Source of the DNA: Chiloscyllium plagiosum
Taxonomy: Eukaryota
Length of the DNA: 62,628 nucleotides
Assembly: GCF_004010195.1 (NCBI RefSeq)
Contig: NC_057718.1
Coordinates: forward strand, 66,750,590-66,813,217
Direction: 5' to 3'
A model generated the notes under the pieces. That model had not been told where the DNA came from, did not search any database, and was given only the letters and a program-made list of their open reading frames with translations. The translations under genes were made by a program, and so were the position numbers. Numbering within the stretch: the first letter of the stretch is position 1; each line of letters begins with the position of its first letter. Positions 1-62,628 of the stretch are shown here, piece by piece.

Positions 1-3000
1 TTTTTTTTAATTCCATATCATCCTGTAAAATAGGTAATATTGCAATTTCTGACCACGCTGCTGTATATATGGAAACTAAGGTGAGGAACAGTGGGACATC
101 CCCTCGGCATTGGCGTATGGGCCCCTTCTTAATGAAAGATAGTAAATTTGTAAAGTACTTCTCTCAAGGATTTAAAACTTTTTTAGAAATTAATTCAGGT
201 ACAGCTAGCAACCCGTCAATGATGTGGGAGACCATCAAAGCTTACACGCGAGGCTTGATCATCTCCTACTCAGCGACCCAGAAGAAATTAAAGGGAGAAC
301 AACAGCGTCTGCTTGAAGCCCGCTTAAAAGCGGCTGAAACAGCATACACTGATAGACCTTCTATTATTAAATTGCAAAGGATTACAGCTCTTAGGACAGC
401 TCTAAATACTACACTTGCTCAAACGGCTAAGAGGGAAATATTATTTGCAAAGCAAAGGTTATATGAATATGGCGACAAACCGGGTAGATACTTAGCATTT
501 CTTGCAAAGAAAAAAAAGGCCCCTCAGACTATTACGTCTATCCAGGAAAGTACGGGTATTTTGACTCATGATCATAAAAAGATTAGTGCGATCTTTAGAG
601 AATTTTATTCTGAGTTATATAAATCACAGGATTGTGAAGATAGGACGAAGAGGATGCAGTCATTTTTTAAAAATTTGACTTTTCCAGGCCTAACTCCGGA
701 ACAAGTATCGGTCCTAAATGCTCCTCTTACACTCCAAGAAATACTTGATGCAATTAGGCAACTTCAGAATGCTAAGGCAAAGAATTTACAGAAATATTGG
801 CTGGTCCACTTATGGACATGTATAACTATGCATATAGTCAGGGCTGTCTCCTGCCTTCGCTGAAAGAGGCAAATATCTCTCTTATCCTTAAAAAAGGAAA
901 GGACCTAGAAGATTGTACATCATACAGACCAATATCCTTGCTAAATGTAGATTTTTAAATCCTTTCTAAAATGTTAGCACTGAGACTAGAAAGGATACTG
1001 CCACATATTATAAAGGAGGATCAGACGGGGTTTATTAAGGGCCGTAGATCATCCAATAATATTAGAAGGGCTCTGAATATGATTCAAGCCTGTCATCAGG
1101 GAAAGATACCAAGAGTAGTGGTTTCATTAGACGCGGAAAAGGCACTTGATAGGGTCGAATGGTCATATTTGTTTTACACATTGGAAAGGTTTGGCGTTGG
1201 ACAGGTGTTTACCAAATGGGTCTCAACATTGTATAGTGATCCCAAAGCAGTTGTGGTTACCAATGGATTAGGTTCGGATAGCTTCAGTGTGGGTAGGGGC
1301 TGCCGTCAGGGATGTCCCCTCTCGCCATTGTTATTTATGCTAATAATTGAACCATGAGCAGAAGCTATACGAGCTGATCCTAATATAGTGGCCCCTTTAT
1401 GCAGATAAAGGGTATTCCTCAGTAACCCTCTGATGTCCATACCTCGCCTAATCCAAGTTATCAATACATTTAGTGCATTCTCAGGCTATAAAATTAATTT
1501 ATGAAAATCGGAGGCTATGCCAATGGGTGGTCTTGCTATGATACCCCGCTTAGCGGACGGATCCCATTTTCCCTTTCGTTGGAGCCCGGAGGGCTTCTTA
1601 TATTTAGGCATTTTTATTACTCCAGTATTTGGTCAGTTGTATAAGGCTAATTTTGTGTATTTACTGGAAAGGATAAGGCAGGACCTCCAGCGATGGGGAG
1701 ACCTACGAATTTCCTGGTTGGGTAGAATAGCACTAATTAAAATGAATGTCCTGCCCCGTCTCCTATACCCTATGAGAATGCTTCCGGTGATGCTGCCGAG
1801 GACGGCTTTATGTAAATTATATGGCTGGCTGGGTTCCTTTATCTGGAATCATAGGTGGCCCCTCATTAAGCTGAAGAAGCTACAGCTTCCAAAGGCAAGG
1901 GGAGGATTGGACTTCCCAGACTTTAGGAAACATCAGTTAAGTTCCCTATTAAGTTACATAGCTGATTGGGTCTTGTCTGATCCACAATCAATCTGGTTGG
2001 ACATCGAGGCCTCTCAAGTAAAATACCCACTTATTAACCTTTTATTCTCAGACAAGAGGAAAATCATTACAGATCACTGTAAAAACCCTATAACACTAAA
2101 TACAATCAAGGCTTGGAATATAATGCGGCAAAATGAGGCCAATTCCCCTAAAACATCCCCCTATGCACCTATAGTGGGAGCATGGGGATTCCAAATATGG
2201 GATCAGGATCTGGGACTAGAAATCTCCACAGAAACGTGGAATGATATCTGGGAAAATGCTAGAAGAATTACTATTTGTAACAGAACCCAGGCTATCCAGC
2301 TGAAGATACTTCATAGGGCCCATATAGCACCGGTTCGATTGGCAAAATTTAAGGCAGGAGCATCTCCAATGTGTCCTAAATGCAAAATAGAGGTGGGCAC
2401 TCTTGTACATTGCTTATGGACCTGTCATAAGATCCGTAGATATTGGACTATAGTAGCAAGTACCCTGACAGAAATTTTAGGAACGGAAATTAAAGTGGAC
2501 GCTGTATCTCTCCTCTTGGGCTTTTCGAACTTTCCCTCCCTGGACATGTACGGGAAGAGACTATTTTCTATCCTCTCTTTCTTGCAAGGAAAAATATTTT
2601 GGTGAACTGGGCGGCTGAGGGCCCCCCTGGATTTTCAAATTGGCACAGACTAATTATGGAATGTATTCCCCTTGACTTCCTTACAAATATGGTGCACCGA
2701 AAGATCGAATTATTTTATAAAATATGGCAGCCCTTTTTGAATTACATAAATGCAGATATTTCGGCTATCCTAACAAGGGCTTTTATTTAATTGAGCTTAC
2801 AAACCTGGCTGGTCCGGGGCCCCTCGGGGGAGGAATCCCGCACGAATATGGGTTTTAATACATCTGATGTTAACACATTCCAAGCATGTAAGAGACTTAA
2901 ATATACACCCTGGTTAGTTGTAGGTTAGATTAGTAGATAGTTGAGTTTTGTTTGTTTTTTTTTCTTCTTTTTCGTTTTTTTTTGTTTTGTTTTTTTTGTT

Positions 3001-3120
3001 AAATTTTGGCTATTGTATATTTGAGCTAATTGTATATCAATGTTTATATCTGAGAGTTTTGTTTATTTTTGTAAACTTGTAAAAATGTTAAATTTCTAAT
3101 AAAAATATCTATAAAAAAAA
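1..3120 (+). mobile_element. L1-clade LINE, 3' part of ORF2 (frameshifted, internally deleted) plus 3'UTR and poly(A); antisense within NOX intron 7
   Basis: ORF fragments 69-2790 show WETIKAYTRGLIISYS, DQTGFIKGR, LDAEKALDRVEW, GCRQGCPLSPLLF and a C-terminal CPKC-x8-H-x4-C knuckle. T-rich 3'UTR, AATAAA 3098-3103, A-tail 3113-3120. Confidence 0.92.
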
Positions 3121-3430
3121 CCTTGTAGCACAATTGATAAACCTTGGTTTCCTGTCCCTCCATATTCCTATTACTTTCGAGAGAAGAGATGATTTAGATT
3201 CTGACATTGGTTTGTGTGCCACAACTGTTGACGTGATAGAGGTTAGCTAACTTAGCACAAGCAGTGATCAAAACTGCAATCATCCTGACCTTTGTGGCTC
3301 ATTAAGGTAAGTTATGGTAGTGCAGTTGTTTTGATCGTGATCAAGTATCTAACATCATGAACTTAGTGGACCCTCTTGTGATGCAGTAGTAGTGTTCCTA
3401 CCCCTGGACCAAGAAACTTAGGTTCAAATC

Positions 3431-3574
3431 TATGTTCTATGGACAAATGTTCGGCACAACATCGTGGGCCGAAGGGCCTGTTCTGTGCTGTATTGTTCTA
3501 TGTTCTATGGACAAATGTTCGGCACAACATCGTGGGCCGAAGGGCCTGTTCTGTGCTGTATTGTTCTATGTTCT
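3431..3574 (+). repeat. Tandem 68-bp duplication of a CR1-type 3' end inserted in a tRNA-derived SINE B-box
   Basis: Identical units starting at 3441 and 3509 (ggacaaatgttcggcacaacatcgtgggccgaagggcctgttctgtgctgtattgttctatgttcta); AAATC duplicated at 3426-3430 and 3575-3579. Confidence 0.85.
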
Positions 3575-3972
3575 AAATCCCACCTGCTCCAGAGGTGTGT
3601 AACATCATCTCTGAACAGAATAATTAGAAACATATTTTAATTTTTTTTTAAATTGCATTAAGTATGACCATATTGTCAAGTCTATCACCAGGAAAAGTGA
3701 TTGTGGAATCTATTGGATTATTGTAAAGATTTTTTTTGTTTTCCATCAAGGGAAGGAAAAACCACTCATATTCAACCTTAGTCCACACCATGTGGCTCAT
3801 TTTTAATGCCTTCTGAAATGGTCCAGCAAGTCACCTTTTTGAGCGAAGAATGTGGCTTCATCAGTGTAATACAAATTCATTGTGCCACTACCCAACAAAC
3901 CCTCATGCAGCTCCATAAAACAGAACCATAAAATATTGAGGTATTTCATTTAGCTTAAAGATTCTGACTTAC

Positions 3973-4102
3973 TACTGGTTCATTTCCAGCAAACTGTGGT
4001 AATGGGCATTCTGGGATGTCTCCCCATTCTTCATAATGATCTTTGCAGTATGTAACATTGTGCTCCTGAAGACTCTGACGGGTTTGTCCTCGAACAATGC
4101 GG
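3973..4102 (-). CDS. NOX3: NOX3-like coding exon 7
   Basis: Acceptor tgtgtttcag, 130 nt, donor gtaagt; RIVRGQT...HNVTYC...W...[11 protein letters not shown] (extracellular loop E with two cysteines). Confidence 0.95.
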
Positions 4103-7100
4103 CTGAAACACAGGATCGCACAATCAACTATTTACTGCCTAATTTTATGAAGGATTTTTGGAAATTAAAATATAAATTCAATATTTTAAACATCCTTATT
4201 GTTTCTATAATTTTCAATTATAGTTTTATATAATAAATCTATTACAGTTTTTCTATCACAAAATATAATTTATAATCTTTATCCTAAACATCTGTTATTA
4301 TTGATTTTAATTACAAATACATTCAGTAGAATATCAATTTAACAGTCCTTAAGATAACTTATTTGTCAGGTGAAAATGTTTGGTATGAAAACACATTGCA
4401 TACAATCTTCTTAATATCATAAATAATACAGAATTACAATATCTGTTGGGTGATGATAGAACAGTTAAAGAAGTGTCCATAGTACATTAAATTACATTAA
4501 CTTTGCTCTCTACTCAATCAAAGAAAAAAAGGTGAATTTATTAAAAACAATTAGTTTATATTTTAACCATTCATATTAAATCAGAGAATGTGTCATGGCT
4601 GGATAATGTTGCTTTGGTGGCCCAGAAGTTTAATATCACTTTGAATGGGAACTCCATCATATCAAACAATATCAAAATATCAATATAAAAAAAACACAAA
4701 TTGAAATTTGTTCAGCCAAAATATTGTCAAATAAAAAAAACTGATCTGATTAAAAGTCACTCTTATACCAAATATAATAATCTTAAACTGCTTTTATGCA
4801 TCAAGAGACGCAAGTGGTTTAAAATTGTCATAGGTTATAACATAAATGAAGTAGGCCCATCTTTCCTGTGCCAGCTCTTTCAAATAGGCAATCAATTAAT
4901 CCTACTCCCCTTCTCTTTCCCCTTTTCCCTGATCCTAAACTTTCTCAAATCTGCTGACTTTGGTGGCACAGGGAGTATGGGCATCAACCATTTCCTGGAA
5001 GTGGGTTGTTCATTTAAATATTTTAATGAAGTTGTGTGCCTCAGATTTTATTTGTCTTTCCAGTTTAACATAAACCAATTGTGTCTTCTGGATTCCTGAT
5101 AAATCAACAGTTAAAAGGAAGTGCGGATTGTTGTGCTTATCAGCGATGAGAAGCAGGAATACTTCATCCCAGCAATCCAGAAAGCCCGCTGCACCTTGAT
5201 CAAATCGCAAAACACAAAAATTTGCCTTATGATTTTTTTAACCTAGTTCCACTTCTCCCACTGTGCCCTTGCATGTTCTTCCTTTTCAGAAACTATCAAA
5301 GTCCCTCTTGATTGTCTCAATTCAAGCTATCTCTACTACCATCTGAGGAAGTGCATTTCAGTTCCTAACCATGAGAAATATCAAAATTCCAATATTTTGT
5401 ATGTTTTTTTCTCTCTGCAAAGACAAAATATATAACTGATTTAGAATCTATGTATTTATAGATAATTTTAAATGAATAAAGCATGTTTATGAAATTTTTA
5501 AAAATCCTAGCATGTTTAAAATTAAAATTGCAATCCGCTAAACACACTCAGAACACTAAATTAGACTTGTCACTTCCAGAGCTGGGTTCAAATCTAGTCA
5601 TGACTGCCAAATAATTGTCTCCTCTGTATGTGAACTGTGCCTTTGTCAACTGAATTTTCATTGCCAATTCCCACAGTGCATATATTACATATAGTATAAA
5701 ATGGTGCCATCAATTTGCCTGTATCACTTAAAAGGCCATACACTAGTTGATGTGAGAAAAAACAGCCAGATCTTCTTGAGGATAACACCACATCGAAGAA
5801 TGACCCTCCTCACTCTATCTGTTTCAAGTTCTCGACCAGAATTAGAATGCTAGTTGCTTCTGGGCTACACTCTCTGCTGTTATGTTGCCCAACGTATTGG
5901 GTCCTAAGCCACCAGTCAGGATGACTTCCGCTAAAATTCCTGTTGAGCAAAAACAGACTCAAATGCGAGAATCTCCTTAGAATTCCTTCCTCTTGATCTT
6001 GATCTAAGATTTAAGTATGTAAACTCATAGGAAACTGTAGTCTTGCATCTCCTTTAAAATGATGTATTTAGTTTATAATGTGACTCCTGAAGATTCCTAT
6101 TAAATGCATCACACTATACTTTTCTGCATTAAGTTTTATCTGCCCATATCACTATGCCATATGTATCCTCCAGAAATCTATGGCTACCTTCCTCACTGAT
6201 ACCACATTTCTATTTTGTCATCTGAAAACTTTGAAACTGTGACCTGCATAATTAAGTTCAGGCCATTAGTATGTCAGAAAGAACAACTGTAACACTGACC
6301 CCTGAGGAACTCTATTGCATACTTCCCTCCAATCTGAAAAGCACCTGCTCACTCTTACTCTCTACTTTCTCTGCCTTAGTCAATTTTGCATGCAATTTCT
6401 GTTCAGTTCTGGCATTACCCTTTTTTAATGCCATGTGCTTCAGTTTTTTCTAACAAATGCATTATGTGTACTTTATCAAAAACCCGTTGGCAATCAATGT
6501 GGACAACATCATCTACACTATGTTCAGCAACTCTATTATTTTGACAAAAGTGCTTAATCAATTTTGTCAAACACAATTTTCCTTTAACAATCCATAAAGT
6601 TTGTCATTTATGAACATTTATTTTTCTTAGCAACTATTAATTAGAAGCTACATTTAATAACGCACAAGCCCATGTTTTATGTAGATAAAAATAATTGGTG
6701 CAATATTATTTTTTCCTTTTTAATTAGGGGAAAGGGAATCTTGGAGACTTGGAAAATCGTAAGACATTGGAGCATTGAGACAAGGTAGCTGTCTCACTAG
6801 CCCGAATAAAAGGGTTTCCATTTTAAAAATGCTACCCTGGATTCACAGGTTTGACTGGCAAAGGCTAGGAAGCACCATATTTCTTCCAGGGTGGATGTAT
6901 ACCCCAAGAAGGAGCCTCCACAGAGAATGGAAAGAGGGCTTAATATCTGGAATATAGTACTGAGTAGATAGGAGCAGTGATGAAATAAATTCAATGACCT
7001 CATTCAGATGGACAAAATGAGTGCAGCTGAACATCAAATCTCAGACCCCTAACACTAGTCAGGAAGCACAACTTGACCCTATGTCTCACTCGTATTCACC

Positions 7101-10100
7101 GCATTCATGACACAAATACACACTCACAATCTCTGCATGCTTCAGCAAGCCTATTACTATTTAATTGTGTCAGACATGTCATTAAAGCATTCTGACATGC
7201 AGACATTGAATTTCTGCCCTCTTTCATGCAGGAAAATGTAATCGTCACCAGGAAACCGACTGACAAGATCAATGCAGGACCAGCACACCTGGATTCCCCT
7301 GGAAGAGATAGCGAATTGAATTATTAAGCTCAAAGCCATAGAGCCCATGACACCCACTACTGCTGAAGTCTTCATGGATGAATTTGCTGCCTTATGCATC
7401 AATTTCATTTATTCTTCATACTCATCTGAAAAAGGCTATCAATTAGAAACTGCTAATAGAGTGACCATTAGCCAACTCAACTCTTCCCATATGATTTCAA
7501 GTTTACGGACAGTCAAAAACTGCTATCTGAATAGCCACTGCAACCTCATGAAGAAGTATAAATAGATCTTTAACAAGGAAACATCATCATTTGACCTTAA
7601 AGTGGCTGCCACCTTTTCAGATATTTGCAAAAGGAATAGTATAAAGGCGACTGCAGATTTGGGATCTGCATGTGGTAAATTGGAGACGTGAGTGGGAAGT
7701 ATTGGACTGGGGAAAAAGGCCTACCATTCAATGGGAACTGCCAGAATAGTGAGACATTCACTGAATAGAATTTCTTGTTATGATTACACACCAACTCCAC
7801 ATTGATTAAGAGGTAGCTTTGCAAATGTGATAACTTTCAGATTGATGTAAAGGCTTTGAGTATCACTCTGACATTGGTGGGCCCAGCGCAAATGGCGGCA
7901 AGGCAGTGACGGAGGACATATGCCCAACAGCAAAAATGGTGCCTGAAGAGTGGCAATTTCAACATTGGTAGGGTTCAATGTAGGTGGCTGCGAGGCAGTG
8001 GCGGAGGGATGGCAACCTAGGTGTCGTTGATGATGAGCCTACTCAGGATTGATGAATTCTGTTTAGGCTATAGCTTTCTATTTTTCATCTTACTCTTAAA
8101 ACGTGGCAACAGCCAAAAAGCTTTTCACTGTATTTTACTGTTTTTCTCACTGTAAAATATACATGACATTACATAATTTATTCATTCATTTATTCAGCTC
8201 TATAGTCAATCATGCCCTGTACCATTAGGAAGCCTGATACTTGGCAAGTCCATATGTCCTTTCATTCTGGTGTTTCCACTTCAGGGAGGAATCCACTTTT
8301 CTTTTATACAAAATAGTTCTTTTAGGGTAGTACAGTTGTTCAGTGGTTAGCACTGCTGTCTCACAGCACCAGGGTCCCAGGTTTGATTCCAGCCTTGGCT
8401 GACTGTCTGTGTGGAGTTCGCACGTTCTCCCCGTATCTCCGTGGGTTTCCTCAGGATGCTTTGGTTTCCTTCCACAGTCCAAAGATGTGCAGGTCAGGTG
8501 AATTGGCCATGCTAAATTGCCCGTAGTGTTAGGTGCATTAGTTAGAGGGAAATGAATCTGGGTGGGTTACTCTTTGGTGTGGACTTATTGGGCTATTTCC
8601 ACACTGTGGGGAATCTAATCTAGACAATATTTCTATGACCTCCTTAATGCTTTTATGCATGACAAATTGAGACACATTGCTCAAGGCACTTGTGCCTATC
8701 TGTGGAATAGGATATAAGGGCATTGGTGACTGGGAGGTCTGTTCTTGCCCTAGCTTGAGGCATTAGATCATTATGGGAGAGGTGACACAACTTTGTGAAA
8801 TGTAGTCTCCTCTGTTCCCGTAATAGGACTGACTTTCCGGGAAGACATTTTGCAAGCATGGTTCTCTCTAGTCTGCATGCATGCATAACCACGCAGCAAT
8901 CTAGGGAGTACCCTGCCGGAGGAAAAGAAAGACAGTGTGTAAGCAGTGTCTGTATTAAAATTGCATATATATGGCCATGTAACATGGTACAATGGATTGT
9001 ACTATGCACAAATAGATTGCATGGAATCATTAGAATGACCACTGTGGGTAGAATCTTCTAGGGAGAACCAACATTTCTTCTATTTTCACAGAACTTTCCC
9101 TATTTGCCTGCTCCACTGCATGATACAGAACAAGTGACAATACAACTATTGCCTCCACTTATATAAGGCAGTTACTTCCCGCACAATTGGTGGTCAGAAA
9201 AGTTCTTAGTGTAAATCAACCTCTGCGTTTGGAGCGATTTTTAAAACTTTAAAGTTTGATCTATACATCAACGTCTATGAAATATTTGACTACCAGGTAT
9301 TTCATAATGAACTTTCTCCAAATTAACTACTGTAAAGGAGAAGATCACCGTTGTGTATTATTAATAACAAACTAAACTTAAATATATATAGGAATGTTAT
9401 TAGAATTTACGACAAACGTAGAACACAATACATTTTCTAAATTGACATTCAGAATGAGATTTTGTTTATAAATTAACTCAGTCCTTCTGATTCACGCAAA
9501 TAGCTTCACATTTTAACCCATCAATTTCTTCATAACTTAAAAGAAACTTTGATCAGATTTTCACTGTGTACTCTCATATCTCCTTTAGGTATACTTCATA
9601 TATCATAAATAAGGATTTAGAGCTTAAATTTACAGCATGTGCTTTGTTGTTAAAGATTAATTCATCAAAATGTGATTCAAAATGCAATAAATATCATTGC
9701 AATTGTTATAACTACAAACACCTATTTTTAATTGCTTAAATGTATAATTAGAATGTAAATGGACTCACATTTTTCTCATATGTTCACAATGCTGATGCCA
9801 CCTGTTTTGTCTGTTGTCAAGGTAAAAATTAATTGCCAGAAATGCTTACCTTTGTCACTTCAATATTGCATGAACATCATAAGCTAACAAATAAAAAATA
9901 CACTTACCCAGACCCATGAATGATGAGACCAATAAAAAATATAATGAAGAGATGGTGAGTGAACCAAAACACTTCATAAAATGACTTCACAATAACCCAC
10001 GTGGAAGAAGTCACCATCAGAACGAAAGCCACAGTAATAATGATGCCAGTCACTCCAGCTGCACTACTTAATAGCTCTTTCACTGGGTTCTGGAAATACA

Positions 10101-13100
10101 GACAGTATCACATAAGTAATCATAAGTAAGTTTTTTTCTATTTCAGAATTGAATCATGATGAACATCTCTTATACAAAAATCTATATTAAATCCCATAAA
10201 TGTAATTTCCTGGATGCCAAGCTCAAAGTAAGAAGTTTGTAAGACTTTGCTCAACTTCCTATAAATCTACCTCTAAACCTTACATTTACTTCTGACTTAA
10301 CTCAAAAAAAATGAGGAGCAAATAAGATGTGATTCTACATTTTAATTGATTGTCATATTCGATCATTAATACGACTTCAATTATGAAACATGTTAAACTT
10401 TCATTAAACATATGCAATTTCTACACACACACACAAATAGGAACTTTGTTTCTGCATAAATTCTTGACATTGGGAAGAAATATGGTAAAATTCAGAAAGA
10501 TAAACAGCTGCTAAAAACATCAATTTTACAGCGTATTTTAATTTAGTTTTGTTAAAACTAAGCAATTGATATTTGCAAACATATTATTTAAATAATTCAA
10601 ATGGCTTTCCATTTTATCAACTAAAGCTAATGATTCCATTCTTTAACCCATTATCTTCATTCCTTAGTTTAATCAATTAAGAATCCAATGTTTGTTTACA
10701 AAGCCAGGCCCTTATATAACCAGCTAAACTTAGTAATGCAAAACATAAATCATAATATTAATTAGTCACTTAAACCATTTGAAAGGGTAGATTCAACAAT
10801 TATGTACATTTAGATATTGCACAGAAATCTCCAGTTGGGTAGTGTGCATTTTATAAACAGTACATAATACTCAGATCTGTAAAAGAAAATGAATTATTAT
10901 GTACATTACTTCAGTTTTTAAACTGACAGCAATTTGTAATTTCTCTCCTCTACAATGGTTGGAATTAGAGCGAACATACCGTGTCATACGTTCTGATGGG
11001 GTTGAGGTAGTTTTCACTGGAGTTCTTCCCAATGCTGGAAAGCCTGATCAGTAAGTCTTTGGCAACAGGTGAATAACTTGCGTGGTATCGTTCAAGATTG
11101 AACAGATGTGCAATTACATGAATAACTAAATGTTAAGACACAAATATTTTATTTTCTACACTTAGGTAGCTTTATTTCATAAAATTATCTATACAATGGT
11201 TTGCAAATAGGGGCGGGATTCTAACATCATGTTGGGGATGTGGTGGGAGGTAGGAAGGCTTGTAAAATGGGGTGAGTAAGTAGTGTGTCTGTCAACTTTC
11301 CATTGTCATGTTGTTCTGCCAACACTGGGAGCTGCAGGGTATCACATAGAGAACATTAGTGGTCAAATTAAGCCACTTTAGTGGTCAAATAAGGGCTTCT
11401 TCCTGTCTTCGCTGTAATTCTGTTAATGATAGGAGGACTCCTCCATCTGGGAGAGTTTGAGATAAGTAATGGAGGCCTTTTGGCAGATCCCAAGGGCCCT
11501 TTCTTTTCAGGCAATCCTTGGTCCAGAGAGGTGTTCCTGACCAATGGCAATAATGCCACCTGACCTCGTGATTACCATCATTTTATTCAAAGTTTGTGTG
11601 GCCTCAGCACTGGAAAAAAATGTATATGTAGATATCAGATAATGCCAGCAATGATTTGGCTGTGTTGTCTACTGTGAAAAAAATTCTGCCAATGCCATTG
11701 GCAAAGAACAGAGGCTTAGGTTGTGCATTAGTTATGTACATAATATTTAGAACCTTAGCTTGAGTCAATACTTGCAGAACATGGAAGAAATTGGAGAAAG
11801 CAAATAAACAAACTGAACTCTGTGGCATTTCCAAAACTCCAGGCTTCATGAAATATAGCAGTTGAAGAGAAGCAAGAACAAATGGAATCAACAGGTAAAT
11901 GTTTTGCTGGCACAGCTTGTGAGTCAGGAAAAGAATGTATGTTTACTGTAGGTTCAGGGACACTGGGAGCTTGAGACGCAGTGGATGGCTGGCTATTGGA
12001 TCAAAGTTTCTGTAGATACATTTGGTGTCTGATCAAAGACACATTGGAGTGGCTGGACAGATACTGGGGAGTGAGTGACATCAGAGGGGCTGTTCACTTC
12101 ATGTCGAGGGCTATTGAATTAATACCAATTTATCTAAATATTTTTACAATGAATAAATATATAATTATAGTTTAAAGTGTAAGAGAAACCGAGGTTTGGG
12201 ACAACTGTAATGTCAAAAAGCAGCTTCTTCATTCAAGGTATGTGAACAGAATTATATCCTGGTTTGGAAATTCATGTGATCTGTATTTTCCAAGGCTTTA
12301 TTGATGTGTGCTAAATATGGGATTTAGATTTTGGATTGTATCTGGCTTTATCCATGAATTTGGGCAAATTAGGTCCTACTCTGAATTTCATGACATTTTG
12401 GCTGTACGTACAGGGAGACAATGTGGGGAGGTATTGACCTAATGGTAATATTAGTTGGCTATTACGCCAGAGACCCTAGGAATGACCTGGGTTCAAAACC
12501 CACCACAGCAGATGATGGAATTTGGATTCAATTAAAAAGAGTCTAATGATGACTATGAATCAATTATCAGGAAAAACACATCAGGTTCACTAATGTCCTT
12601 GAAGCAAAGAAACAACCATCCTTGTCTGGTGTGGAGGTGCCGCTGTTGTACTGGGGTAGGCAAAGTCAAAAGGTGAGGCACTGGAAAAACACAGGTGGTC
12701 AGGCAGTATTCGAGGAGCAGGAGAGTCAAGAGAGTTTTGGGCATAGGCCCTTCATCAGGAATGTGGTAGGAGGAAGGGGGCTGAGAGATAAATAGGAGGG
12801 GAGGTGGTGCTGCAGGGAAGCTAATTAGGAAGCCAGTAGGCAGATGCAGGTGGGTGATGGTGATAGATCGGAGAGGAGGATGGAGTGGATAGGTGGAAAG
12901 GAAGATGGACATTTGGGACAGTTCAATAGGGTGGTGCTAAGTTGGAGGGTTGGATCTGGGATGTGGAGGGGAGAAGGGAAGATGAGGAAACTGGTGAAAT
13001 CGATGTTAATACTGTGTGGTTGGAGGGTCCCAAGGCGGAAGATGAGATGGTCTTTTTCCAGGCATTGGGTGGCTAGGATTTGGCAATGGAGGAGGTCCAG

Positions 13101-16100
13101 GACATGTATGTCCTTGATGGAGTGGGAGGGGGAGTTGAAATGGTTGGCCACAGGGCGGTGGGGTTGTTTGGTGTGTGTGTCCCAGAGATGTTCTCTGAAA
13201 TGTTCCACGAGTTGGTGTCCTGTTTTCCCAATGTACAGGAGACAACATCGAGAGCAATGGACACAGTAGATAAGTTGGAGGAAAATCTCTGGCGGATGAG
13301 GGAGGATCCTGTGGGGCCTTGGATGGAGGTGAGGGGGGAGGTATGAGCGCAGGTTTTACACCTTTTGTGGCAGCAAGGGAAGGTGTCGACAGTGGAGGGG
13401 CGGTTGGTGGAGGGCGTGGAGGGGTGGTGGGGGGTCATGGACCTAACAAGGGATTCTTGGAGGGAATGTCCTCTGTGGAATGCTGATGGGGATGCTGATA
13501 TATCTTCAGTGGTGGGATTTGACTGTAGTTGGCAGAAATGGTGGAAGATAGGTGGAGTGGAAGGTGACGACCAGTTGGGGCTATAGAGTCATGGAGTCAT
13601 AGAGATGTACAGCATGGAAGCAGACCCTTCAGTCCAACCCGTCCATGCTGATCACATATCCCAACCCAATCTAGTCCCATCTGCCAGCATCCGGCCAATA
13701 TCCTTTTTGCAGTTGGAGGGGTGGAGTTCAAGGGCAGAGATACAGGAGCTGGAGGAGATGAGCTGGAGGGCATTATTGACTACGTAGGGTGGGGGGAGGG
13801 AGAAAATTGCACTCCTTGAAATAGGAGAAGGTATAAAACCTGCACTTTCACCTCCATTCAAGGCCCAAAAGGATTCTTCCACATCCAGCAGAGATTTTCC
13901 TACACATCTACAGTGTCCGTTGCTCTCAATGTGGTCTCCCCTATATTGGGGAGACAGGATCCAACTCGTGGAATGTTATAGAGAACATCTCTGGGACAGA
14001 CGCACCAAACAACCACATCAACCAGTGGCCAACCACTTTCCCTCCCCCGTTCCGCTCCACCAAGGACATGAAAGTCCTAGGCCTCTTCTACTGCCAAATC
14101 ACAATGACCCGACGCCTGAAGGAAGACCAACTCATCTTCCACCTTGGGACTCTCCAACCACATGGCATCAACATTGATTTCACCAGTTTCCTCATCTCCC
14201 GTCCCCCACCTCATCCCAGATCCAACCCTCCAACTCGGCATCGCCCTCTTGAACTGTCCTACCTGTCCGTCTCCCTTCTCACCTATCTGTTCCATCCTCC
14301 GCTCCAACCTATCACTATCGCTTCTGCTCCTCAGATGCTGCCTGACTTGCTGTGCTTTTCCAGTGCCTCATTTTTCGACTCTGATCTCCAGCATCTGCAG
14401 TCCTCACTTTCTCCTGGGGTGGACAAGGTTAAAAATCACATGACACCAGGTTATAGTCCAACAGGTTCATTTGGAAGTGCACATTTTTGAAATGCTGCTC
14501 CTTCATCAAGTAACAGCACACTGAAAGCTTGTACTTGCAAATAAACCTGTTGCACTATAACCTGGTGGTTGTGATTTTTAACTTTATCCTCATGTGGCTT
14601 GGTTTTGTTTAATTCCGAACACTTTATTTAAAAAAAATATGTTAAAGACCTGGATAGAGTTCAAAGGGGATTTGCTAGAATTATACCAGGAGTGAGGAAT
14701 TTTAGCTACAAGGAAAAATTAGAGAAATTGGGCTAATTCTTCTTGGAGCAGAGAAGATCAAGAGGTGACCTTATTGAAGTGTTGAACAAATTATAAACAA
14801 TTTTCACAGGATAAAGAACGATATTCTGCTTCCACCATTTGGTATGTCAGTAACTAGGGTTCACAATTTCAAGACTGTCAGCAAGAGAGCTAGGAGTGAT
14901 ATGAAGAGAAACTTTTTTTCTCAGAGAGTTGTTAGGATCTGGAATGCGTGGCCTGGGAGAATACTGGAGGCAGATTCCATAGGAGATTTTAAAAGAGAGC
15001 TGGATATATGTTTGAAAGTGGTGAATTTAGAGGGCTATGGAAATAGGGCTGGAGAATGGGAGTAGCTGGGTAGCTCTTTTGGGAGCTGGTACAGACACAA
15101 TGGGTCAAATGGCCTCCTTCTGTACTGTATAATTCTATTGTAGATACAGAAACAAATGATAACTAGTGCATCAAGAAATAAATAATTAGAACAATTTGAT
15201 TTAAAGAGGCAAGTTGGAGGGAATCCTGAAGGACAGGATGTACATGAAAAAGCAAGGACTGATTCGGGATACTCAACATGGCTTTGTGCATGGGAAATCA
15301 TGTCTCACAAACTTGATTGAGTTTTTTGAAGAAATAACGAAGAGGATTGATGAGAGCAGAGTGGTAGAAGTGATCTATAAGGACTTCAGTAAGGCATTCG
15401 ATAAGGTTCCCCATAGGAGACTGGTTAGCAAGGTTACATCTTATGGAATACAGGGAGAACTAGCCATTTGGACACAGAACTGGCTCAAAAGGAGAAGACA
15501 GAGGGTGGTGATGGAGGGGTTGTTTTTCAGAGTGGAGTGCCACAAGGATCAGTGCTGGATCCACTACTTTTCATCATTTATGTAAGTGATCTGGATGTGA
15601 GCATAAGAGGTATAGTTAGTAAATTTGCAGATGACACCAAAATTGGAGGTGTAGTGGACAGTGAGGAAGGTTTCCTCAGATTACAATGGGATCTTGATCA
15701 GATGGGCCAATGGGATGAGGAGTGGCAGATGGAGTTTAATTTAAATAATTGCGAGGCGCTGCATTTTGGGAAAGCACATCTTAGCAGGACTTATACACTT
15801 AATGGTAAGGTCCTAACGAGTGTTGCTGAACAAAGAGACCATGGAGTGCAGGTTCATAGCTCCTTGAAAGTAGAAATCGCAGGTAGATAGGATAGTGAAG
15901 AAGGCGTTTGGTATGCTTTCCTTTATTGGTCAGAGTATTGAGTACAGGACTTAGGAGGTCATGTTGCAGCTGCAGAAGGACATTGGTTAGGCCGCTTTTG
16001 GAATATTGCATGCAGTTCTGGTCTCCTTCCTATAGGAAGGACATTGTGAAACTTGAAAGGGTTCAGAAGCAATTTACAAGGATGTTGCCAGGGTTGGAGG

Positions 16101-19100
16101 ATTTGAGTTATAAGGAGAGGTTGAATAGCCTGAGGCTGTTTTCCCTGGAGAGTTGAAGGCTGAGGGGTAACCTTATAAAGGTTTATAAAATCATGAGGGG
16201 CATGTATAGGGTAAATAGACAAAGTCTTTTCCCTGGGGTTGGGAGTCCAGAACTAAACGGCATAGGCTTAGAGGGGAGGGGAAAGATATAAAAGAGTCCT
16301 ACGGGGCAACCTTTTCACGCAAAGGGTGGTGCATTTATGGAACGGGCTGCCAGAGGAAGTGATGGAGGCTGGCTCAATTGCAACATTTAAGAAGCATCTG
16401 CATGGGTATATGAATAGGAAGGGTTTGGAGGGATATGGGACGGGTGCTGGCAGGTGGGACTAGATTAGATTGGGATATCTGGTTGGCGTGGATGAGTTGG
16501 ACCCCATGGTCTGTTTCCATGCTGTACATCTCTATGACTCTATGACTCTAAGTTGTTTCAGTCTGGGAAATAAGGAACTAAAGGCCTTTAGACTAACCTC
16601 TATCAAAGAATGTTTCAAAGAACGAAGAAAAATCTTAATAACAGCAAACAAGCAAACAGCAACATAATTTTAATAATCAGCAAATATCTACCTGTATGTA
16701 GGATTATCATGTAGGCAACAATCTGATGAAATCTGATGTTTTTATCTAGTTGTTTTCTGATATTGCTTCGACAATACTGGGTTAAGAAAGTATATAAGAA
16801 CATTTTAGGTATTAGCTAATAAATTTAGTGAAAAGCATGCCCTACATTTGACAAAGGAGAAAGCTAAATAGTTTTAAGTCACCTCATGAATGCAGTGAAA
16901 TCGTTACCAAGTGATAGAAGTTCAAGATTTTCTTGAAGTTAAGATTCTCTAGTAATCTAATTCCAAAAATCCTGACAAAATGGACGGAATCATCCATTTT
17001 GCAGTTAACATCTGGCATTTGTTGTGGAAGTGGGAGTTACTGGCATCGTCCTTTCTCACATAGTCAGGTCACATGGGATTCAGGGTGAGTTTGCCAATTG
17101 GATGCATAATTGACTTAACAGCAAGAGACAGAGTAATGGTGGAGGGTTGCTTTTCAGAATGGAGGCCTGTGACCAGCAGTGTTCTGCAGAGTTTGGATCT
17201 GGGTCCTCTTTTGTTTGTCATTCACATAAATGATTTAGATGAGAATATAGTTCGTAAGCTTGCAGATGACACCAAAACTGGAGGCATAGTGGACAGTGAA
17301 GAAGGTTTTCTAAGATACAAAGGGATCAAATAGGTCAATGGGCTGAAAAAAGGCACATGGAATTCAATTTAGATAACAGCAATGTATTGCATTTTTGGTA
17401 CAACAAACAAGGGTAGGGCTTATACAATTAATGATCGGGCCTTGGGTAGCGTTGTAGAACGGAGGGACCAAGGGATGCAGGTACATAATTCTTTGAAGTT
17501 TGTGTCACAAAAAGACAGGATGGTTAAAAAGGCATTTGGAACGCTTACCTTCATTGTTCAGTCTTTTATGTGTAGGAGTTGGGAAGTTGTATTGCGGTTG
17601 TGCAGGACATGGTGAGGCCTGTTCTGGAATACTGTGTCCAGTTCTGTACACCCAGTTAGAGGAAGGGGATATTATCAAGCTGGAGAGGGTCCAGACGTGA
17701 TGATTGAGTGTTGCCAGGGTGTTTGCCAGGGTGTTGCTAGATATAGAAGATTTGAGTTGTAAAGAAAGGCTGAATAGGCTGGGACTTTTTTATTGTAGCG
17801 TAGGAGATTGAGAGGCGACCTAAAAGAAGTTTATAAAATAATGAGAGGTATAGGTAGAGTTAATGGTAGTTGTCTTTTGCCAACGATGGGGGTTTTTAAG
17901 ACTAGATAGAATATTTTTAAGGTGAGAGGAGAGAGATTTAAAAAAGATACAAGGGGCAATATTTTTACACAGAGGGTGGTTCGTGTGTGGATTAAATACC
18001 TGAGGAAGTGGTGGATGTGGATATAATTACAACATTTAAAACACATTTGGATAGGTACATGAATAGAAAAGGTTTGGAGGGATATGGATCAAGAGCAGGC
18101 AGGTGAGACTAATTTAGTTTGGAATTATGTTCGGCGTGGACTGGTTGGACCGAAGGATCTGTTTCCATGCTGTGTGATTCTATGACTCTATATCTCTATG
18201 ACAACACGTTACATATGCTGGCAGGGAGAAAACGGTCAATCTTATATGGCCAACAGGCAAAAAGTTCTTACCCCAACTAGGACCTTCTGAAGTTGAAGGG
18301 CACCTGGCCCTTCTCTTACTGCAAGCGAGGAGGGAACATTCAGGCTCTGTTGGTATTCCCGCACAGTGACCAAGCAGCTCAAGATGGCTAGGTCTAGAAT
18401 CCTGCAGTAATGTCCTTGGGCTGAGATAATTGACTTCTAGCAATCACAATTATCTTTATTATGTTTAGAATGACTCCAAACAATGGAGAGACTTGCCACC
18501 AGTTCTGCTGGGGCTCCTTAATACCATATTATGTTGTTAAGTTAAAGACAGTCACTTTCATCTCATCTTTGAAATTCACTTCATGTTTAACTGAAGCTGA
18601 AATGAGGTCAAGAATTGAGTGACATTGCAAAATCCAAACTGAACAGGTTATTGTCTGATGGACCCTTTCTATCACTTTACTGATAATCAAGAATAGAGTG
18701 AGTTAGATGTAAATAATCACTATTTAAAAAAGCAATTTGGCGCTCCTTGAAGTCTTGGCTAGAAGTTATCTATCAATTAAAGAACATGGAGATAATTTGA
18801 ACTTTGAATGATATTTGCTACATTTGCTTATATAAAATGGTTGCAATGCTTCAATTCTAAAAGTAATTCAATTGTTTCACAAAGGCAAGTTCTTTCTTCT
18901 TTATTTTTATCATAATTCAACAGCTCATGCTAATTTACAAATTTCATCTTACCCTCTGGTATACCGTAAGGATTTAACATTTCTATCATTACAGATAAAT
19001 CTAATATATTTGATCTTTTCTGAGTAAAACTATGCCTAACTGTAGCAAAGGGTATAAACCTTAGGGTACTTTGATAAAATGATACGTACATTACACGATC

Positions 19101-19916
19101 CTCTCAAAAGTGAAATCAGATTTCGACTGACTGGCAGCAGAATCAGGAGACTGTTGAAGTTGAGACACATTGCAGATGCTCTTGACCAAGCCAATGCTGA
19201 CTGATAGGAGGAATCAGACAAACATCTCTTGCTTACTACTAAAGGTAGATTAATGGTTCAACTAGATTAAACATAGTGAAATAACAATAACATAACACTT
19301 ACCCCAAGCATTGCTCGGGTATAAATATATGCTGCTTCTTGTTCATACAGGAAGAAAGTATGGAGAAAAAGTAAAGTGTTGACTCCCAACCACAACAACT
19401 GTAACAAAAGAAGTTTTTATTTCACAAACTAGAAAGTCATGGCTTTTCATTTTGCAAGTTTGTCTAATTTATTTTAAATGGATTACTGTGGGGTAGCAAA
19501 TGTTTAAAACATTGCAAAGGAATTTTATTTTAATAATAAATTTTAAATGTGCCCAAGTTAGCAACTAGGTTCACACTTTACTTAATAAACAGATGCAAAT
19601 TAAAACCTTATGGTGTGAATATAATGTATAACATGATGTGCAACCTGTAGCTTTTGCTTTTCAATAATTGATCTAGATTTCTCAAAGAATGCGGTTAGTT
19701 CTGTTTCTTTGTAAACTTTCCAAAACTTACTTAAGCCTATAAAAAAACTAATTAACATTAAAGGTTCAGTGCTAAAGTTAGTTTTATTATTACTTGTAAA
19801 AATGAGTTCAAATATAGACTGATGTAACTCTACAGGAAGCATATTGATGAATTAACAAGTATAAAACTTACTAATATGATAAGCTTTGGACCATCATTCA
19901 CAAACCAGTTTGCCAT
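3973..19916 (-). CDS. NOX3: NADPH oxidase catalytic subunit, NOX3-like; spliced 5' half (coding exons 1-7), continuing beyond window start
   Basis: Seven GT-AG exons (45,96,111,85,146,182,130 nt) join in frame to 265 aa: [265 protein letters not shown]. Heme histidines H101, H115, H206, H219 are present. NOX1-3 family membership is near certain; the NOX3 paralog call rests on recalled diagnostic residues. Confidence 0.85.
7050..7800 (+). mobile_element. Highly decayed LINE remnant, possibly RTE-like endonuclease region
   Basis: Fragmentary resemblance to an APE-domain coding segment; no intact ORF. Confidence 0.3.
8325..8622 (+). mobile_element. HE1-type V-SINE (older copy)
   Basis: tRNA-like head (cagtggttagcactgctgtctcacagc...ggtttgattcc), V-core (gtctgtgtggagttcgcacgttctcccc...ggtttcct), aatct tail. 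Confidence 0.85.
9908..10089 (-). CDS. NOX3: NOX3-like coding exon 6
   Basis: Acceptor tgtatttccag, 182 nt, donor gtaagt; AGVTGIIIT...[11 protein letters not shown]...IHG includes H206 and H219. Confidence 0.95.
10980..11125 (-). CDS. NOX3: NOX3-like coding exon 5
   Basis: Acceptor tcttaacatttag, 146 nt, donor gtatgt; [14 protein letters not shown]...YLNPIRT includes H115. Confidence 0.95.
12428..12630 (+). mobile_element. tRNA-derived SINE, non-HE1 family (also about 26090-26540 and 40310-40620)
   Basis: A/B boxes (cctaatggtaat...gggttcaaaaccc) and a core ggttcactaatgtcctt...ccatccttgtctggt shared by the three copies. Confidence 0.6.
12672..14413. mobile_element. Penelope-like element family A: inverted (minus) copy plus direct (plus) 3' copy, interrupted by a CR1 3' end (13583-13703)
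   Basis: GIY-YIG region on both strands ([16 protein letters not shown]..., FREHLWDT...[12 protein letters not shown]...[17 protein letters not shown]). Decayed hammerhead on minus at about 12735-12758. Confidence 0.85.
14414..14590. mobile_element. Penelope-like family B terminal fold-back palindrome (its left end is split off to 12631-12671)
   Basis: Inverted arms ...gttaaaaatcaca...ggttatagtccaacagg / cctgttgcactataacc...tgtgatttttaac; same family as 45421-45645. Confidence 0.75.
14645..15139 (+). mobile_element. CR1 LINE 3' fragment
   Basis: [14 protein letters not shown]...FKRELD C-terminus plus 3' tail. Confidence 0.85.
15213..16550 (+). mobile_element. CR1 (HER1-like) LINE, 5'-truncated
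   Basis: [40 protein letters not shown]; (ctatgact)n tail. Confidence 0.93.
16692..16776 (-). CDS. NOX3: NOX3-like coding exon 4
   Basis: Acceptor ttcttaacccag, 85 nt, donor gtagat; [16 protein letters not shown] includes heme ligand H101. Confidence 0.95.
17063..18190 (+). mobile_element. CR1 LINE, 5'-truncated
   Basis: [15 protein letters not shown]; ctatgact tail. Confidence 0.9.
19090..19200 (-). CDS. NOX3: NOX3-like coding exon 3
   Basis: Acceptor ctcctatcag, 111 nt, donor gtacgt; [37 protein letters not shown]. The preceding intron is only 102 bp. Confidence 0.95.
19303..19398 (-). CDS. NOX3: NOX3-like coding exon 2
   Basis: Acceptor cttttgttacag, 96 nt, donor gtaagt; LLWLGVN...YTRAMLG. 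Confidence 0.93.
19872..19916 (-). CDS. NOX3: NOX3-like coding exon 1 ([15 protein letters not shown])
   Basis: ATG at 19916 in tcaATGG context with an in-frame TGA two codons upstream; 45 nt; donor GTAAGT. Resembles NOX N-termini (MGNWAVNEG...). Confidence 0.9.
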
Positions 19917-20090
19917 TGATCACGTAGAGCTGTGGCTTCAGTCTGTTCTCAGCTCCTTTACAACTGGTGTTCTGTTTTCTACCTACCCATCACTGTCATC
20001 TGTTGTTGAGGGGTAGAATTACTGAGGGTGCACTCTGGGAATCACAATCCTCTTTGATGGTCTGGTATTCACATATTTATTAAGATGTAG
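19917..20090 (-). promoter_or_regulatory. Putative 5'UTR/proximal promoter of the NOX3-like gene
   Basis: Non-repetitive sequence upstream of the ATG. TATA-like TAATAAATAT on the minus strand near 20073-20082; TCF/LEF-like CTTTGAT at 20052-20058. Motif evidence only. Confidence 0.3.
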
Positions 20091-20707
20091 TACAATATTA
20101 AGAATTCCAACATCCCATAGTGTAGGCAATTATTAAAAAAACAAGCTCAAGCACTGGGTCTCAGTGAGTAAATTGATTTCTTTCATCTCATCAGAGGTAA
20201 GAATCCTATGTAAGAAGAGCTTACTCATTCTCAACAGAACTTCTATTGGTTACACTGCCAGATCCATTCAGTCAGCCAAACTGAATAAATAGCTTATGAA
20301 GTGGAAAAAATACATTGTGCAGTATGATGTATGTTTCTAGTTTTGCAGTAAATACATGCAACAGAAAATACTGTGTTCCACTTGCTCAGTTGAGTGTGTT
20401 CTTATCTTTGTTGATTAGAGTCCCATAACAACCATTTATATTAATATGGCACCATTTATGTAAAACATCTCATGATGCATTATAATAGCTTTACAGGTGT
20501 TAGTGTGCAACTACAATAAGTTCTTAAGAAGGGTTAAAAAATGTAATCCTTTATTATGAGAGGAATTAAAAACAAGGGATGTTATCTTTCAGTTATGCAC
20601 CGCATTGGTGAGACCATATTCCCAATACTGTGTGTAGTCTTGTCTCCTTATCTAAGGAAGGATATAAATGTATTGAAGATTGTTCAGAACATGTTTGCTG
20701 GATTGGT

Positions 20708-21390
20708 AGCAAACAAAAATAGAAATTACTGGAGAAACTCAGCATATCTGGCAGCATCTGTGGAGAGAAAACAGAATTAATGTGTCCAGTGAGCTTTCTT
20801 CAGAACTAATAACATGTAGAAACCCCAATTGTATCAACTCCTAACTTAACTACATATCCTCACACGCTGCTTCCTCTGAGGACTCCATTCTATTCTCTCA
20901 GTTTCTCCATCTCCATTTATTCTAGTTAAAAGGCATTTGGATAAATATGTGGATAGGAAACGTTTAGAAGGATATGGGCTCAAGTGCAGGGAAAAAGGGT
21001 TAACGTGGATAGACCTTTTGATCGGCATGGGTCAAGGGGCCTGTCTCCGTGCTGTAGGACTCTATGATGCTACCTTCTGCAGAGGGGCCTCAGACATATC
21101 CACCTTTTCCTCAGCTGAAGATTCCCCACCACAGGACCCTTAGTTGGTTCCCACACTTCTGCCCTCACCCCTTCTCTTCCCTTCCACAACAATGACAGGG
21201 TCCCCTTCATCCTCACATTCCACCTCATCAGCGTCTGCCTCCATAGAATCATGTGATTTCTGCCACCTTCAGCAAATGTCACCACCAGACTAATATTCTC
21301 CTTCCCTTCCTTGACAGCATTCTATAGGGACAGTTTCCTATGGGACACCCTGGTCTACGACTCCGCCACTCCCAATATCCCCACAGCTTG
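20708..21390. mobile_element. Decayed Penelope-like fragment with inverted terminal piece (20708-20808), interrupted by a CR1 3' end (about 20925-21070)
   Basis: Minus-strand terminal repeat related to 56235-56315; plus-strand post-RT linker sequence (DRVPFILTFH-like). Confidence 0.6.
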
Positions 21391-21675
21391 TGCTGCATGG
21401 GAAATTGAGACTGCATTTACCAGAAATTACATTAGGCAAGGTCCATAAATACAATAATGGGGCTAACCAGCATTTTGATGCTGGAAAGGGTAAATTTCAA
21501 TTGATAACACCAAATTCTGGAGAACGCGGTGGGTCAGACAGGCCTTGTGTGAAGTTCTGTGCTATGTTGGAGGCAAACTCCTCCATGCTCCTTGATAGTT
21601 ACAGCAGGCTTCCTTACAAGTTATCTTGGATGCCAAAGCAGCAATGGTCTTTGTGTGCATATTCATCTTACCTAT

Positions 21676-23808
21676 CGTGATGTGGAGGAGCCGGTATTGA
21701 GTTGGATCAACAAAGTTAAAAATCACACAACACCACTGCCGCCCTTGAACCCCACCCCTCCAATTGCAACAAATACAGAAACCCCGGTCCTCACCTTCAA
21801 TCCAACCAACCTACAGATACAATGCATCATCCTCCACCATTTCCGCCACTCACAAACAGTCCCCACCACCAGGGATATTTCCCTTCCCACTCCTATCTGC
21901 ATTCTGCAGAGACCATTCCCTCTGCGACTTCTTTGTTAAGTACATGACCCCGCACCAACCCACCCTCCACTCCTGGCACCTTCCCCTGCCACCGCAGAAG
22001 TAGAAAACCTATGCCCACATCTCCCCCCTCACCTCTGTCCAAGGCCCCAAAGGATCCTTCCACATCAGACAGAGATTTACCTGTACTTCCACATATGTCA
22101 TCTACCCTGTGTCTGTTGTTCTTGATGTGGTCTCCTCTACATAGGGAAGACCGGTCGCCAACTTGTGAAATGTTTCAGAGAACATCTCTGGGACACATGT
22201 TCTAAACAACCCCACCGCTCTATGGCTGAACACTTTAACTTCCACTCCCACTCCACCAAGGACATGCAAGTCCTGAGCCTCATCCACCACCAAACTCTAG
22301 CCACCCAATGCATAGAGGAAGAATGCCTCATCTTCTGCCTTGGGACCCTCCAGCCACATGGGATCAATGTAGATTTCATCAATTTCCTCATTTGTCCTCC
22401 CCCATCTTATTCTATATCCATCCTTCCAACTTGGTACAGCCGTCTTCAACTGTCCTATGTGTCCACCTTCCTTCCCACCTATCCGCTCCACCCTCCCCTC
22501 CGACCTATCACCATCACCCTCACCTTCATCTACCTTTCGCATTCCCAGCTACCTTCCCCTCAGCCCCCCCACCCCCTTTCATTTATCTTGCAGCCACCCC
22601 CTCATTCCTGATGAAGAGCTCATACTCGAAACGTCGACTCTCCTGCTTCTCGGATTCTGCCTGACCGGCTGTGCTTTTCCAGCACCACACCTCTCAACAG
22701 GTTTATTTGGAAGAACTAGCTTTCAGAGTGCTGCTCCTTCATCAGGTAGCTGTGGAGCAGGACTATTAGACACAGAATTTATCGCAAAAGATTACAGTGT
22801 CATGCAACTGAAATGATATGTTCAACAACCTAGATTGCTGTCAAGTTTTTCATCTTTTAGAGCAGCTTGCAGGTTTCAGTTCATTAATATGTAAATCCAG
22901 AACGTCTTTTAAGTCAAATTCTCGGGATAACTTAAGGGTTTTTTTTTAAAAAAGGTGATATCTCAGCTCAGACAATGCATTCAGTTACCATGAGGTACCC
23001 ATGAGGATCGCCTCAGCGGGGACCTTGGGTTCATGTCACACTACAGGTGACCCCACTGCACTATACACTCTCTCATACACACACACTCTTACATACTCAC
23101 ACATTCATGCAGATCTTCTCTCATACACATGCTCTCTCTCTTATACACACACAGACACACTCCCCTCACTCACATCCACGCACACACCCTCTCACAGGCT
23201 TATACTCCATCACACTCACTTTATGAAGCATGCATGCACACAAATGCACATTCACACTCACACGCAAATGCGTGCTCTCTCTCTCTCTCTCTCTCACATG
23301 CACACGCACACACATAGTCTATGAGGTGAATTTGTACTGCAGAATTATATTTGCAGATACATTCTATTTTGCTCAAAAAGCACACAATCAGCAGGCAGTC
23401 AATCCATATAACATTTTATAAATTCCACTTTGGAAATAGAACCAGTCTGACAGATTGGAATACAGACAGATTCTAATCTCACATCTTTCATGCATTGTCT
23501 GAACTGAGATGTCACCTTTTTTTTATAAAACCTTAAGTTAACTCGAGAATATGACTTAAACGAAGTTCTGGGATTTACGTATTAATGAACCAAAACCTGC
23601 AACCCATTCTAAAAGATGAAAGACTTAACAGCAATGTAGGTTTGCTCAACATATCATTTCAGTTGAATGACACTCTGATCCTTTGCTATAAATTCTGTGT
23701 CTTAGGCTCCTGCTCCACAGCTACCTGAAGAAGGAGCTGCAATCTGAAAGCTAGTTCTTCCAAATAAACCTGTTGGATTCTAATCTGGTGTCGTGTGATT
23801 TTTTAACT
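21676..23808. mobile_element. Penelope-like family B insertion (inverted terminal copy, ORF end, CA-rich 3'UTR, direct terminal copy) containing a nested family A element
   Basis: Inverted arms 22695-22981 and 23490-23775, continued by 21700-21735 against the right arm end. ORF tail THEDRLSGDLGFMSHYR* at about 22997-23050. Hammerhead motifs 22717-22745 (minus) and 23725-23753 (plus). Confidence 0.8.
21736..22698 (+). mobile_element. Penelope-like element family A, 3' part (GIY-YIG endonuclease plus terminal repeat)
   Basis: [34 protein letters not shown]...[17 protein letters not shown]; hammerhead CTGATGA...GAAACGTC at 22608-22639. Confidence 0.88.
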
Positions 23809-24009
23809 ACTTATCCTGTACATTGTCCATCAAAATCCTTATCTGAATCCCTTGAAGTTAACTTGTATGCAACATTACCTTCCAGGGAGCTTGCACATAA
23901 ATTGACCTAATCTCCTGAATAATCTTCTGGCTCTTGTTCCATGATTCACTACCTCCAGATCCTGACTCTATGCAACCATCTAAGGCACTTAGTATCAGAA
24001 TTTGAACTA

Positions 24010-24500
24010 ATGGTTGCGAGGATCAGGTCAAATGCTGGTGCTTCTTGCTCAAAGATATGTCATAGCTTTCATCCATCCACATGAGTTTGCAGTAGTTGAT
24101 CAGGTGGCACCTATTTGGCATCTGAAAACAGGAAGTCAAAAGTCGGTAATTGGGGTGAAGAAAAGAAGGTGGAATGGAAAATAAGAAGCCCACTGTTACA
24201 CATTCTGCATACCAGATGGCTGGATGATAAGGATCATATAATAGGAACATATTGTCATCCTGAATGCCTTTTGCAACACAGAATCTAACAATCTTTCTGA
24301 GCATATAAAGATGGATTACTAATATTGACCTCCAGTTGAGGTATTTGAAGTTCTGCCACTATTGGCAATCCACAGGATTTTATTTCAACAGCAACTTTCT
24401 CCCGATCCTTTCTGAGAGTGTCCATTGAGGGCTCCTTCAGAAAGATGGCCTCTCCTCATGACAGGGTGTGGGCTATTTGTGAGAAACAACCACAGTATCC
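24010..24500 (-). mobile_element. Decayed Tx1/L1-like C-terminal fragment
   Basis: Minus-strand remnants (QNFKYLNW...) resembling the Tx1 zinc-knuckle region; heavily degenerate. Confidence 0.35.
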
Positions 24501-24536
24501 AAAAAAAAGTAGCAATCCAGTTTAACAATCCACTTT

Positions 24537-24755
24537 GTTGTATAATGATTATAATGAGGTCAACCTAGTGAACCTCATAGAATATGGATTCCCTGACTGG
24601 GGCTGTTACTCTGGTGCAAATAATCTGGCTGACAGATGAGAACAGAAGTGTCAGAGGTTCTGTTCGCTTTGAGAGCTGGCTCTGAGGGAGCTGATCAGTG
24701 CGAAAGACTCTCCGTGTATTAATAAGGGGTGACTTGGTGACAGGATACCAGCCAA
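24537..24755 (+). mobile_element. LTR fragment, probably Gypsy-like (related copy on minus at about 60222-60430)
   Basis: Shared end ...aataaggggtgacttggtgacaggataccagcc with the reverse complement of the 60222-60430 segment. Confidence 0.55.
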
Positions 24756-25799
24756 TACATTATATTGTCTCTTCTAAGTTTTGTAATTTTATCCAACTGT
24801 ATAAATTCTCACCCCTTATAATTCCCCTTTTCCTGACTCTGTTCCAATACTGAGCATTCCTCCCTGCCTTCACTTCCACCATTAGAGGTATTCATCTGCT
24901 AGCTGTCTTCAGCTACCTAGTTCACAGCCTCTGGAATGGCCACCCTGAACTACTCCATTTCGTTTAGACCATCCTTAAAATATAACTGTTTGATATGGAT
25001 TGTTGAGATCTAACAATGTTTGTTTTTTCATAAATTAGCAGTACTAGGCATGGAAAGTTAGAAGCAGGTTAAATATAACAAAGACATTTCTCAAAATCAC
25101 ATGTTAATTTTTAAAGATTTAGGATTTCTGAGAATTTGTTGCTGGATGAAGTAGGACACATATACATGGGTAATGTTGTAGTTGTGAAATGTACTGGTGC
25201 CCTCTCCTGGTATAATGTTGTATAGAGATTTCATATTCATCTAACCAGCCTGCTGAATTGGGCATGGTAACACAATGGTTAAGTTACTAAACTAGCTACT
25301 TACCTTCTTGTGTAACTACACCCACTTTCCCACCTGCTCCCCATAATTTCTTGATAACACGAGACATCAAAAGTCTATTAATTCCAACATTGACATATCT
25401 ACTGATAGTGCATTCACAACATTGTGTTAGGTGACAGAAGAACTTGTTTCATCGGCATTCTATCCACCACCTTAAACATTCATTCCTATTACTACTGGCA
25501 CATAGTGGCAGCAGTGATTACTATCTATACAATGCACTGCTACAACACAAAATGCTCCTTTGGCAGCACCTTTCATATTCGTGTCCTCTGATTAGATGAA
25601 CAAATACAGCATATCCATGGAAATACCACAAGTTGTAAGTCCTCCCCAAGGCAAAACACCACTTGATAGAGTGGTGTTTCTTCATTGTGACTGTGTCAAT
25701 ATTCTGTAACTCCATCCCTTACAACACTGTGGGTATACTTACACCTATGGAATGCAGTAGTTCAATAAACTTGCCACCCCCTTTTCAAGGGATATTAGA

Positions 25800-25922
25800 G
25801 ATGAAGGGCTTAGGCCCGAAACGTTGATTCTCATGCTCTTCGGATGCTGCTTGATCTGCTGTGCTTTTCCAGCACCACACTCTCAACTCTGATCTCCAGC
25901 ATCTGCAGTCCTTACTTTCTAC
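25800..25922 (+). mobile_element. Solo Penelope family A terminal repeat with 5'-clipped hammerhead
   Basis: gatgaagggcttaggcccgaaacgttgattctc...ctgatctccagcatctgcagtcc; flanks share atattag(a/g)gatg. Confidence 0.75.
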
Positions 25923-26312
25923 TAAATATTAGGGATGGGCTAAATATGGACATTAAATATTGGGTTTCTGAGTTACACTTACACCTTATGCAGGAACAAA
26001 ATAATGCAGCTAATGGCATGAGAAACCATCAGTGTATGCAAAGTCTCATTTTTTTTATATTGCTTCTCACTGGCAAATGGGAACAGAATGGGAGGTAATG
26101 GTGTAGTGGTAAGGTCACTAGACTTGGAATTCAAGATACTGGTCTGTTCTGGGCATGTGTTCAAATCCATAATGGCAAATAGTGAGTGCTGAATTCAAAA
26201 ACAAATCTACTCAAATTGTAACCACCGTTAATTTTTGTTGAAAACTTATCTGGTTCCTTTAGGAAATGAAATTTGCCATCCTTTCCTGGTCTAGCCTGCC
26301 TATCACTTCATA

Positions 26313-26429
26313 ATGTGGAGGAGCCGGTGTTGGACTGGGGTGGACAAAGTTAAAAATCACACAACACCGGTTAGTACTTCCAAATAAACCTGGTGGGCTA
26401 TGACCTAGTGCTGTGTGATTTTTAACTTT
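26313..26429. mobile_element. Short family B fold-back insertion
   Basis: Inverted aaagttaaaaatcacac / gtgtgatttttaacttt; perfect 12-bp TSD tatcacttcata (26301-26312, 26430-26441). Confidence 0.85.
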
Positions 26430-27431
26430 TATCACTTCATACTCACAGCAATGTGTCTCTTAGCTAGGTAATTGGGAATGGACAATAAATGCTGCTCGAG
26501 CCAGTGACACTGGACATCACGTAAACAAATAAAAAACACAATATTGGTGTTTTTTTTTTAAATATAGGGAATCTTGATGACCTCCTTTACTCAGTAGAGT
26601 ACTGCGCTTTTTGAGGCATTACTTGTATCTCATGCTACAGCCTGAAGTGAGCCAGCAGCATGTAGATTTCAGGGAGCATCTTCTTGGCGAAGTAAAAGCA
26701 GCTTTCCTAACTTTAGCTCAGGTACAAGAATTGCTCCCGACGATTCTCTTTAGTATGAACTCCTGATCCTCCTCCTACCAATTCTGGGTCATTGCCTTGC
26801 TCTTCAGCAACTCACTTCATTTCCTATACTGAGTAGAAGTCATAAATTGACTCCTATATCTGAAAGCACCTTTTTCGTGTAAAACTAACTCAGCAAATAA
26901 CTTACAGGTAATGCATAATCATTTTAATTAGTGTTGGTGGATGAGTGGGAGGTGTGGTATTCATACCATTTAGTATCGTGATCTTCAAATAGACTTAAAT
27001 GATAATATTTCGCACTTATTAGCTTCCTTATTATTTCAGAAATCTGTCCTGAATACAATTCAGAAGGCCATTGCCCCAAGGACTTGAGCTTTTTTGTATT
27101 ATCCAATCAGCTGATGAGTCAGTATTCCTTCAAGATGAACACCAGTTAAAAGCAGGACTAGTCAGGACGAAGAGCAGGAGAAGCACACAATGTAGTCTTC
27201 ATGGGAGATCGCAATTTCCACAACAGAGTCTCTCAGTAGCCTAAATACTGATTGAGCCAGCCATGGATTGAAAGACTTTTCATAGAATCATAAAATACCT
27301 ACAGAGGCAATTTTTGATTTGATTGATTTGTTATTGTCACATGGACGTAGGTACAATGAAAAGTTTTTTTTGTGTGCAGTATGGGCAGGTCATTCCATAC
27401 AAATTGCATTAGGAATGTGCAAGTTAGATGG

Positions 27432-27659
27432 CCATGATATGGAGGTGCTGGTGTTGGACTGGAGTGGACAAAGTTAAAAATCACTCAACACTAGCTTTTG
27501 CGATAAGTTCTGTGTCTTATGCTCCTGCTCCATAGCTAACTGATGAAGAAACTGCACTCTGAAAACTAGTACTTCCAAATAAACCTGTTGGACTGTAACC
27601 TAGTATTGTATGATTTTTAATTGTCCACCCCAGTCCAACAGCAGCACCTCACATCATGG
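27432..27659. mobile_element. Family B fold-back insertion with decayed hammerhead
   Basis: Arms 27432-27494 and 27600-27659; CTGATGA 27540-27546 followed by GAAA at 27561. Confidence 0.8.
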
Positions 27660-27880
27660 CCACCTAATTTGCACATCCCTAAACACTACAGGGCAATTTA
27701 GCATAGCCGATTCGCCTAACCTGCATATCTTTGGACTATGGGAGGAAATTGGAGGTAACCCATGCAGATATGAGGAGAATGTGTGAACTCTACACATTCA
27801 GCCACCAAGACTGGAATTGAATCTGGGTTCTTGGCACTGTGAGGCAGCAATGCTAATAACTGAGCGACTGTGTTGCCTTT
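27660..27880 (-). mobile_element. HE1-type SINE (older)
   Basis: Reverse complement of HE1 head and core. Confidence 0.8.
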
Positions 27881-28221
27881 TCTGCCAGACATGGTCTATG
27901 GCGAATGGTGACAAAAACAATAAGAGGGAATAACCTACTTGGTTTTTCAATCTCTAATTGACCTGTTGTAGTTGCATCTGTCCATGACAGTAATGGTAGA
28001 AATCACTATCATATAGTGTTTGTTGAACCAGAATCCCATCTTTACACTGAGGGCACCATGCAGTATGCTACGACCACCTTTCTTAATGGGATAGAATCAT
28101 AACAGATGCAACAACTCAAAACAGGGAAATCGTGGGGTCCTTTAGGCTATCACCAGCAGCAGAATTGTTTTCAAACATAATTCATAATCTTAGCATACCT
28201 TACACTCTATCATCCTATTGG

Positions 28222-28721
28222 AATCATGTTGTGAAACTTGAATGGGTTCAGAAAAGATTTGCAGGGATGTTGCCAGGATTGGAGGATTTGAGCTATATGG
28301 AGAGGCTGAATAGGCTGGGGCTATTTTCCCTGGAGTATCGGAGGCTAAGGGGTGACCTTATAGAGGTTTATAAAATCATGAGGGGCATGGAAAGGATAAA
28401 TAGACAAAGTCTTTTCCCTGGGGTGGGGGGTGTCCAGAACTAGAGGTTTAGGGTGAGAGGGGAAAGATATAAAACAGCCCTAAGGGGCAATGTTTTTCAC
28501 ACACAGGGTGGTGCATGCATGGAATGAGCTGCCAGAGGAAATGGAGGCTGGTACAGTTGCAGCATTTTAAAGGCATCTGGATGGGTATAGGAAGGGTTTA
28601 GAGGGATAAGGCCAAGTGCTGGAAAATGGGACGAGATTAGGTTAGGATGTCTGGTCAGAACGTATGAGTTGGACCGAAGGGTCTGTTTCTGTGCTGTACT
28701 TCTCCATGACTCTATTACTCT
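28222..28721 (+). mobile_element. CR1 LINE 3' fragment
   Basis: [20 protein letters not shown]...[13 protein letters not shown] plus tail. Confidence 0.9.
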
Positions 28722-29142
28722 AAGTTGGGGGAATAGTCCTCATTTAATGAGGAGTGCAAGACAGTACCACTTCCTCCGGCAATTCATTCCACACATGAAC
28801 CACTCTCTGTCTAAAAATGTCCTTTTTAAAATTTTCTCTCATCACATTAAAAATATGCGCCCTAGTTTTGAAAACCCATCCGAGGAAAATGAACCTTATA
28901 ATTCACCTTATCTGTGTCCCTCATGATTTTACAAACCCCTATAAACGTCACATCTCAAACCTCTATGCACCAGTGATAAAAGTACCAGCCCATCCAGCAT
29001 ACTTTTTAAATTCAAACCCTCCAGAACTAATCTCTTTTAGCAAAGCTGTTCCATTAAGCTACAACACTGGTATCTTCTCCACAAAATGTATTCAATTGTC
29101 CAACGAATTTCTGTCCACAAAACCAATTTAGCTAATTACTGC

Positions 29143-29863
29143 TGTTATGACATGGGATAAACCCCTCTGTTAATTTAAACCCATCACACAGAAAAGATTC
29201 ACCCTGGGCTCTAATCTGTGAAAATTCGAGAGGCAAAGAATTATCCCAAAAGTCACTATTTAAAGTAAAAATTAACAAGTTTATTTTTTGTTTTAAAGGT
29301 CTGACAGAGAATAATTAATTAACAACTATTTCCAACTCATTTCCCCAACCTATCTTTTATTTTCCCTTCTACAATACTGGTCCATTAAAACCCCAGTTTA
29401 AGATTTACAAAAAAATTCCAATTTCAAAACTAACCAGCTGTCAAATCTTCTCTTTGTATCTTCCCCAGTCTTCTTTTCTTTGTCTTAGGGTTTCTATTTC
29501 ACAGGTTGTTGATAGATAAAGATATCTTTAAGATAGTTATTCTGCGGGCAGTCTACATATGTTGGTGGCTTGGCAGTTCTCCCCCAACTGTTCAATTTTT
29601 CCTGGTCTTATATCCCAAAGCATCAGATCGTTTCAATGGATTTAATGTTGTGAACATACCAAATTAAAACTTGATTGGAATTTAGTAACTTGGGGCATAA
29701 TTTAAACTGATTAGCTGAATTTGAATTTGTTTTTGTTTCATAGCAACCCAGGTACTGCTAGCTGCTGGACCAAATGTTACATTGTAAATCCTCCAGCACT
29801 CTATGTGCTTGATAAGTCCTTCAACTCTCTTAAAGATACTGTATCCCTTACACCTTCATAGCA
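29143..29863 (-). mobile_element. Solo LTR (about 721 bp) inserted in an old CR1/L2-group LINE
   Basis: TGTTATGA...TCATAGCA termini; ctgc/ctac 4-bp TSD-like flanks; minus-strand AATAAA near 29280; host LINE sequence resumes on both sides. Confidence 0.65.
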
Positions 29864-30461
29864 CTACCTCATAGTCTAATCTATATCATCAACAAAGTGA
29901 TGGAAGATGTCATTGACAGTGCCATTAACTGACACCTATCAGTTATACACTCACTGATGGTACTCAGTTTGATTTGGAGCATTCTGTTCCGGGCTTCAAA
30001 AAAGCCTAAGTTCAGACATAAACAGAAGGGCAGAATTTGCAAGGTGAAGTGAGAGTGACCGTTATTGGTCTCTAGGCAGAATTTAGTAATGCATAGCAAA
30101 GTCTTAAGTCAGTATGAATTTAAGTGAGTGGGGAGGCTCCAGTGGTACCTAGCACAAAGGAAGATTGTTGTGGTTGTTGGAGGCCAAACATCTCAGCCAC
30201 AATACATCTCCACAAGAGTTTCACAGGCCCTAACCTTCCCTCCATCATAAAGTTAAATGTGGCAATGTTCATTGATGGTAGTAGCATAGTTCAGTACCAT
30301 TCATGACCCCTCAACTATTGAAGCAGATGGAGGACAACATACACACTAGACTGGATAATATTTAGGTTTGGACTAATTAGTGATGTAAATGTTACTTGCT
30401 ATTAAGTGCCAAAATAGAGAATCTACTAACTCCTCTTGTTGTCGTATGTCATGAATATTTG

Positions 30462-30805
30462 ACTTGATTTGATTTGATTTGAATTATTATTGACACAGGT
30501 ACCTAAGTACAGTGAAATGTTTTGTTTTGCGTGCAGTACAGACAGATCATCACATACATAGATCATAGAGAGATTGAACAGAATGTGGAATACAAAGTTA
30601 TGGCTGCAAAGAAGGTGCACAAAAAGCAAAAACATCATTAGACTTTAAATTTAAGACATCCGTTCAGAAGTCTAATAACAGCTGCGACCAAGCTGTTCTT
30701 AAACCTGTTGGTACATGTGTTAAAGGTTTTGAATCTTCTGCTTGATAGAAGAGGTTAGAAGAGATTATAACTAGGGCTGGAGAGGTCTTTGATGGTGTTG
30801 GCTGC
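30462..30805 (-). mobile_element. Rex1/Babar-like LINE 3' end
   Basis: (aaatc)n tail on minus; related to 34305-35092 and 39325-39997. Confidence 0.7.
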
Positions 30806-31202
30806 TGCTGAGTTCCCTTTACCAGCATCTTGAGGATTACTATTGTCTAGAAATTTAACTGCACCAATTCTTGTGTCCACAAGAGTAGATAGAAGCTGGA
30901 TGAATTTCTGACTCACAATACCTATCTACCACCTGGAAAGCACAAGTAAGGAATGTGATAGAACACTCTTTCTAAATGAACAAGCTCTAACATTATGCAG
31001 GAGGTTTGACATGTTGTCACAAAGGTAATGTTATATTATTAACGCTATAGAGAAAACTAATCAATTTTTAAAATGGACACAATGAATCTCATAAACTGGC
31101 TCCCAGAAGTTACATGAATTCCTTTGTGGATTCAGATGTATTGGGACCAATTTGCATTGATGTCAAGAAATCACAACTGATTTTTTGAAATTCAACAAAT
31201 TG

Positions 31203-33004
31203 CACAAAACCATGCTGATTATTCTTAATCAATTTGTGCCTCTCTAAATGTCCATAAATTCTATCCTTGAAAATCACCTTCAATAGTTTATCCAAAGCCA
31301 AAGTCAGAATCACAGGCCCTAGTTTCTCCTTACAACCTTTCTTAAACAAATGTATAACATTAGCCACTCTCCAATCATCACACACCTCACACATAATTTT
31401 AGATGATGCAAATATTTCTTCAAGGGGCCTGATAATTTCCTCCCTTACTTCCCACAATGTCCTGGGATACATTAAATCAGGTCCTGGAGATTTATCCACT
31501 TTATATTCTCTAAGACCTCCTGAACTTTCTCTTCTGTAATGTGAACTGTTTTTAAAACATCCAAGTTTATTTCTCTGTATTCTCTAGACTTCTTTTCTTT
31601 CTCCCCAGTAAAAGCTGAAATGAAATATTCATTTAGTATCTCTCCCATCTCCTGGGGTTCAACAAAAAGATGACTTCCTTGATCTTTAAAAGGCCCTACC
31701 CTCATTCTAGTTACCAAATTCTTAAAGGTGATTATAAAAGATAGGATTTATGGACATTTAGAGAGGCAAAAATTGATTAGGGATAGTCAGTACTGTTTTG
31801 TCTGAGGAAAATGGTGTCTCACAAACTTGATTTGAGTTTTTTGAGAAAGTGATCAAAAAAGTTGATGATGGAAAAGTAGACACTGTTTATTTCGATTTTA
31901 GTAAAGCCTTTGATAAGATTCCACATGGTAGACTAACTAGTAAAGTTAGGTCACATGGGATTCGTAGTAGCTTGTTAATTGGATACATAAGTGGTTTAAC
32001 AGCAGGAGACAGAGTCATGGTGGAGGGTTGCTTTTCGGAATGGAGGCCTGTGACCAGCGGTGTTCTGCTGGGATTGGTTCTGGGTCCTCTTTTGTTTGTC
32101 ATTCGTATAAATGGTTTAGATGAGAATATAGAAGGTATGGTTCGTAAATTTGCGGATGACACCAAAACTGGCGGCATAGTAGACAGTGAAGAAGGTTGTC
32201 AATGGGTTAAAAAATGTCAGTTGAGGTTCAATCTGGATAAATGTGAGGTATTGTATTTTGGTACAACAAACAAGGCTTATACAATTAATGGTAGTGCCTT
32301 GGGTGTGTTGTACAGGGGGACCTAAGGGTGCAAGTACATAATTCTTTAAAGTTTGCGTCACATATGGACAGGATAGTTAACAAAGCATTTGGCTGTCAAC
32401 ACTCAGTCCAAAGAGTATAGGCTTTCAATGTTATGTTGAGTTTGTATAGGACATAAGTGAGGCCTGTTCTGGAATACTGTGTCTAGTTCCGGTCACCCAG
32501 TTATTGGAAGCATATTATTAAGCTGGAGAGGGTTCAGAAGAGGTTTACCAGGATGTTGCCAGGTATGGAGGTTTTGTGTTATAAAGAAAGGCTGGATAGG
32601 CTGGGACTATTTTCACTGGAGTGTAGAAGCATGAGAGGTGACCTGATAGAAGTTTATAAAATAATGAGAGGTATAGATAGATAGTTGGTAGTTGTCTTTT
32701 CCTAACATGGGGAATTTCAAGACCGAGGGCATATTTTTGAGGTGTGAAGAGAGAGATTTGAAAAAGACAAGTGGGGCAAATGTTTTTACACAGAGGGTAG
32801 TTCGCGTGTGGAATGAACTTCCTGAGGAAGTGGTGGATGTGGGTACAATTACAATGTTTAAAAGACATTTGGATGGGTACGTGAATAGGAAGGGTTGGAG
32901 GGATATGGGCTGGGAACAGGTGGAACTAGTTTAGTTTGGGATTATGTTTGACATGGACTGACCGGACCAAAGGGTCTTTTTCTGTGCTGAATGATTCTAT
33001 GACT
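31203..33004. mobile_element. CR1 LINE with inverted 5' segment (31203-31716 minus; 31717-33004 plus)
   Basis: Minus: DKSPGPD...WRVANV...QHGFV. Plus: [18 protein letters not shown], ctatgact tail. Confidence 0.85.
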
Positions 33005-34304
33005 AATTCCAAGGGTAGACAGACACTTTCTAACAATGACTTCAATGGAGGTGAAAATAGTTCTCCACATTTCATCAAAAGCCTGACATAATGAGAACCA
33101 TCCACATTAACAGCTGAGACAATTAAAAAATTAATTATTTTGGTGAAAGGCATTGACTGGATGGTCCCAGATCTAGTTCAGCCCAATGATTAACATGTTA
33201 GCATAATCTAACACATTTTTTTGGATAACAGCCATTTTAACTTTTGAACTGTATAATGTTTGGCTCTGAACAGTTATTTTGTGCAGAGATCATGACAGAA
33301 ACATTTTGTAACAATCACTGCTACACAGGAGAGTGATGGAGGAAAGTATCCAGGGTATGGAATTAAAAGTAATACTATAAATGCAAAACAAAGAACCCTT
33401 TAGTCACACCAAGGAATTGTTCTGTCCTGTTTCCACGTGGGAGAAAACTCCAAGTAATCAATTAGAGAAGCTGTCATGGCTACTGAATTCTGACAAGATC
33501 AGTAGACGCAAGGAAACATTACATCTTTCAACCTTTCCACTAAATCAATCTGACTTGGAATTTTTGCAGATCCTTCACAGTATATAGATCAGAAATCCAG
33601 ATCTCCCCTCCTTAGCAGCATTGTGTGTGTACAATGATTCAAGAAAGAGGTGCTCCACCATCTTTTTGAAGGCAATTAGGAATCAGCAACAAATGTTGGT
33701 CTTGCCAATAATGATTTCATTCCATGAAATTATTAATAAAAATGTTCAGGTAACCTGTCAACAAGGTACTGTAAGCAGATTAATGGAGAAAATAAAGGAT
33801 TATAGCATTGAGTGGGTGGATGTTAAGGTAGCAAATTGGGTTAATATTGGTTAGAATGGAGGATACAGTGAGTGTGTGTCAAGTGGCAGTTATTTGGGTC
33901 CATTTCAATATACGTCAGTGAAGAGAATCACAGAGTCACAGAGTCACAGAGTCATACAGCGCGGAAACAAACTCCTTGGTCCAGCCAGTCCATGCTGAAC
34001 ATGATCCCAATCTAAACTTGTTCTGCCAGCCTCCTCCCGGCCCATATCCCTCCAAACCTTTCCTATTCATGTACTTATCCAAATGACTTTTAAACATTAT
34101 AATGGTACCCACATTCCCCACTTCCTCTAGAAGTTCATTCTATACGCGAACCACCCTCTGCGTAAAATATTTGCCTCACATATCTTTTTTAAATCTCTCT
34201 CCTCACACCTTAAAATTGTGCCTCCAGTCCTGAAATCTCCCATCCCAGGGAAAAGACAACTAAAATTTAAATCCAACTATATCCATCATTATTTTATAGA
34301 CTTC

Positions 34305-35092
34305 TGTCTGGATATATCACTACCTGGTATGGCAACTGTACCATTCAAGTTCGGAGGTGGTTAGAGAATGTGGTGAACTCGGCCCGGGCAATCACAAAGG
34401 CCAACCTCCCATCTATAGAATCCATCTACCGGGCCCGCTGTCAAGGAAAGGCCACCAGCATTCTTAAAGATCCATCCCACCCTGGCAATCCTACCCTACA
34501 ACCTCTACCATCGGGAAGAATGTACAGAAGCCTGAACATACATTCCAGCCAGTTTCAAAACAGCTTCTACCTATTGTGGTTAGAATACTGAATGGACTCA
34601 CAAACTTTTAACATTCATCTGTACCTCTGATTTTGTTTTTGCTGCTGTTTACCTATTATTTACTTATCTATGCTACTTGATGTGGGCGGCATGGTGGCAC
34701 AGTGGTTAGCACTGCTGCCTCACAGCGCCTGAGGCCCGGGTTCAATTCCCGCCTCAGGCGACTGACTGTGTGGAGTTTGCACGTTCTCCCTGTGTCTGCG
34801 TGGGTTTCCTCCGGGTGCTCCGGTTTCCTCCCACCGTCCAAAGATGTGCAGGTCAGGTGAATTGGCCATGCTAAATTGGCCCAAGTGTTAGGTAAGGGGT
34901 AAATGTAGGGGTATGGGTGGGTTGCACTTCGGTGGGTCGGTGTGGACTTGTTGGGCCGAAGGGCCTGTTTCCACACTGTAATGTAATCTAATCTAAAAAT
35001 CTAATCTTAACTTTATGATCCGCCTGTATTGCTCACAAAACAAAGCTTTTCTCTGTGCCTCGGTACACATGACAATAAATTCAATTCAATTC
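34305..35092 (+). mobile_element. Rex1/Babar-like LINE 3' part
   Basis: WYGNC...VVNSARAIT..LPSIESIY..RC..KATSILKDPSHPG...LPSGRMYRS; (aattc)n tail. Confidence 0.8.
34683..35006 (+). mobile_element. HE1-type V-SINE, young
   Basis: Full head, core and tail; CpG-rich; (taatc)n tail; near-identical to the copies at 44883 and 52546. Confidence 0.95.
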
Positions 35093-36519
35093 AACCTCTA
35101 TCAGATCGTCTCTCAACCTCCTATGCTCCAGTGGAAAAATGTCCCAGCTTATCCAGCCTTTCTTCATAACTCAATCCTTCTATACCTGGCAACATCCTGG
35201 TAAATCTCTTTTGAACCCTCTCACAGCTTTATAATACTCTTCCTATAACTGGGCGACCAGAACTGAACACAATATTCCAGAACACACCTCACCAATGTCC
35301 TGCACAACCTCAACATGACTTCCCAAACTCAAAGGACTGAGCAATGAGGGCAGGCACGCCAAACGTCTTTTTGACCAACCTATCTATATGTGATACAAAC
35401 TTCAAAGAATTATGTACCTGCATCCTTCAGTCCCTGTGTTCTACAACACTACACAAGGCCCTACCCATTAATAGTATAAGCTCTAGCCTTGTTTGTTGTA
35501 CCAAAATGCAATATCTTGCATATATCCAGATTGAACTCCACCTGCCATTTTTCAGTCCAATTGCCCATTTGATCAAGATCCCTTTTAGATCTTACAAAAT
35601 TTACGATTTTTAGACCTACTTTACTGCCATCTCGCACAGAAACAGACCCTTTGCTAGACCAATCAGTGCTGACCAGACCTCCCAATATGTCTGGTAGGAC
35701 TGGAACTTTGCAGTTGATTTTAACGTAGGAGCTATAGTTAGATATTTTAAAACTCCTAAAGAAAGCTGCAAGGAGCTGTTGATAAGATGGTGATATAGAA
35801 ATATAGAAACCCTACAGCGTGGAAAGAGGCCGTTTGGCCCATTGAGTCCACATCAATGCTCCAAAGAGCATACCCATGCAGAACTAGCCCTTGCCCCCAC
35901 CCTATTTGCGAGACCCATCATTTACCATGGCTAATCCACTTAGCCTGCACATCCCTGGAAATTAATCATTTTGATTTAAAAAAGAAAACTGCATTTGCAT
36001 TTGAATGGAAACAGACTCATGGCTCATATTTTGCAACAAAAAGGTATTTGGAAATATGTGTTCACATGACAATGAAGGCACATCTCATCAGCTTGATAAT
36101 GCCGAATAAACAGGCTTTAGAAAATTGAAGAAAAGTATAAAACCTTAAGAGATCAGAGTATTTTGTGTTTTATTGGGTTTGATATTGGGTTTGATGCACT
36201 CGAATGACATATATGTTAAGAAATATAAATAATAAAGAAAGGCTTGAAAACTGATACATATTTTGTTTTGAACAATTCAGATTATGTGGCAAAATTATGT
36301 CAAAAATCCTAAACAAATACGTTCGGTTGTACATAATCATTTGATGTCAATTTGCTAATTATACAAAGATGTAAGCATCAGAATTAACAAGATTGAAAAT
36401 TCGCTCTTCAATTTAATAGTTTTGGAAGTTTGACAGCTTGTCCCAGTCATGTACCCATTTGGAGAGCTGTATATCTAACAACATAAGCATGAAGTGATAG
36501 ACAGCGATAAGTAAATCCA

Positions 36520-37152
36520 CAACAATGGATCATATCTAAGCTCTGTAGTCCTGCCACATCCAGTCATTAATATAGCTAGGACAATTAAACAACTCAGAGG
36601 AACAGGAAGCTCCACAAGCATCCTCATCTTCACTGATGGGGAAGCCCAGAATGTTAATGCAAAAGGTAAGGCTGAAGCATTTGCAGCACTGATCAGCTAG
36701 AAGTGCAGAGTGATTGATCCATTTTGGTCTCCTGCAAAGGTCTCCAGCATCACAGATGCCAGTCTTCAGAAAAATTGATTCACTCGATATGATATCAAGA
36801 AATGCTTGGGTACCGCAAGGTCTATGGGATCTGACAACATTCCGGTAATGGTACAGAAGGTATTTGCTCTGGAACTTGCTGCACTTCAAGCCAAGCTGTT
36901 CCAATGCAGCTTCAACACTGGCAGCAAACTAACATTGTTGAAAATTGCCAGATATATCTGTAAATAAAAAGCAGGACAAATCCAATCCAGCCAATTTCTG
37001 ATCCATCAGTTTACTGTTGATCATCCGTAAGTGGTTAGTAAGTTATTGAAAGTGTTATCAACAGTGCAATCAAGCTGCACTTGCTTAGCAACATGTTCAT
37101 TCACACTCAGTTTGGGTTCTGCCAGGATCACTTAGCTCTAGACCTCATTACA
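36520..37152 (+). mobile_element. Old CR1/L2-group LINE fragment (same family as about 29864-30420 and 25420-25795)
   Basis: Decayed pre-RT segment (kqdksnpan...pisll, qfgf) shared with the other copies. Confidence 0.55.
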
Positions 37153-37154
37153 GG

Positions 37155-39015
37155 AATATGTCATTGTCTACAGGAATAGTGCCAGAAGACTGGAAGATAG
37201 CAAATGTTGTTCCCTTGTTCAAGAAGGGGAGTAGTTTCAACCCTGGAAATTATAGAGCTGTGAGCCTTACTTTTGGTTGTGGGTAAAGTGTTGGGAAGGA
37301 TTATAAGAGATAGGATTTATAATAATCTAGAAAGGAATAAGTTGATTAGTGATAGTCAACACGGTTTTGTGAAGGGTAGGTCATGCCTCACAAACCTTAT
37401 TGAGCTCTTTGAAATGGTGACTAAACAGATGCATGAGGGTAAAGCAGTTGGTGTGGTGTATGTGGATTTCAGTAAGGAATTTGATAAGGTTCCCCATGGT
37501 AGGATATTGCACAAAATACGAAGGCATGGGATTGAGGGTGATTTGACAGTCTGGATCAGAAATTGGCTAGCTGAAAGAAGACAGAGGGTGGTGGTTGATG
37601 GGAAATGGTCATCCTGGAGTTCAGTTACCAACAGGATACCGCAAAAACATCTTATAGGTCCACTGTTGTTTGTCATTTTTATAAGTGACCTGGATGAGGG
37701 CATAGAAGGTTGGGTTAGTAAATTTGCAGATGACACGAAGGTCGGTGAGTTGTGGATAGTGACGAAGGACGTTGCAGTTTCCAGTGGGACATGGATAAGC
37801 TGCAGAGCTGGGCTGAGAGTTGGCAAATGGAATTTAATATGGAAAAGTGTGAAATGATTCATGTTGAGAGGAGTAACAGGAATGCAGAGTACTGGGCTAA
37901 TGGTAAGATTCTTGGTACTGTAGGTGAGCAGAGAGTTCTCGGTGTCCAGGTACATAGATCATTGAAAGTTGCCACCCAGTTTGATACGGTTTTTAAGAAG
38001 GCATACAGTGTGTTAGCTTTTATTGGTAGAGGGATTGAGTTTCGGAACTATGAGATCATGCTGCAGCTGTACAAAACTCTGGTGCGGCCACATGTAGAGT
38101 ATTGCGAACAGTTCTGGTCACCACATTATAGGAAGGTTGTGGAAGTTTTGGAAAGGGTTCAGGGGAGATTTACTAGGATGTTGCCTGGTATGGAGGGAAG
38201 GTCTTATGAGGAAAGGCTGAGGGACTTGAGGCTGTTTTCATGAGTGGAGAAGGTTGAGAGGTGACTTAGAGTCATAGAGTCATAGAGATGTACAGCATGG
38301 AAACAGACCCTTTGGTGACCAGTCCATGCTGATCAGCTATCCCAACCCAATCTAGTCCCACCTGCCAGCACCTGGCCCATATCCCTCCAAACCCTTCCTA
38401 TTCATATACCCATCCAAATGCCCCTTAAATTTTGCAATTGTACCAGCTTCCACCACTTTCTCTGGCAGCTCACCACCCTTTGTGTGAAAAAGTTGCCCCG
38501 TAGGTCTCTTTTATATCTTTCCCCTCTCACCCTAAACCCAAGCTCTCTAGTTCTGGACTCCATGACCCCAGGGAAAAGACTTTGCCTATTTACCCTATCC
38601 ATGCCCCTCATGATTTTGTAAACCGCTATAAGGTCACCCCTCAGCTTCCGAAGCTCCAGGGAAACAGCCCCAGCCGAGATATATAAGATAGTCAGAGGGT
38701 TAGATAGGTTGGACAGTGAGAGCCTTTTGGATGGTGATGGTTAGCACGAAGGGACATAGCTTTAAATTGAGGGGTGATAGATATAGGACAGATGTCAGAG
38801 GCAGTTTCTTTACTCAGAGAGTAGTAGGGGCGTAGAACGTACTGCCTGCATCAGTAGTAGACTCACCAACTTTAAGGGCATTTAAATGGTCATTAGATAA
38901 ATATATGGATGATAATGGAATAGTGTAGGTTAAATGGGCTTTAGATTGGTTTCACAGGTTGGTGCAACATTGAGGGCAGAACGGCTGTACTGCATTGTAT
39001 TGTTCTATGTTCTAT
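37155..39015 (+). mobile_element. CR1 LINE with nested antisense CR1 3' end (38268-38674)
   Basis: QHGFVKGRSCLTNL, KFADDTKVG, RPHVEYCEQFWSPHY; (tgttcta)n tail. Confidence 0.93.
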
Positions 39016-39324
39016 AACTAATACTTTCTAGTCCAAGCAATGTCTTGGTTAATCTCCTCGATACTCTCTCCTGTGCAATCACATCTCTCCTATAATGTGG
39101 ATTCCAGAACTGCACACAATACTCTAGCTGTGGTCTAACCAACATTTTGTACAGTTCCAGAACAACTTTGTTGCTCTTAAACTCTATGTTTTGGCTAATA
39201 AAGGCAAGTGTATCATATGCCTTCTTAATCCACTTTATCCACCTGTCCTGATACCTTATGGGACTGATGGATATGTACGCCAAGGGCGCTCTAATCTTTG
39301 GTACACCTTGGATTGTGACCATTC

Positions 39325-39997
39325 ATCATGAAAAAGAAGCGGAGTGGAGTGCAAGCCCCTGCCTGCATCAGTGGAACTGAGGTGGAGATGGTGAAGAGCG
39401 TTAAGTTCCTAGGAGCGAAGATCACCAACAATCTGTCCTCGTCCATGCCGATGCAATGGTCAAGAATGCACATCTCTACTTCTCCAGGAAGTTAATCAAA
39501 TTTGGCATATGCACAAGGACTCTCACCAATTTTTACAGATACACCATTGAAAGCATCTTATCTGGATGCATCACTGCAACTATTCATCCCAAGATTGCAA
39601 GAAACTACAGAGTCGCGAACATAGTCTAGTCCATCACGCAAACCAGTCTTCCATCCATTGACTCCATCTGCTCTTGAAAGCAACCAACATAATCAAAAAA
39701 TGTCTTATACTCCAGTTATACACTCTTCCACCCTCTTCCATTGGGTAAAATATATAAAAGTTTGAATACACTTATGAACAGATTCAAGTACAGCTTATTC
39801 TCGCTGTTATTAGACTTTTGAACAGATCTCTCAAATGTCAATTTTGATCTCTCAATCTGCACCTTCTCTGCAGCTATATCACTGTACTCTGCACCCAGTT
39901 CAGCTACCTGATGCACTTATAATACGATCTGCCTACTAGCACGCTTAACAACACTTTTCACTGTATCTTGGTACACATGATAACAATAAATCAAATG
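39325..39997 (+). mobile_element. Rex1/Babar-like LINE fragment inside an old minus-strand CR1
   Basis: FYRYTIESILSGCIT... segment; aaatc tail. Confidence 0.75.
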
Positions 39998-41693
39998 CAA
40001 ACTATAGTTGCCTGTCTTTGACCCTCTACCTTTTTGAGTAAGTGTGTTATATTGGCAGTTTTCCATCTTCTGGACTTTTCAAGAATCAAAGAATTCATGG
40101 AAGATTACTACCAGTGCATTTGATATCTCTGTAGCTACTTTCTTTAATACCCCAGGATAAGTAAAGGCAAAGTCGCCATTCTTTGCCAGTTCATAGGGCT
40201 GCTCTCCCATTAGAATGAGAAGATTGGTGGTGGTTTAACCTGAGGGTCACCACACCTCTGCATTGCCAACCAGCCCTCCAGCCAACTGGCCCTCATCCTA
40301 GGAGGCATTAATTTCCTTAGCATCGATGGCCTAGTAATGTTATCATGACACTATTAATCCAGAGACTGAGGTACTGTTTTGGGGATTTAGGTTTGAACCC
40401 CATGATGGCAGATGATGGAACTTGAATTCAATACAAATCTTAAATTAAAAATCTAAAGATGGTCAATGTTGATTGTTAGGGAAAAATCTATCTGGTTTGT
40501 CCTTTAGGGAAGCAAATCTGCTGTACTTACTTACCTGGTCAGGTCTACATGAGACTCCAGACCCATTGCAATATGGTCTATTCTTAACTGACCTGATGGC
40601 AATAAATGCTTTCATTCTGGTAATGGTTATTCTATTTATTTCCTGCCCTTTGGTTTAGTATTTTTGGAATGCTATTAGTGTCCTCTACCATGAAGACAAG
40701 TATCCGCTTATAATACATATCAAGCAACTCATAATGAAAGGAAAAATAGTACATGATGGTTATAGGAAAATAACACAATTTAGATAAATTCAATATCACC
40801 AGGATTGTAGAAGGGTACCAGGATGTTAAAGTTAAATTAAATATAGCAAGAGACAAGAAGGATAATAATACAAAGTTCTTAGTTATGTTAAGAGAAAAAG
40901 AAAAATAAGGCGTGGAGTGAGGTCAGCAAAAGTGAGATAAGGTGAGGATAATAGCATATAATGCTGTCATATAGTAGGTGCAAAAATACTAAATAACATT
41001 TTTGCTGCATTCCTCATCAAAAAAGACCAATAACTTATGTGTTATCGGAAAGATTCTGTGGAACAAAGAAGACAAAGACATATATTTATATGTTATATTT
41101 CAAATATGTTATATTTCAAATGTTATATGAACCATCCCAAAGCAATTTTGAAGTGTTGAGCCTGTTATAATGTGGAGTAGGGATAGGTTGAGTTACATTG
41201 TATATCACTACCAGCATGGTCACTGAACTGCTATATACATTAAAGTAAATGAATCTTTGGATAAGATGCATTGAAGGATCCATAAGAAAATATGGACGAA
41301 ATTTAGAGGAACTCTCATTCCAAGACTTCTAGAAATCATTGGATAGAAGCATATGGGAACTGTAAAAAGGCAAATACTACTCTGGAAAAGGAAACGATGT
41401 GGGCAATGGGGGAGCCTGGTTACAAAATATTAAAGCTATATTTGCAAGACTACTTAACTGCTTTCATGATTGTTCTGGATCCATGCTAGCAGTAATAGGA
41501 ATCACACCTCAACATTATCTACACTCCTACATTGCAGTAGAGACATGCCAAAAGTAATTCATTAACTGTACTGTGCTTTGGAATATTCGTGGTCAAGGAA
41601 GGTGCCATATAGATGCAAGTCTTTCTTTCCTTTCTTCTGTAACATTATCTACTTTCTTATATGTAGATTCTTGAAATTTTTCTTTACTGGTAG

Positions 41694-42318
41694 TTCCAGT
41701 GCAGCTACACTGGCACCACCACCACCCACCTTTTCCTCCGCTACATCGATGACTGTATCGGCGCTACCTCGTGCTCCCACGAGGAGGTTGAACAGTTCAT
41801 CCACTTTACTAACACCTTCCACCCTGACCTCAAATTTACCTGGACCATCTCAGACTCCTCCCTCCCCTTCCTTGACCTCTCCATTTCTATCTCGGGCGAC
41901 AGACTCAACACGAACATTTACTATAAACCGACCGACTCCCACAGCTACCTAGATTACACCTCCTCCCACCCTGCCCCCTGTAAAAACGCCATCCCATATT
42001 CCCAATTCCTTCGCCTNNNNNNNNNNNNNNNNNNNNNNNNNNNNNNNNNNNNNNNNNNNNNNNNNNNNNNNNNNNNNNNNNNNNNNNNNNNNNNNNNNNN
42101 NNNNNNNNNNNNNNNNNNNNNNNNNNNNNNNNNNNNNNNNNNNNNNNNNNNNNNNNNNNNNNNNNNNNNNNNNNNNNNNNNGGCACCTTCCCCTGCAACA
42201 AACTTGCGCCCACACCTCGCCCCTCAACTCCCTCCAAGGCCCCAAGGGATCCTTCCATATCCATCACAAATTCACCTGCACCTCCATACACATCATTTAC
42301 TGCATCCGCTGCACCCAA
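41694..42318 (+). mobile_element. Young Penelope-like family A fragment (RT and start of GIY-YIG) spanning the N gap
   Basis: HLFLRYIDDCIG (YIDD 41742-41753)...FLDLSI...YYKPTDSHSYLDYTSSHP; after the gap GTFPC...IIYCIRC. Confidence 0.9.
42017..42181. other. Assembly gap (165 N)
   Basis: Run of n. Confidence 1.
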
Positions 42319-43244
42319 TTAAGTAGTCTTGCAAATATAGCTTCAATATTTTGTAAACCAGGCTCCCCCATTGCCCACATCGTTTCCTTTTCCAGAGTAG
42401 TATTTTCCTACAGTAATTTCTTTGTATCCTCAAGGGATCAGTTCCTGAATGATGAAATTCACAAGTGCAGAGCTTATCAAAAATAGGCTAAAATGGTTAA
42501 AAATATTGTGGATTTTTGCCAGTTGATGTTGAGTTTTGTAATTACATTTTTTTGTATACATAAGCAAATTTGCAATTCTTGATTTTGTGGATATAGAGGA
42601 TTTACTGCAAATTGTAATAACTTGATGAAACCACAAAAAACACAATCCAACAAGTATGAAGTTGTAAATGCTCACTATTTGAGTCTTCCTAGTTCACATA
42701 TCTTCACAAAATATTATTAACATACGTTACCCATTTTGGGTTTGATCGTTCTGTATGGTGTTAGGAAAAATGTGACAAGGAAACTTCAAAAAAATTTCAA
42801 AAAACAAAATGGTAGTTAACTGAATGTTAAAAGAACCTTAAGATATGGAAGATATTCATTACATAATGTACTTTATTTCCTGGACTATAAACTGCAAGTC
42901 TGCCAAGTTGTGTACTGGACTGTTTGTACATGGGTATTAATTGTTGGGCTACATTTATGGCCAATACCATAACTAGGTGGAGCACCGCAGCTACGAGTAA
43001 CAATTCAATTAACATACAATTCTCTTTTTAAAGTGTATGTTGACCTGGCAGCCATCTCTCACTTTCGGCTGTGTGGTGTTGGAAGGCAAAATCCACACTT
43101 AAAAACATCTTTGAAGAAGAATAATGATCAGCGATTCAGAGTAGGGCGTGAGGCAAAGATGTGTCATTGATTACACATGATACAAACATCACTGGCAAAT
43201 TCCCAAGGAACTAAGCATTTTTGCCCTCAACTTCTGCTGCAGAC

Positions 43245-45277
43245 ATCTGAGCATTAAAGCGAGCCTATGTGTGGAACCACAGGAGATAGGGAAGATACTA
43301 AACAAGTACTTTGCATCAGTATTTCCTGTGGAGAAGGACATGGAAGATAGAAAACTTAAGGAAATAAATAGTGACATCTTGAAAAATATTCATTTACAGA
43401 GGAGGAGGTGCTGTATGTCTTGAAATACATAAAAGTGGATAAATCCCCAAGGACCTGATCAGGTGTACCCTAGAACACCATGGGAAGTGATTGCTGGGCC
43501 CCTTGCTGAGATATTTGAATCATCAATAGTCACAGGTGAGTTGCCAGAAAACTTGGCTAACTTGGTGCCACTATTTAAGAAAGGTGATAAGGACAAGCCA
43601 GAGAACTATAGACCCGTGAGCCTGACATTGATGGTGGGCAAGCTGTTGGAAGGAATCCTGAGGGACAGGATTTATATGTATTTGGATGGGCAGGGACTTA
43701 TTAAGGGTAGTCAACATGGCTTTGTGTGTGGAAAATCATGTGTCATGAACTTGATTGAATGGTTGTAGAAGTAACAAATTGGATTAATGAGTGCAGAGCG
43801 GTGGACGTGATCTATATGGACTTTAGTAAGGCATTCAACAAGGTTCCTCATGGTAGGCTGGTTAGCAAGATTAGATCTTGTGGAATACAGGGAGAACTAG
43901 CCATTAGGATACAGAACTGGATTGAAGGTAGAAGACAGAAAGTGGTGATGGGTTGTCTTTCAGACTGGAGACCTTGTGACCAGTAGTGTACCACAGGGAT
44001 CAGTGCTGGGTCCACTGCCTGTTATCATTTATATTAATGGTTTGGATGTGAACATGGGAGGTGTAGTTAGTAAGTTTGCAGATGACATCAAAATTGAAGG
44101 TGTGGTGGACAGCAAAGATTACCTCACAGTACAATGGGATCTTGATCAGATGGATCAACTGGCTGAGGAATCGCAGATGGAGTTTAATTTAGATACATGT
44201 GAGGTGGTGCATTTTGGAAGCGTAAATCAGAGCCGGACTTATACACTTTAATGGTAAGGTCCTGGGAGTGTTGCTGAACAAAGAGACATTGGAGTGCAGG
44301 TTCATAGTTTCTTGAAAGTGGAGTCACAGGTAGAAAGGATAGTGGAGAAGACATTTGGCATGCATTCCTTTATTGGTCAGAGCATCGAGTACAGGAGTTG
44401 GGAGGTCATGTTGCAACTGGCCACTTTTGGAATATTGTGTGAAGTTCTGGTCTCCCTTCTATTGGAAGATTGTTGTGAAAGTGGAAAGGGTTCAGAAAAG
44501 ACTTACAAGGATGTTGCCAGGTTTGGAGGATTTGAGCTATAAGGAGAGGCTGAATAGGCTGGAGCTGCTCTCCCTGGCGCGTTGGAAGCTGAGGGGTGAC
44601 CTTATAGAAGTTTATAAAATAATGAGGGGCATGGATAGGTCTTTTCCCTGGGGTGGGTAGTCCAAAATTAGAGGGCATAGATTTAGGGGGATAGAGGAAA
44701 AGTTTAAAAGGGACCTAAGGGCCAACTTTTTCATGCAGAGGTTGGTGCATGTGTGGAATGAGCTGCCAGAGGAAGTGGTGGAGGCTAGCACAATTGCAAC
44801 AGTTAAAAGGCATCTGGATGGGTATATGAATAGGAAAGGTTTAGAGGGATCGGGGCCAAGTACTGGCAAGTAGGACTAGATTGGGCGGCACGGTGGCACA
44901 GCGGTTAGCACTGCTGCCTCACAGCGCCAGAGACCCGGGTTCAATTCCCACCTCAGGCAACTGACTGTGTGGAGTTTGCACGTTCTCCCCGTGTCTGTGT
45001 GGGTTTCCTCCGGGTGCTCCGGTTTCCTCCCACCGTCCAAAGATGTGCAGGGTCAGGTGAATTGGCCATACTAAATTGCCCGTAGTGTTAGGTAAGGTGT
45101 AAATGTAGGGGTATGGGTGGGTTTCGCTTCGGCGGGTCGGTGTGGACTTGTTGGGCCGAAGGGCCTGTTTCCACACTGTAATCTAATCTGATCTAATTAG
45201 GTTAGGATATTTAGTCAGCATGGACTAGTTGGACCGAAGGATCTGTTTCTGTGTTGTGCATCTCTGTGACTCTATGA
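43245..45277 (+). mobile_element. CR1 LINE, 5'-truncated, with HE1 inserted in its 3'UTR
   Basis: NYRPVSLT, QHGFV, DFSKAFNKVPH, KFADD. Confidence 0.93.
44883..45196 (+). mobile_element. HE1-type V-SINE, young
   Basis: Full-length; gggcggcacggtggcacagcggttagc...(taatc)n. Confidence 0.95.
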
Positions 45278-45420
45278 ATTAATGTAAGGAATATTACAGT
45301 TGACTTTGAGGAAGGCGAACATGAATGAGGTGAGTCTGACAGTTATCTATCCCCAACTCCTGTCAATTAACTTTGTGGATGTACACATGCGTGAGCAACT
45401 GAACATGCTCAGATGGAGCA

Positions 45421-45645
45421 TACAAAGTTAAAAATCACACAGCACCAGGTTATAGTCCAACAGGTTTAATTGGAAGCACACTAACTTTCGGAGCGACGCT
45501 TCTTCATCAGGTGGTATTACCAGCTGATGAAGGAGCATCGCTCCGAAAGCTAGTGTGCTTCCAATTAAACCTGTTGGACTATAACCTGGTGTGTGATTTT
45601 TAACTTTGTACACCCCAGTCCAACACCGGCATCTCCAAATCATGA
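45421..45645. mobile_element. Family B Penelope terminal palindrome with back-to-back hammerhead ribozyme motifs
   Basis: Arms 45421-45510 and 45524-45610; TSD cagatgga(g/t)cat at 45410-45421 and 45646-45657. Confidence 0.85.
45521..45555 (+). ncRNA. Minimal type-I hammerhead ribozyme motif
   Basis: CTGATGA-A-GGAGC-ATC-GCTCC-GAAA-GC-TA; palindromic AGCT in place of helix III. Mirror copy on minus at 45478-45513. Confidence 0.7.
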
Positions 45646-45989
45646 CAGATGGATCATGGTGGCCATTTTTGCACTGGGAACATGCATGCTGATATTAGTC
45701 ATACATTTTGTTGAAGCACCTCAGAACAACAATTGCAACCAATTATTATAAACGTTGTTGAACAATTATTCCAATGGAATTTTTATATGTTGTAAAACAT
45801 TGTTTTATTGTCCTATTATCTTCTACATATACCTGTATGTACATATCAAATGTTTGGACCACACTGTTCATTGCTATTATAAAATATGTTTGCCCTTTGG
45901 CAAGTTGTCCACTGTGAACGGTGGAACTTTAAACACCTTGTCGGGAGGAGTGTATGGTGACCATGAAAATATGGATGTCAGGCATCAGG

Positions 45990-46264
45990 TCAATTTTTGT
46001 TACGTCACCAACGGTTGCGGCTATTTGAATGAGAGCCATTGTTAGCGAGGGGCCACAGTCCGCCATTCTCCAAGTAACCGTGCTCGAGGAGGCGACAGTT
46101 AGTCTGGGCGTAACCAACAGGCAAAATATTACCCTTTCTCTTATGATCCGTATTCTGGAAGATAGAGCGCGATTTTGAATTCTTTCCTCGTAGGAAAGGG
46201 AACGAATTCAAAGTAGGTAGTGTTGTTCAGCAGCAAAGTTTGCTGTTTTTTTGCATTTGTTCAG
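45990..46264 (+). promoter_or_regulatory. CpG-rich promoter/5' region of the HCN-like gene
   Basis: Local CpG enrichment in non-repeat DNA. TTACGTCA (CRE-like) 46000-46007, CAACGG 46009-46014 and TAACCG 46075-46080 (MYB-like), TTTGAA 46024 and 46174 (CHR-like), CCGCCATT (YY1) 46060-46067. Confidence 0.6.
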
Positions 46265-46509
46265 ATGGAGGACACTTCGCAAAATGTTCTTAAAAAAAAT
46301 AAAGTTGAGCCAGCAGCAACGACGTTTCTGCTAAACGAAACCTTGAAAGGACGCAGTTTGGGAAAAGCTCGACTGGCCATTCCAGATATCCGTCCTGGGC
46401 TCCGCACGGGATCTGCCGCCTTCCACGGTAGCAAGGCGGCAATGCACAAAGATTACATGAAAGCAATACAAACCGATGAGTTTGCTATCCACCCTTACAG
46501 TACGTTTAG
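46265..46509 (+). CDS. First coding exon of a divergent HCN-like cyclic-nucleotide-gated channel (HCN domain; candidate HCNL family)
   Basis: Encodes MEDTSQNV...IRPGLRTGSAAFHGSKAAMHKDYMKAIQTDEFAIHPYSTF(R). The last 41 aa align without gaps to the recalled HCN1-4 segment [41 protein letters not shown]. Ends TTT AG|gtaaga, the phase-2 intron position of HCN exon 1. Lies in the CpG-rich segment. Confidence 0.8.
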
Positions 46510-46819
46510 GTAAGAGTCTTAAGACCAGTCCAAATGCTTATTTAAAGGCTGAAGAGTTCTAATATGGCGAATGAACAACTGGGAAGAACTGACTATTATT
46601 GAATAGAACAAAAGGCTACTTTGACTTTTTATTATAATGTCACGATGTAACTTATAAAAACACTCACACCGAAAAAACTGTGCTGTATCTCCCATCAACT
46701 GACAGCTGCATAAATTCATGTTTCATACAAAAGCCATCTAGTAGTGCTGGCCGATTGCCTGATTCTACGCTATACGTTTGATATACCTCACCTCAGGACT
46801 CTGGGACACAGGATAAAGT

Positions 46820-47240
46820 CATAGATGTCTGAGTTATATCTATGCACAGCATGCAAACAGACCCTTCAGTCCAACTCGCCCATGCCCACCAGATGTCCTA
46901 ATCCAACCTAGTCCCATTTGCCAGCACCTGGCCCATATCCCTCTTCCTATTCATATACCCATCCAGATGTCTTTTAAATGTTGTAATTGTACTAGCGTCC
47001 AGCACTTCCTCTGGCAGCTCATTCCACAGACCACCCTCTGCATGAAAAAGTTCCCCTTTACGTCCCTTTTAAATTTTTCCCCTCTCACCCTAAACTTGTG
47101 CTTCTAGTTCTGGACTCCGCCACCTCAGGGAAAAGACCTTGTCTATTTACCCTGTCCATGCTCCTCATGATTTTAGAAACCTCTATAAGGTCACCCTCCG
47201 CCTCCAATGCTCTAGGGAAAACAGCCTCAGCCTATTCAGC
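46820..47240 (-). mobile_element. CR1 LINE 3' fragment
   Basis: Reverse complement of CR1 C-terminus and tail. Confidence 0.85.
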
Positions 47241-47996
47241 TCTTTAGTCATGTTTGTTCCACTCTTCACCTTAATGAGAGTATGTTGGCCTTGCATTCAC
47301 ACTTCTTCGTTTTCGAATGACTCCCACTCATGTAGAATTTTCTACAAATACCTACTCCCAGTCTACTTTAGCCAGATCCTGTCTTCTCATGTTAAGATTA
47401 GCCTTACCCCAATTCGTAACTTTGCTTTCAGTCTATGTTTGTCCTTTGTGAAACAATCTTAAATTGTACAGAGTTATGGTCATTCTCACTGAAATGTTCC
47501 CCTGCTGACCTTTCTTCCATTTGCTCGGCTTCGTTTCCTAAAATTAGGTTCAGCAGTGCCCCTTGCCTTGTTGGACTTCCTACAGGCTGGCTCAAAACGC
47601 TGTCTTAAGAATTCCATCCTTCTGAGCCTTTTGCACTTTGTCTATTATAGTTAATATTGGTGAAGTTGAATTCCCTTATTACGTCATAATTTTTCTGAGA
47701 TTTACCTACATATCTGTCCTTTAATGTTTCCTTGATTATTTTGGGAGTCTATAATACTCTTCTAGAAATGTTTCCTGCCCTCCCCCCCCCCCCCATCCCT
47801 CCCGTTTTTTGCTTTGAAGTTCTATCCGTATGCCCTCATCTGAGGAAACTAGTGAAATATAATCCCTCCTTATCAGAGTAAATAATTCCTTGATCAGTAG
47901 TATGACATCACTTCGTCTTTTATACGGCTTCCACGTTCACCTCATATGAAGATTCGATATCCTAAAATATTGAGCTGCCAGTCCTGCATATCTTTC

Positions 47997-48683
47997 TGTA
48001 ATGTTAAAAAATTAAATTGTACTATCTCCCTGGACATTAATGTAATGTTAAAGAGTTAAACTGTACTGTCTTTCTCCAAGAAGCTGAACATTCTGGAAGT
48101 GGTTGGGGGCAACGTTCTGTATCACAGCATGCAAGAATGTGCATAACTATCCATTGTAATTCACACTTCATTTGGGCAGCCATATACTACTATTCTCCTG
48201 CTATTATCAAATTAAACTCTCATTCAGTCCCTTCCATTCAGAAATGCTTTCATATCCATCCCCAGCCAATGAAATTTGTTTGCATGATCGTCCCCCAATA
48301 CTGAAGCACATCACACCTACATTATCTAAGGGAACCACGGAGTCAGGAAATCGTTTGCATAACGATTCCCCAGGATTAGGGCATTTATATTTACATTATC
48401 TCCAAGGATGACCTTATCCTACCATTGCACCTAGCGTAACATGTGGTTATTGCGTGGGGAGGGAGGAATGGCCAGAGTACCTGTGAGCATTACCAACTGA
48501 CTTGAATAAAGGGGATGTGTTTTCTTTGTTCAGGGCCTCTTTTGACTCAACTTTGCATGCATGCGAAGAGTGTCAAAGGGGATCATCTAGCTTGTACAGG
48601 CTTTAATAAACTTTAGTTGTTTGCAGAAGTTGGTGTGTGCAAATTGCATCTCGTGTGTGAAATCTCGGGAAAAGAACCTAACA
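47997..48683 (+). mobile_element. Solo LTR (about 687 bp) inserted in an old minus-strand CR1
   Basis: TGTAA...TAACA termini; AATAAA at about 48605; tttc/cttc flanks; first ~35 bp duplicated at 48041; host resumes on both sides. Confidence 0.65.
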
Positions 48684-49067
48684 CTTCAGCCATATCTCCG
48701 TGACAGCAGTGGTCTCATATTCCAATGTATAAATCCATATTCTCAACACACCTGCTTTACTCACAAGATTCCCTGCATTCAGATAAATGCCATCTAGCCT
48801 TGCAATTCTCCCTTGCACCTTGACTGGATATGGTCTGTCTTCCAGATGGACTTGTTTATTTCCCTCTGTACCATATTCTATTCCCCAGCCAAAGTAGTTT
48901 AAGCCACACTAACAGCATGAGCAAATTCCACTTCACCCACAATGATATTGGTCTTGTCCCAGTTCAGATGCAACTTCCCTGGAGATTGATCTAGTGATCT
49001 GGGAATCTAAAGCCTCCTGTATCAGCTCTTCAGCCACACATTCACCAGCTGTACCCACCTATTCCGA

Positions 49068-49279
49068 CAGGTTGTTCTGTTGTAACATGACAGTTCCGTT
49101 GCATTGTAGCCTCGCGCTATAGAAAATCTCGCAATGGAAAACCACTATAGAAAATCGTGCTGTAGAAGATCACTATGGAAAATCACTATACCCGATCAGT
49201 ACAAAGTTCCCGTTATCCAAACAGCCTCCACAATTTATCGATCACATTATAGCCAATTCGCATATACCAGAATGACTTG
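49068..49279 (+). mobile_element. Tc1/mariner (Tigger-like) MITE
   Basis: Degenerate CAGGT(T/C)GTTCTG TIRs; TA at the right end; internal ~14-bp ctatagaaaatc repeats; sister copy at 53914-54112 in opposite orientation. Confidence 0.6.
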
Positions 49280-50225
49280 TATACTCACAAGAAAATGGCA
49301 CTAGGAGTTGTCAGGAGATTACAACATACTTTTCAATCTGCTACCTCAATCCCTGCATTTCTGTTGCAGGACTTCTATCTACATCATTGGTTCCTATGTG
49401 AACCCTATGATCTCTGACCCTTCAGAGTGTCTTGCAGGCATTCAGTGACAGCTTTGACCTTGGTCCAAAGCAAGCAACATGCTATTCTGGAATTGCGTCA
49501 TAGCCCACAGAAATACATGTCAGTACCCTCGCTATTGAGTCTTTTGCCACTATTGTTCTTCTCCTTCTCCTCACCCTTTGTGCAGCTAGACCCTGGCTCA
49601 GGTTCTTCAGAGGAACTATTTTTCAACACAAAGAAACTTTTCTTGAGTGAGATACACTCTAGAACTTGTCCCCTGCCTTTTTTCTTTTAACTGATGGTCA
49701 CCCTTCCTTCTCTGACTGCACTTCCTTAAGCTGCAGAATGACTACATCTAAAAACATGTTATCCATATAGCTCTTAACTTTGCAGCTACAATACTGTGCT
49801 TCTAGTTGACTTTCAAGCACTGAAATGTGATGCTCAAGTTGGTCAAACTGAAGACACTTCCTGTAGATGTGGTCATCCAGACTACAAAGGGACTGCAGGC
49901 CATGCAACACATAGATCTGAGTTCACCACCATATCTTTAGTTAAAATACACTATCTCAACCATAGGGACTTGGAAAAAAAGGACTTCCTAGTGGCACTGG
50001 AATCCACCTGAAAGACAATGGACTTACAGAAGAAAGCCAGCAGACCATATGACAGACAGTAGCACCAACACTAAGCAGAAAGACAGAAGGGAACACTCCG
50101 AACACACTAGAAAGGAAAGCCCTGGAAGGACTCAGAAAAGAGAAATATCGTAATCGTTTAGGCAACAAAGGGTGCGTGACTGTCATCCTGAACAGAACAC
50201 AATACATTGATAAAGCAAACACACT

Positions 50226-51860
50226 TTGCATCAGTGTTCACTGAGGAGCGGAACATGGTGAATGTTGAGATTAGAGACAGAAGTTTGATTAGGCTGGATC
50301 ATGTTGGCAAAAGTAGGGAAGATGTGTTGGGTATGCTAGAGGTTATTAAGGTGGACAAATCCTCAAGACCAGATGGGATCTATCCCAGGTTGCTGAGGGA
50401 GGCAAGAGAGGAAATAGCTGGGGTCCTGACAGATATCTTTGTGGCATCCTTAAATACAGGTGAGGTGCCGGAGGACTGGAAGGTTGCTCATGTTGTCCCC
50501 TGTACAAGAAAGGTAGTAGGGATATTCCAGGTAACTACAGACCACTGACCCTGATGTCGGTGGTGGGGAAGTTGCTGGAGAGGGCACTGAGAGATAGGAT
50601 CTATTCATATTTAGAAAAGAATGAGCTTATCAGTGATAGGCAACATAGTTTTGTGCGGGGAGATCTTGCCTTACCAACTTAATAGAGTTCTTCGAGGAAG
50701 TGACCAAGTTGTTAGATGAATGAAAGGGCTGTTGATGTCATATACATTTAGTAAGGCGTTTGATAAGGTTCCCTATTATAGACTAATGGAGAAAGTGAAG
50801 TCACATGGTGTGCAGGGTGTTCTAGCAAGATGGAGAAAGAACTGGTTGAGCAACAGGTGACAGAGAGTGTAGTTGAAGGGAGTTTCTCGAAATGGAGAAA
50901 GGTTACCGGTGGTGTTCCACAGGGGTCAGTTTTGGGTTCACTGTTGTTTGTAGTATACATAAATGATCTAGAAGAGGGCTCTGTTGGTATGAACAGCAAG
51001 TTTGCAGATGACACAAAGATTGGTGGAGTAGCAGAAAGCATAAGGGACTGTCAGAGAGCACAGGAGGATATAGATAGACTGGAGAGTTGGGTGGAAAAGT
51101 GGCAGATGGCTTTCAATCCAGACAAATGTGAGGTGATGCATTTTGGCAAGTCTAATTCTAGAGCGAATTATACAATGAATGGAAGAGCCTTGGGAAAAGT
51201 TGATGGGCACAGAGATCTGGGAGTGCAGGTCCATTGTACCCTGAAGGTTGATGCACAAGTGGATAGAGTGGTCAAGAAGACATATAGTATGCTTGCCTTC
51301 ATTGGACGGGTTATTGAGTATGAGAGTTGGCAAGTCATGTTAAAATTGTACAAGACATTGGTTTGGCCGCATTTAGAATACTGTGTACAGTTCTGGTCAC
51401 TACATTACCAAAAGGATGTGGACGCTTTGGAGAGGGTGCAAAGAAGGTTTACGAGGATGTTGCCTCGTAAGGAGATTGAGAGGGGACCTTATTGAGGTTT
51501 ACAAAATCATGGAGGGTATAGACAGGGTGGATAGAGACAAGCTTTTTCCCAGGGTGAAGGATTCAATAACAAGAGGTCATGCTTTCAAGGTGAGAGGTGG
51601 AAAGTTTAAGGGGGATACACGTGGCAAATACTTCACACAGAGGTGGCAGGTGTTTGGAACGCATTGCCAGCAGAGGTGGTAGAGGCAGGCACAGTGGATT
51701 CATTTAAGCTGCGACTGGACAGATACATGAGTAGGTGGGGAGCAGAGGGATACAAATGTTTAGGAATTGACCGACAGGTTTAGACAGTACATTTGGATTG
51801 GCTCAGGCTTGGAGGGCTGAAGGGCCTGTTCCTGGGCTGTAAATTTTCTTTGTTCTTTGT
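50226..51860 (+). mobile_element. CR1 LINE nested in the Penelope element
   Basis: [32 protein letters not shown]; (ttctttg)n tail. Confidence 0.93.
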
Positions 51861-52545
51861 ACTACTCACAGATGCTGATACCTACCAACAGCTGGTGATG
51901 GACCCGACTCCATAGCTAGAAAACCATATTACAGCATTCCCTAAGGAAACTTCACAAGACGGATGAAATTAACAAGACAGACATCCAAAGAATGAAACCT
52001 GAAGGATCCAACACACCCCGTTTCTACGGATTACCAAAGGTACGTAAACAGGGGGCCCCGTCAGACCCATAGTCTCACTGATACAATGACATACAGACTA
52101 GCAAAGGAACTGCAATGCAAACTGAAACACCTAGTGGAAGACTCAAGCCACTCCATCCACTCCAACCAGGAATTCCTTAACATCATCAAAGACACCAAGG
52201 TAGAGGATGACGAGGTCATGGTTTCATTCGACGTGACAGCCCTATGCACATCAATAAACATCATCCTAGCCAAAGAAACACTGGCCTCACTGCTAGACAA
52301 ATCAAACACCTGACAGCACCAGTTCCATCACCAAGGACAGCATCTTCAACCTGGTAGACCTGTGCCTCACAACTTACTTCACCTTCAATGACAAGACCTA
52401 CGAGCAAATCAATAGGGTGTCTAAGAGGACTCTTAGCAGAAGCAGTTATGTAGAGGTTGAAATGAACTGCCCTTCCCACGATCCAGCCCAAACTTTGGGT
52501 CTGCTATGTGAGTGACGCCTTTGTCATCACGAAACGCAATAAATT

Positions 52546-52863
52546 AGATTAGATTAGATTAGATTACAGTGTGGAAACAGGCCCTTCAGCCCAACAAGTC
52601 CACACCGACCCGCCGAAGCGAAACCCACCCATACCCCTACATTTACCCCTTACCTAACACTACGGGCAATTTAGCATGGCCAATTCACCTGACCTGCACA
52701 TCTTTTGGATGGTGGGAGGAAACCGGAGCACCCGGAGGAAACCCACGCAGACACGGGGAGAACGTGCAAACTCCACACAGTCAGTCGCCTGAGGCGGGAA
52801 TTGAACCCGGGTCTCTGGCACTGTGAGGCAGCAGTGCTAACCACTGTGCCACCGTGCCGCCCA
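52546..52863 (-). mobile_element. HE1-type V-SINE, young
   Basis: Reverse complement of full HE1; (gatta)n tail. Confidence 0.95.
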
Positions 52864-52967
52864 CAAACCCATTAGAAGAAACCCACAAACACATAAACAA
52901 CATCCTTACCGGTATAAAGTTCACCAAAGAGGAAGAGAACAACAACAGACTCCCCTACTGGGGGGAA

Positions 52968-53106
52968 GACATTTTGGGCATAAGCCCTTCATCAGGAACG
53001 AAGCCTCATTTCTGATGAAGGGCTTATGCCTGAAACATCGATTCGCCTGCTCCTCGGATGTTGCCTGACCTGCTGTGCTTTGCCAGCACCACACTCTTGA
53101 TCTGAT
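52968..53106. mobile_element. Family A terminal palindrome with two opposed hammerhead motifs
   Basis: tcatcag 52989-52995 (minus); CTGATGA 53012-53018, GGGC-ttat-GCCT, GAAA 53032-53035 (plus). Confidence 0.8.
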
Positions 53107-53690
53107 AAGTACAGTCCGTCGACTCCTACACAACAGACCTAAACAAGAAGACACAGCACACCCAGAAACTCTAGCCACCCTTCCATACATTAAAGATATC
53201 TCGGAGGTGACAACGAGACTATTCCGGCCCCTAGCATCATGGTAGCCCACCACACTGAAACAGCTCCTGAATGAGTTTAAAGGACCCTGTAGCAACAATT
53301 AGCAGAATGAATGTTGATACAAAAATACCCTGCAAGGACTACAACAAACATTACATTTGACAAATGGGCAGGAAACTAGACACCAGGATACATGAGCACC
53401 AAGTAGCCACCAAAAGACATAACCATCTATCACTAGTATCTATAAACACTGATGAAGAGGGACACGAGTTCAATTGGGACAATACATCCATACTGGGACA
53501 GGATAAACAAAGACATGAATGGGAATTCCTAGAGGCCCGGCCTTCAAACTGGAACTCCATTAGCAAATGTATCGATTTGGACCCCACTAACCAACCTCTC
53601 AGAAAAAGAACTGTAAGTGATATCACCCACCACAACAGACCAAGATAGATAAATAGCAAGTGGGACAGAACACCAGTGCTTCATTGGAGA

Positions 53691-53732
53691 CTCACTGATG
53701 ATGTTACCTATCATGGTGACGAAACATCTGAG
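53691..53732 (+). ncRNA. Minimal type-I hammerhead ribozyme motif at the 3' end of the Poseidon-type element
   Basis: Stem I ctca/tgag; CTGATGA 53695-53701; stem II GTTACC-tatcat-GGTGAC; GAAA 53721-53724; CATC (probably a CpG-decayed CGTC). Confidence 0.7.
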
Positions 53733-53913
53733 AACAAATCTACCAGCTCAGTGAGCAAACTTACAATCTAATCCACAACCTCAGCTACAATGTTCTCCAA
53801 AATTGCAAAAACTTATCTTAAATTTAAGCCATGTAAAAAATTATTTAAGTTCCTTTATTGTTTAAGAAAAAGAATCTGGAATTCTTAGCTTTCCATAAAT
53901 TAGCTTTAAATTA

Positions 53914-54112
53914 CAGGCCTTCTGCTATACTGCATGTTTCGTCAGCGCAAATTGGCTATAACAAGATTCTTGAATTGTGGACGTTGTTTGGATAATGCGA
54001 GCTTTCTACAAAAGAGTATAGCGAATTTCTACTAGCGATCTCATACAATGCGATTTTCTATAGCGCAAGGTTGCAGAGGAACACAACTGTCAGGTTAAAG
54101 CAGAACAACCGG
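53914..54112 (-). mobile_element. Tc1/mariner (Tigger-like) MITE, sister of 49068-49279
   Basis: Reverse-complement similarity over ~200 bp; TA at the left end. Confidence 0.6.
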
Positions 54113-56234
54113 CAGAGAGAAAAACAACTTATTGACTGCCATCAATAAGCTTCTTGCTTTGCACTTTCACCAGCCTTTTCAAATGTAAGAAAGGTTCCTC
54201 TTGAGGTTAGGTACTGCTGCAATTGGCTCAATTTCTTGTTCCTATTGTCACTGGTTTTATAGCCCCAAACTCCTCTGTAATTGTGGTCTTTTTCACTCTG
54301 GTTGTATAGCCTGAACTCCTCTGATCACCCACTCTCCTTCATGGTGGTTATAAGGCCCCAAAACCCTCTCCTTATTTCTTGTAATGGTGTGTTCACGTTA
54401 CCCCCTCCTCTCAGTGATGTTGACTGTCATCGGCTCCTTACCTCACTCCTCATCTCAGTGATGCTGATGCCTATCTCGGGGTCCTCACCTTGCTTGCTCA
54501 TCTTCCATTTATTTCAGCTCCACACTTTGCCTTACTCTTTCTATTTCTTCACTGTGTTCTTCTTACCTCTTTCAAATGGTTTACTCCATTGGTTTACTCA
54601 GTCTTGCCTTTTCTTTGTTTTATTCCACTCTGCCTCACTCTATTCTAATGCTGAACCTCTCCATTTTCTGGGAACCACTTTCAGGCCCAGTCTATTTTAT
54701 GTTGGGAAGTTGGACAGATACTTGAATTTTCTTTCTAAGCCTCCTAAAGTGATGCAGTAATATTTACACATCTAGAGAGATTTAGATATTTATGACAAAT
54801 GCAACTGCATTTGCCTCATATTTCATTTAATATCTTAGGTGGAACTTATTTAATTTGTTGATCATTGTTGCCTTTCAGACTTTTGGAGTCATGCTGGTTT
54901 TGAGTCATGTGGAATACTTCTTTGAATGCTTCCTACATTATGCTGACAGTTTTATCTATTAATCACTCAGACGAGTTTACTGTGGTAATTCTCAATCTTC
55001 AAAGTTCTCTGTCATTAAGTTTATAATCCTGATTTGCAGTTTATCCTCTCCGTCTCAAATCTAATATACAATTGATCAATACGATCACTTTTCACAACGT
55101 GATCACCATATATTACTTGTCACTCAGTGTAGTACCCTTGTCAAATCAAAAATATATTTGGGAGAATTTTCACCTCTCTGGTATGATGTAGCCATTAGCA
55201 AGTAAGTTGTGAAAAGTATGACAAGAAAAATTAGAATTCACGGTTGAGGAAAGATTAAGCAATTTTCCCCGTAAGCTTTAAATAGTGACTTCAGAACCTT
55301 GCTAATGAGCAGCAATTCCCTTATTTCCATACCACTTCCAAATCTGCTGTCCTTCCCTGAGTATGTAGCTGGCCCAAGACCCCGAGATGAAATTAGATTG
55401 GTACTGAGTAGCTGCAGATCATCACTTGCTTGGTCTGGCCATCAATTAACCATTTATGAAGCATAAAACCCTGTATGCTCCATGGTCCCCATCCGCTTTG
55501 ATCCTTCGTTCACTCAAGTTGGCATTGACAAACCACCAAAGACCTGACCACCATGGTTGCTCTTGAACCAACTCTCAAACCACTTAAGCTTTTCAACACT
55601 TGATTTTGCAGTTCAGGGACACCTATGACTTCATTGCTTTACCCAGGTAGCTTTGTGCCCAGAGATACACTTGCATCTCATGCTTCTGCATTCAAGGCAT
55701 ACAGTATGCAAACAAGGGCTTAAAGCTTGCTTTCTTAGTGCTCACATAATTTGTGCTTACTTGGAAGCTGCTACCCTCTGTGTTTTGCAATGCATTTTAC
55801 TGCATAGGATCTTTAGTGCTTATTTACATGTTGTCAGCATCTGGGTGGCATTGTTTATTATTGTTAAGAGTCTTCAGTGGTCAATTACAGGCTGTGAGCT
55901 TCTGTGATTTGCAATACTCTTTTATACAGAGGGAAAGACAGATCATTTTTCACAATAAGGAGCACTGAATAGTCAAGGGGTGAATATAGTACAGTATTGC
56001 ACCAGGCTACATCCATGTTGGAACTGCAACATATGTCAACAGCTTGTGTGGGGTAGACACTGTCTGAAAATCAAAGGGAACTAGTCTCGGGTGGGGTGAA
56101 GGCGATTACAGTTAGCTAAGGGTTACTGTCACATTTAGTCAAGGGGTTTGACTAATTCCATTCTAGGGAGTTGTTCACAGTCAATCAGACAAGTACTTAG
56201 TCCTACCAGAGTCTGGGATCTGTGTTGTAGAACT

Positions 56235-56315
56235 GTTCTGCAGAACAGTCACTGGACCTGAAAGATTCACGCTGCTTTCTCTCCACAGATACTGCCAGAC
56301 CTGCTCAATTTCTCA
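56235..56315 (+). mobile_element. Decayed Penelope terminal repeat (fourth family) with degenerate hammerhead
   Basis: ctgcagaacagtcactggacctgaaag...ctccacagatactgccagacctgct; related to the reverse complement of 20708-20808. Confidence 0.5.
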
Positions 56316-57345
56316 AATGTTTAAGCACCTTTTATCTACCCCATACCCAAAACCCTGTATGCCACTGGTAATCTGAAAGCTACCATCCCCTACCTTAAAC
56401 ATACTCAAAGACTGTGTTTCCATGGCCCTTTTGTGGTCAGGAATTCCAAAGGTTCACAATCCTCTCTGTAAGAAAAAATCTTCAAATTCTCCTCATCGTG
56501 GGCCTAAGTGGCATTATCACTTATTTTTAAATTGTACCATCTGGTTTTAGAATTCCCAACGAGGGGAAACATTTTAACTGCATTTACCCTGTACATCCCT
56601 TCAAGTATTTTGCAAGTTTCAATGAGATCATCTCTCATTATTTGAAACTTAGAGAAAGCAGGTCAGGTTTGCCCATTCTCTCTTCATAGGATAGGATGCA
56701 CTGCCTTTATAACAGTAATATCTTTCCTGAGATAAGGAGACCAAAACTGCACATAGTACTCTAGGTGTGGTCTAACCAACTCCTACACAATTAAAGCAAT
56801 TCAGTACTCCATCTACAATGTTCTTACCTTTCACTAAGCCTGTCTAAATCCTCCTGAAACTGCTTAACATCTCGCTCAGTATACACATTCCTACATAGTT
56901 TTAAATCATCTGCAACTTTGGAAATATTACATTTGGTCCCCAACTCTAGATTCTATGTAATAATATGTGGATATATATGCCACTGAGGGCCAATTACTGA
57001 TCCTTGCAGTACTCCAAAAGTCACAGCCTTCCAGCACAAGAATGAACCATTTCTTCCTACTGTCTTCTCTGTTAGCTAATCATTTCTCTATGCCAGTACA
57101 TTAACTCTTGTCCCATGTACTTTTGATTTTTCTCACCAATATCCTGTGACGGCTTTATGAAAAATCTTTTGAGAATCTACGTATACTACATCCATCAACT
57201 CTCCTTTATAAACTTTGTTAGTAACATCATCAAAAAATTCCACAGGTATGTAAAACATGATTTACTATTCAAAACTCCATCCTGACTATGTCCAATCAGA
57301 TCATTAACGACCAGGTGTCCATTTATTCCCATACTTTATAATAGA

Positions 57346-58945
57346 TTATGTTGTTAAGGAGAATACTGTGATACAGGCTACTGGCATACAAGTGATTGAG
57401 GTTCACAAGGAGAAGGTGTTAGCTATTCTGGCAAGTGTGAAAATAGATTAAACCCCATGGCCGGAAGGGATTTATCATAGGATTCTCTGGGAAGCCAGGG
57501 AAGAGTTTGCAGCGCCTTTGGCTGTGATCTATATATATGTCATCATTGTCTACAGGAATTGTGCCAGAAGACTGGAGGATAGCAAATGTTCCCTGTTCAA
57601 GAAGGGGAGTAGAGACAACTATAGAAATTATAGACCGGTGAGCCTTACTTCGGTTGTGGGTAAAGTGTTGGAAAAGGTTATAAGACATGGGATTTATAAT
57701 CATTTAGAAAGGAATGATTTGATTAGGGATAGTCAACATGGTTTTGTGAAGGGTAGGTCGTGCCTCACAAACCTTATTGAGTTCTTTGTGAAGGTGACCA
57801 AACAGGTGGATGAAGGTAAAGCGGTTGATGTGGTGTATAGGGATTTTGGTAATGCATTTGATAATGTTCCCCACAGTAAGCTATTGTACAAAATATGGAG
57901 GCATGGGATTGAGGGTGATTTAGTAGTTTGGATCAGAAATTGGCTAGCTGAAAGAAGACAGAGGGTGGTGGTTGATTGGAAATGTTCATCCTGGAGTTCA
58001 GTTACTAGTGATATACCGCAACAATCTGTTTTGGGTCCACTACTGTTTGCCATTTTTATAAATGATCTGGATGAGGGCATGGCAGGATGGGTTAGTGAAT
58101 TTGCGGATGACACTGAGGTTGGTGAAATTGTGGACAGAGCGGAAGGATGTTGCAGATTACAAAGGGGACATAGATAAGCTGCAGAGGTGGGCTGAGTGGT
58201 GGCAAATGAAGTTTAATATGGAAAAGTGTGAGGTGATTCACTTTGGAAGGAGCAACAGTAATGTGGAGTACTGGGCTATTGGTAAGATCCTTGGTAGTGT
58301 AGATGAGCAGAGAGATCTCAGTGTCCATATATATATGTATAGATGCCTGAAAGTTTCCACCTAGGCTGATAGAGTTGTTAAGAAGGCATACGGTGTGTTA
58401 ACTTTTATTAGTAGAGGGAAAACACTCTAGTGCAGCTGCACTTGGAGTATGGCATACAGTTCTGGTCACCGCATTATAGGCAGGATGTGGAAGCTTTGGA
58501 AAGGGTTCAGAGGCGATTTACGAGGATGTTGCCTGGTATGGAGGGAAGGTCTTATGAGGAAAGGCTGAGAGACTTGAGGCTGTTTTCATTAGAGAGAAAA
58601 AAGTTGAGAGGTGACTTATTTGAGACATATAAGATAGTCAGAGGGTTAGATAGGGTGGACAGTAAGAGCCTTTTTGCTCAGATGGCTAGCACGAGTGAAC
58701 GTAGCTTTAAATTGAGGAGTTATAGATATGGGACAGATGTCAGAGTAGTTTCTTTACTCAGCGAGTAATAGAGGTGTGGAACGCCCTGCCTGCGCCAACT
58801 TTAAAAGTATTTAAATGGTCATTGAATAAACATATGGATGAAAATGAAATAGTCTAGGATAGAAAGGCTTCAGATTGCTTTCACAGGTTGGCACAATATT
58901 GAGGGCCAAAGGGCCTGTACTGCGCTCTAATGTTCTATATCCTAT
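57346..58945 (+). mobile_element. CR1 LINE, same subfamily as 37155-39015
   Basis: NYRPVSLTSVVGK, QHGFVKGRSCLTNL, FADDT. Confidence 0.93.
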
Positions 58946-60729
58946 GTAGATTCTAACTTTTTCCCTATGACGGATTTAAGGCTAACAGATCTGCAGTTTC
59001 CTGTTTTCTCTTTTACTGTCTTCTTAAAAGGTGAGGTAATATTTGCAACATCTTAATCTGCAGGAATCATTCTAGAATCTGTATAATTTGGGAAGATAGT
59101 CATCAATACTTTGACTGTCTGTTTAGCCACCTTTTTCAACACTGGGAATTTATCAACTTTCACCCTCACTAATTTCTCCAGTACAATTTTCTTGTTAATG
59201 CCATATTCCTTCAACTCATTCTCCCTAGTGAGTTAAATCTCTGGTCTTGGGAATTTTCTTCCTCAATGAAAACAGATACAAAATAATCATTTAGCTTCTC
59301 TTTATTCCTTATTATAAAATGTCCTTTGTATTGGGCCCACATTTGATTGAGGCAAACGTTTCCTTTTTATTCGCATATAAAAGCTTTTGCTGTTTATTTT
59401 TATGTTTTTGATAGATTGCATTCATATTCTGTTCTCCCTTTCCTTATCAGTTCTTGGCCCTTCTTTGATGTATTCTATAAACCTCCTAATCCTCAAATTT
59501 ATTGTTAATCCTGATAATTTAATAGGCATCTTCTTTTACTCTTATACAATCCTGAACTTATTTGGTAGCCATAATTGACTGAACGTTTTTGAGTTTTGTG
59601 CTTTGAAGGAACAGTTGCTGTAAGCCATGTTCTTCAAAGACTATCCATTGTCTTTGTGTAGTCATGTCTTTTAGTATATTTTCTCAATTCACCACTGCCG
59701 TAATGCCTTTATTAAAATTAATACCCTTTCTTCAGAATTAATGACTTCACTTTCAAACATAAAGCTCTATCATTTGTGGTCACTCACCCCTAATGACTTT
59801 TTTTAATATCAAGGTTATAAATGAGCTCTTTTTCAATACATCCTATTAGATCTAAAATAACATGACCTCTGGTTGATTCCTCAACATACTGTTCCAGAAT
59901 ACACTCAAAAAACTCCTCCACAACTTCAGTGCTCACCTGGTTTGCCCAGTCTATATGCAGATTGAGGGCATCCTGTGATAGTTTTGCCCATGCTATATAC
60001 TTCTGTCATCTCCTGATTAATATCATGTGACAGTGCAACTACTATTTGGTAGATTATAAATAATTCCAGTCAATATCTGCTGCCACTTGCTGTTTCTTTC
60101 TCCATCCAAACAGATTCCACACACTATTCTTCCAATCTGAAATCCTCCCTTACTAATGTATCAGTCCTATCCTTTACTATCAACACAACTCCACCTTATT
60201 TTCCTTTTTGTCTATCCTTCCTAAATAACTCCACTGAGGTTGGTATTCTGTCACCAAGTCATCCTTTATTTATACAGGGAAAGTCCTTGACTCTGGCATA
60301 GCTTTGTCAGAGTCAGCACCCAGAGTGTCAGAATCTCTGCCCCTGTTTTTATCTGTGAGGTAGAGTTGCCCGATTGGACCAGAATAACAGCCTCAATCTG
60401 AACACGCATATTTTACAATCTCCAGACTAAATATCGAATATCCTTAAATGTTTAGTTCCCAGTTATGGTTACCATGCGGCTATGGTTCTGTATTGACAAT
60501 TAGTCATACCCATGTATCTTTATTTGTGCTTTAAATCATCTGCCTTCATGTGAATAGCTTTGTCTTTTAGACATCATTCCACTTTAGGATTTTTTCAACT
60601 TCTGTTACCAATTTTACTTGTTCCTAAATTGGACTACCCTTCCTGTTCACATAAAGCTGACAAGCCAGCTTAAGCCCACCTGAACAGCATTAGCAAATCT
60701 CACTTTGAGGATATCACTCCCACCCTAGG

Positions 60730-61024
60730 ATAGGGAAATGCAAAACTAGAGAGCATATATTTATGGTCAGAGGAGAAAGATTTAAAAGGGACCCGATGGG
60801 GCTTTTTCACACAGGGTGTTTTGTATGTGGAATGAACTGCCACAGGAAATAGTAGGCACAGGTACAGTTTTAACATTTAAAAGATCTTTGGACAGGTGCA
60901 TAAATAGACAATGTTTAGAGGAATATGGGTCAAATGCAGGCAAGTGGGACTAGTTTGGGAAACTTGGTCAGCATGGACGAATTGGACTGAAAGGTCTGTT
61001 TCCGTGCTATATGACTCTATGACA
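60730..61024 (+). mobile_element. CR1 3' end
   Basis: CR1 C-terminus plus ctatgact tail. Confidence 0.8.
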
Positions 61025-61444
61025 CTCTTATTAAAGTGTAACCCATCCGGCTTGTACAGGCCCTAGGTGCCCCAGAAACCTGATGCCATCTCGTCTACAC
61101 CAGTTCTTCAGCCATGCATTCATTCTGTTTGTATGCTCATGGGAGTAATCCTGAGATTATCTTTCTTGAGGTCCTGCTTTTTAATTTCCTTCCTAACTGT
61201 CTAGAATCTGCCTGGGGGACCGCATCCTTCTTCCTATCTATATTGTTGATATCTGTGTGGACTGTGACTTCAGGCTGATCTGTTACCTCTGAAAGATGTC
61301 CTAGAGCTGCCTCATGACATCCTTGACCCTGGCACCAGGAAGAAAACACACTGTTCTGGAGTCACATTTACTGTCATAGATGTGCCTGTCTGATCTCCTG
61401 ACTCTGGATTCTATAAAAATATTGCTCTTCCATTCTTCTTCCCA

Positions 61445-62628
61445 AATATTGATTGGAAGCTCTTTAGATCAAGTAGATTGGACGGGGCAATGTTTGTGCA
61501 GTGTGTCCAGGAAGCTTTTCTAACTCGTATGTAGATTGTCCGACCAGAGGGGAGGCCATATTGGATTTGGTACTCGGTAACGAACCGGGACAAGTGATGG
61601 GCTTGTTAGTGGGTGAGCATTTTGGTGATGGTGACCACAATTCTGTGAAATAGAAGAGGTCTTGAATGATTACGTTTCTTCAGCATTTACAAATGAGAGG
61701 GACCGTATTGTTGAAGAGGAGAGTATGAAATGGACAGGAAAGCTAGAGGAGATACTTGTTAGGAAGGAAGATGTGTTGGGCATTTTGAAAAACTTGAGGA
61801 TAAACATGTCCCCCAGGCCTGACGGGATATATCCTAGGATTATGTGGGAAGCAAGAGAGGAAATTGCAGAGCCCTTGGCAATGATCTTTTCGTCTTCACT
61901 GTCAATGGGCGTGGTACCAGGGGACTGGAAAGTGGCGAATGTTGTGCCCCTGTTCAAAAAAAGGAATAGGGATAACCCCGGGAATTACAGGCCAGTTAGT
62001 CTTACTTCTGTGGTAGGCAATGTAATGGAAAGGGTACTGAGGGATAGGATTTGAGTATCTGGAAAGACACTGCTTGATTAGGGACAGCCAGCATGGATTT
62101 GTGGGGGTAGGTCTTGCCTTAGAAGTCTTATTGAATTCTTTGAGGAGGTGACCAAGCATGTGGATGAGGGTAGAGCAGTGGATGTAGTGTACGTGGATTT
62201 TAGTAAGGCATTTGATCAGTTTCCCCATGGTAGGCGTATGCGGAAAGTCAGGAGGCATGGGATAGAGGGAGGTTTGGCCAGTTGGATAGAGAACTGGCTA
62301 ACCGGTCAAAGTCAGAGTGGTGGTAGATAGTAAATATTCAGCCTGGAGCCCAGTTACAAGTGGAGTTCCGCAGGGATCAGCTCTGGGTCCTCTGCTGTTT
62401 GTAACTTTTATTAATGACTTGGAAGAGGGAGTCGATGGGTGGGTCAGTAAATTTGTAGATGATACGAAGATTGGTGGAGTTGTGGATAGTGAGGAGGGCT
62501 GTTGTCGGGTGCAAAGGGACTTAGGTATGATGCAGAGCTGGGCTGAGGAGTGGCAGATGGAGTTCAACCCTGTCAAGTGTGAGGTTGTCCATTTTGGAAG
62601 GACAAATAAGAATGCGGAATACAGGGTT
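61445..62628 (+). mobile_element. CR1 LINE, internally deleted near 61650, running off the window end
   Basis: Endonuclease end (ILDLVL...GDHN), then PDGIYPR, NYRPVSLTSVVG, DFSKAFD, GVPQGSALGP, FVDDTK. Confidence 0.92.

Follow-up and report, generated by a model that had tools for sequence, protein, structure and literature searches.

The DNA analysed here, a stretch of 62,628 nucleotides from the bamboo shark Chiloscyllium plagiosum (the window), carries the membrane half of a gene that, judging from its sequence, is almost certainly a true orthologue of mammalian NOX3. The best explanation of the results is that these are exons 1-7 of such an orthologue, which would likely work as it does in mammals. 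The shark gene is not new at the database level, since cartilaginous-fish proteins are already labelled NOX3 and one of them is identical to the product. What is new is that, in the sequences compared, cartilaginous-fish NOX3 is without two flavin-contact residues that shark CYBB retains.

The gene occupies the minus strand from 19916 to 3973, in seven exons of 45, 96, 111, 85, 146, 182 and 130 nt. The features of the window are the following.

19872..19916, minus strand: NOX3 exon 1, 45 nt; ATG start at 19916, N-terminus matching P0314 and P0324
19303..19398, minus strand: NOX3 exon 2, 96 nt; codes for the first transmembrane helix plus loop A, AG/GT boundaries, placed by alignment
19090..19200, minus strand: NOX3 exon 3, 111 nt; second helix and start of the B-loop with R54, R73 and R80
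16692..16776, minus strand: NOX3 exon 4, 85 nt; includes B-loop sequence as well as H101, a heme ligand (codon 16728-16726)
10980..11125, minus strand: NOX3 exon 5, 146 nt; supplies H115 as a heme ligand (codon 11120-11118), H119 and loop C
9908..10089, minus strand: NOX3 exon 6, 182 nt; Val195 (codon 9990-9988) in the D-loop, with H206 and H219 as heme ligands
3973..4102, minus strand: NOX3 exon 7, 130 nt; includes loop E and its two cysteines C241/C254, equivalent to NOX2 C244/C257
46265..46509, plus strand: coding exon, probably the first, of a gene for a probable HCN-like channel, ATG to GT, 245 nt; not part of NOX3

Exons 1 to 7 are separated by six introns, each with a GT donor and an AG acceptor; a further GT donor borders the end of exon 7, and the spliced exons give 795 nt and 265 residues with no stop. 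The seven open exons with all four heme histidines described in an earlier note were thus confirmed, H101, H115, H206 and H219 aligning to mouse NOX2 H101, H115, H209 and H222. A membrane domain with four heme-ligating histidines defines the NOX/ferric-reductase oxidases (PMC1940245). The start codon aligns with residue 1 of NOX2 and NOX3, and the first helix is not preceded by an EF-hand or peroxidase extension. The equivalents of R80 and I197, positions tied to p22phox pairing in passages of PMC1940245 and PMC9711523, are retained, and the loop-E cysteine pair forms a disulfide in NOX2, as stated in a part of PMC9711523. The product equals P0314 (RefSeq XP_043552756.1, a shark 'NADPH oxidase 3-like' protein) at 265/265 positions, so that neither the gene nor its cartilaginous-fish origin can be ascribed to chance; P0314 is matched by Pfam Ferric_reduct, FAD_binding_8 and NAD_binding_6. 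The protein of the sister species differs at 2/265 positions. A DNA contig of run X2 spans exon 1 and differs at three positions only, all of them intronic; another X2 contig, spanning 18879-19377, has letters identical to exon 3, including the Ser64 codon (19152-19150), a position occupied by Cys in most NOX2 and NOX3. Among ~2% and ~6% of the reads of two single-cell poly(A) runs, 0 fell on 18250-20700, shares too small to bear on expression.

The gene runs on past base 1 of the window. Hence the earlier description of it as intact holds for exons 1-7, open and with canonical splice sites, and is unproven beyond them, exons 8-13 lying outside. A tblastn search with a full shark NOX3 gave no exon beyond exon 7 in the window, where bases 3-2605 hold LINE-like fragments. 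The C-terminal FAD/NADPH-binding domain, also outside the window, is present in P0314 minus the last exon and is complete in the sister species.

Orthology was examined by maximum-likelihood trees made from non-overlapping halves of the protein. With the 265 residues of the window (49 rows), the product falls within cartilaginous-fish NOX3 (99/92), which joins bony-vertebrate NOX3 (100/97) and not NOX1 or CYBB, with NOX1+NOX2 apart (99/92); branching inside the NOX3 clade mostly matches the species tree. With 302 C-terminal columns, represented by the sister-species protein, the NOX3 clade is recovered at 95/84. AU tests rejected grouping of shark NOX3 with NOX1 (p=4.6e-5) and with NOX2 (CYBB; p=8.1e-5). 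The orthology proposed from the letters is therefore backed by both trees and by the topology tests. The trees contained NOX1 of tetrapods but not of sharks or other fishes, and no lamprey sequence of any kind, and the 265-residue tree was rooted on five outgroup proteins, three of them with long branches. Identity between shark and chimaera is 76% for NOX3 and 82% for CYBB, which was taken as constraint.

Every one of the seven motifs listed in the earlier note is present in the product, although their value as NOX3 markers is uneven: P[VIM]SRN and N[LIM][EK][RQ]YH occur in 0/30 NOX2 and 0/122 NOX1, whereas W[SA]RASA is found in 95/122 NOX1. Likewise, the sizes of exons 5 and 6 (146 and 182 nt) were correct but are not diagnostic, and the length of the loop that they encode was discarded as a marker, since the 91 residues from H115 to the third heme histidine are found also in sturgeon CYBB and chicken NOX1. 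NOX1, NOX2 and NOX3 share one exon plan. Compared with other cartilaginous-fish NOX3 (XP_007903694 from chimaera, XP_032882247 from skate) and that of coelacanth, the product is 67-99% identical, and it shows no difference from XP_043552756.1; the NOX3 labels of cartilaginous-fish proteins are automatic. It shares with mammalian NOX3 (human P0069; the mouse head-tilt gene) the clade, the four heme histidines, the B-loop arginines, the loop-C length of 91, the loop-E cysteines and the NOX3-type motifs; it differs from P0069, to which it is 56% identical over the window part, in having Val for Arg198, and its gene differs from human NOX3 in a probable HCN-like gene 26 kb upstream. With NOX2/CYBB (gp91phox; PDB 8GZ3, 8KEI, 7U8G) and NOX1 it shares the six-helix, two-heme core, exon 6 matching NOX2 at E=6e-17, but those proteins form separate clades and both retain Arg198 and the terminal Phe.

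The latter two residues are the ones replaced in cartilaginous-fish NOX3. In the product, D-loop Val195 takes the place of the conserved arginine (NOX2 R198, DUOX1 R1214, the DUOX1 residue being equated with this site through an ungapped alignment). The equivalent of Arg198 is found in 1/22 cartilaginous-fish NOX3 versus 14/14 of their CYBB, and the terminal Phe (NOX2 F570) in 0/20 versus 14/14, the NOX3 C-termini being Ile, Val, Leu, Met or Gly. Elsewhere, Arg198 is kept in 30/30 NOX2 and 121/122 NOX1, and the terminal Phe in 26/26 NOX2 and 118/122 NOX1, the four exceptions having aberrant ends. Position 198 is Thr or Ala in NOX3 of 8 lizard clusters, and sturgeon and paddlefish NOX3 end in Ile; as one of the two residues is missing from lizard NOX3 and one from sturgeon NOX3, they do not define NOX3. 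The absence of a canonical NOX2-type flavin site from shark NOX3 is thus a comparison and not part of what NOX3 is. In NOX3 of cartilaginous fishes the FAD- and NADPH-binding motifs were seen in 16/16 sequences, except for the final two motifs, seen in 15/16. DUOX1 R1214 holds the FAD phosphate (PMC7794343); a change of the DUOX2 D-loop arginine, R1211C, reduces output, according to a portion of PMC4550764; and removal of the terminal-type aromatic from bacterial SpNOX raises kcat with loss of flavin (PMC11031084). We propose that, with both the D-loop arginine and the terminal phenylalanine replaced, shark NOX3 probably holds FAD less tightly than NOX2 does and is under weaker gating.

Upstream of NOX3, 85 stop-free frames of at least 62 residues in non-repeated DNA were compared with Pfam, and matches were obtained in three: Ion_trans_N, ALKBH8_N (39405-39626) and a weak permease (E=0.004). 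The ALKBH8_N match is probably a piece of a retroelement. The Ion_trans_N matches (E=5e-5 and 1e-5) are under the curated cut-off and fall on 46265..46509, which is probably the first exon of an HCN-like channel gene, placed head-to-head with NOX3 at 26.3 kb from its start codon, in a CpG-rich region (CpG observed/expected ratio of 0.99 at 46001-46500). For this exon there was no PDB match, the Atlas gave only clusters without a name, below the recognition mark, and no second exon was seen in the window. Human NOX3 is not known to have an HCN-like gene upstream. NOX3 is placed after TIAM2, TFB1M and CLDN20 (PMC1940245), genes that in the shark would fall past base 1 of the window.

It is extremely unlikely that the gene is NOX1 or CYBB of the shark, or that a fourth duplicate merely resembles NOX3 here. 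Such an identity could be argued from the near-equal raw identity to human NOX3 (61.7%), mouse NOX2 (59.1%) and, within one species, shark CYBB (62.3%), from the motifs common to NOX1, and from the failure to find a shark or fish NOX1 among representatives, by cluster look-up or with NOX1 of a bird as query, where the top 120 of 1261 matches bore a tetrapod name or none. Both trees and the AU tests oppose it, the species named for P0314 has a distinct CYBB (P0472; 57% identical over the 265 residues), and tblastn gave no XK-like exon in the window (best E=0.82), a weak point, shark intergenic distances being long. Truncation or decay in the bamboo shark, with exons 1-7 open and the 3' end lost or broken, is also very improbable. 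P0314 ends at residue 526 and lacks the last exon, the last NADPH motif and the C-terminus, yet the sister-species protein is complete at 567 residues, and a gap or model error would be a simpler cause of the shortness than decay. Ser64, where a conserved Cys is replaced, was rejected as a sign of decay, being the usual NOX1 residue (101/122) and present in the DNA contig, and every splice site is canonical.

More weight, although still on the unlikely side, is given to a NOX3 orthologue retuned or repurposed in cartilaginous fishes as a constitutive, flavin-exchanging (or weak) oxidase whose main job is not otoconia. Its role could be, for example, to keep the shark endolymphatic duct free of microbes. 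The endolymphatic duct of sharks opens to seawater. The counts at both flavin sites and the DUOX1 and SpNOX data speak for such retuning; both sites are labile in other NOX3, however, and changing NOX2 Phe570 reportedly had little effect in one cell study (a section of PMC11647612). An unlikely extension would be that an ancient NOX3, rebuilt at the flavin site as a self-running, loosely FAD-bound oxidase, shares a head-to-head regulatory neighbourhood with a channel that is HCN-like but has a non-standard pore and could take care of the proton/charge balance of the oxidase in the ear, the oxidase being lost by teleosts as they moved to solid otoliths and the channel by tetrapods.

The preferred reading, a NOX3 working as in mammals, has parts of different strength. 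The protein is likely an active oxidase, and its role in otoconia is rather plausible by analogy with mouse, where Nox3 loss abolishes otoconia and the endolymphatic sac and duct express the gene (passages of PMC10886416). As in its family, the shark protein would pair with p22phox and draw electrons from NADPH, pass them by way of FAD and two hemes, and release superoxide outside the cell. The superoxide would most likely enter the endolymph from non-sensory epithelium, as in mouse, and may help to cross-link an otoconial matrix protein.

From the orthology it follows, as the earlier note had proposed, that NOX3 arose at or before the jawed-vertebrate ancestor. Among the matches listed, NOX3-labelled proteins come from 22 cartilaginous-fish species, 13 amphibians, coelacanth, lungfish, bichirs and sturgeons, and none from teleosts, so that of the major jawed-vertebrate lineages sampled all but teleosts and gar/bowfin have NOX3. 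The teleost line would have lost it later; this part of the earlier proposal rests on published negative searches and on the absence among those matches. NOX3 is, by its branching before the NOX1/NOX2 split in both trees, an old duplicate and no land-vertebrate novelty. The founding survey presented it as the youngest NADPH oxidase, linked to life on land (PMC1940245), and a late, land-linked origin after fish and amphibians is repeated in PMC5372347, in PMC8033005 and in a 2024 review (PMC10886416). No paper on shark NOX3 was found among the best-ranked literature matches, the top 30 of 1068 and top 40 of 2908 in two listings being without the word nox3; PMC9013928 contains both words, shark and NOX3. 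Shark NOX3 may also be included in trees or supplementary data of PMC9421330 and bioRxiv 2024.07.25.605162.

An age of NOX3 at least equal to that of jawed vertebrates reverses the repeated claim of a land origin, and the absence from zebrafish and pufferfish becomes a loss. The correction is modest, because databases already label the gene and the duplications behind NOX1-3 have already been assigned to the base of the vertebrates in PMC9421330 and the bioRxiv preprint. It raises the testable question of whether NOX3 tracks otoconia rather than solid otoliths. Moreover, the lineage-wide loss of Arg198 and Phe570 constitutes a natural experiment on two residues whose catalytic roles in NOX are still debated.

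A six-frame scan of the window, which is AT-rich vertebrate DNA with about 35% of self-repeats, placed on the minus strand the motifs that the earlier note had ascribed to NOX3. The interval proposed there, 3973..19916, proved exact, and seven exons were re-derived with agreeing splice sites and phases.

NOX3 exons in the window
19916-19872, minus strand, exon 1 (45 nt)
19398-19303, minus strand, exon 2 (96 nt)
19200-19090, minus strand, exon 3 (111 nt)
16776-16692, minus strand, exon 4 (85 nt)
11125-10980, minus strand, exon 5 (146 nt)
10089-9908, minus strand, exon 6 (182 nt)
4102-3973, minus strand, exon 7 (130 nt)

The boundaries are canonical (AG/GT), the phases consistent, and the spliced product comprises 265 residues with no stops. 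It retains the four heme histidines, as originally read, together with R54, R73, R80, H119 and the loop-E cysteine pair. A tblastn search with a full-length shark NOX3 found no exons beyond exon 7 in the window, and the remainder of the gene is located past window base 1; hence, the term 'intact' is right for exons 1-7, which are open, but only these are in the window. In intron 7, a broken LINE-like element spans 3-2605 (plus strand) and includes a reverse-transcriptase segment at 959-1357 (Pfam RVT_1); a short stretch of some 60 bases is duplicated in tandem at 3429-3575. Repeat fragments at 12661-14590, 15213-16555, 17062-18201 and 21553-22816, within and upstream of NOX3, are presumably CR1/L2-like reverse-transcriptase and Penelope-like pieces, as named by translated motifs. 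An assembly gap of 165 N (42017-42181) lies within a repeat.

Among 85 frames examined upstream, the one at 46217-46510 matched Pfam Ion_trans_N, the HCN N-terminal family; its final 36 residues give E=1e-5, which does not reach the curated cut-off. An HCN-like channel gene probably has its first coding exon here, head-to-head with NOX3 and 26.3 kb away:

46265-46509, plus strand, candidate HCN-like first coding exon (ATG at 46265, GT after 46509; CpG-rich stretch)

We take its donor to fall where HCN exon 1 ends; no second exon was found within the window.

With exon 6 as query, the best six of 50 matches were proteins named NADPH oxidase 3 or 3-like, from epaulette shark, skate, chimaera and stingray, and the top match belongs to a cluster of 15 members drawn from 13 shark species; 13 of the 15 are named NOX3-like. 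The window product is identical at 265/265 positions to P0314 (RefSeq XP_043552756.1, 'NADPH oxidase 3-like'; 526 residues, without the last-exon motifs) and differs at 2/265 from P0324, the complete sister-species protein of 567 residues. The species named for P0314 has a separate CYBB (NOX2), whose identity across the window part is 57%. In a number of further models from sharks and rays (e.g. P0001, P0313, P0318 and P0323), the 45-nt exon 1 was missed and the N-terminus is non-homologous. Further look-ups extended NOX3-labelled proteins to 22 cartilaginous-fish species. The best 120 of 1299 matches to a skate NOX3 query included NOX3-named proteins from coelacanth, lungfish, reedfish, sterlet and 12 amphibians; a 13th amphibian was among the matches listed for exon 6, and bichir and paddlefish proteins came from a separate look-up. 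No NOX3 of teleosts, gar, bowfin or Xenopus was among the matches listed (best 120 of 1299; 50 for exon 6), which is weak evidence for its lack in these animals. The bichir CYBB model P0168 seems to be a fusion, its first half resembling a protein of the XK family, as would fit the adjacency of XK and CYBB; this half had no match in the window.

Since NOX3 names are automatic, trees were built. The window's 265 columns were analyzed with IQ-TREE (LG+C20+F+G4) in 49 rows hand-picked from named matches: 9 cartilaginous-fish NOX3 (window included), 14 bony-vertebrate NOX3, 11 NOX2, 10 NOX1 and 5 unnamed outgroups. The window fell inside cartilaginous-fish NOX3 (99/92). The sister of that group was bony-vertebrate NOX3 (95/90), the two sharing a joint clade (100/97), and NOX1+NOX2 made up the other clade (99/92). 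Trees with the shark group constrained to NOX1 or to NOX2 were worse by about 50 log units, and the AU test rejected both (p=4.6e-5 and p=8.1e-5, respectively). A C-terminal tree of 302 columns, with P0324 standing in for the window product, recovered the same three clades (NOX3 95/84, NOX1+NOX2 100/96), bony-vertebrate NOX3 not forming a resolved single group (75/16). The proposed orthology is supported by these trees, which were built without fish or shark NOX1 and without lamprey sequences; counting against it, raw identities are close (61.7% to human NOX3 versus 59.1% to mouse NOX2). The root was set by the five outgroups, some of them long-branched; if it holds, NOX3 would have diverged before the NOX1-NOX2 separation, the opposite of 'youngest'.

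Motifs were counted in entries labelled by source names, isoforms and fragments included, a few unnamed or conflicting ones being assigned by the author.

Motif counts in cartilaginous-fish NOX3, bony-vertebrate NOX3, NOX2 and NOX1
P[VIM]SRN: 16/16, 96/116, 0/30, 0/122
N[LIM][EK][RQ]YH: 16/16, 75/116, 0/30, 0/122
HN[VI]T[YF]C: 16/16, 75/116, 0/30, 0/122 (a relaxed form in 4 NOX2)
W[SA]RASA: 16/16, 110/116, 0/30, 95/122
YLNP[IV]RT: 16/16, 72/116, 4/30, 0/122
LDKN[IL]RFH: 8/16, 1/116, 0/30, 0/122

Thus some of the motifs advanced as NOX3 markers discriminate, P[VIM]SRN for instance, but W[SA]RASA is common in NOX1. The exon 5/6 sizes, also advanced, do not: the spacing of 91 residues, found in the window, in 15/16 cartilaginous-fish and in 108/111 scorable NOX3, recurs in sturgeon CYBB and chicken NOX1.

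Ten positions conserved across bony NOX3, NOX2 and NOX1 are altered in most cartilaginous-fish NOX3, and two of them contact flavin. Val195 (exon 6, codon 9990-9988, minus strand) aligns gap-free with NOX2 R198 and DUOX1 R1214, the latter binding the FAD phosphate in the human enzyme (PMC7794343). The DUOX2 change R1211C lies in this loop too, probably at the equivalent residue, and decreases H2O2 output (PMC4550764). Among cartilaginous fishes, arginine occupies this site in 1/22 NOX3 (a sawshark) versus 14/14 CYBB; elsewhere it is kept in 106/116 bony NOX3, 30/30 NOX2 and 121/122 NOX1, eight lizard NOX3 clusters having Thr or Ala. In two catsharks the D-loop pair reads Met-Glu, neither arginine being left. 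The terminal Phe570 site, beyond the window, is Ile, Val, Leu, Met or Gly in 20/20 cartilaginous-fish species with a recognisable end (2/22 are without one). Shark CYBB keeps the phenylalanine in 14/14 cases and bony NOX3 in 111/116; in the NOX3 of sturgeon and paddlefish it is separately replaced by Ile. P0324, P0002, P0461, P0066 and P0446 are orthologues with a replaced terminal residue. In active NOX2, Phe570 sits between FAD and NADPH; what it does there is contested, and changing it reportedly had little effect in one study on cells (PMC11647612). The matching Phe-to-Ser change in bacterial SpNOX raised kcat, with flavin lost (PMC11031084). Because the remaining catalytic motifs are all kept and shark and chimaera NOX3 are 76% identical, these sequences look like tuned, constrained enzymes rather than relics. 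Ser64 (codon 19152-19150, minus strand), replacing a Cys kept in 15/16 cartilaginous-fish NOX3, also occurs in an independent DNA contig of sequencing run X2; it was rejected as a harmful change, Ser being present in 101/122 NOX1.

From family knowledge, shark NOX3 would pair with p22phox, pass electrons from NADPH through FAD and two hemes to oxygen, and discharge superoxide outward. Otoconial masses are present in sharks, whose endolymphatic duct opens to the sea, so our best guess, by analogy and with a modest preference, is that their NOX3 may share the otoconia role of the mouse enzyme. Mouse Nox3 comes from non-sensory cells that border the endolymphatic sac and duct, its loss leaves no otoconia, and oxidative cross-linking of otoconin-90 is the favoured mechanism (PMC10886416). 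The main rival explanation is that a less gated NOX3 defends the endolymphatic duct.

In PMC1940245, Nox3 was not found in Xenopus or teleosts and its origin was placed after fish and amphibians, a view repeated in PMC5372347, PMC8033005 and PMC10886416. No paper on shark NOX3 was found in the literature searched, most subscription journals, figures and several supplements being outside its coverage. The window gene is real, is correctly identified as NOX3 and is already annotated in databases. The flavin-site changes make the shark variant worth assaying, and its existence conflicts with the late-origin claim that is still in print.

Follow-up and report, generated by a model that had tools for sequence, protein, structure and literature searches.

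The locus and its gene

The window, a stretch of 62,628 nucleotides of contig C9 of the Chiloscyllium plagiosum genome, holds the first coding exon of an HCN-like channel gene (Table 1). The exon is 245 nt long, that is, 81 codons started by ATG plus 2 nt, and frame 1 is its sole open frame. Its boundaries read ttcag/ATG and TTTAG/gtaaga, with the AG/gtaaga donor in phase 2. The HCN-domain spacing PG-x4-S-x4-GS-x2-A-x15-IHPYSxFR is matched exactly. The first-pass annotation had described a coding exon in CpG-rich DNA with this spacing and donor, had placed its end where exon 1 of HCN1-4 ends, and had counted about 13 of 41 residues identical to HCN1-4. The description holds: the CpG observed/expected ratio of the exon is 1.02, the end falls at the same codon and in the same phase, and 12–14 of the last 42 residues are identical to those of four canonical HCN proteins. 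Pfam Ion_trans_N matches the exon with an E value of 5e-5 and 23.2 bits, under the curated cut-off of 27. One relative (P0009) has an N-terminal extension of 79 residues, for which no match was found upstream of exon 1 here. The CpG ratio over the whole window is 0.28, and the six top CpG tiles among 614 tiles of 600 bp include or adjoin the exon 1 stretch, at a G+C content of only 46–47%.

Table 1. Features of the window and of the gene that continues beyond it (window positions unless a contig is given).
Feature	Position	Strand	Remarks
First coding exon	46265..46509	+	encodes a short N-terminus plus the HCN domain (residues 1-81 of the 552-aa HCN-like protein); ends in phase 2
Pyrimidine tract and cag acceptor	46245..46264	+	directly 5' of the ATG, not noted in the first-pass annotation; candidate for an upstream non-coding exon
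CpG-rich stretch	45930..46530	.	likely promoter/5' region (predicted); o/e 0.92, GC 46%
Intron 1	46510..62628 (window part)	+	donor gtaaga; runs 5.8 kb beyond the window to exon 2, G000:C9:66819044
Cryptic exon in interspersed repeat, intron 1	51872..52039	+	acceptor 51872 joined to 46509 in RNA-type contigs; 3' end 52039 (AAG/gtacgt) candidate only
Exons 2-10	C9:66819044-67098052	+	found by search with full-length relative
NADPH-oxidase 5' exons	19303-19398, about 19090-19200, 9925-10092	-	further exons before the start of the window, as far as G000:C9:66697244

Exon 1 is single-copy in the genome, and self-comparison of the fetched DNA gave no second matching stretch. Five shark proteins cover 100% of it with 57–61% identity (E 4e-21 to 7e-20). 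These end-to-end matches, together with nine downstream exons that continue the frame, place the exon beyond chance. To call it hidden was an overstatement, since RefSeq/UniRef already list its relatives under the names 'HCN1-like' or 'HCN2-like'.

The S1-S6 and CNBD exons expected downstream were recovered by a genome search with the full-length relative XP_038664312 (P0010), which from its accession we take to be a catshark protein. The nine exons lie on the same strand of C9, from 66,819,044 to 67,098,052. All nine introns of the ten-exon model are AG/GT, and their phases chain as 2,0,0,0,0,1,0,0,1. The open reading frame of 552 codons (1659 nt) extends over 300 kb with zero internal stops. 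An HCN domain, S1-S6, a C-linker and a CNBD in a single reading frame place the product in the HCN/CNBD superfamily. The closest solved structures of P0010 are HCN1, HCN4 and HCN3 (E 1e-129), and its AlphaFold model shows six transmembrane helices, a C-linker and a CNBD (pLDDT 75.7, pTM 0.59). The window protein is 85, 81 and 74% identical to three elasmobranch relatives, 44% to the gar and 43% to the coelacanth protein, 37–38% to HCN1/2 and 27% to zebrafish HCNL1. The exon very probably opens an intact gene of a third HCN-like subfamily. Intron 9 of this gene measures 144 kb (G000:C9:66953642-67097846); no nested gene was noticed among the candidate exons listed for its fetched part.

The gene lies head-to-head with an NADPH-oxidase (NOX) gene about 27 kb away, beyond which TFB1M-type and TIAM-type genes follow. 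The oxidase matches Pfam Ferric_reduct (E 2e-10), and NOX2 is its best solved match. It is probably NOX3, because the gene order matches the human order TIAM2-TFB1M-NOX3. On another contig, a canonical HCN gene also stands head-to-head with a NOX-family gene, about 230 kb apart (G000:C40:5.63-5.65 Mb and 5.88-6.13 Mb).

Transcripts were sought in three of five contig sets guessed to be RNA, in a further contig run of 2025 and in the raw reads of two single-cell runs. The RNA nature of the contig runs is a guess, none being on record as RNA, and the five sets have small shares (0.14–0.21). All three RNA-guess runs, which carry two organism labels, come from two studies and have a depth of 3–6, cover 46330-46509, and the match ends exactly at the 46509 donor. 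The contig of the fourth run reads on into intron 1, as DNA would. Sequence past the donor could be read in two of these runs, and in both it matches window 51872-51895, which follows a good acceptor within an interspersed repeat. Both junctions from 46509 to 51872 encode Arg-Cys-stop, that is, a stop after two codons. The junction foreseen at 46509 was therefore found in part: the donor is used in RNA-type contigs, but the two junctions read are both non-productive, and no productive exon 1-2 junction was seen among them. In the sampled 2% and 6% of the two raw single-cell RNA runs, no read fell on exon 1. The repeat around the cryptic exon contains an open reading frame (51996-52310) that has no Pfam match and matches only unnamed Atlas clusters; a motif in it would fit a retroelement reverse transcriptase.

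A sister clade of HCNL1/2

About 290 relatives were pooled from protein searches and a profile-library search. Three trees were built, namely FastTree with 62 proteins and two gene models, IQ-TREE with 42 rows, and a tree of the 37 rows left once five long or aberrant ones were dropped. The choice of rows favoured full-length and diverse proteins; near-identical HCN1-4 and multi-repeat channels were left out. Zebrafish HCNL1 (QKM75727) and an hcn5 protein were identified by look-up. All three trees show two sister clades, A and B, outside HCN1-4. Clade A comprises HCNL1, hcn5, a sturgeon protein, a second HCN-like gene of this genome on contig C12, and the shark, ray and chimaera relatives of that gene. 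Clade B comprises the window gene and proteins of sharks, skates, coelacanth, sturgeon, gar, electric eel and other teleosts. IQ-TREE support is 100/100 for clade B, 100/99 for clade A and 100/100 for A plus B, unchanged in the 37-row tree. The stem of the elasmobranch members of clade B is long (0.9 changes per column) and is followed by strong conservation. Two divergent proteins that group with the coelacanth may be amphibian. P0281, P0204 and P0198 of clade B, and P0162 and P0176 of clade A, are divergent and show further erosion of S4 and filter.

AU tests reject the placement of clade B with HCN1-4 (p 8e-6). A tree that groups ray-finned HCNL1/2 with the window gene and its orthologs in elasmobranchs is rejected too (p 4e-8). 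Four canonical HCN loci with textbook S4 lie elsewhere in the genome (C1, C31, C40 and C73254), and the pore exon, retrieved for three of them, encodes CIGYG in each. The gene is thus a divergent paralog that does not nest in HCN1-4, as had been proposed from exon 1. The suspected kinship to fish HCN-like channels is correct insofar as HCNL1/2 are the closest characterised relatives, but the gene belongs to their sister clade. Its classification as an HCNL-type proton channel is not supported, the Met of S4 position 3 being Lys, the grouping being rejected and the HCNL1/2 counterpart being the C12 gene. An exclusively chondrichthyan lineage is contradicted by the coelacanth, sturgeon, gar and teleost members.

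The long stems of both clades called for characters that do not depend on substitution rate, and indels and introns were checked as such. One additional residue after the filter occurs in 14/15 rows of clade B and 11/13 of clade A, and in none of 11 HCN1-4 rows with data or 21 invertebrate-type rows. A one-residue shortening of the CNBD occurs in 15/15 and 11/13 rows of clades B and A, in 0/12 HCN1-4 rows and in one of 21 invertebrate-type rows. Three introns (after S2, after S3 and after the pore loop) are common to the C9 and C12 genes and absent from the canonical loci examined. By these comparisons the window gene is assigned to an unnamed sister subfamily of HCNL1/2. The HCN-like group split in two before the divergence of cartilaginous and bony fishes, and cartilaginous fishes carry both branches.

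Clade B relatives are already in the databases, under automatic names of the 'HCN1-like' type only. The models XP_038664312, XP_072361734, XP_032880942, XP_055495961, gar XP_015208558, electric eel XP_026879744, coelacanth H3AFD4 and sturgeon RXM36088, named 'HCN1-like', 'HCN2-like' or 'HCN4', all fall in this clade (100/100). The bony ones differ from the window protein in keeping the S2 Phe, a charged S4 position 8 and GYG, SYG or NYG. No publication on the subfamily was found in the literature searched, which lay largely outside subscription journals.

According to the cited passages of Wobig et al. 2020 (PMC7306766), HCNL1/2, the hyperpolarisation-activated proton channels of fish, have 49 orthologs, all from fish and in two groups, their signature is a Met that interrupts the S4 series at position 3, and all HCNL2 carry it. 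The window protein resembles HCNL1 and HCNL2 (hcn5) in its short N- and C-termini, its non-canonical filter and the two common indels, besides being their sister in all three trees. It differs in having Lys for the S4 Met and shares 27–28% identity with HCNL1 and hcn5. The loci differ as well, with TIAM-type, TFB1M-type and NOX genes here and CFAP91 for clade A.

The second HCN-like gene (G000:C12:48741701-48846659, L032-L043) was modelled with ten exons, and 627 codons are stop-free up to a further donor. It has the same ten-exon layout and phases as the window gene, and the two proteins are 34% identical. Its filter is GNSYG, its S4 reads K-R-Y-R-S-Q-Q-S-R-K with an uncharged position 3 (Tyr), and its S2 plug position is Tyr. 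CFAP91 lies 57 kb downstream, and the same linkage occurs in a sturgeon clade A record that is a fused model with the source label UNVERIFIED_CONTAM. This gene is the genome's HCNL1/2 counterpart, and is predicted to be a better candidate for a cartilaginous-fish proton channel than the window gene. HCNL1 had been introduced as an adaptation to fresh water, within a fish subfamily of two members. Cartilaginous fishes have an HCNL1/2 counterpart, whose S4 position 3 is uncharged, and in addition a branch not described before.

TIAM-type and NOX genes occur on both C9 and C12, but those on C12 are 27 and 11 Mb from the HCN-like gene. About 86 kb upstream of the HCN-like gene on C12 there is a Popeye gene, with paralogs on C3, not C9. 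This partial evidence is only suggestive of C9 and C12 as ohnolog regions from the two rounds of duplication. The single marker to hand for synteny of clade B, TERF1, a neighbour of the electric-eel member, lends it no support, as TERF1 maps to C4 and C17 and not to C9. A saposin match in the sturgeon clade B model proved to be a low-complexity repeat. Four Popeye-domain matches have identical score and frame length (G000:C5:40183111, C12:18041746, C12:48655154 and C101772:13166) and are possibly assembly duplicates.

Anatomy of the encoded channel

Residues are compared here by human HCN1 numbering. The S4 series of the window protein is R-R-K-R-S-R-R-N-R-R, that of HCN1-4 is R-R-R-K-S-R-R-R-R-H, and that of HCNL1 is K-R-M-R-S-R-R-K-R. 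The S4 arginine series, which was to be inspected along with the pore, is thus largely kept, including Ser at position 5, but has Lys at position 3 and Asn at position 8. Position 3 (Lys204) is Lys in 5/5 elasmobranch rows, the coelacanth, both gars and three teleosts. Of the 13 clade A rows, 11 have Met, Leu or Tyr here; the other two, which align poorly, have Lys and Leu. The arginine lost at position 8 is the R273 equivalent (Asn219), which is Ser in two relatives.

The S2 plug position, F186, is occupied by Ser128, and reads S/T/A/A/A across the five full-length elasmobranch rows. It is Phe in 12/12 HCN1-4 rows, in 20/21 invertebrate-type rows (one has Tyr) and in those bony rows of clade B that were inspected. 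HCNL1 likewise keeps the S2 Phe (F96). The GYG looked for in the pore is absent: the filter is CLDYA at 303-307, where HCN1-4 have CIGYG, and both filter glycines are gone. CLDY is invariant in 5/5 full-length elasmobranch rows, with CLDYG in two relatives. Bony members of clade B have GYG (coelacanth), SYG or NYG, the last in gar and teleosts together with an intact sensor. Across the clade the third filter residue varies among D, N, S and G, and the last glycine between G and A.

Equivalents of S272 (S218), W281 (W227), D183, D189 and R549 (R494) are kept as in HCN1-4, as is the C-helix Arg of the CNBD. R273, N300 (Tyr245), F109 (Gly) and T550 (Glu) are substituted. These changes, like those of the S2 plug and the filter, fall on the long elasmobranch stem. 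The retained CNBD arginine is another difference from HCNL1, where it is lost. Identity to the three elasmobranchs is 91/89/78% for S5-S6, 88/83/78% for S1-S4 and 81–93% for the C-linker. The protein has the domain order of HCN1-4 and the end codon and phase of their exon 1, but lacks their CIGYG filter, S2 Phe, unbroken S4 series and long C-terminal tail, and its gene has three extra introns. With HCNL1/2 it has in common the absence of a canonical CIGYG, and it departs from them in S4 Met, orthology and the CNBD-arginine loss of HCNL1. In effect, the shark and skate protein is a natural, conserved mutant at F109, F186, R273, N300, both filter glycines and T550, and would bear on how voltage sensors are sealed, on gating polarity and on whether an HCN pore without GYG conducts.

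The inner end of S4 also resembles Hv1 in the run Arg-x-x-Arg-x-x-Asn. Hv1 has Asn at the fourth S4 position and requires an S1 aspartate. It has no pore domain, and the window protein has no acidic residue in the membrane part of S1; moreover, two relatives have Ser in place of the Asn.

Proposed conduction and its alternatives

The reading we favour, at a probability of about 40%, is that this intact gene of the third subfamily encodes a voltage-gated channel with a silent pore, in which ions pass through an unplugged voltage sensor. The S4 charge series with its helix-break serine (S218) and W227 suggests that hyperpolarisation pulls S4 down, as it does in HCN. With both filter glycines lost, K+-type conduction by the pore would be unlikely. 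In the down state Ser128, in place of the plug Phe, may face S4 Ser210 and leave a small polar gap through which protons or small cations could pass. The HCN1 counterpart of Ser210, S264, is reportedly level with F186 in the down state of a cross-linked structure. Such a gap, made by an S2 serine, would be another recipe than the S4 methionine of HCNL1. Nucleotide gating would probably be weak or altered, as R494 is followed by Glu instead of Thr.

Published work bears on several of these steps. Passages of PMC6904216 describe F186 of HCN as a hydrophobic plug, accessible from inside in the down state, and S272 as a residue whose polarity governs hyperpolarisation gating. The relevant part of PMC7306766 reports that Kv and HCN4 pores fall silent when the first glycine of the filter is replaced by Ser (G-to-S), that HCNL1 conducts through its voltage sensor, and that its M169R mutant loses the proton current. 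The Lys at S4 position 3 resembles M169R and thus counts against a path through the sensor. Both spHCN F186C and HCNL1 F96A remain ordinary channels, and the passages concerned report no leak upon substitution of the Phe. For F290A, no report of an omega current was found in the literature searched. The bulky change N370W leaves spHCN channels partly open at positive voltage (PMC7078272, in the passage cited); the equivalent N300 position is Tyr245 here, which makes the gating polarity uncertain. Bony members of clade B keep the S2 Phe and the full S4, so the unplugged sensor cannot be a mechanism of the whole subfamily. The non-productive RNA junctions, with no exon 1-2 junction seen, also count against the favoured reading.

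Remodelling of the central pore and a silent subunit are close rivals of the leak through the sensor. In the first, the same gene of the same subfamily would conduct through a pore with a ring of Asp305 in its C-L-D-Y filter, non-selective or permeable to Na+/Ca2+, and gated by voltage and perhaps cyclic nucleotides. S5-S6 is as conserved as S1-S4, unlike the variable pore of HCNL1, which fits a working pore and speaks against a silent one. Elasmobranchs show high conservation of the pore helix and S5-S6, CLDY does not vary in their five full-length rows, R494 and the C-helix Arg are retained, and the coelacanth member keeps GYG. The order x-L-acidic resembles the TLESW/TLDDW filters of NavAb/CavAb (PMC4692491, in the part cited), if its presumed positional match to GYG is right. 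That likeness is only three residues long, however, and the P2 helix and its Trp are missing. Variation of the filter at the D/N/S/G and G/A positions within clade B is what relaxed selection predicts, and the loss of the S2 Phe is left unexplained. We consider a remodelled pore somewhat unlikely, though a serious candidate.

Alternatively, the protein may be an electrically silent subunit or a voltage-sensing scaffold that assembles with HCN1-4 or the C12 protein and tunes or suppresses them. Its degenerate filter and the lack of a gap at S4 position 3 leave neither known conduction path present. Gar and teleost members combine NYG with an intact sensor, and the C-linker is well conserved among elasmobranchs. 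HCN4 subunits with CISYG act as dominant negatives, according to a passage of PMC7306766. The low identity to the proposed partners, at 37–38% for HCN1/2 and 34% for the C12 protein, does not favour this role, and the long elasmobranch stem with conservation after it points to a separate, new function. Overall this role appears unlikely.

It is improbable that the gene is decaying or has no productive expression, with its transcripts diverted into the repeat-derived stop exon. Both readable junctions from 46509 lead there, and exon 1 gave no reads in the sampled parts of the two single-cell runs. Yet the contig depth is just 3–6 and the tissues of the runs are not given. The reading frame is unbroken across 300 kb and its splice sites are canonical, full-length models are present in sharks and skates, and the window gene is 85% identical to its catshark ortholog, where the C12 gene reaches 79% with its own. 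That the gene is the shark ortholog of HCNL1/2 and the same kind of proton channel is largely refuted and very improbable: short termini, a non-CIGYG filter and common indels and introns agree with it, but S4 position 3 has neither Met nor another gap, the AU test rejects the grouping, and it is the CFAP91-linked C12 gene, with Tyr at position 3, that groups with HCNL1/2.

The preferred leak through the sensor can be set in a wider frame, with two ancestral HCN-like subfamilies of jawed vertebrates besides HCN1-4, and with the shark and skate copy having independently become voltage-sensor-conducting (proton or omega) by loss of the S2 Phe plug rather than of an S4 arginine. Taken as a whole this is possible but doubtful. 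If true, S2-plug loss would add, in marine animals, a third natural design by which voltage sensors conduct, next to those of Hv1 and HCNL1.

In the genome search, long single-exon matches with 25–27% identity over the channel core were also obtained at G000:C1:90078107, C15:1922026, C6:99871245 and C6:117922984. These four are probably CNG channel genes.
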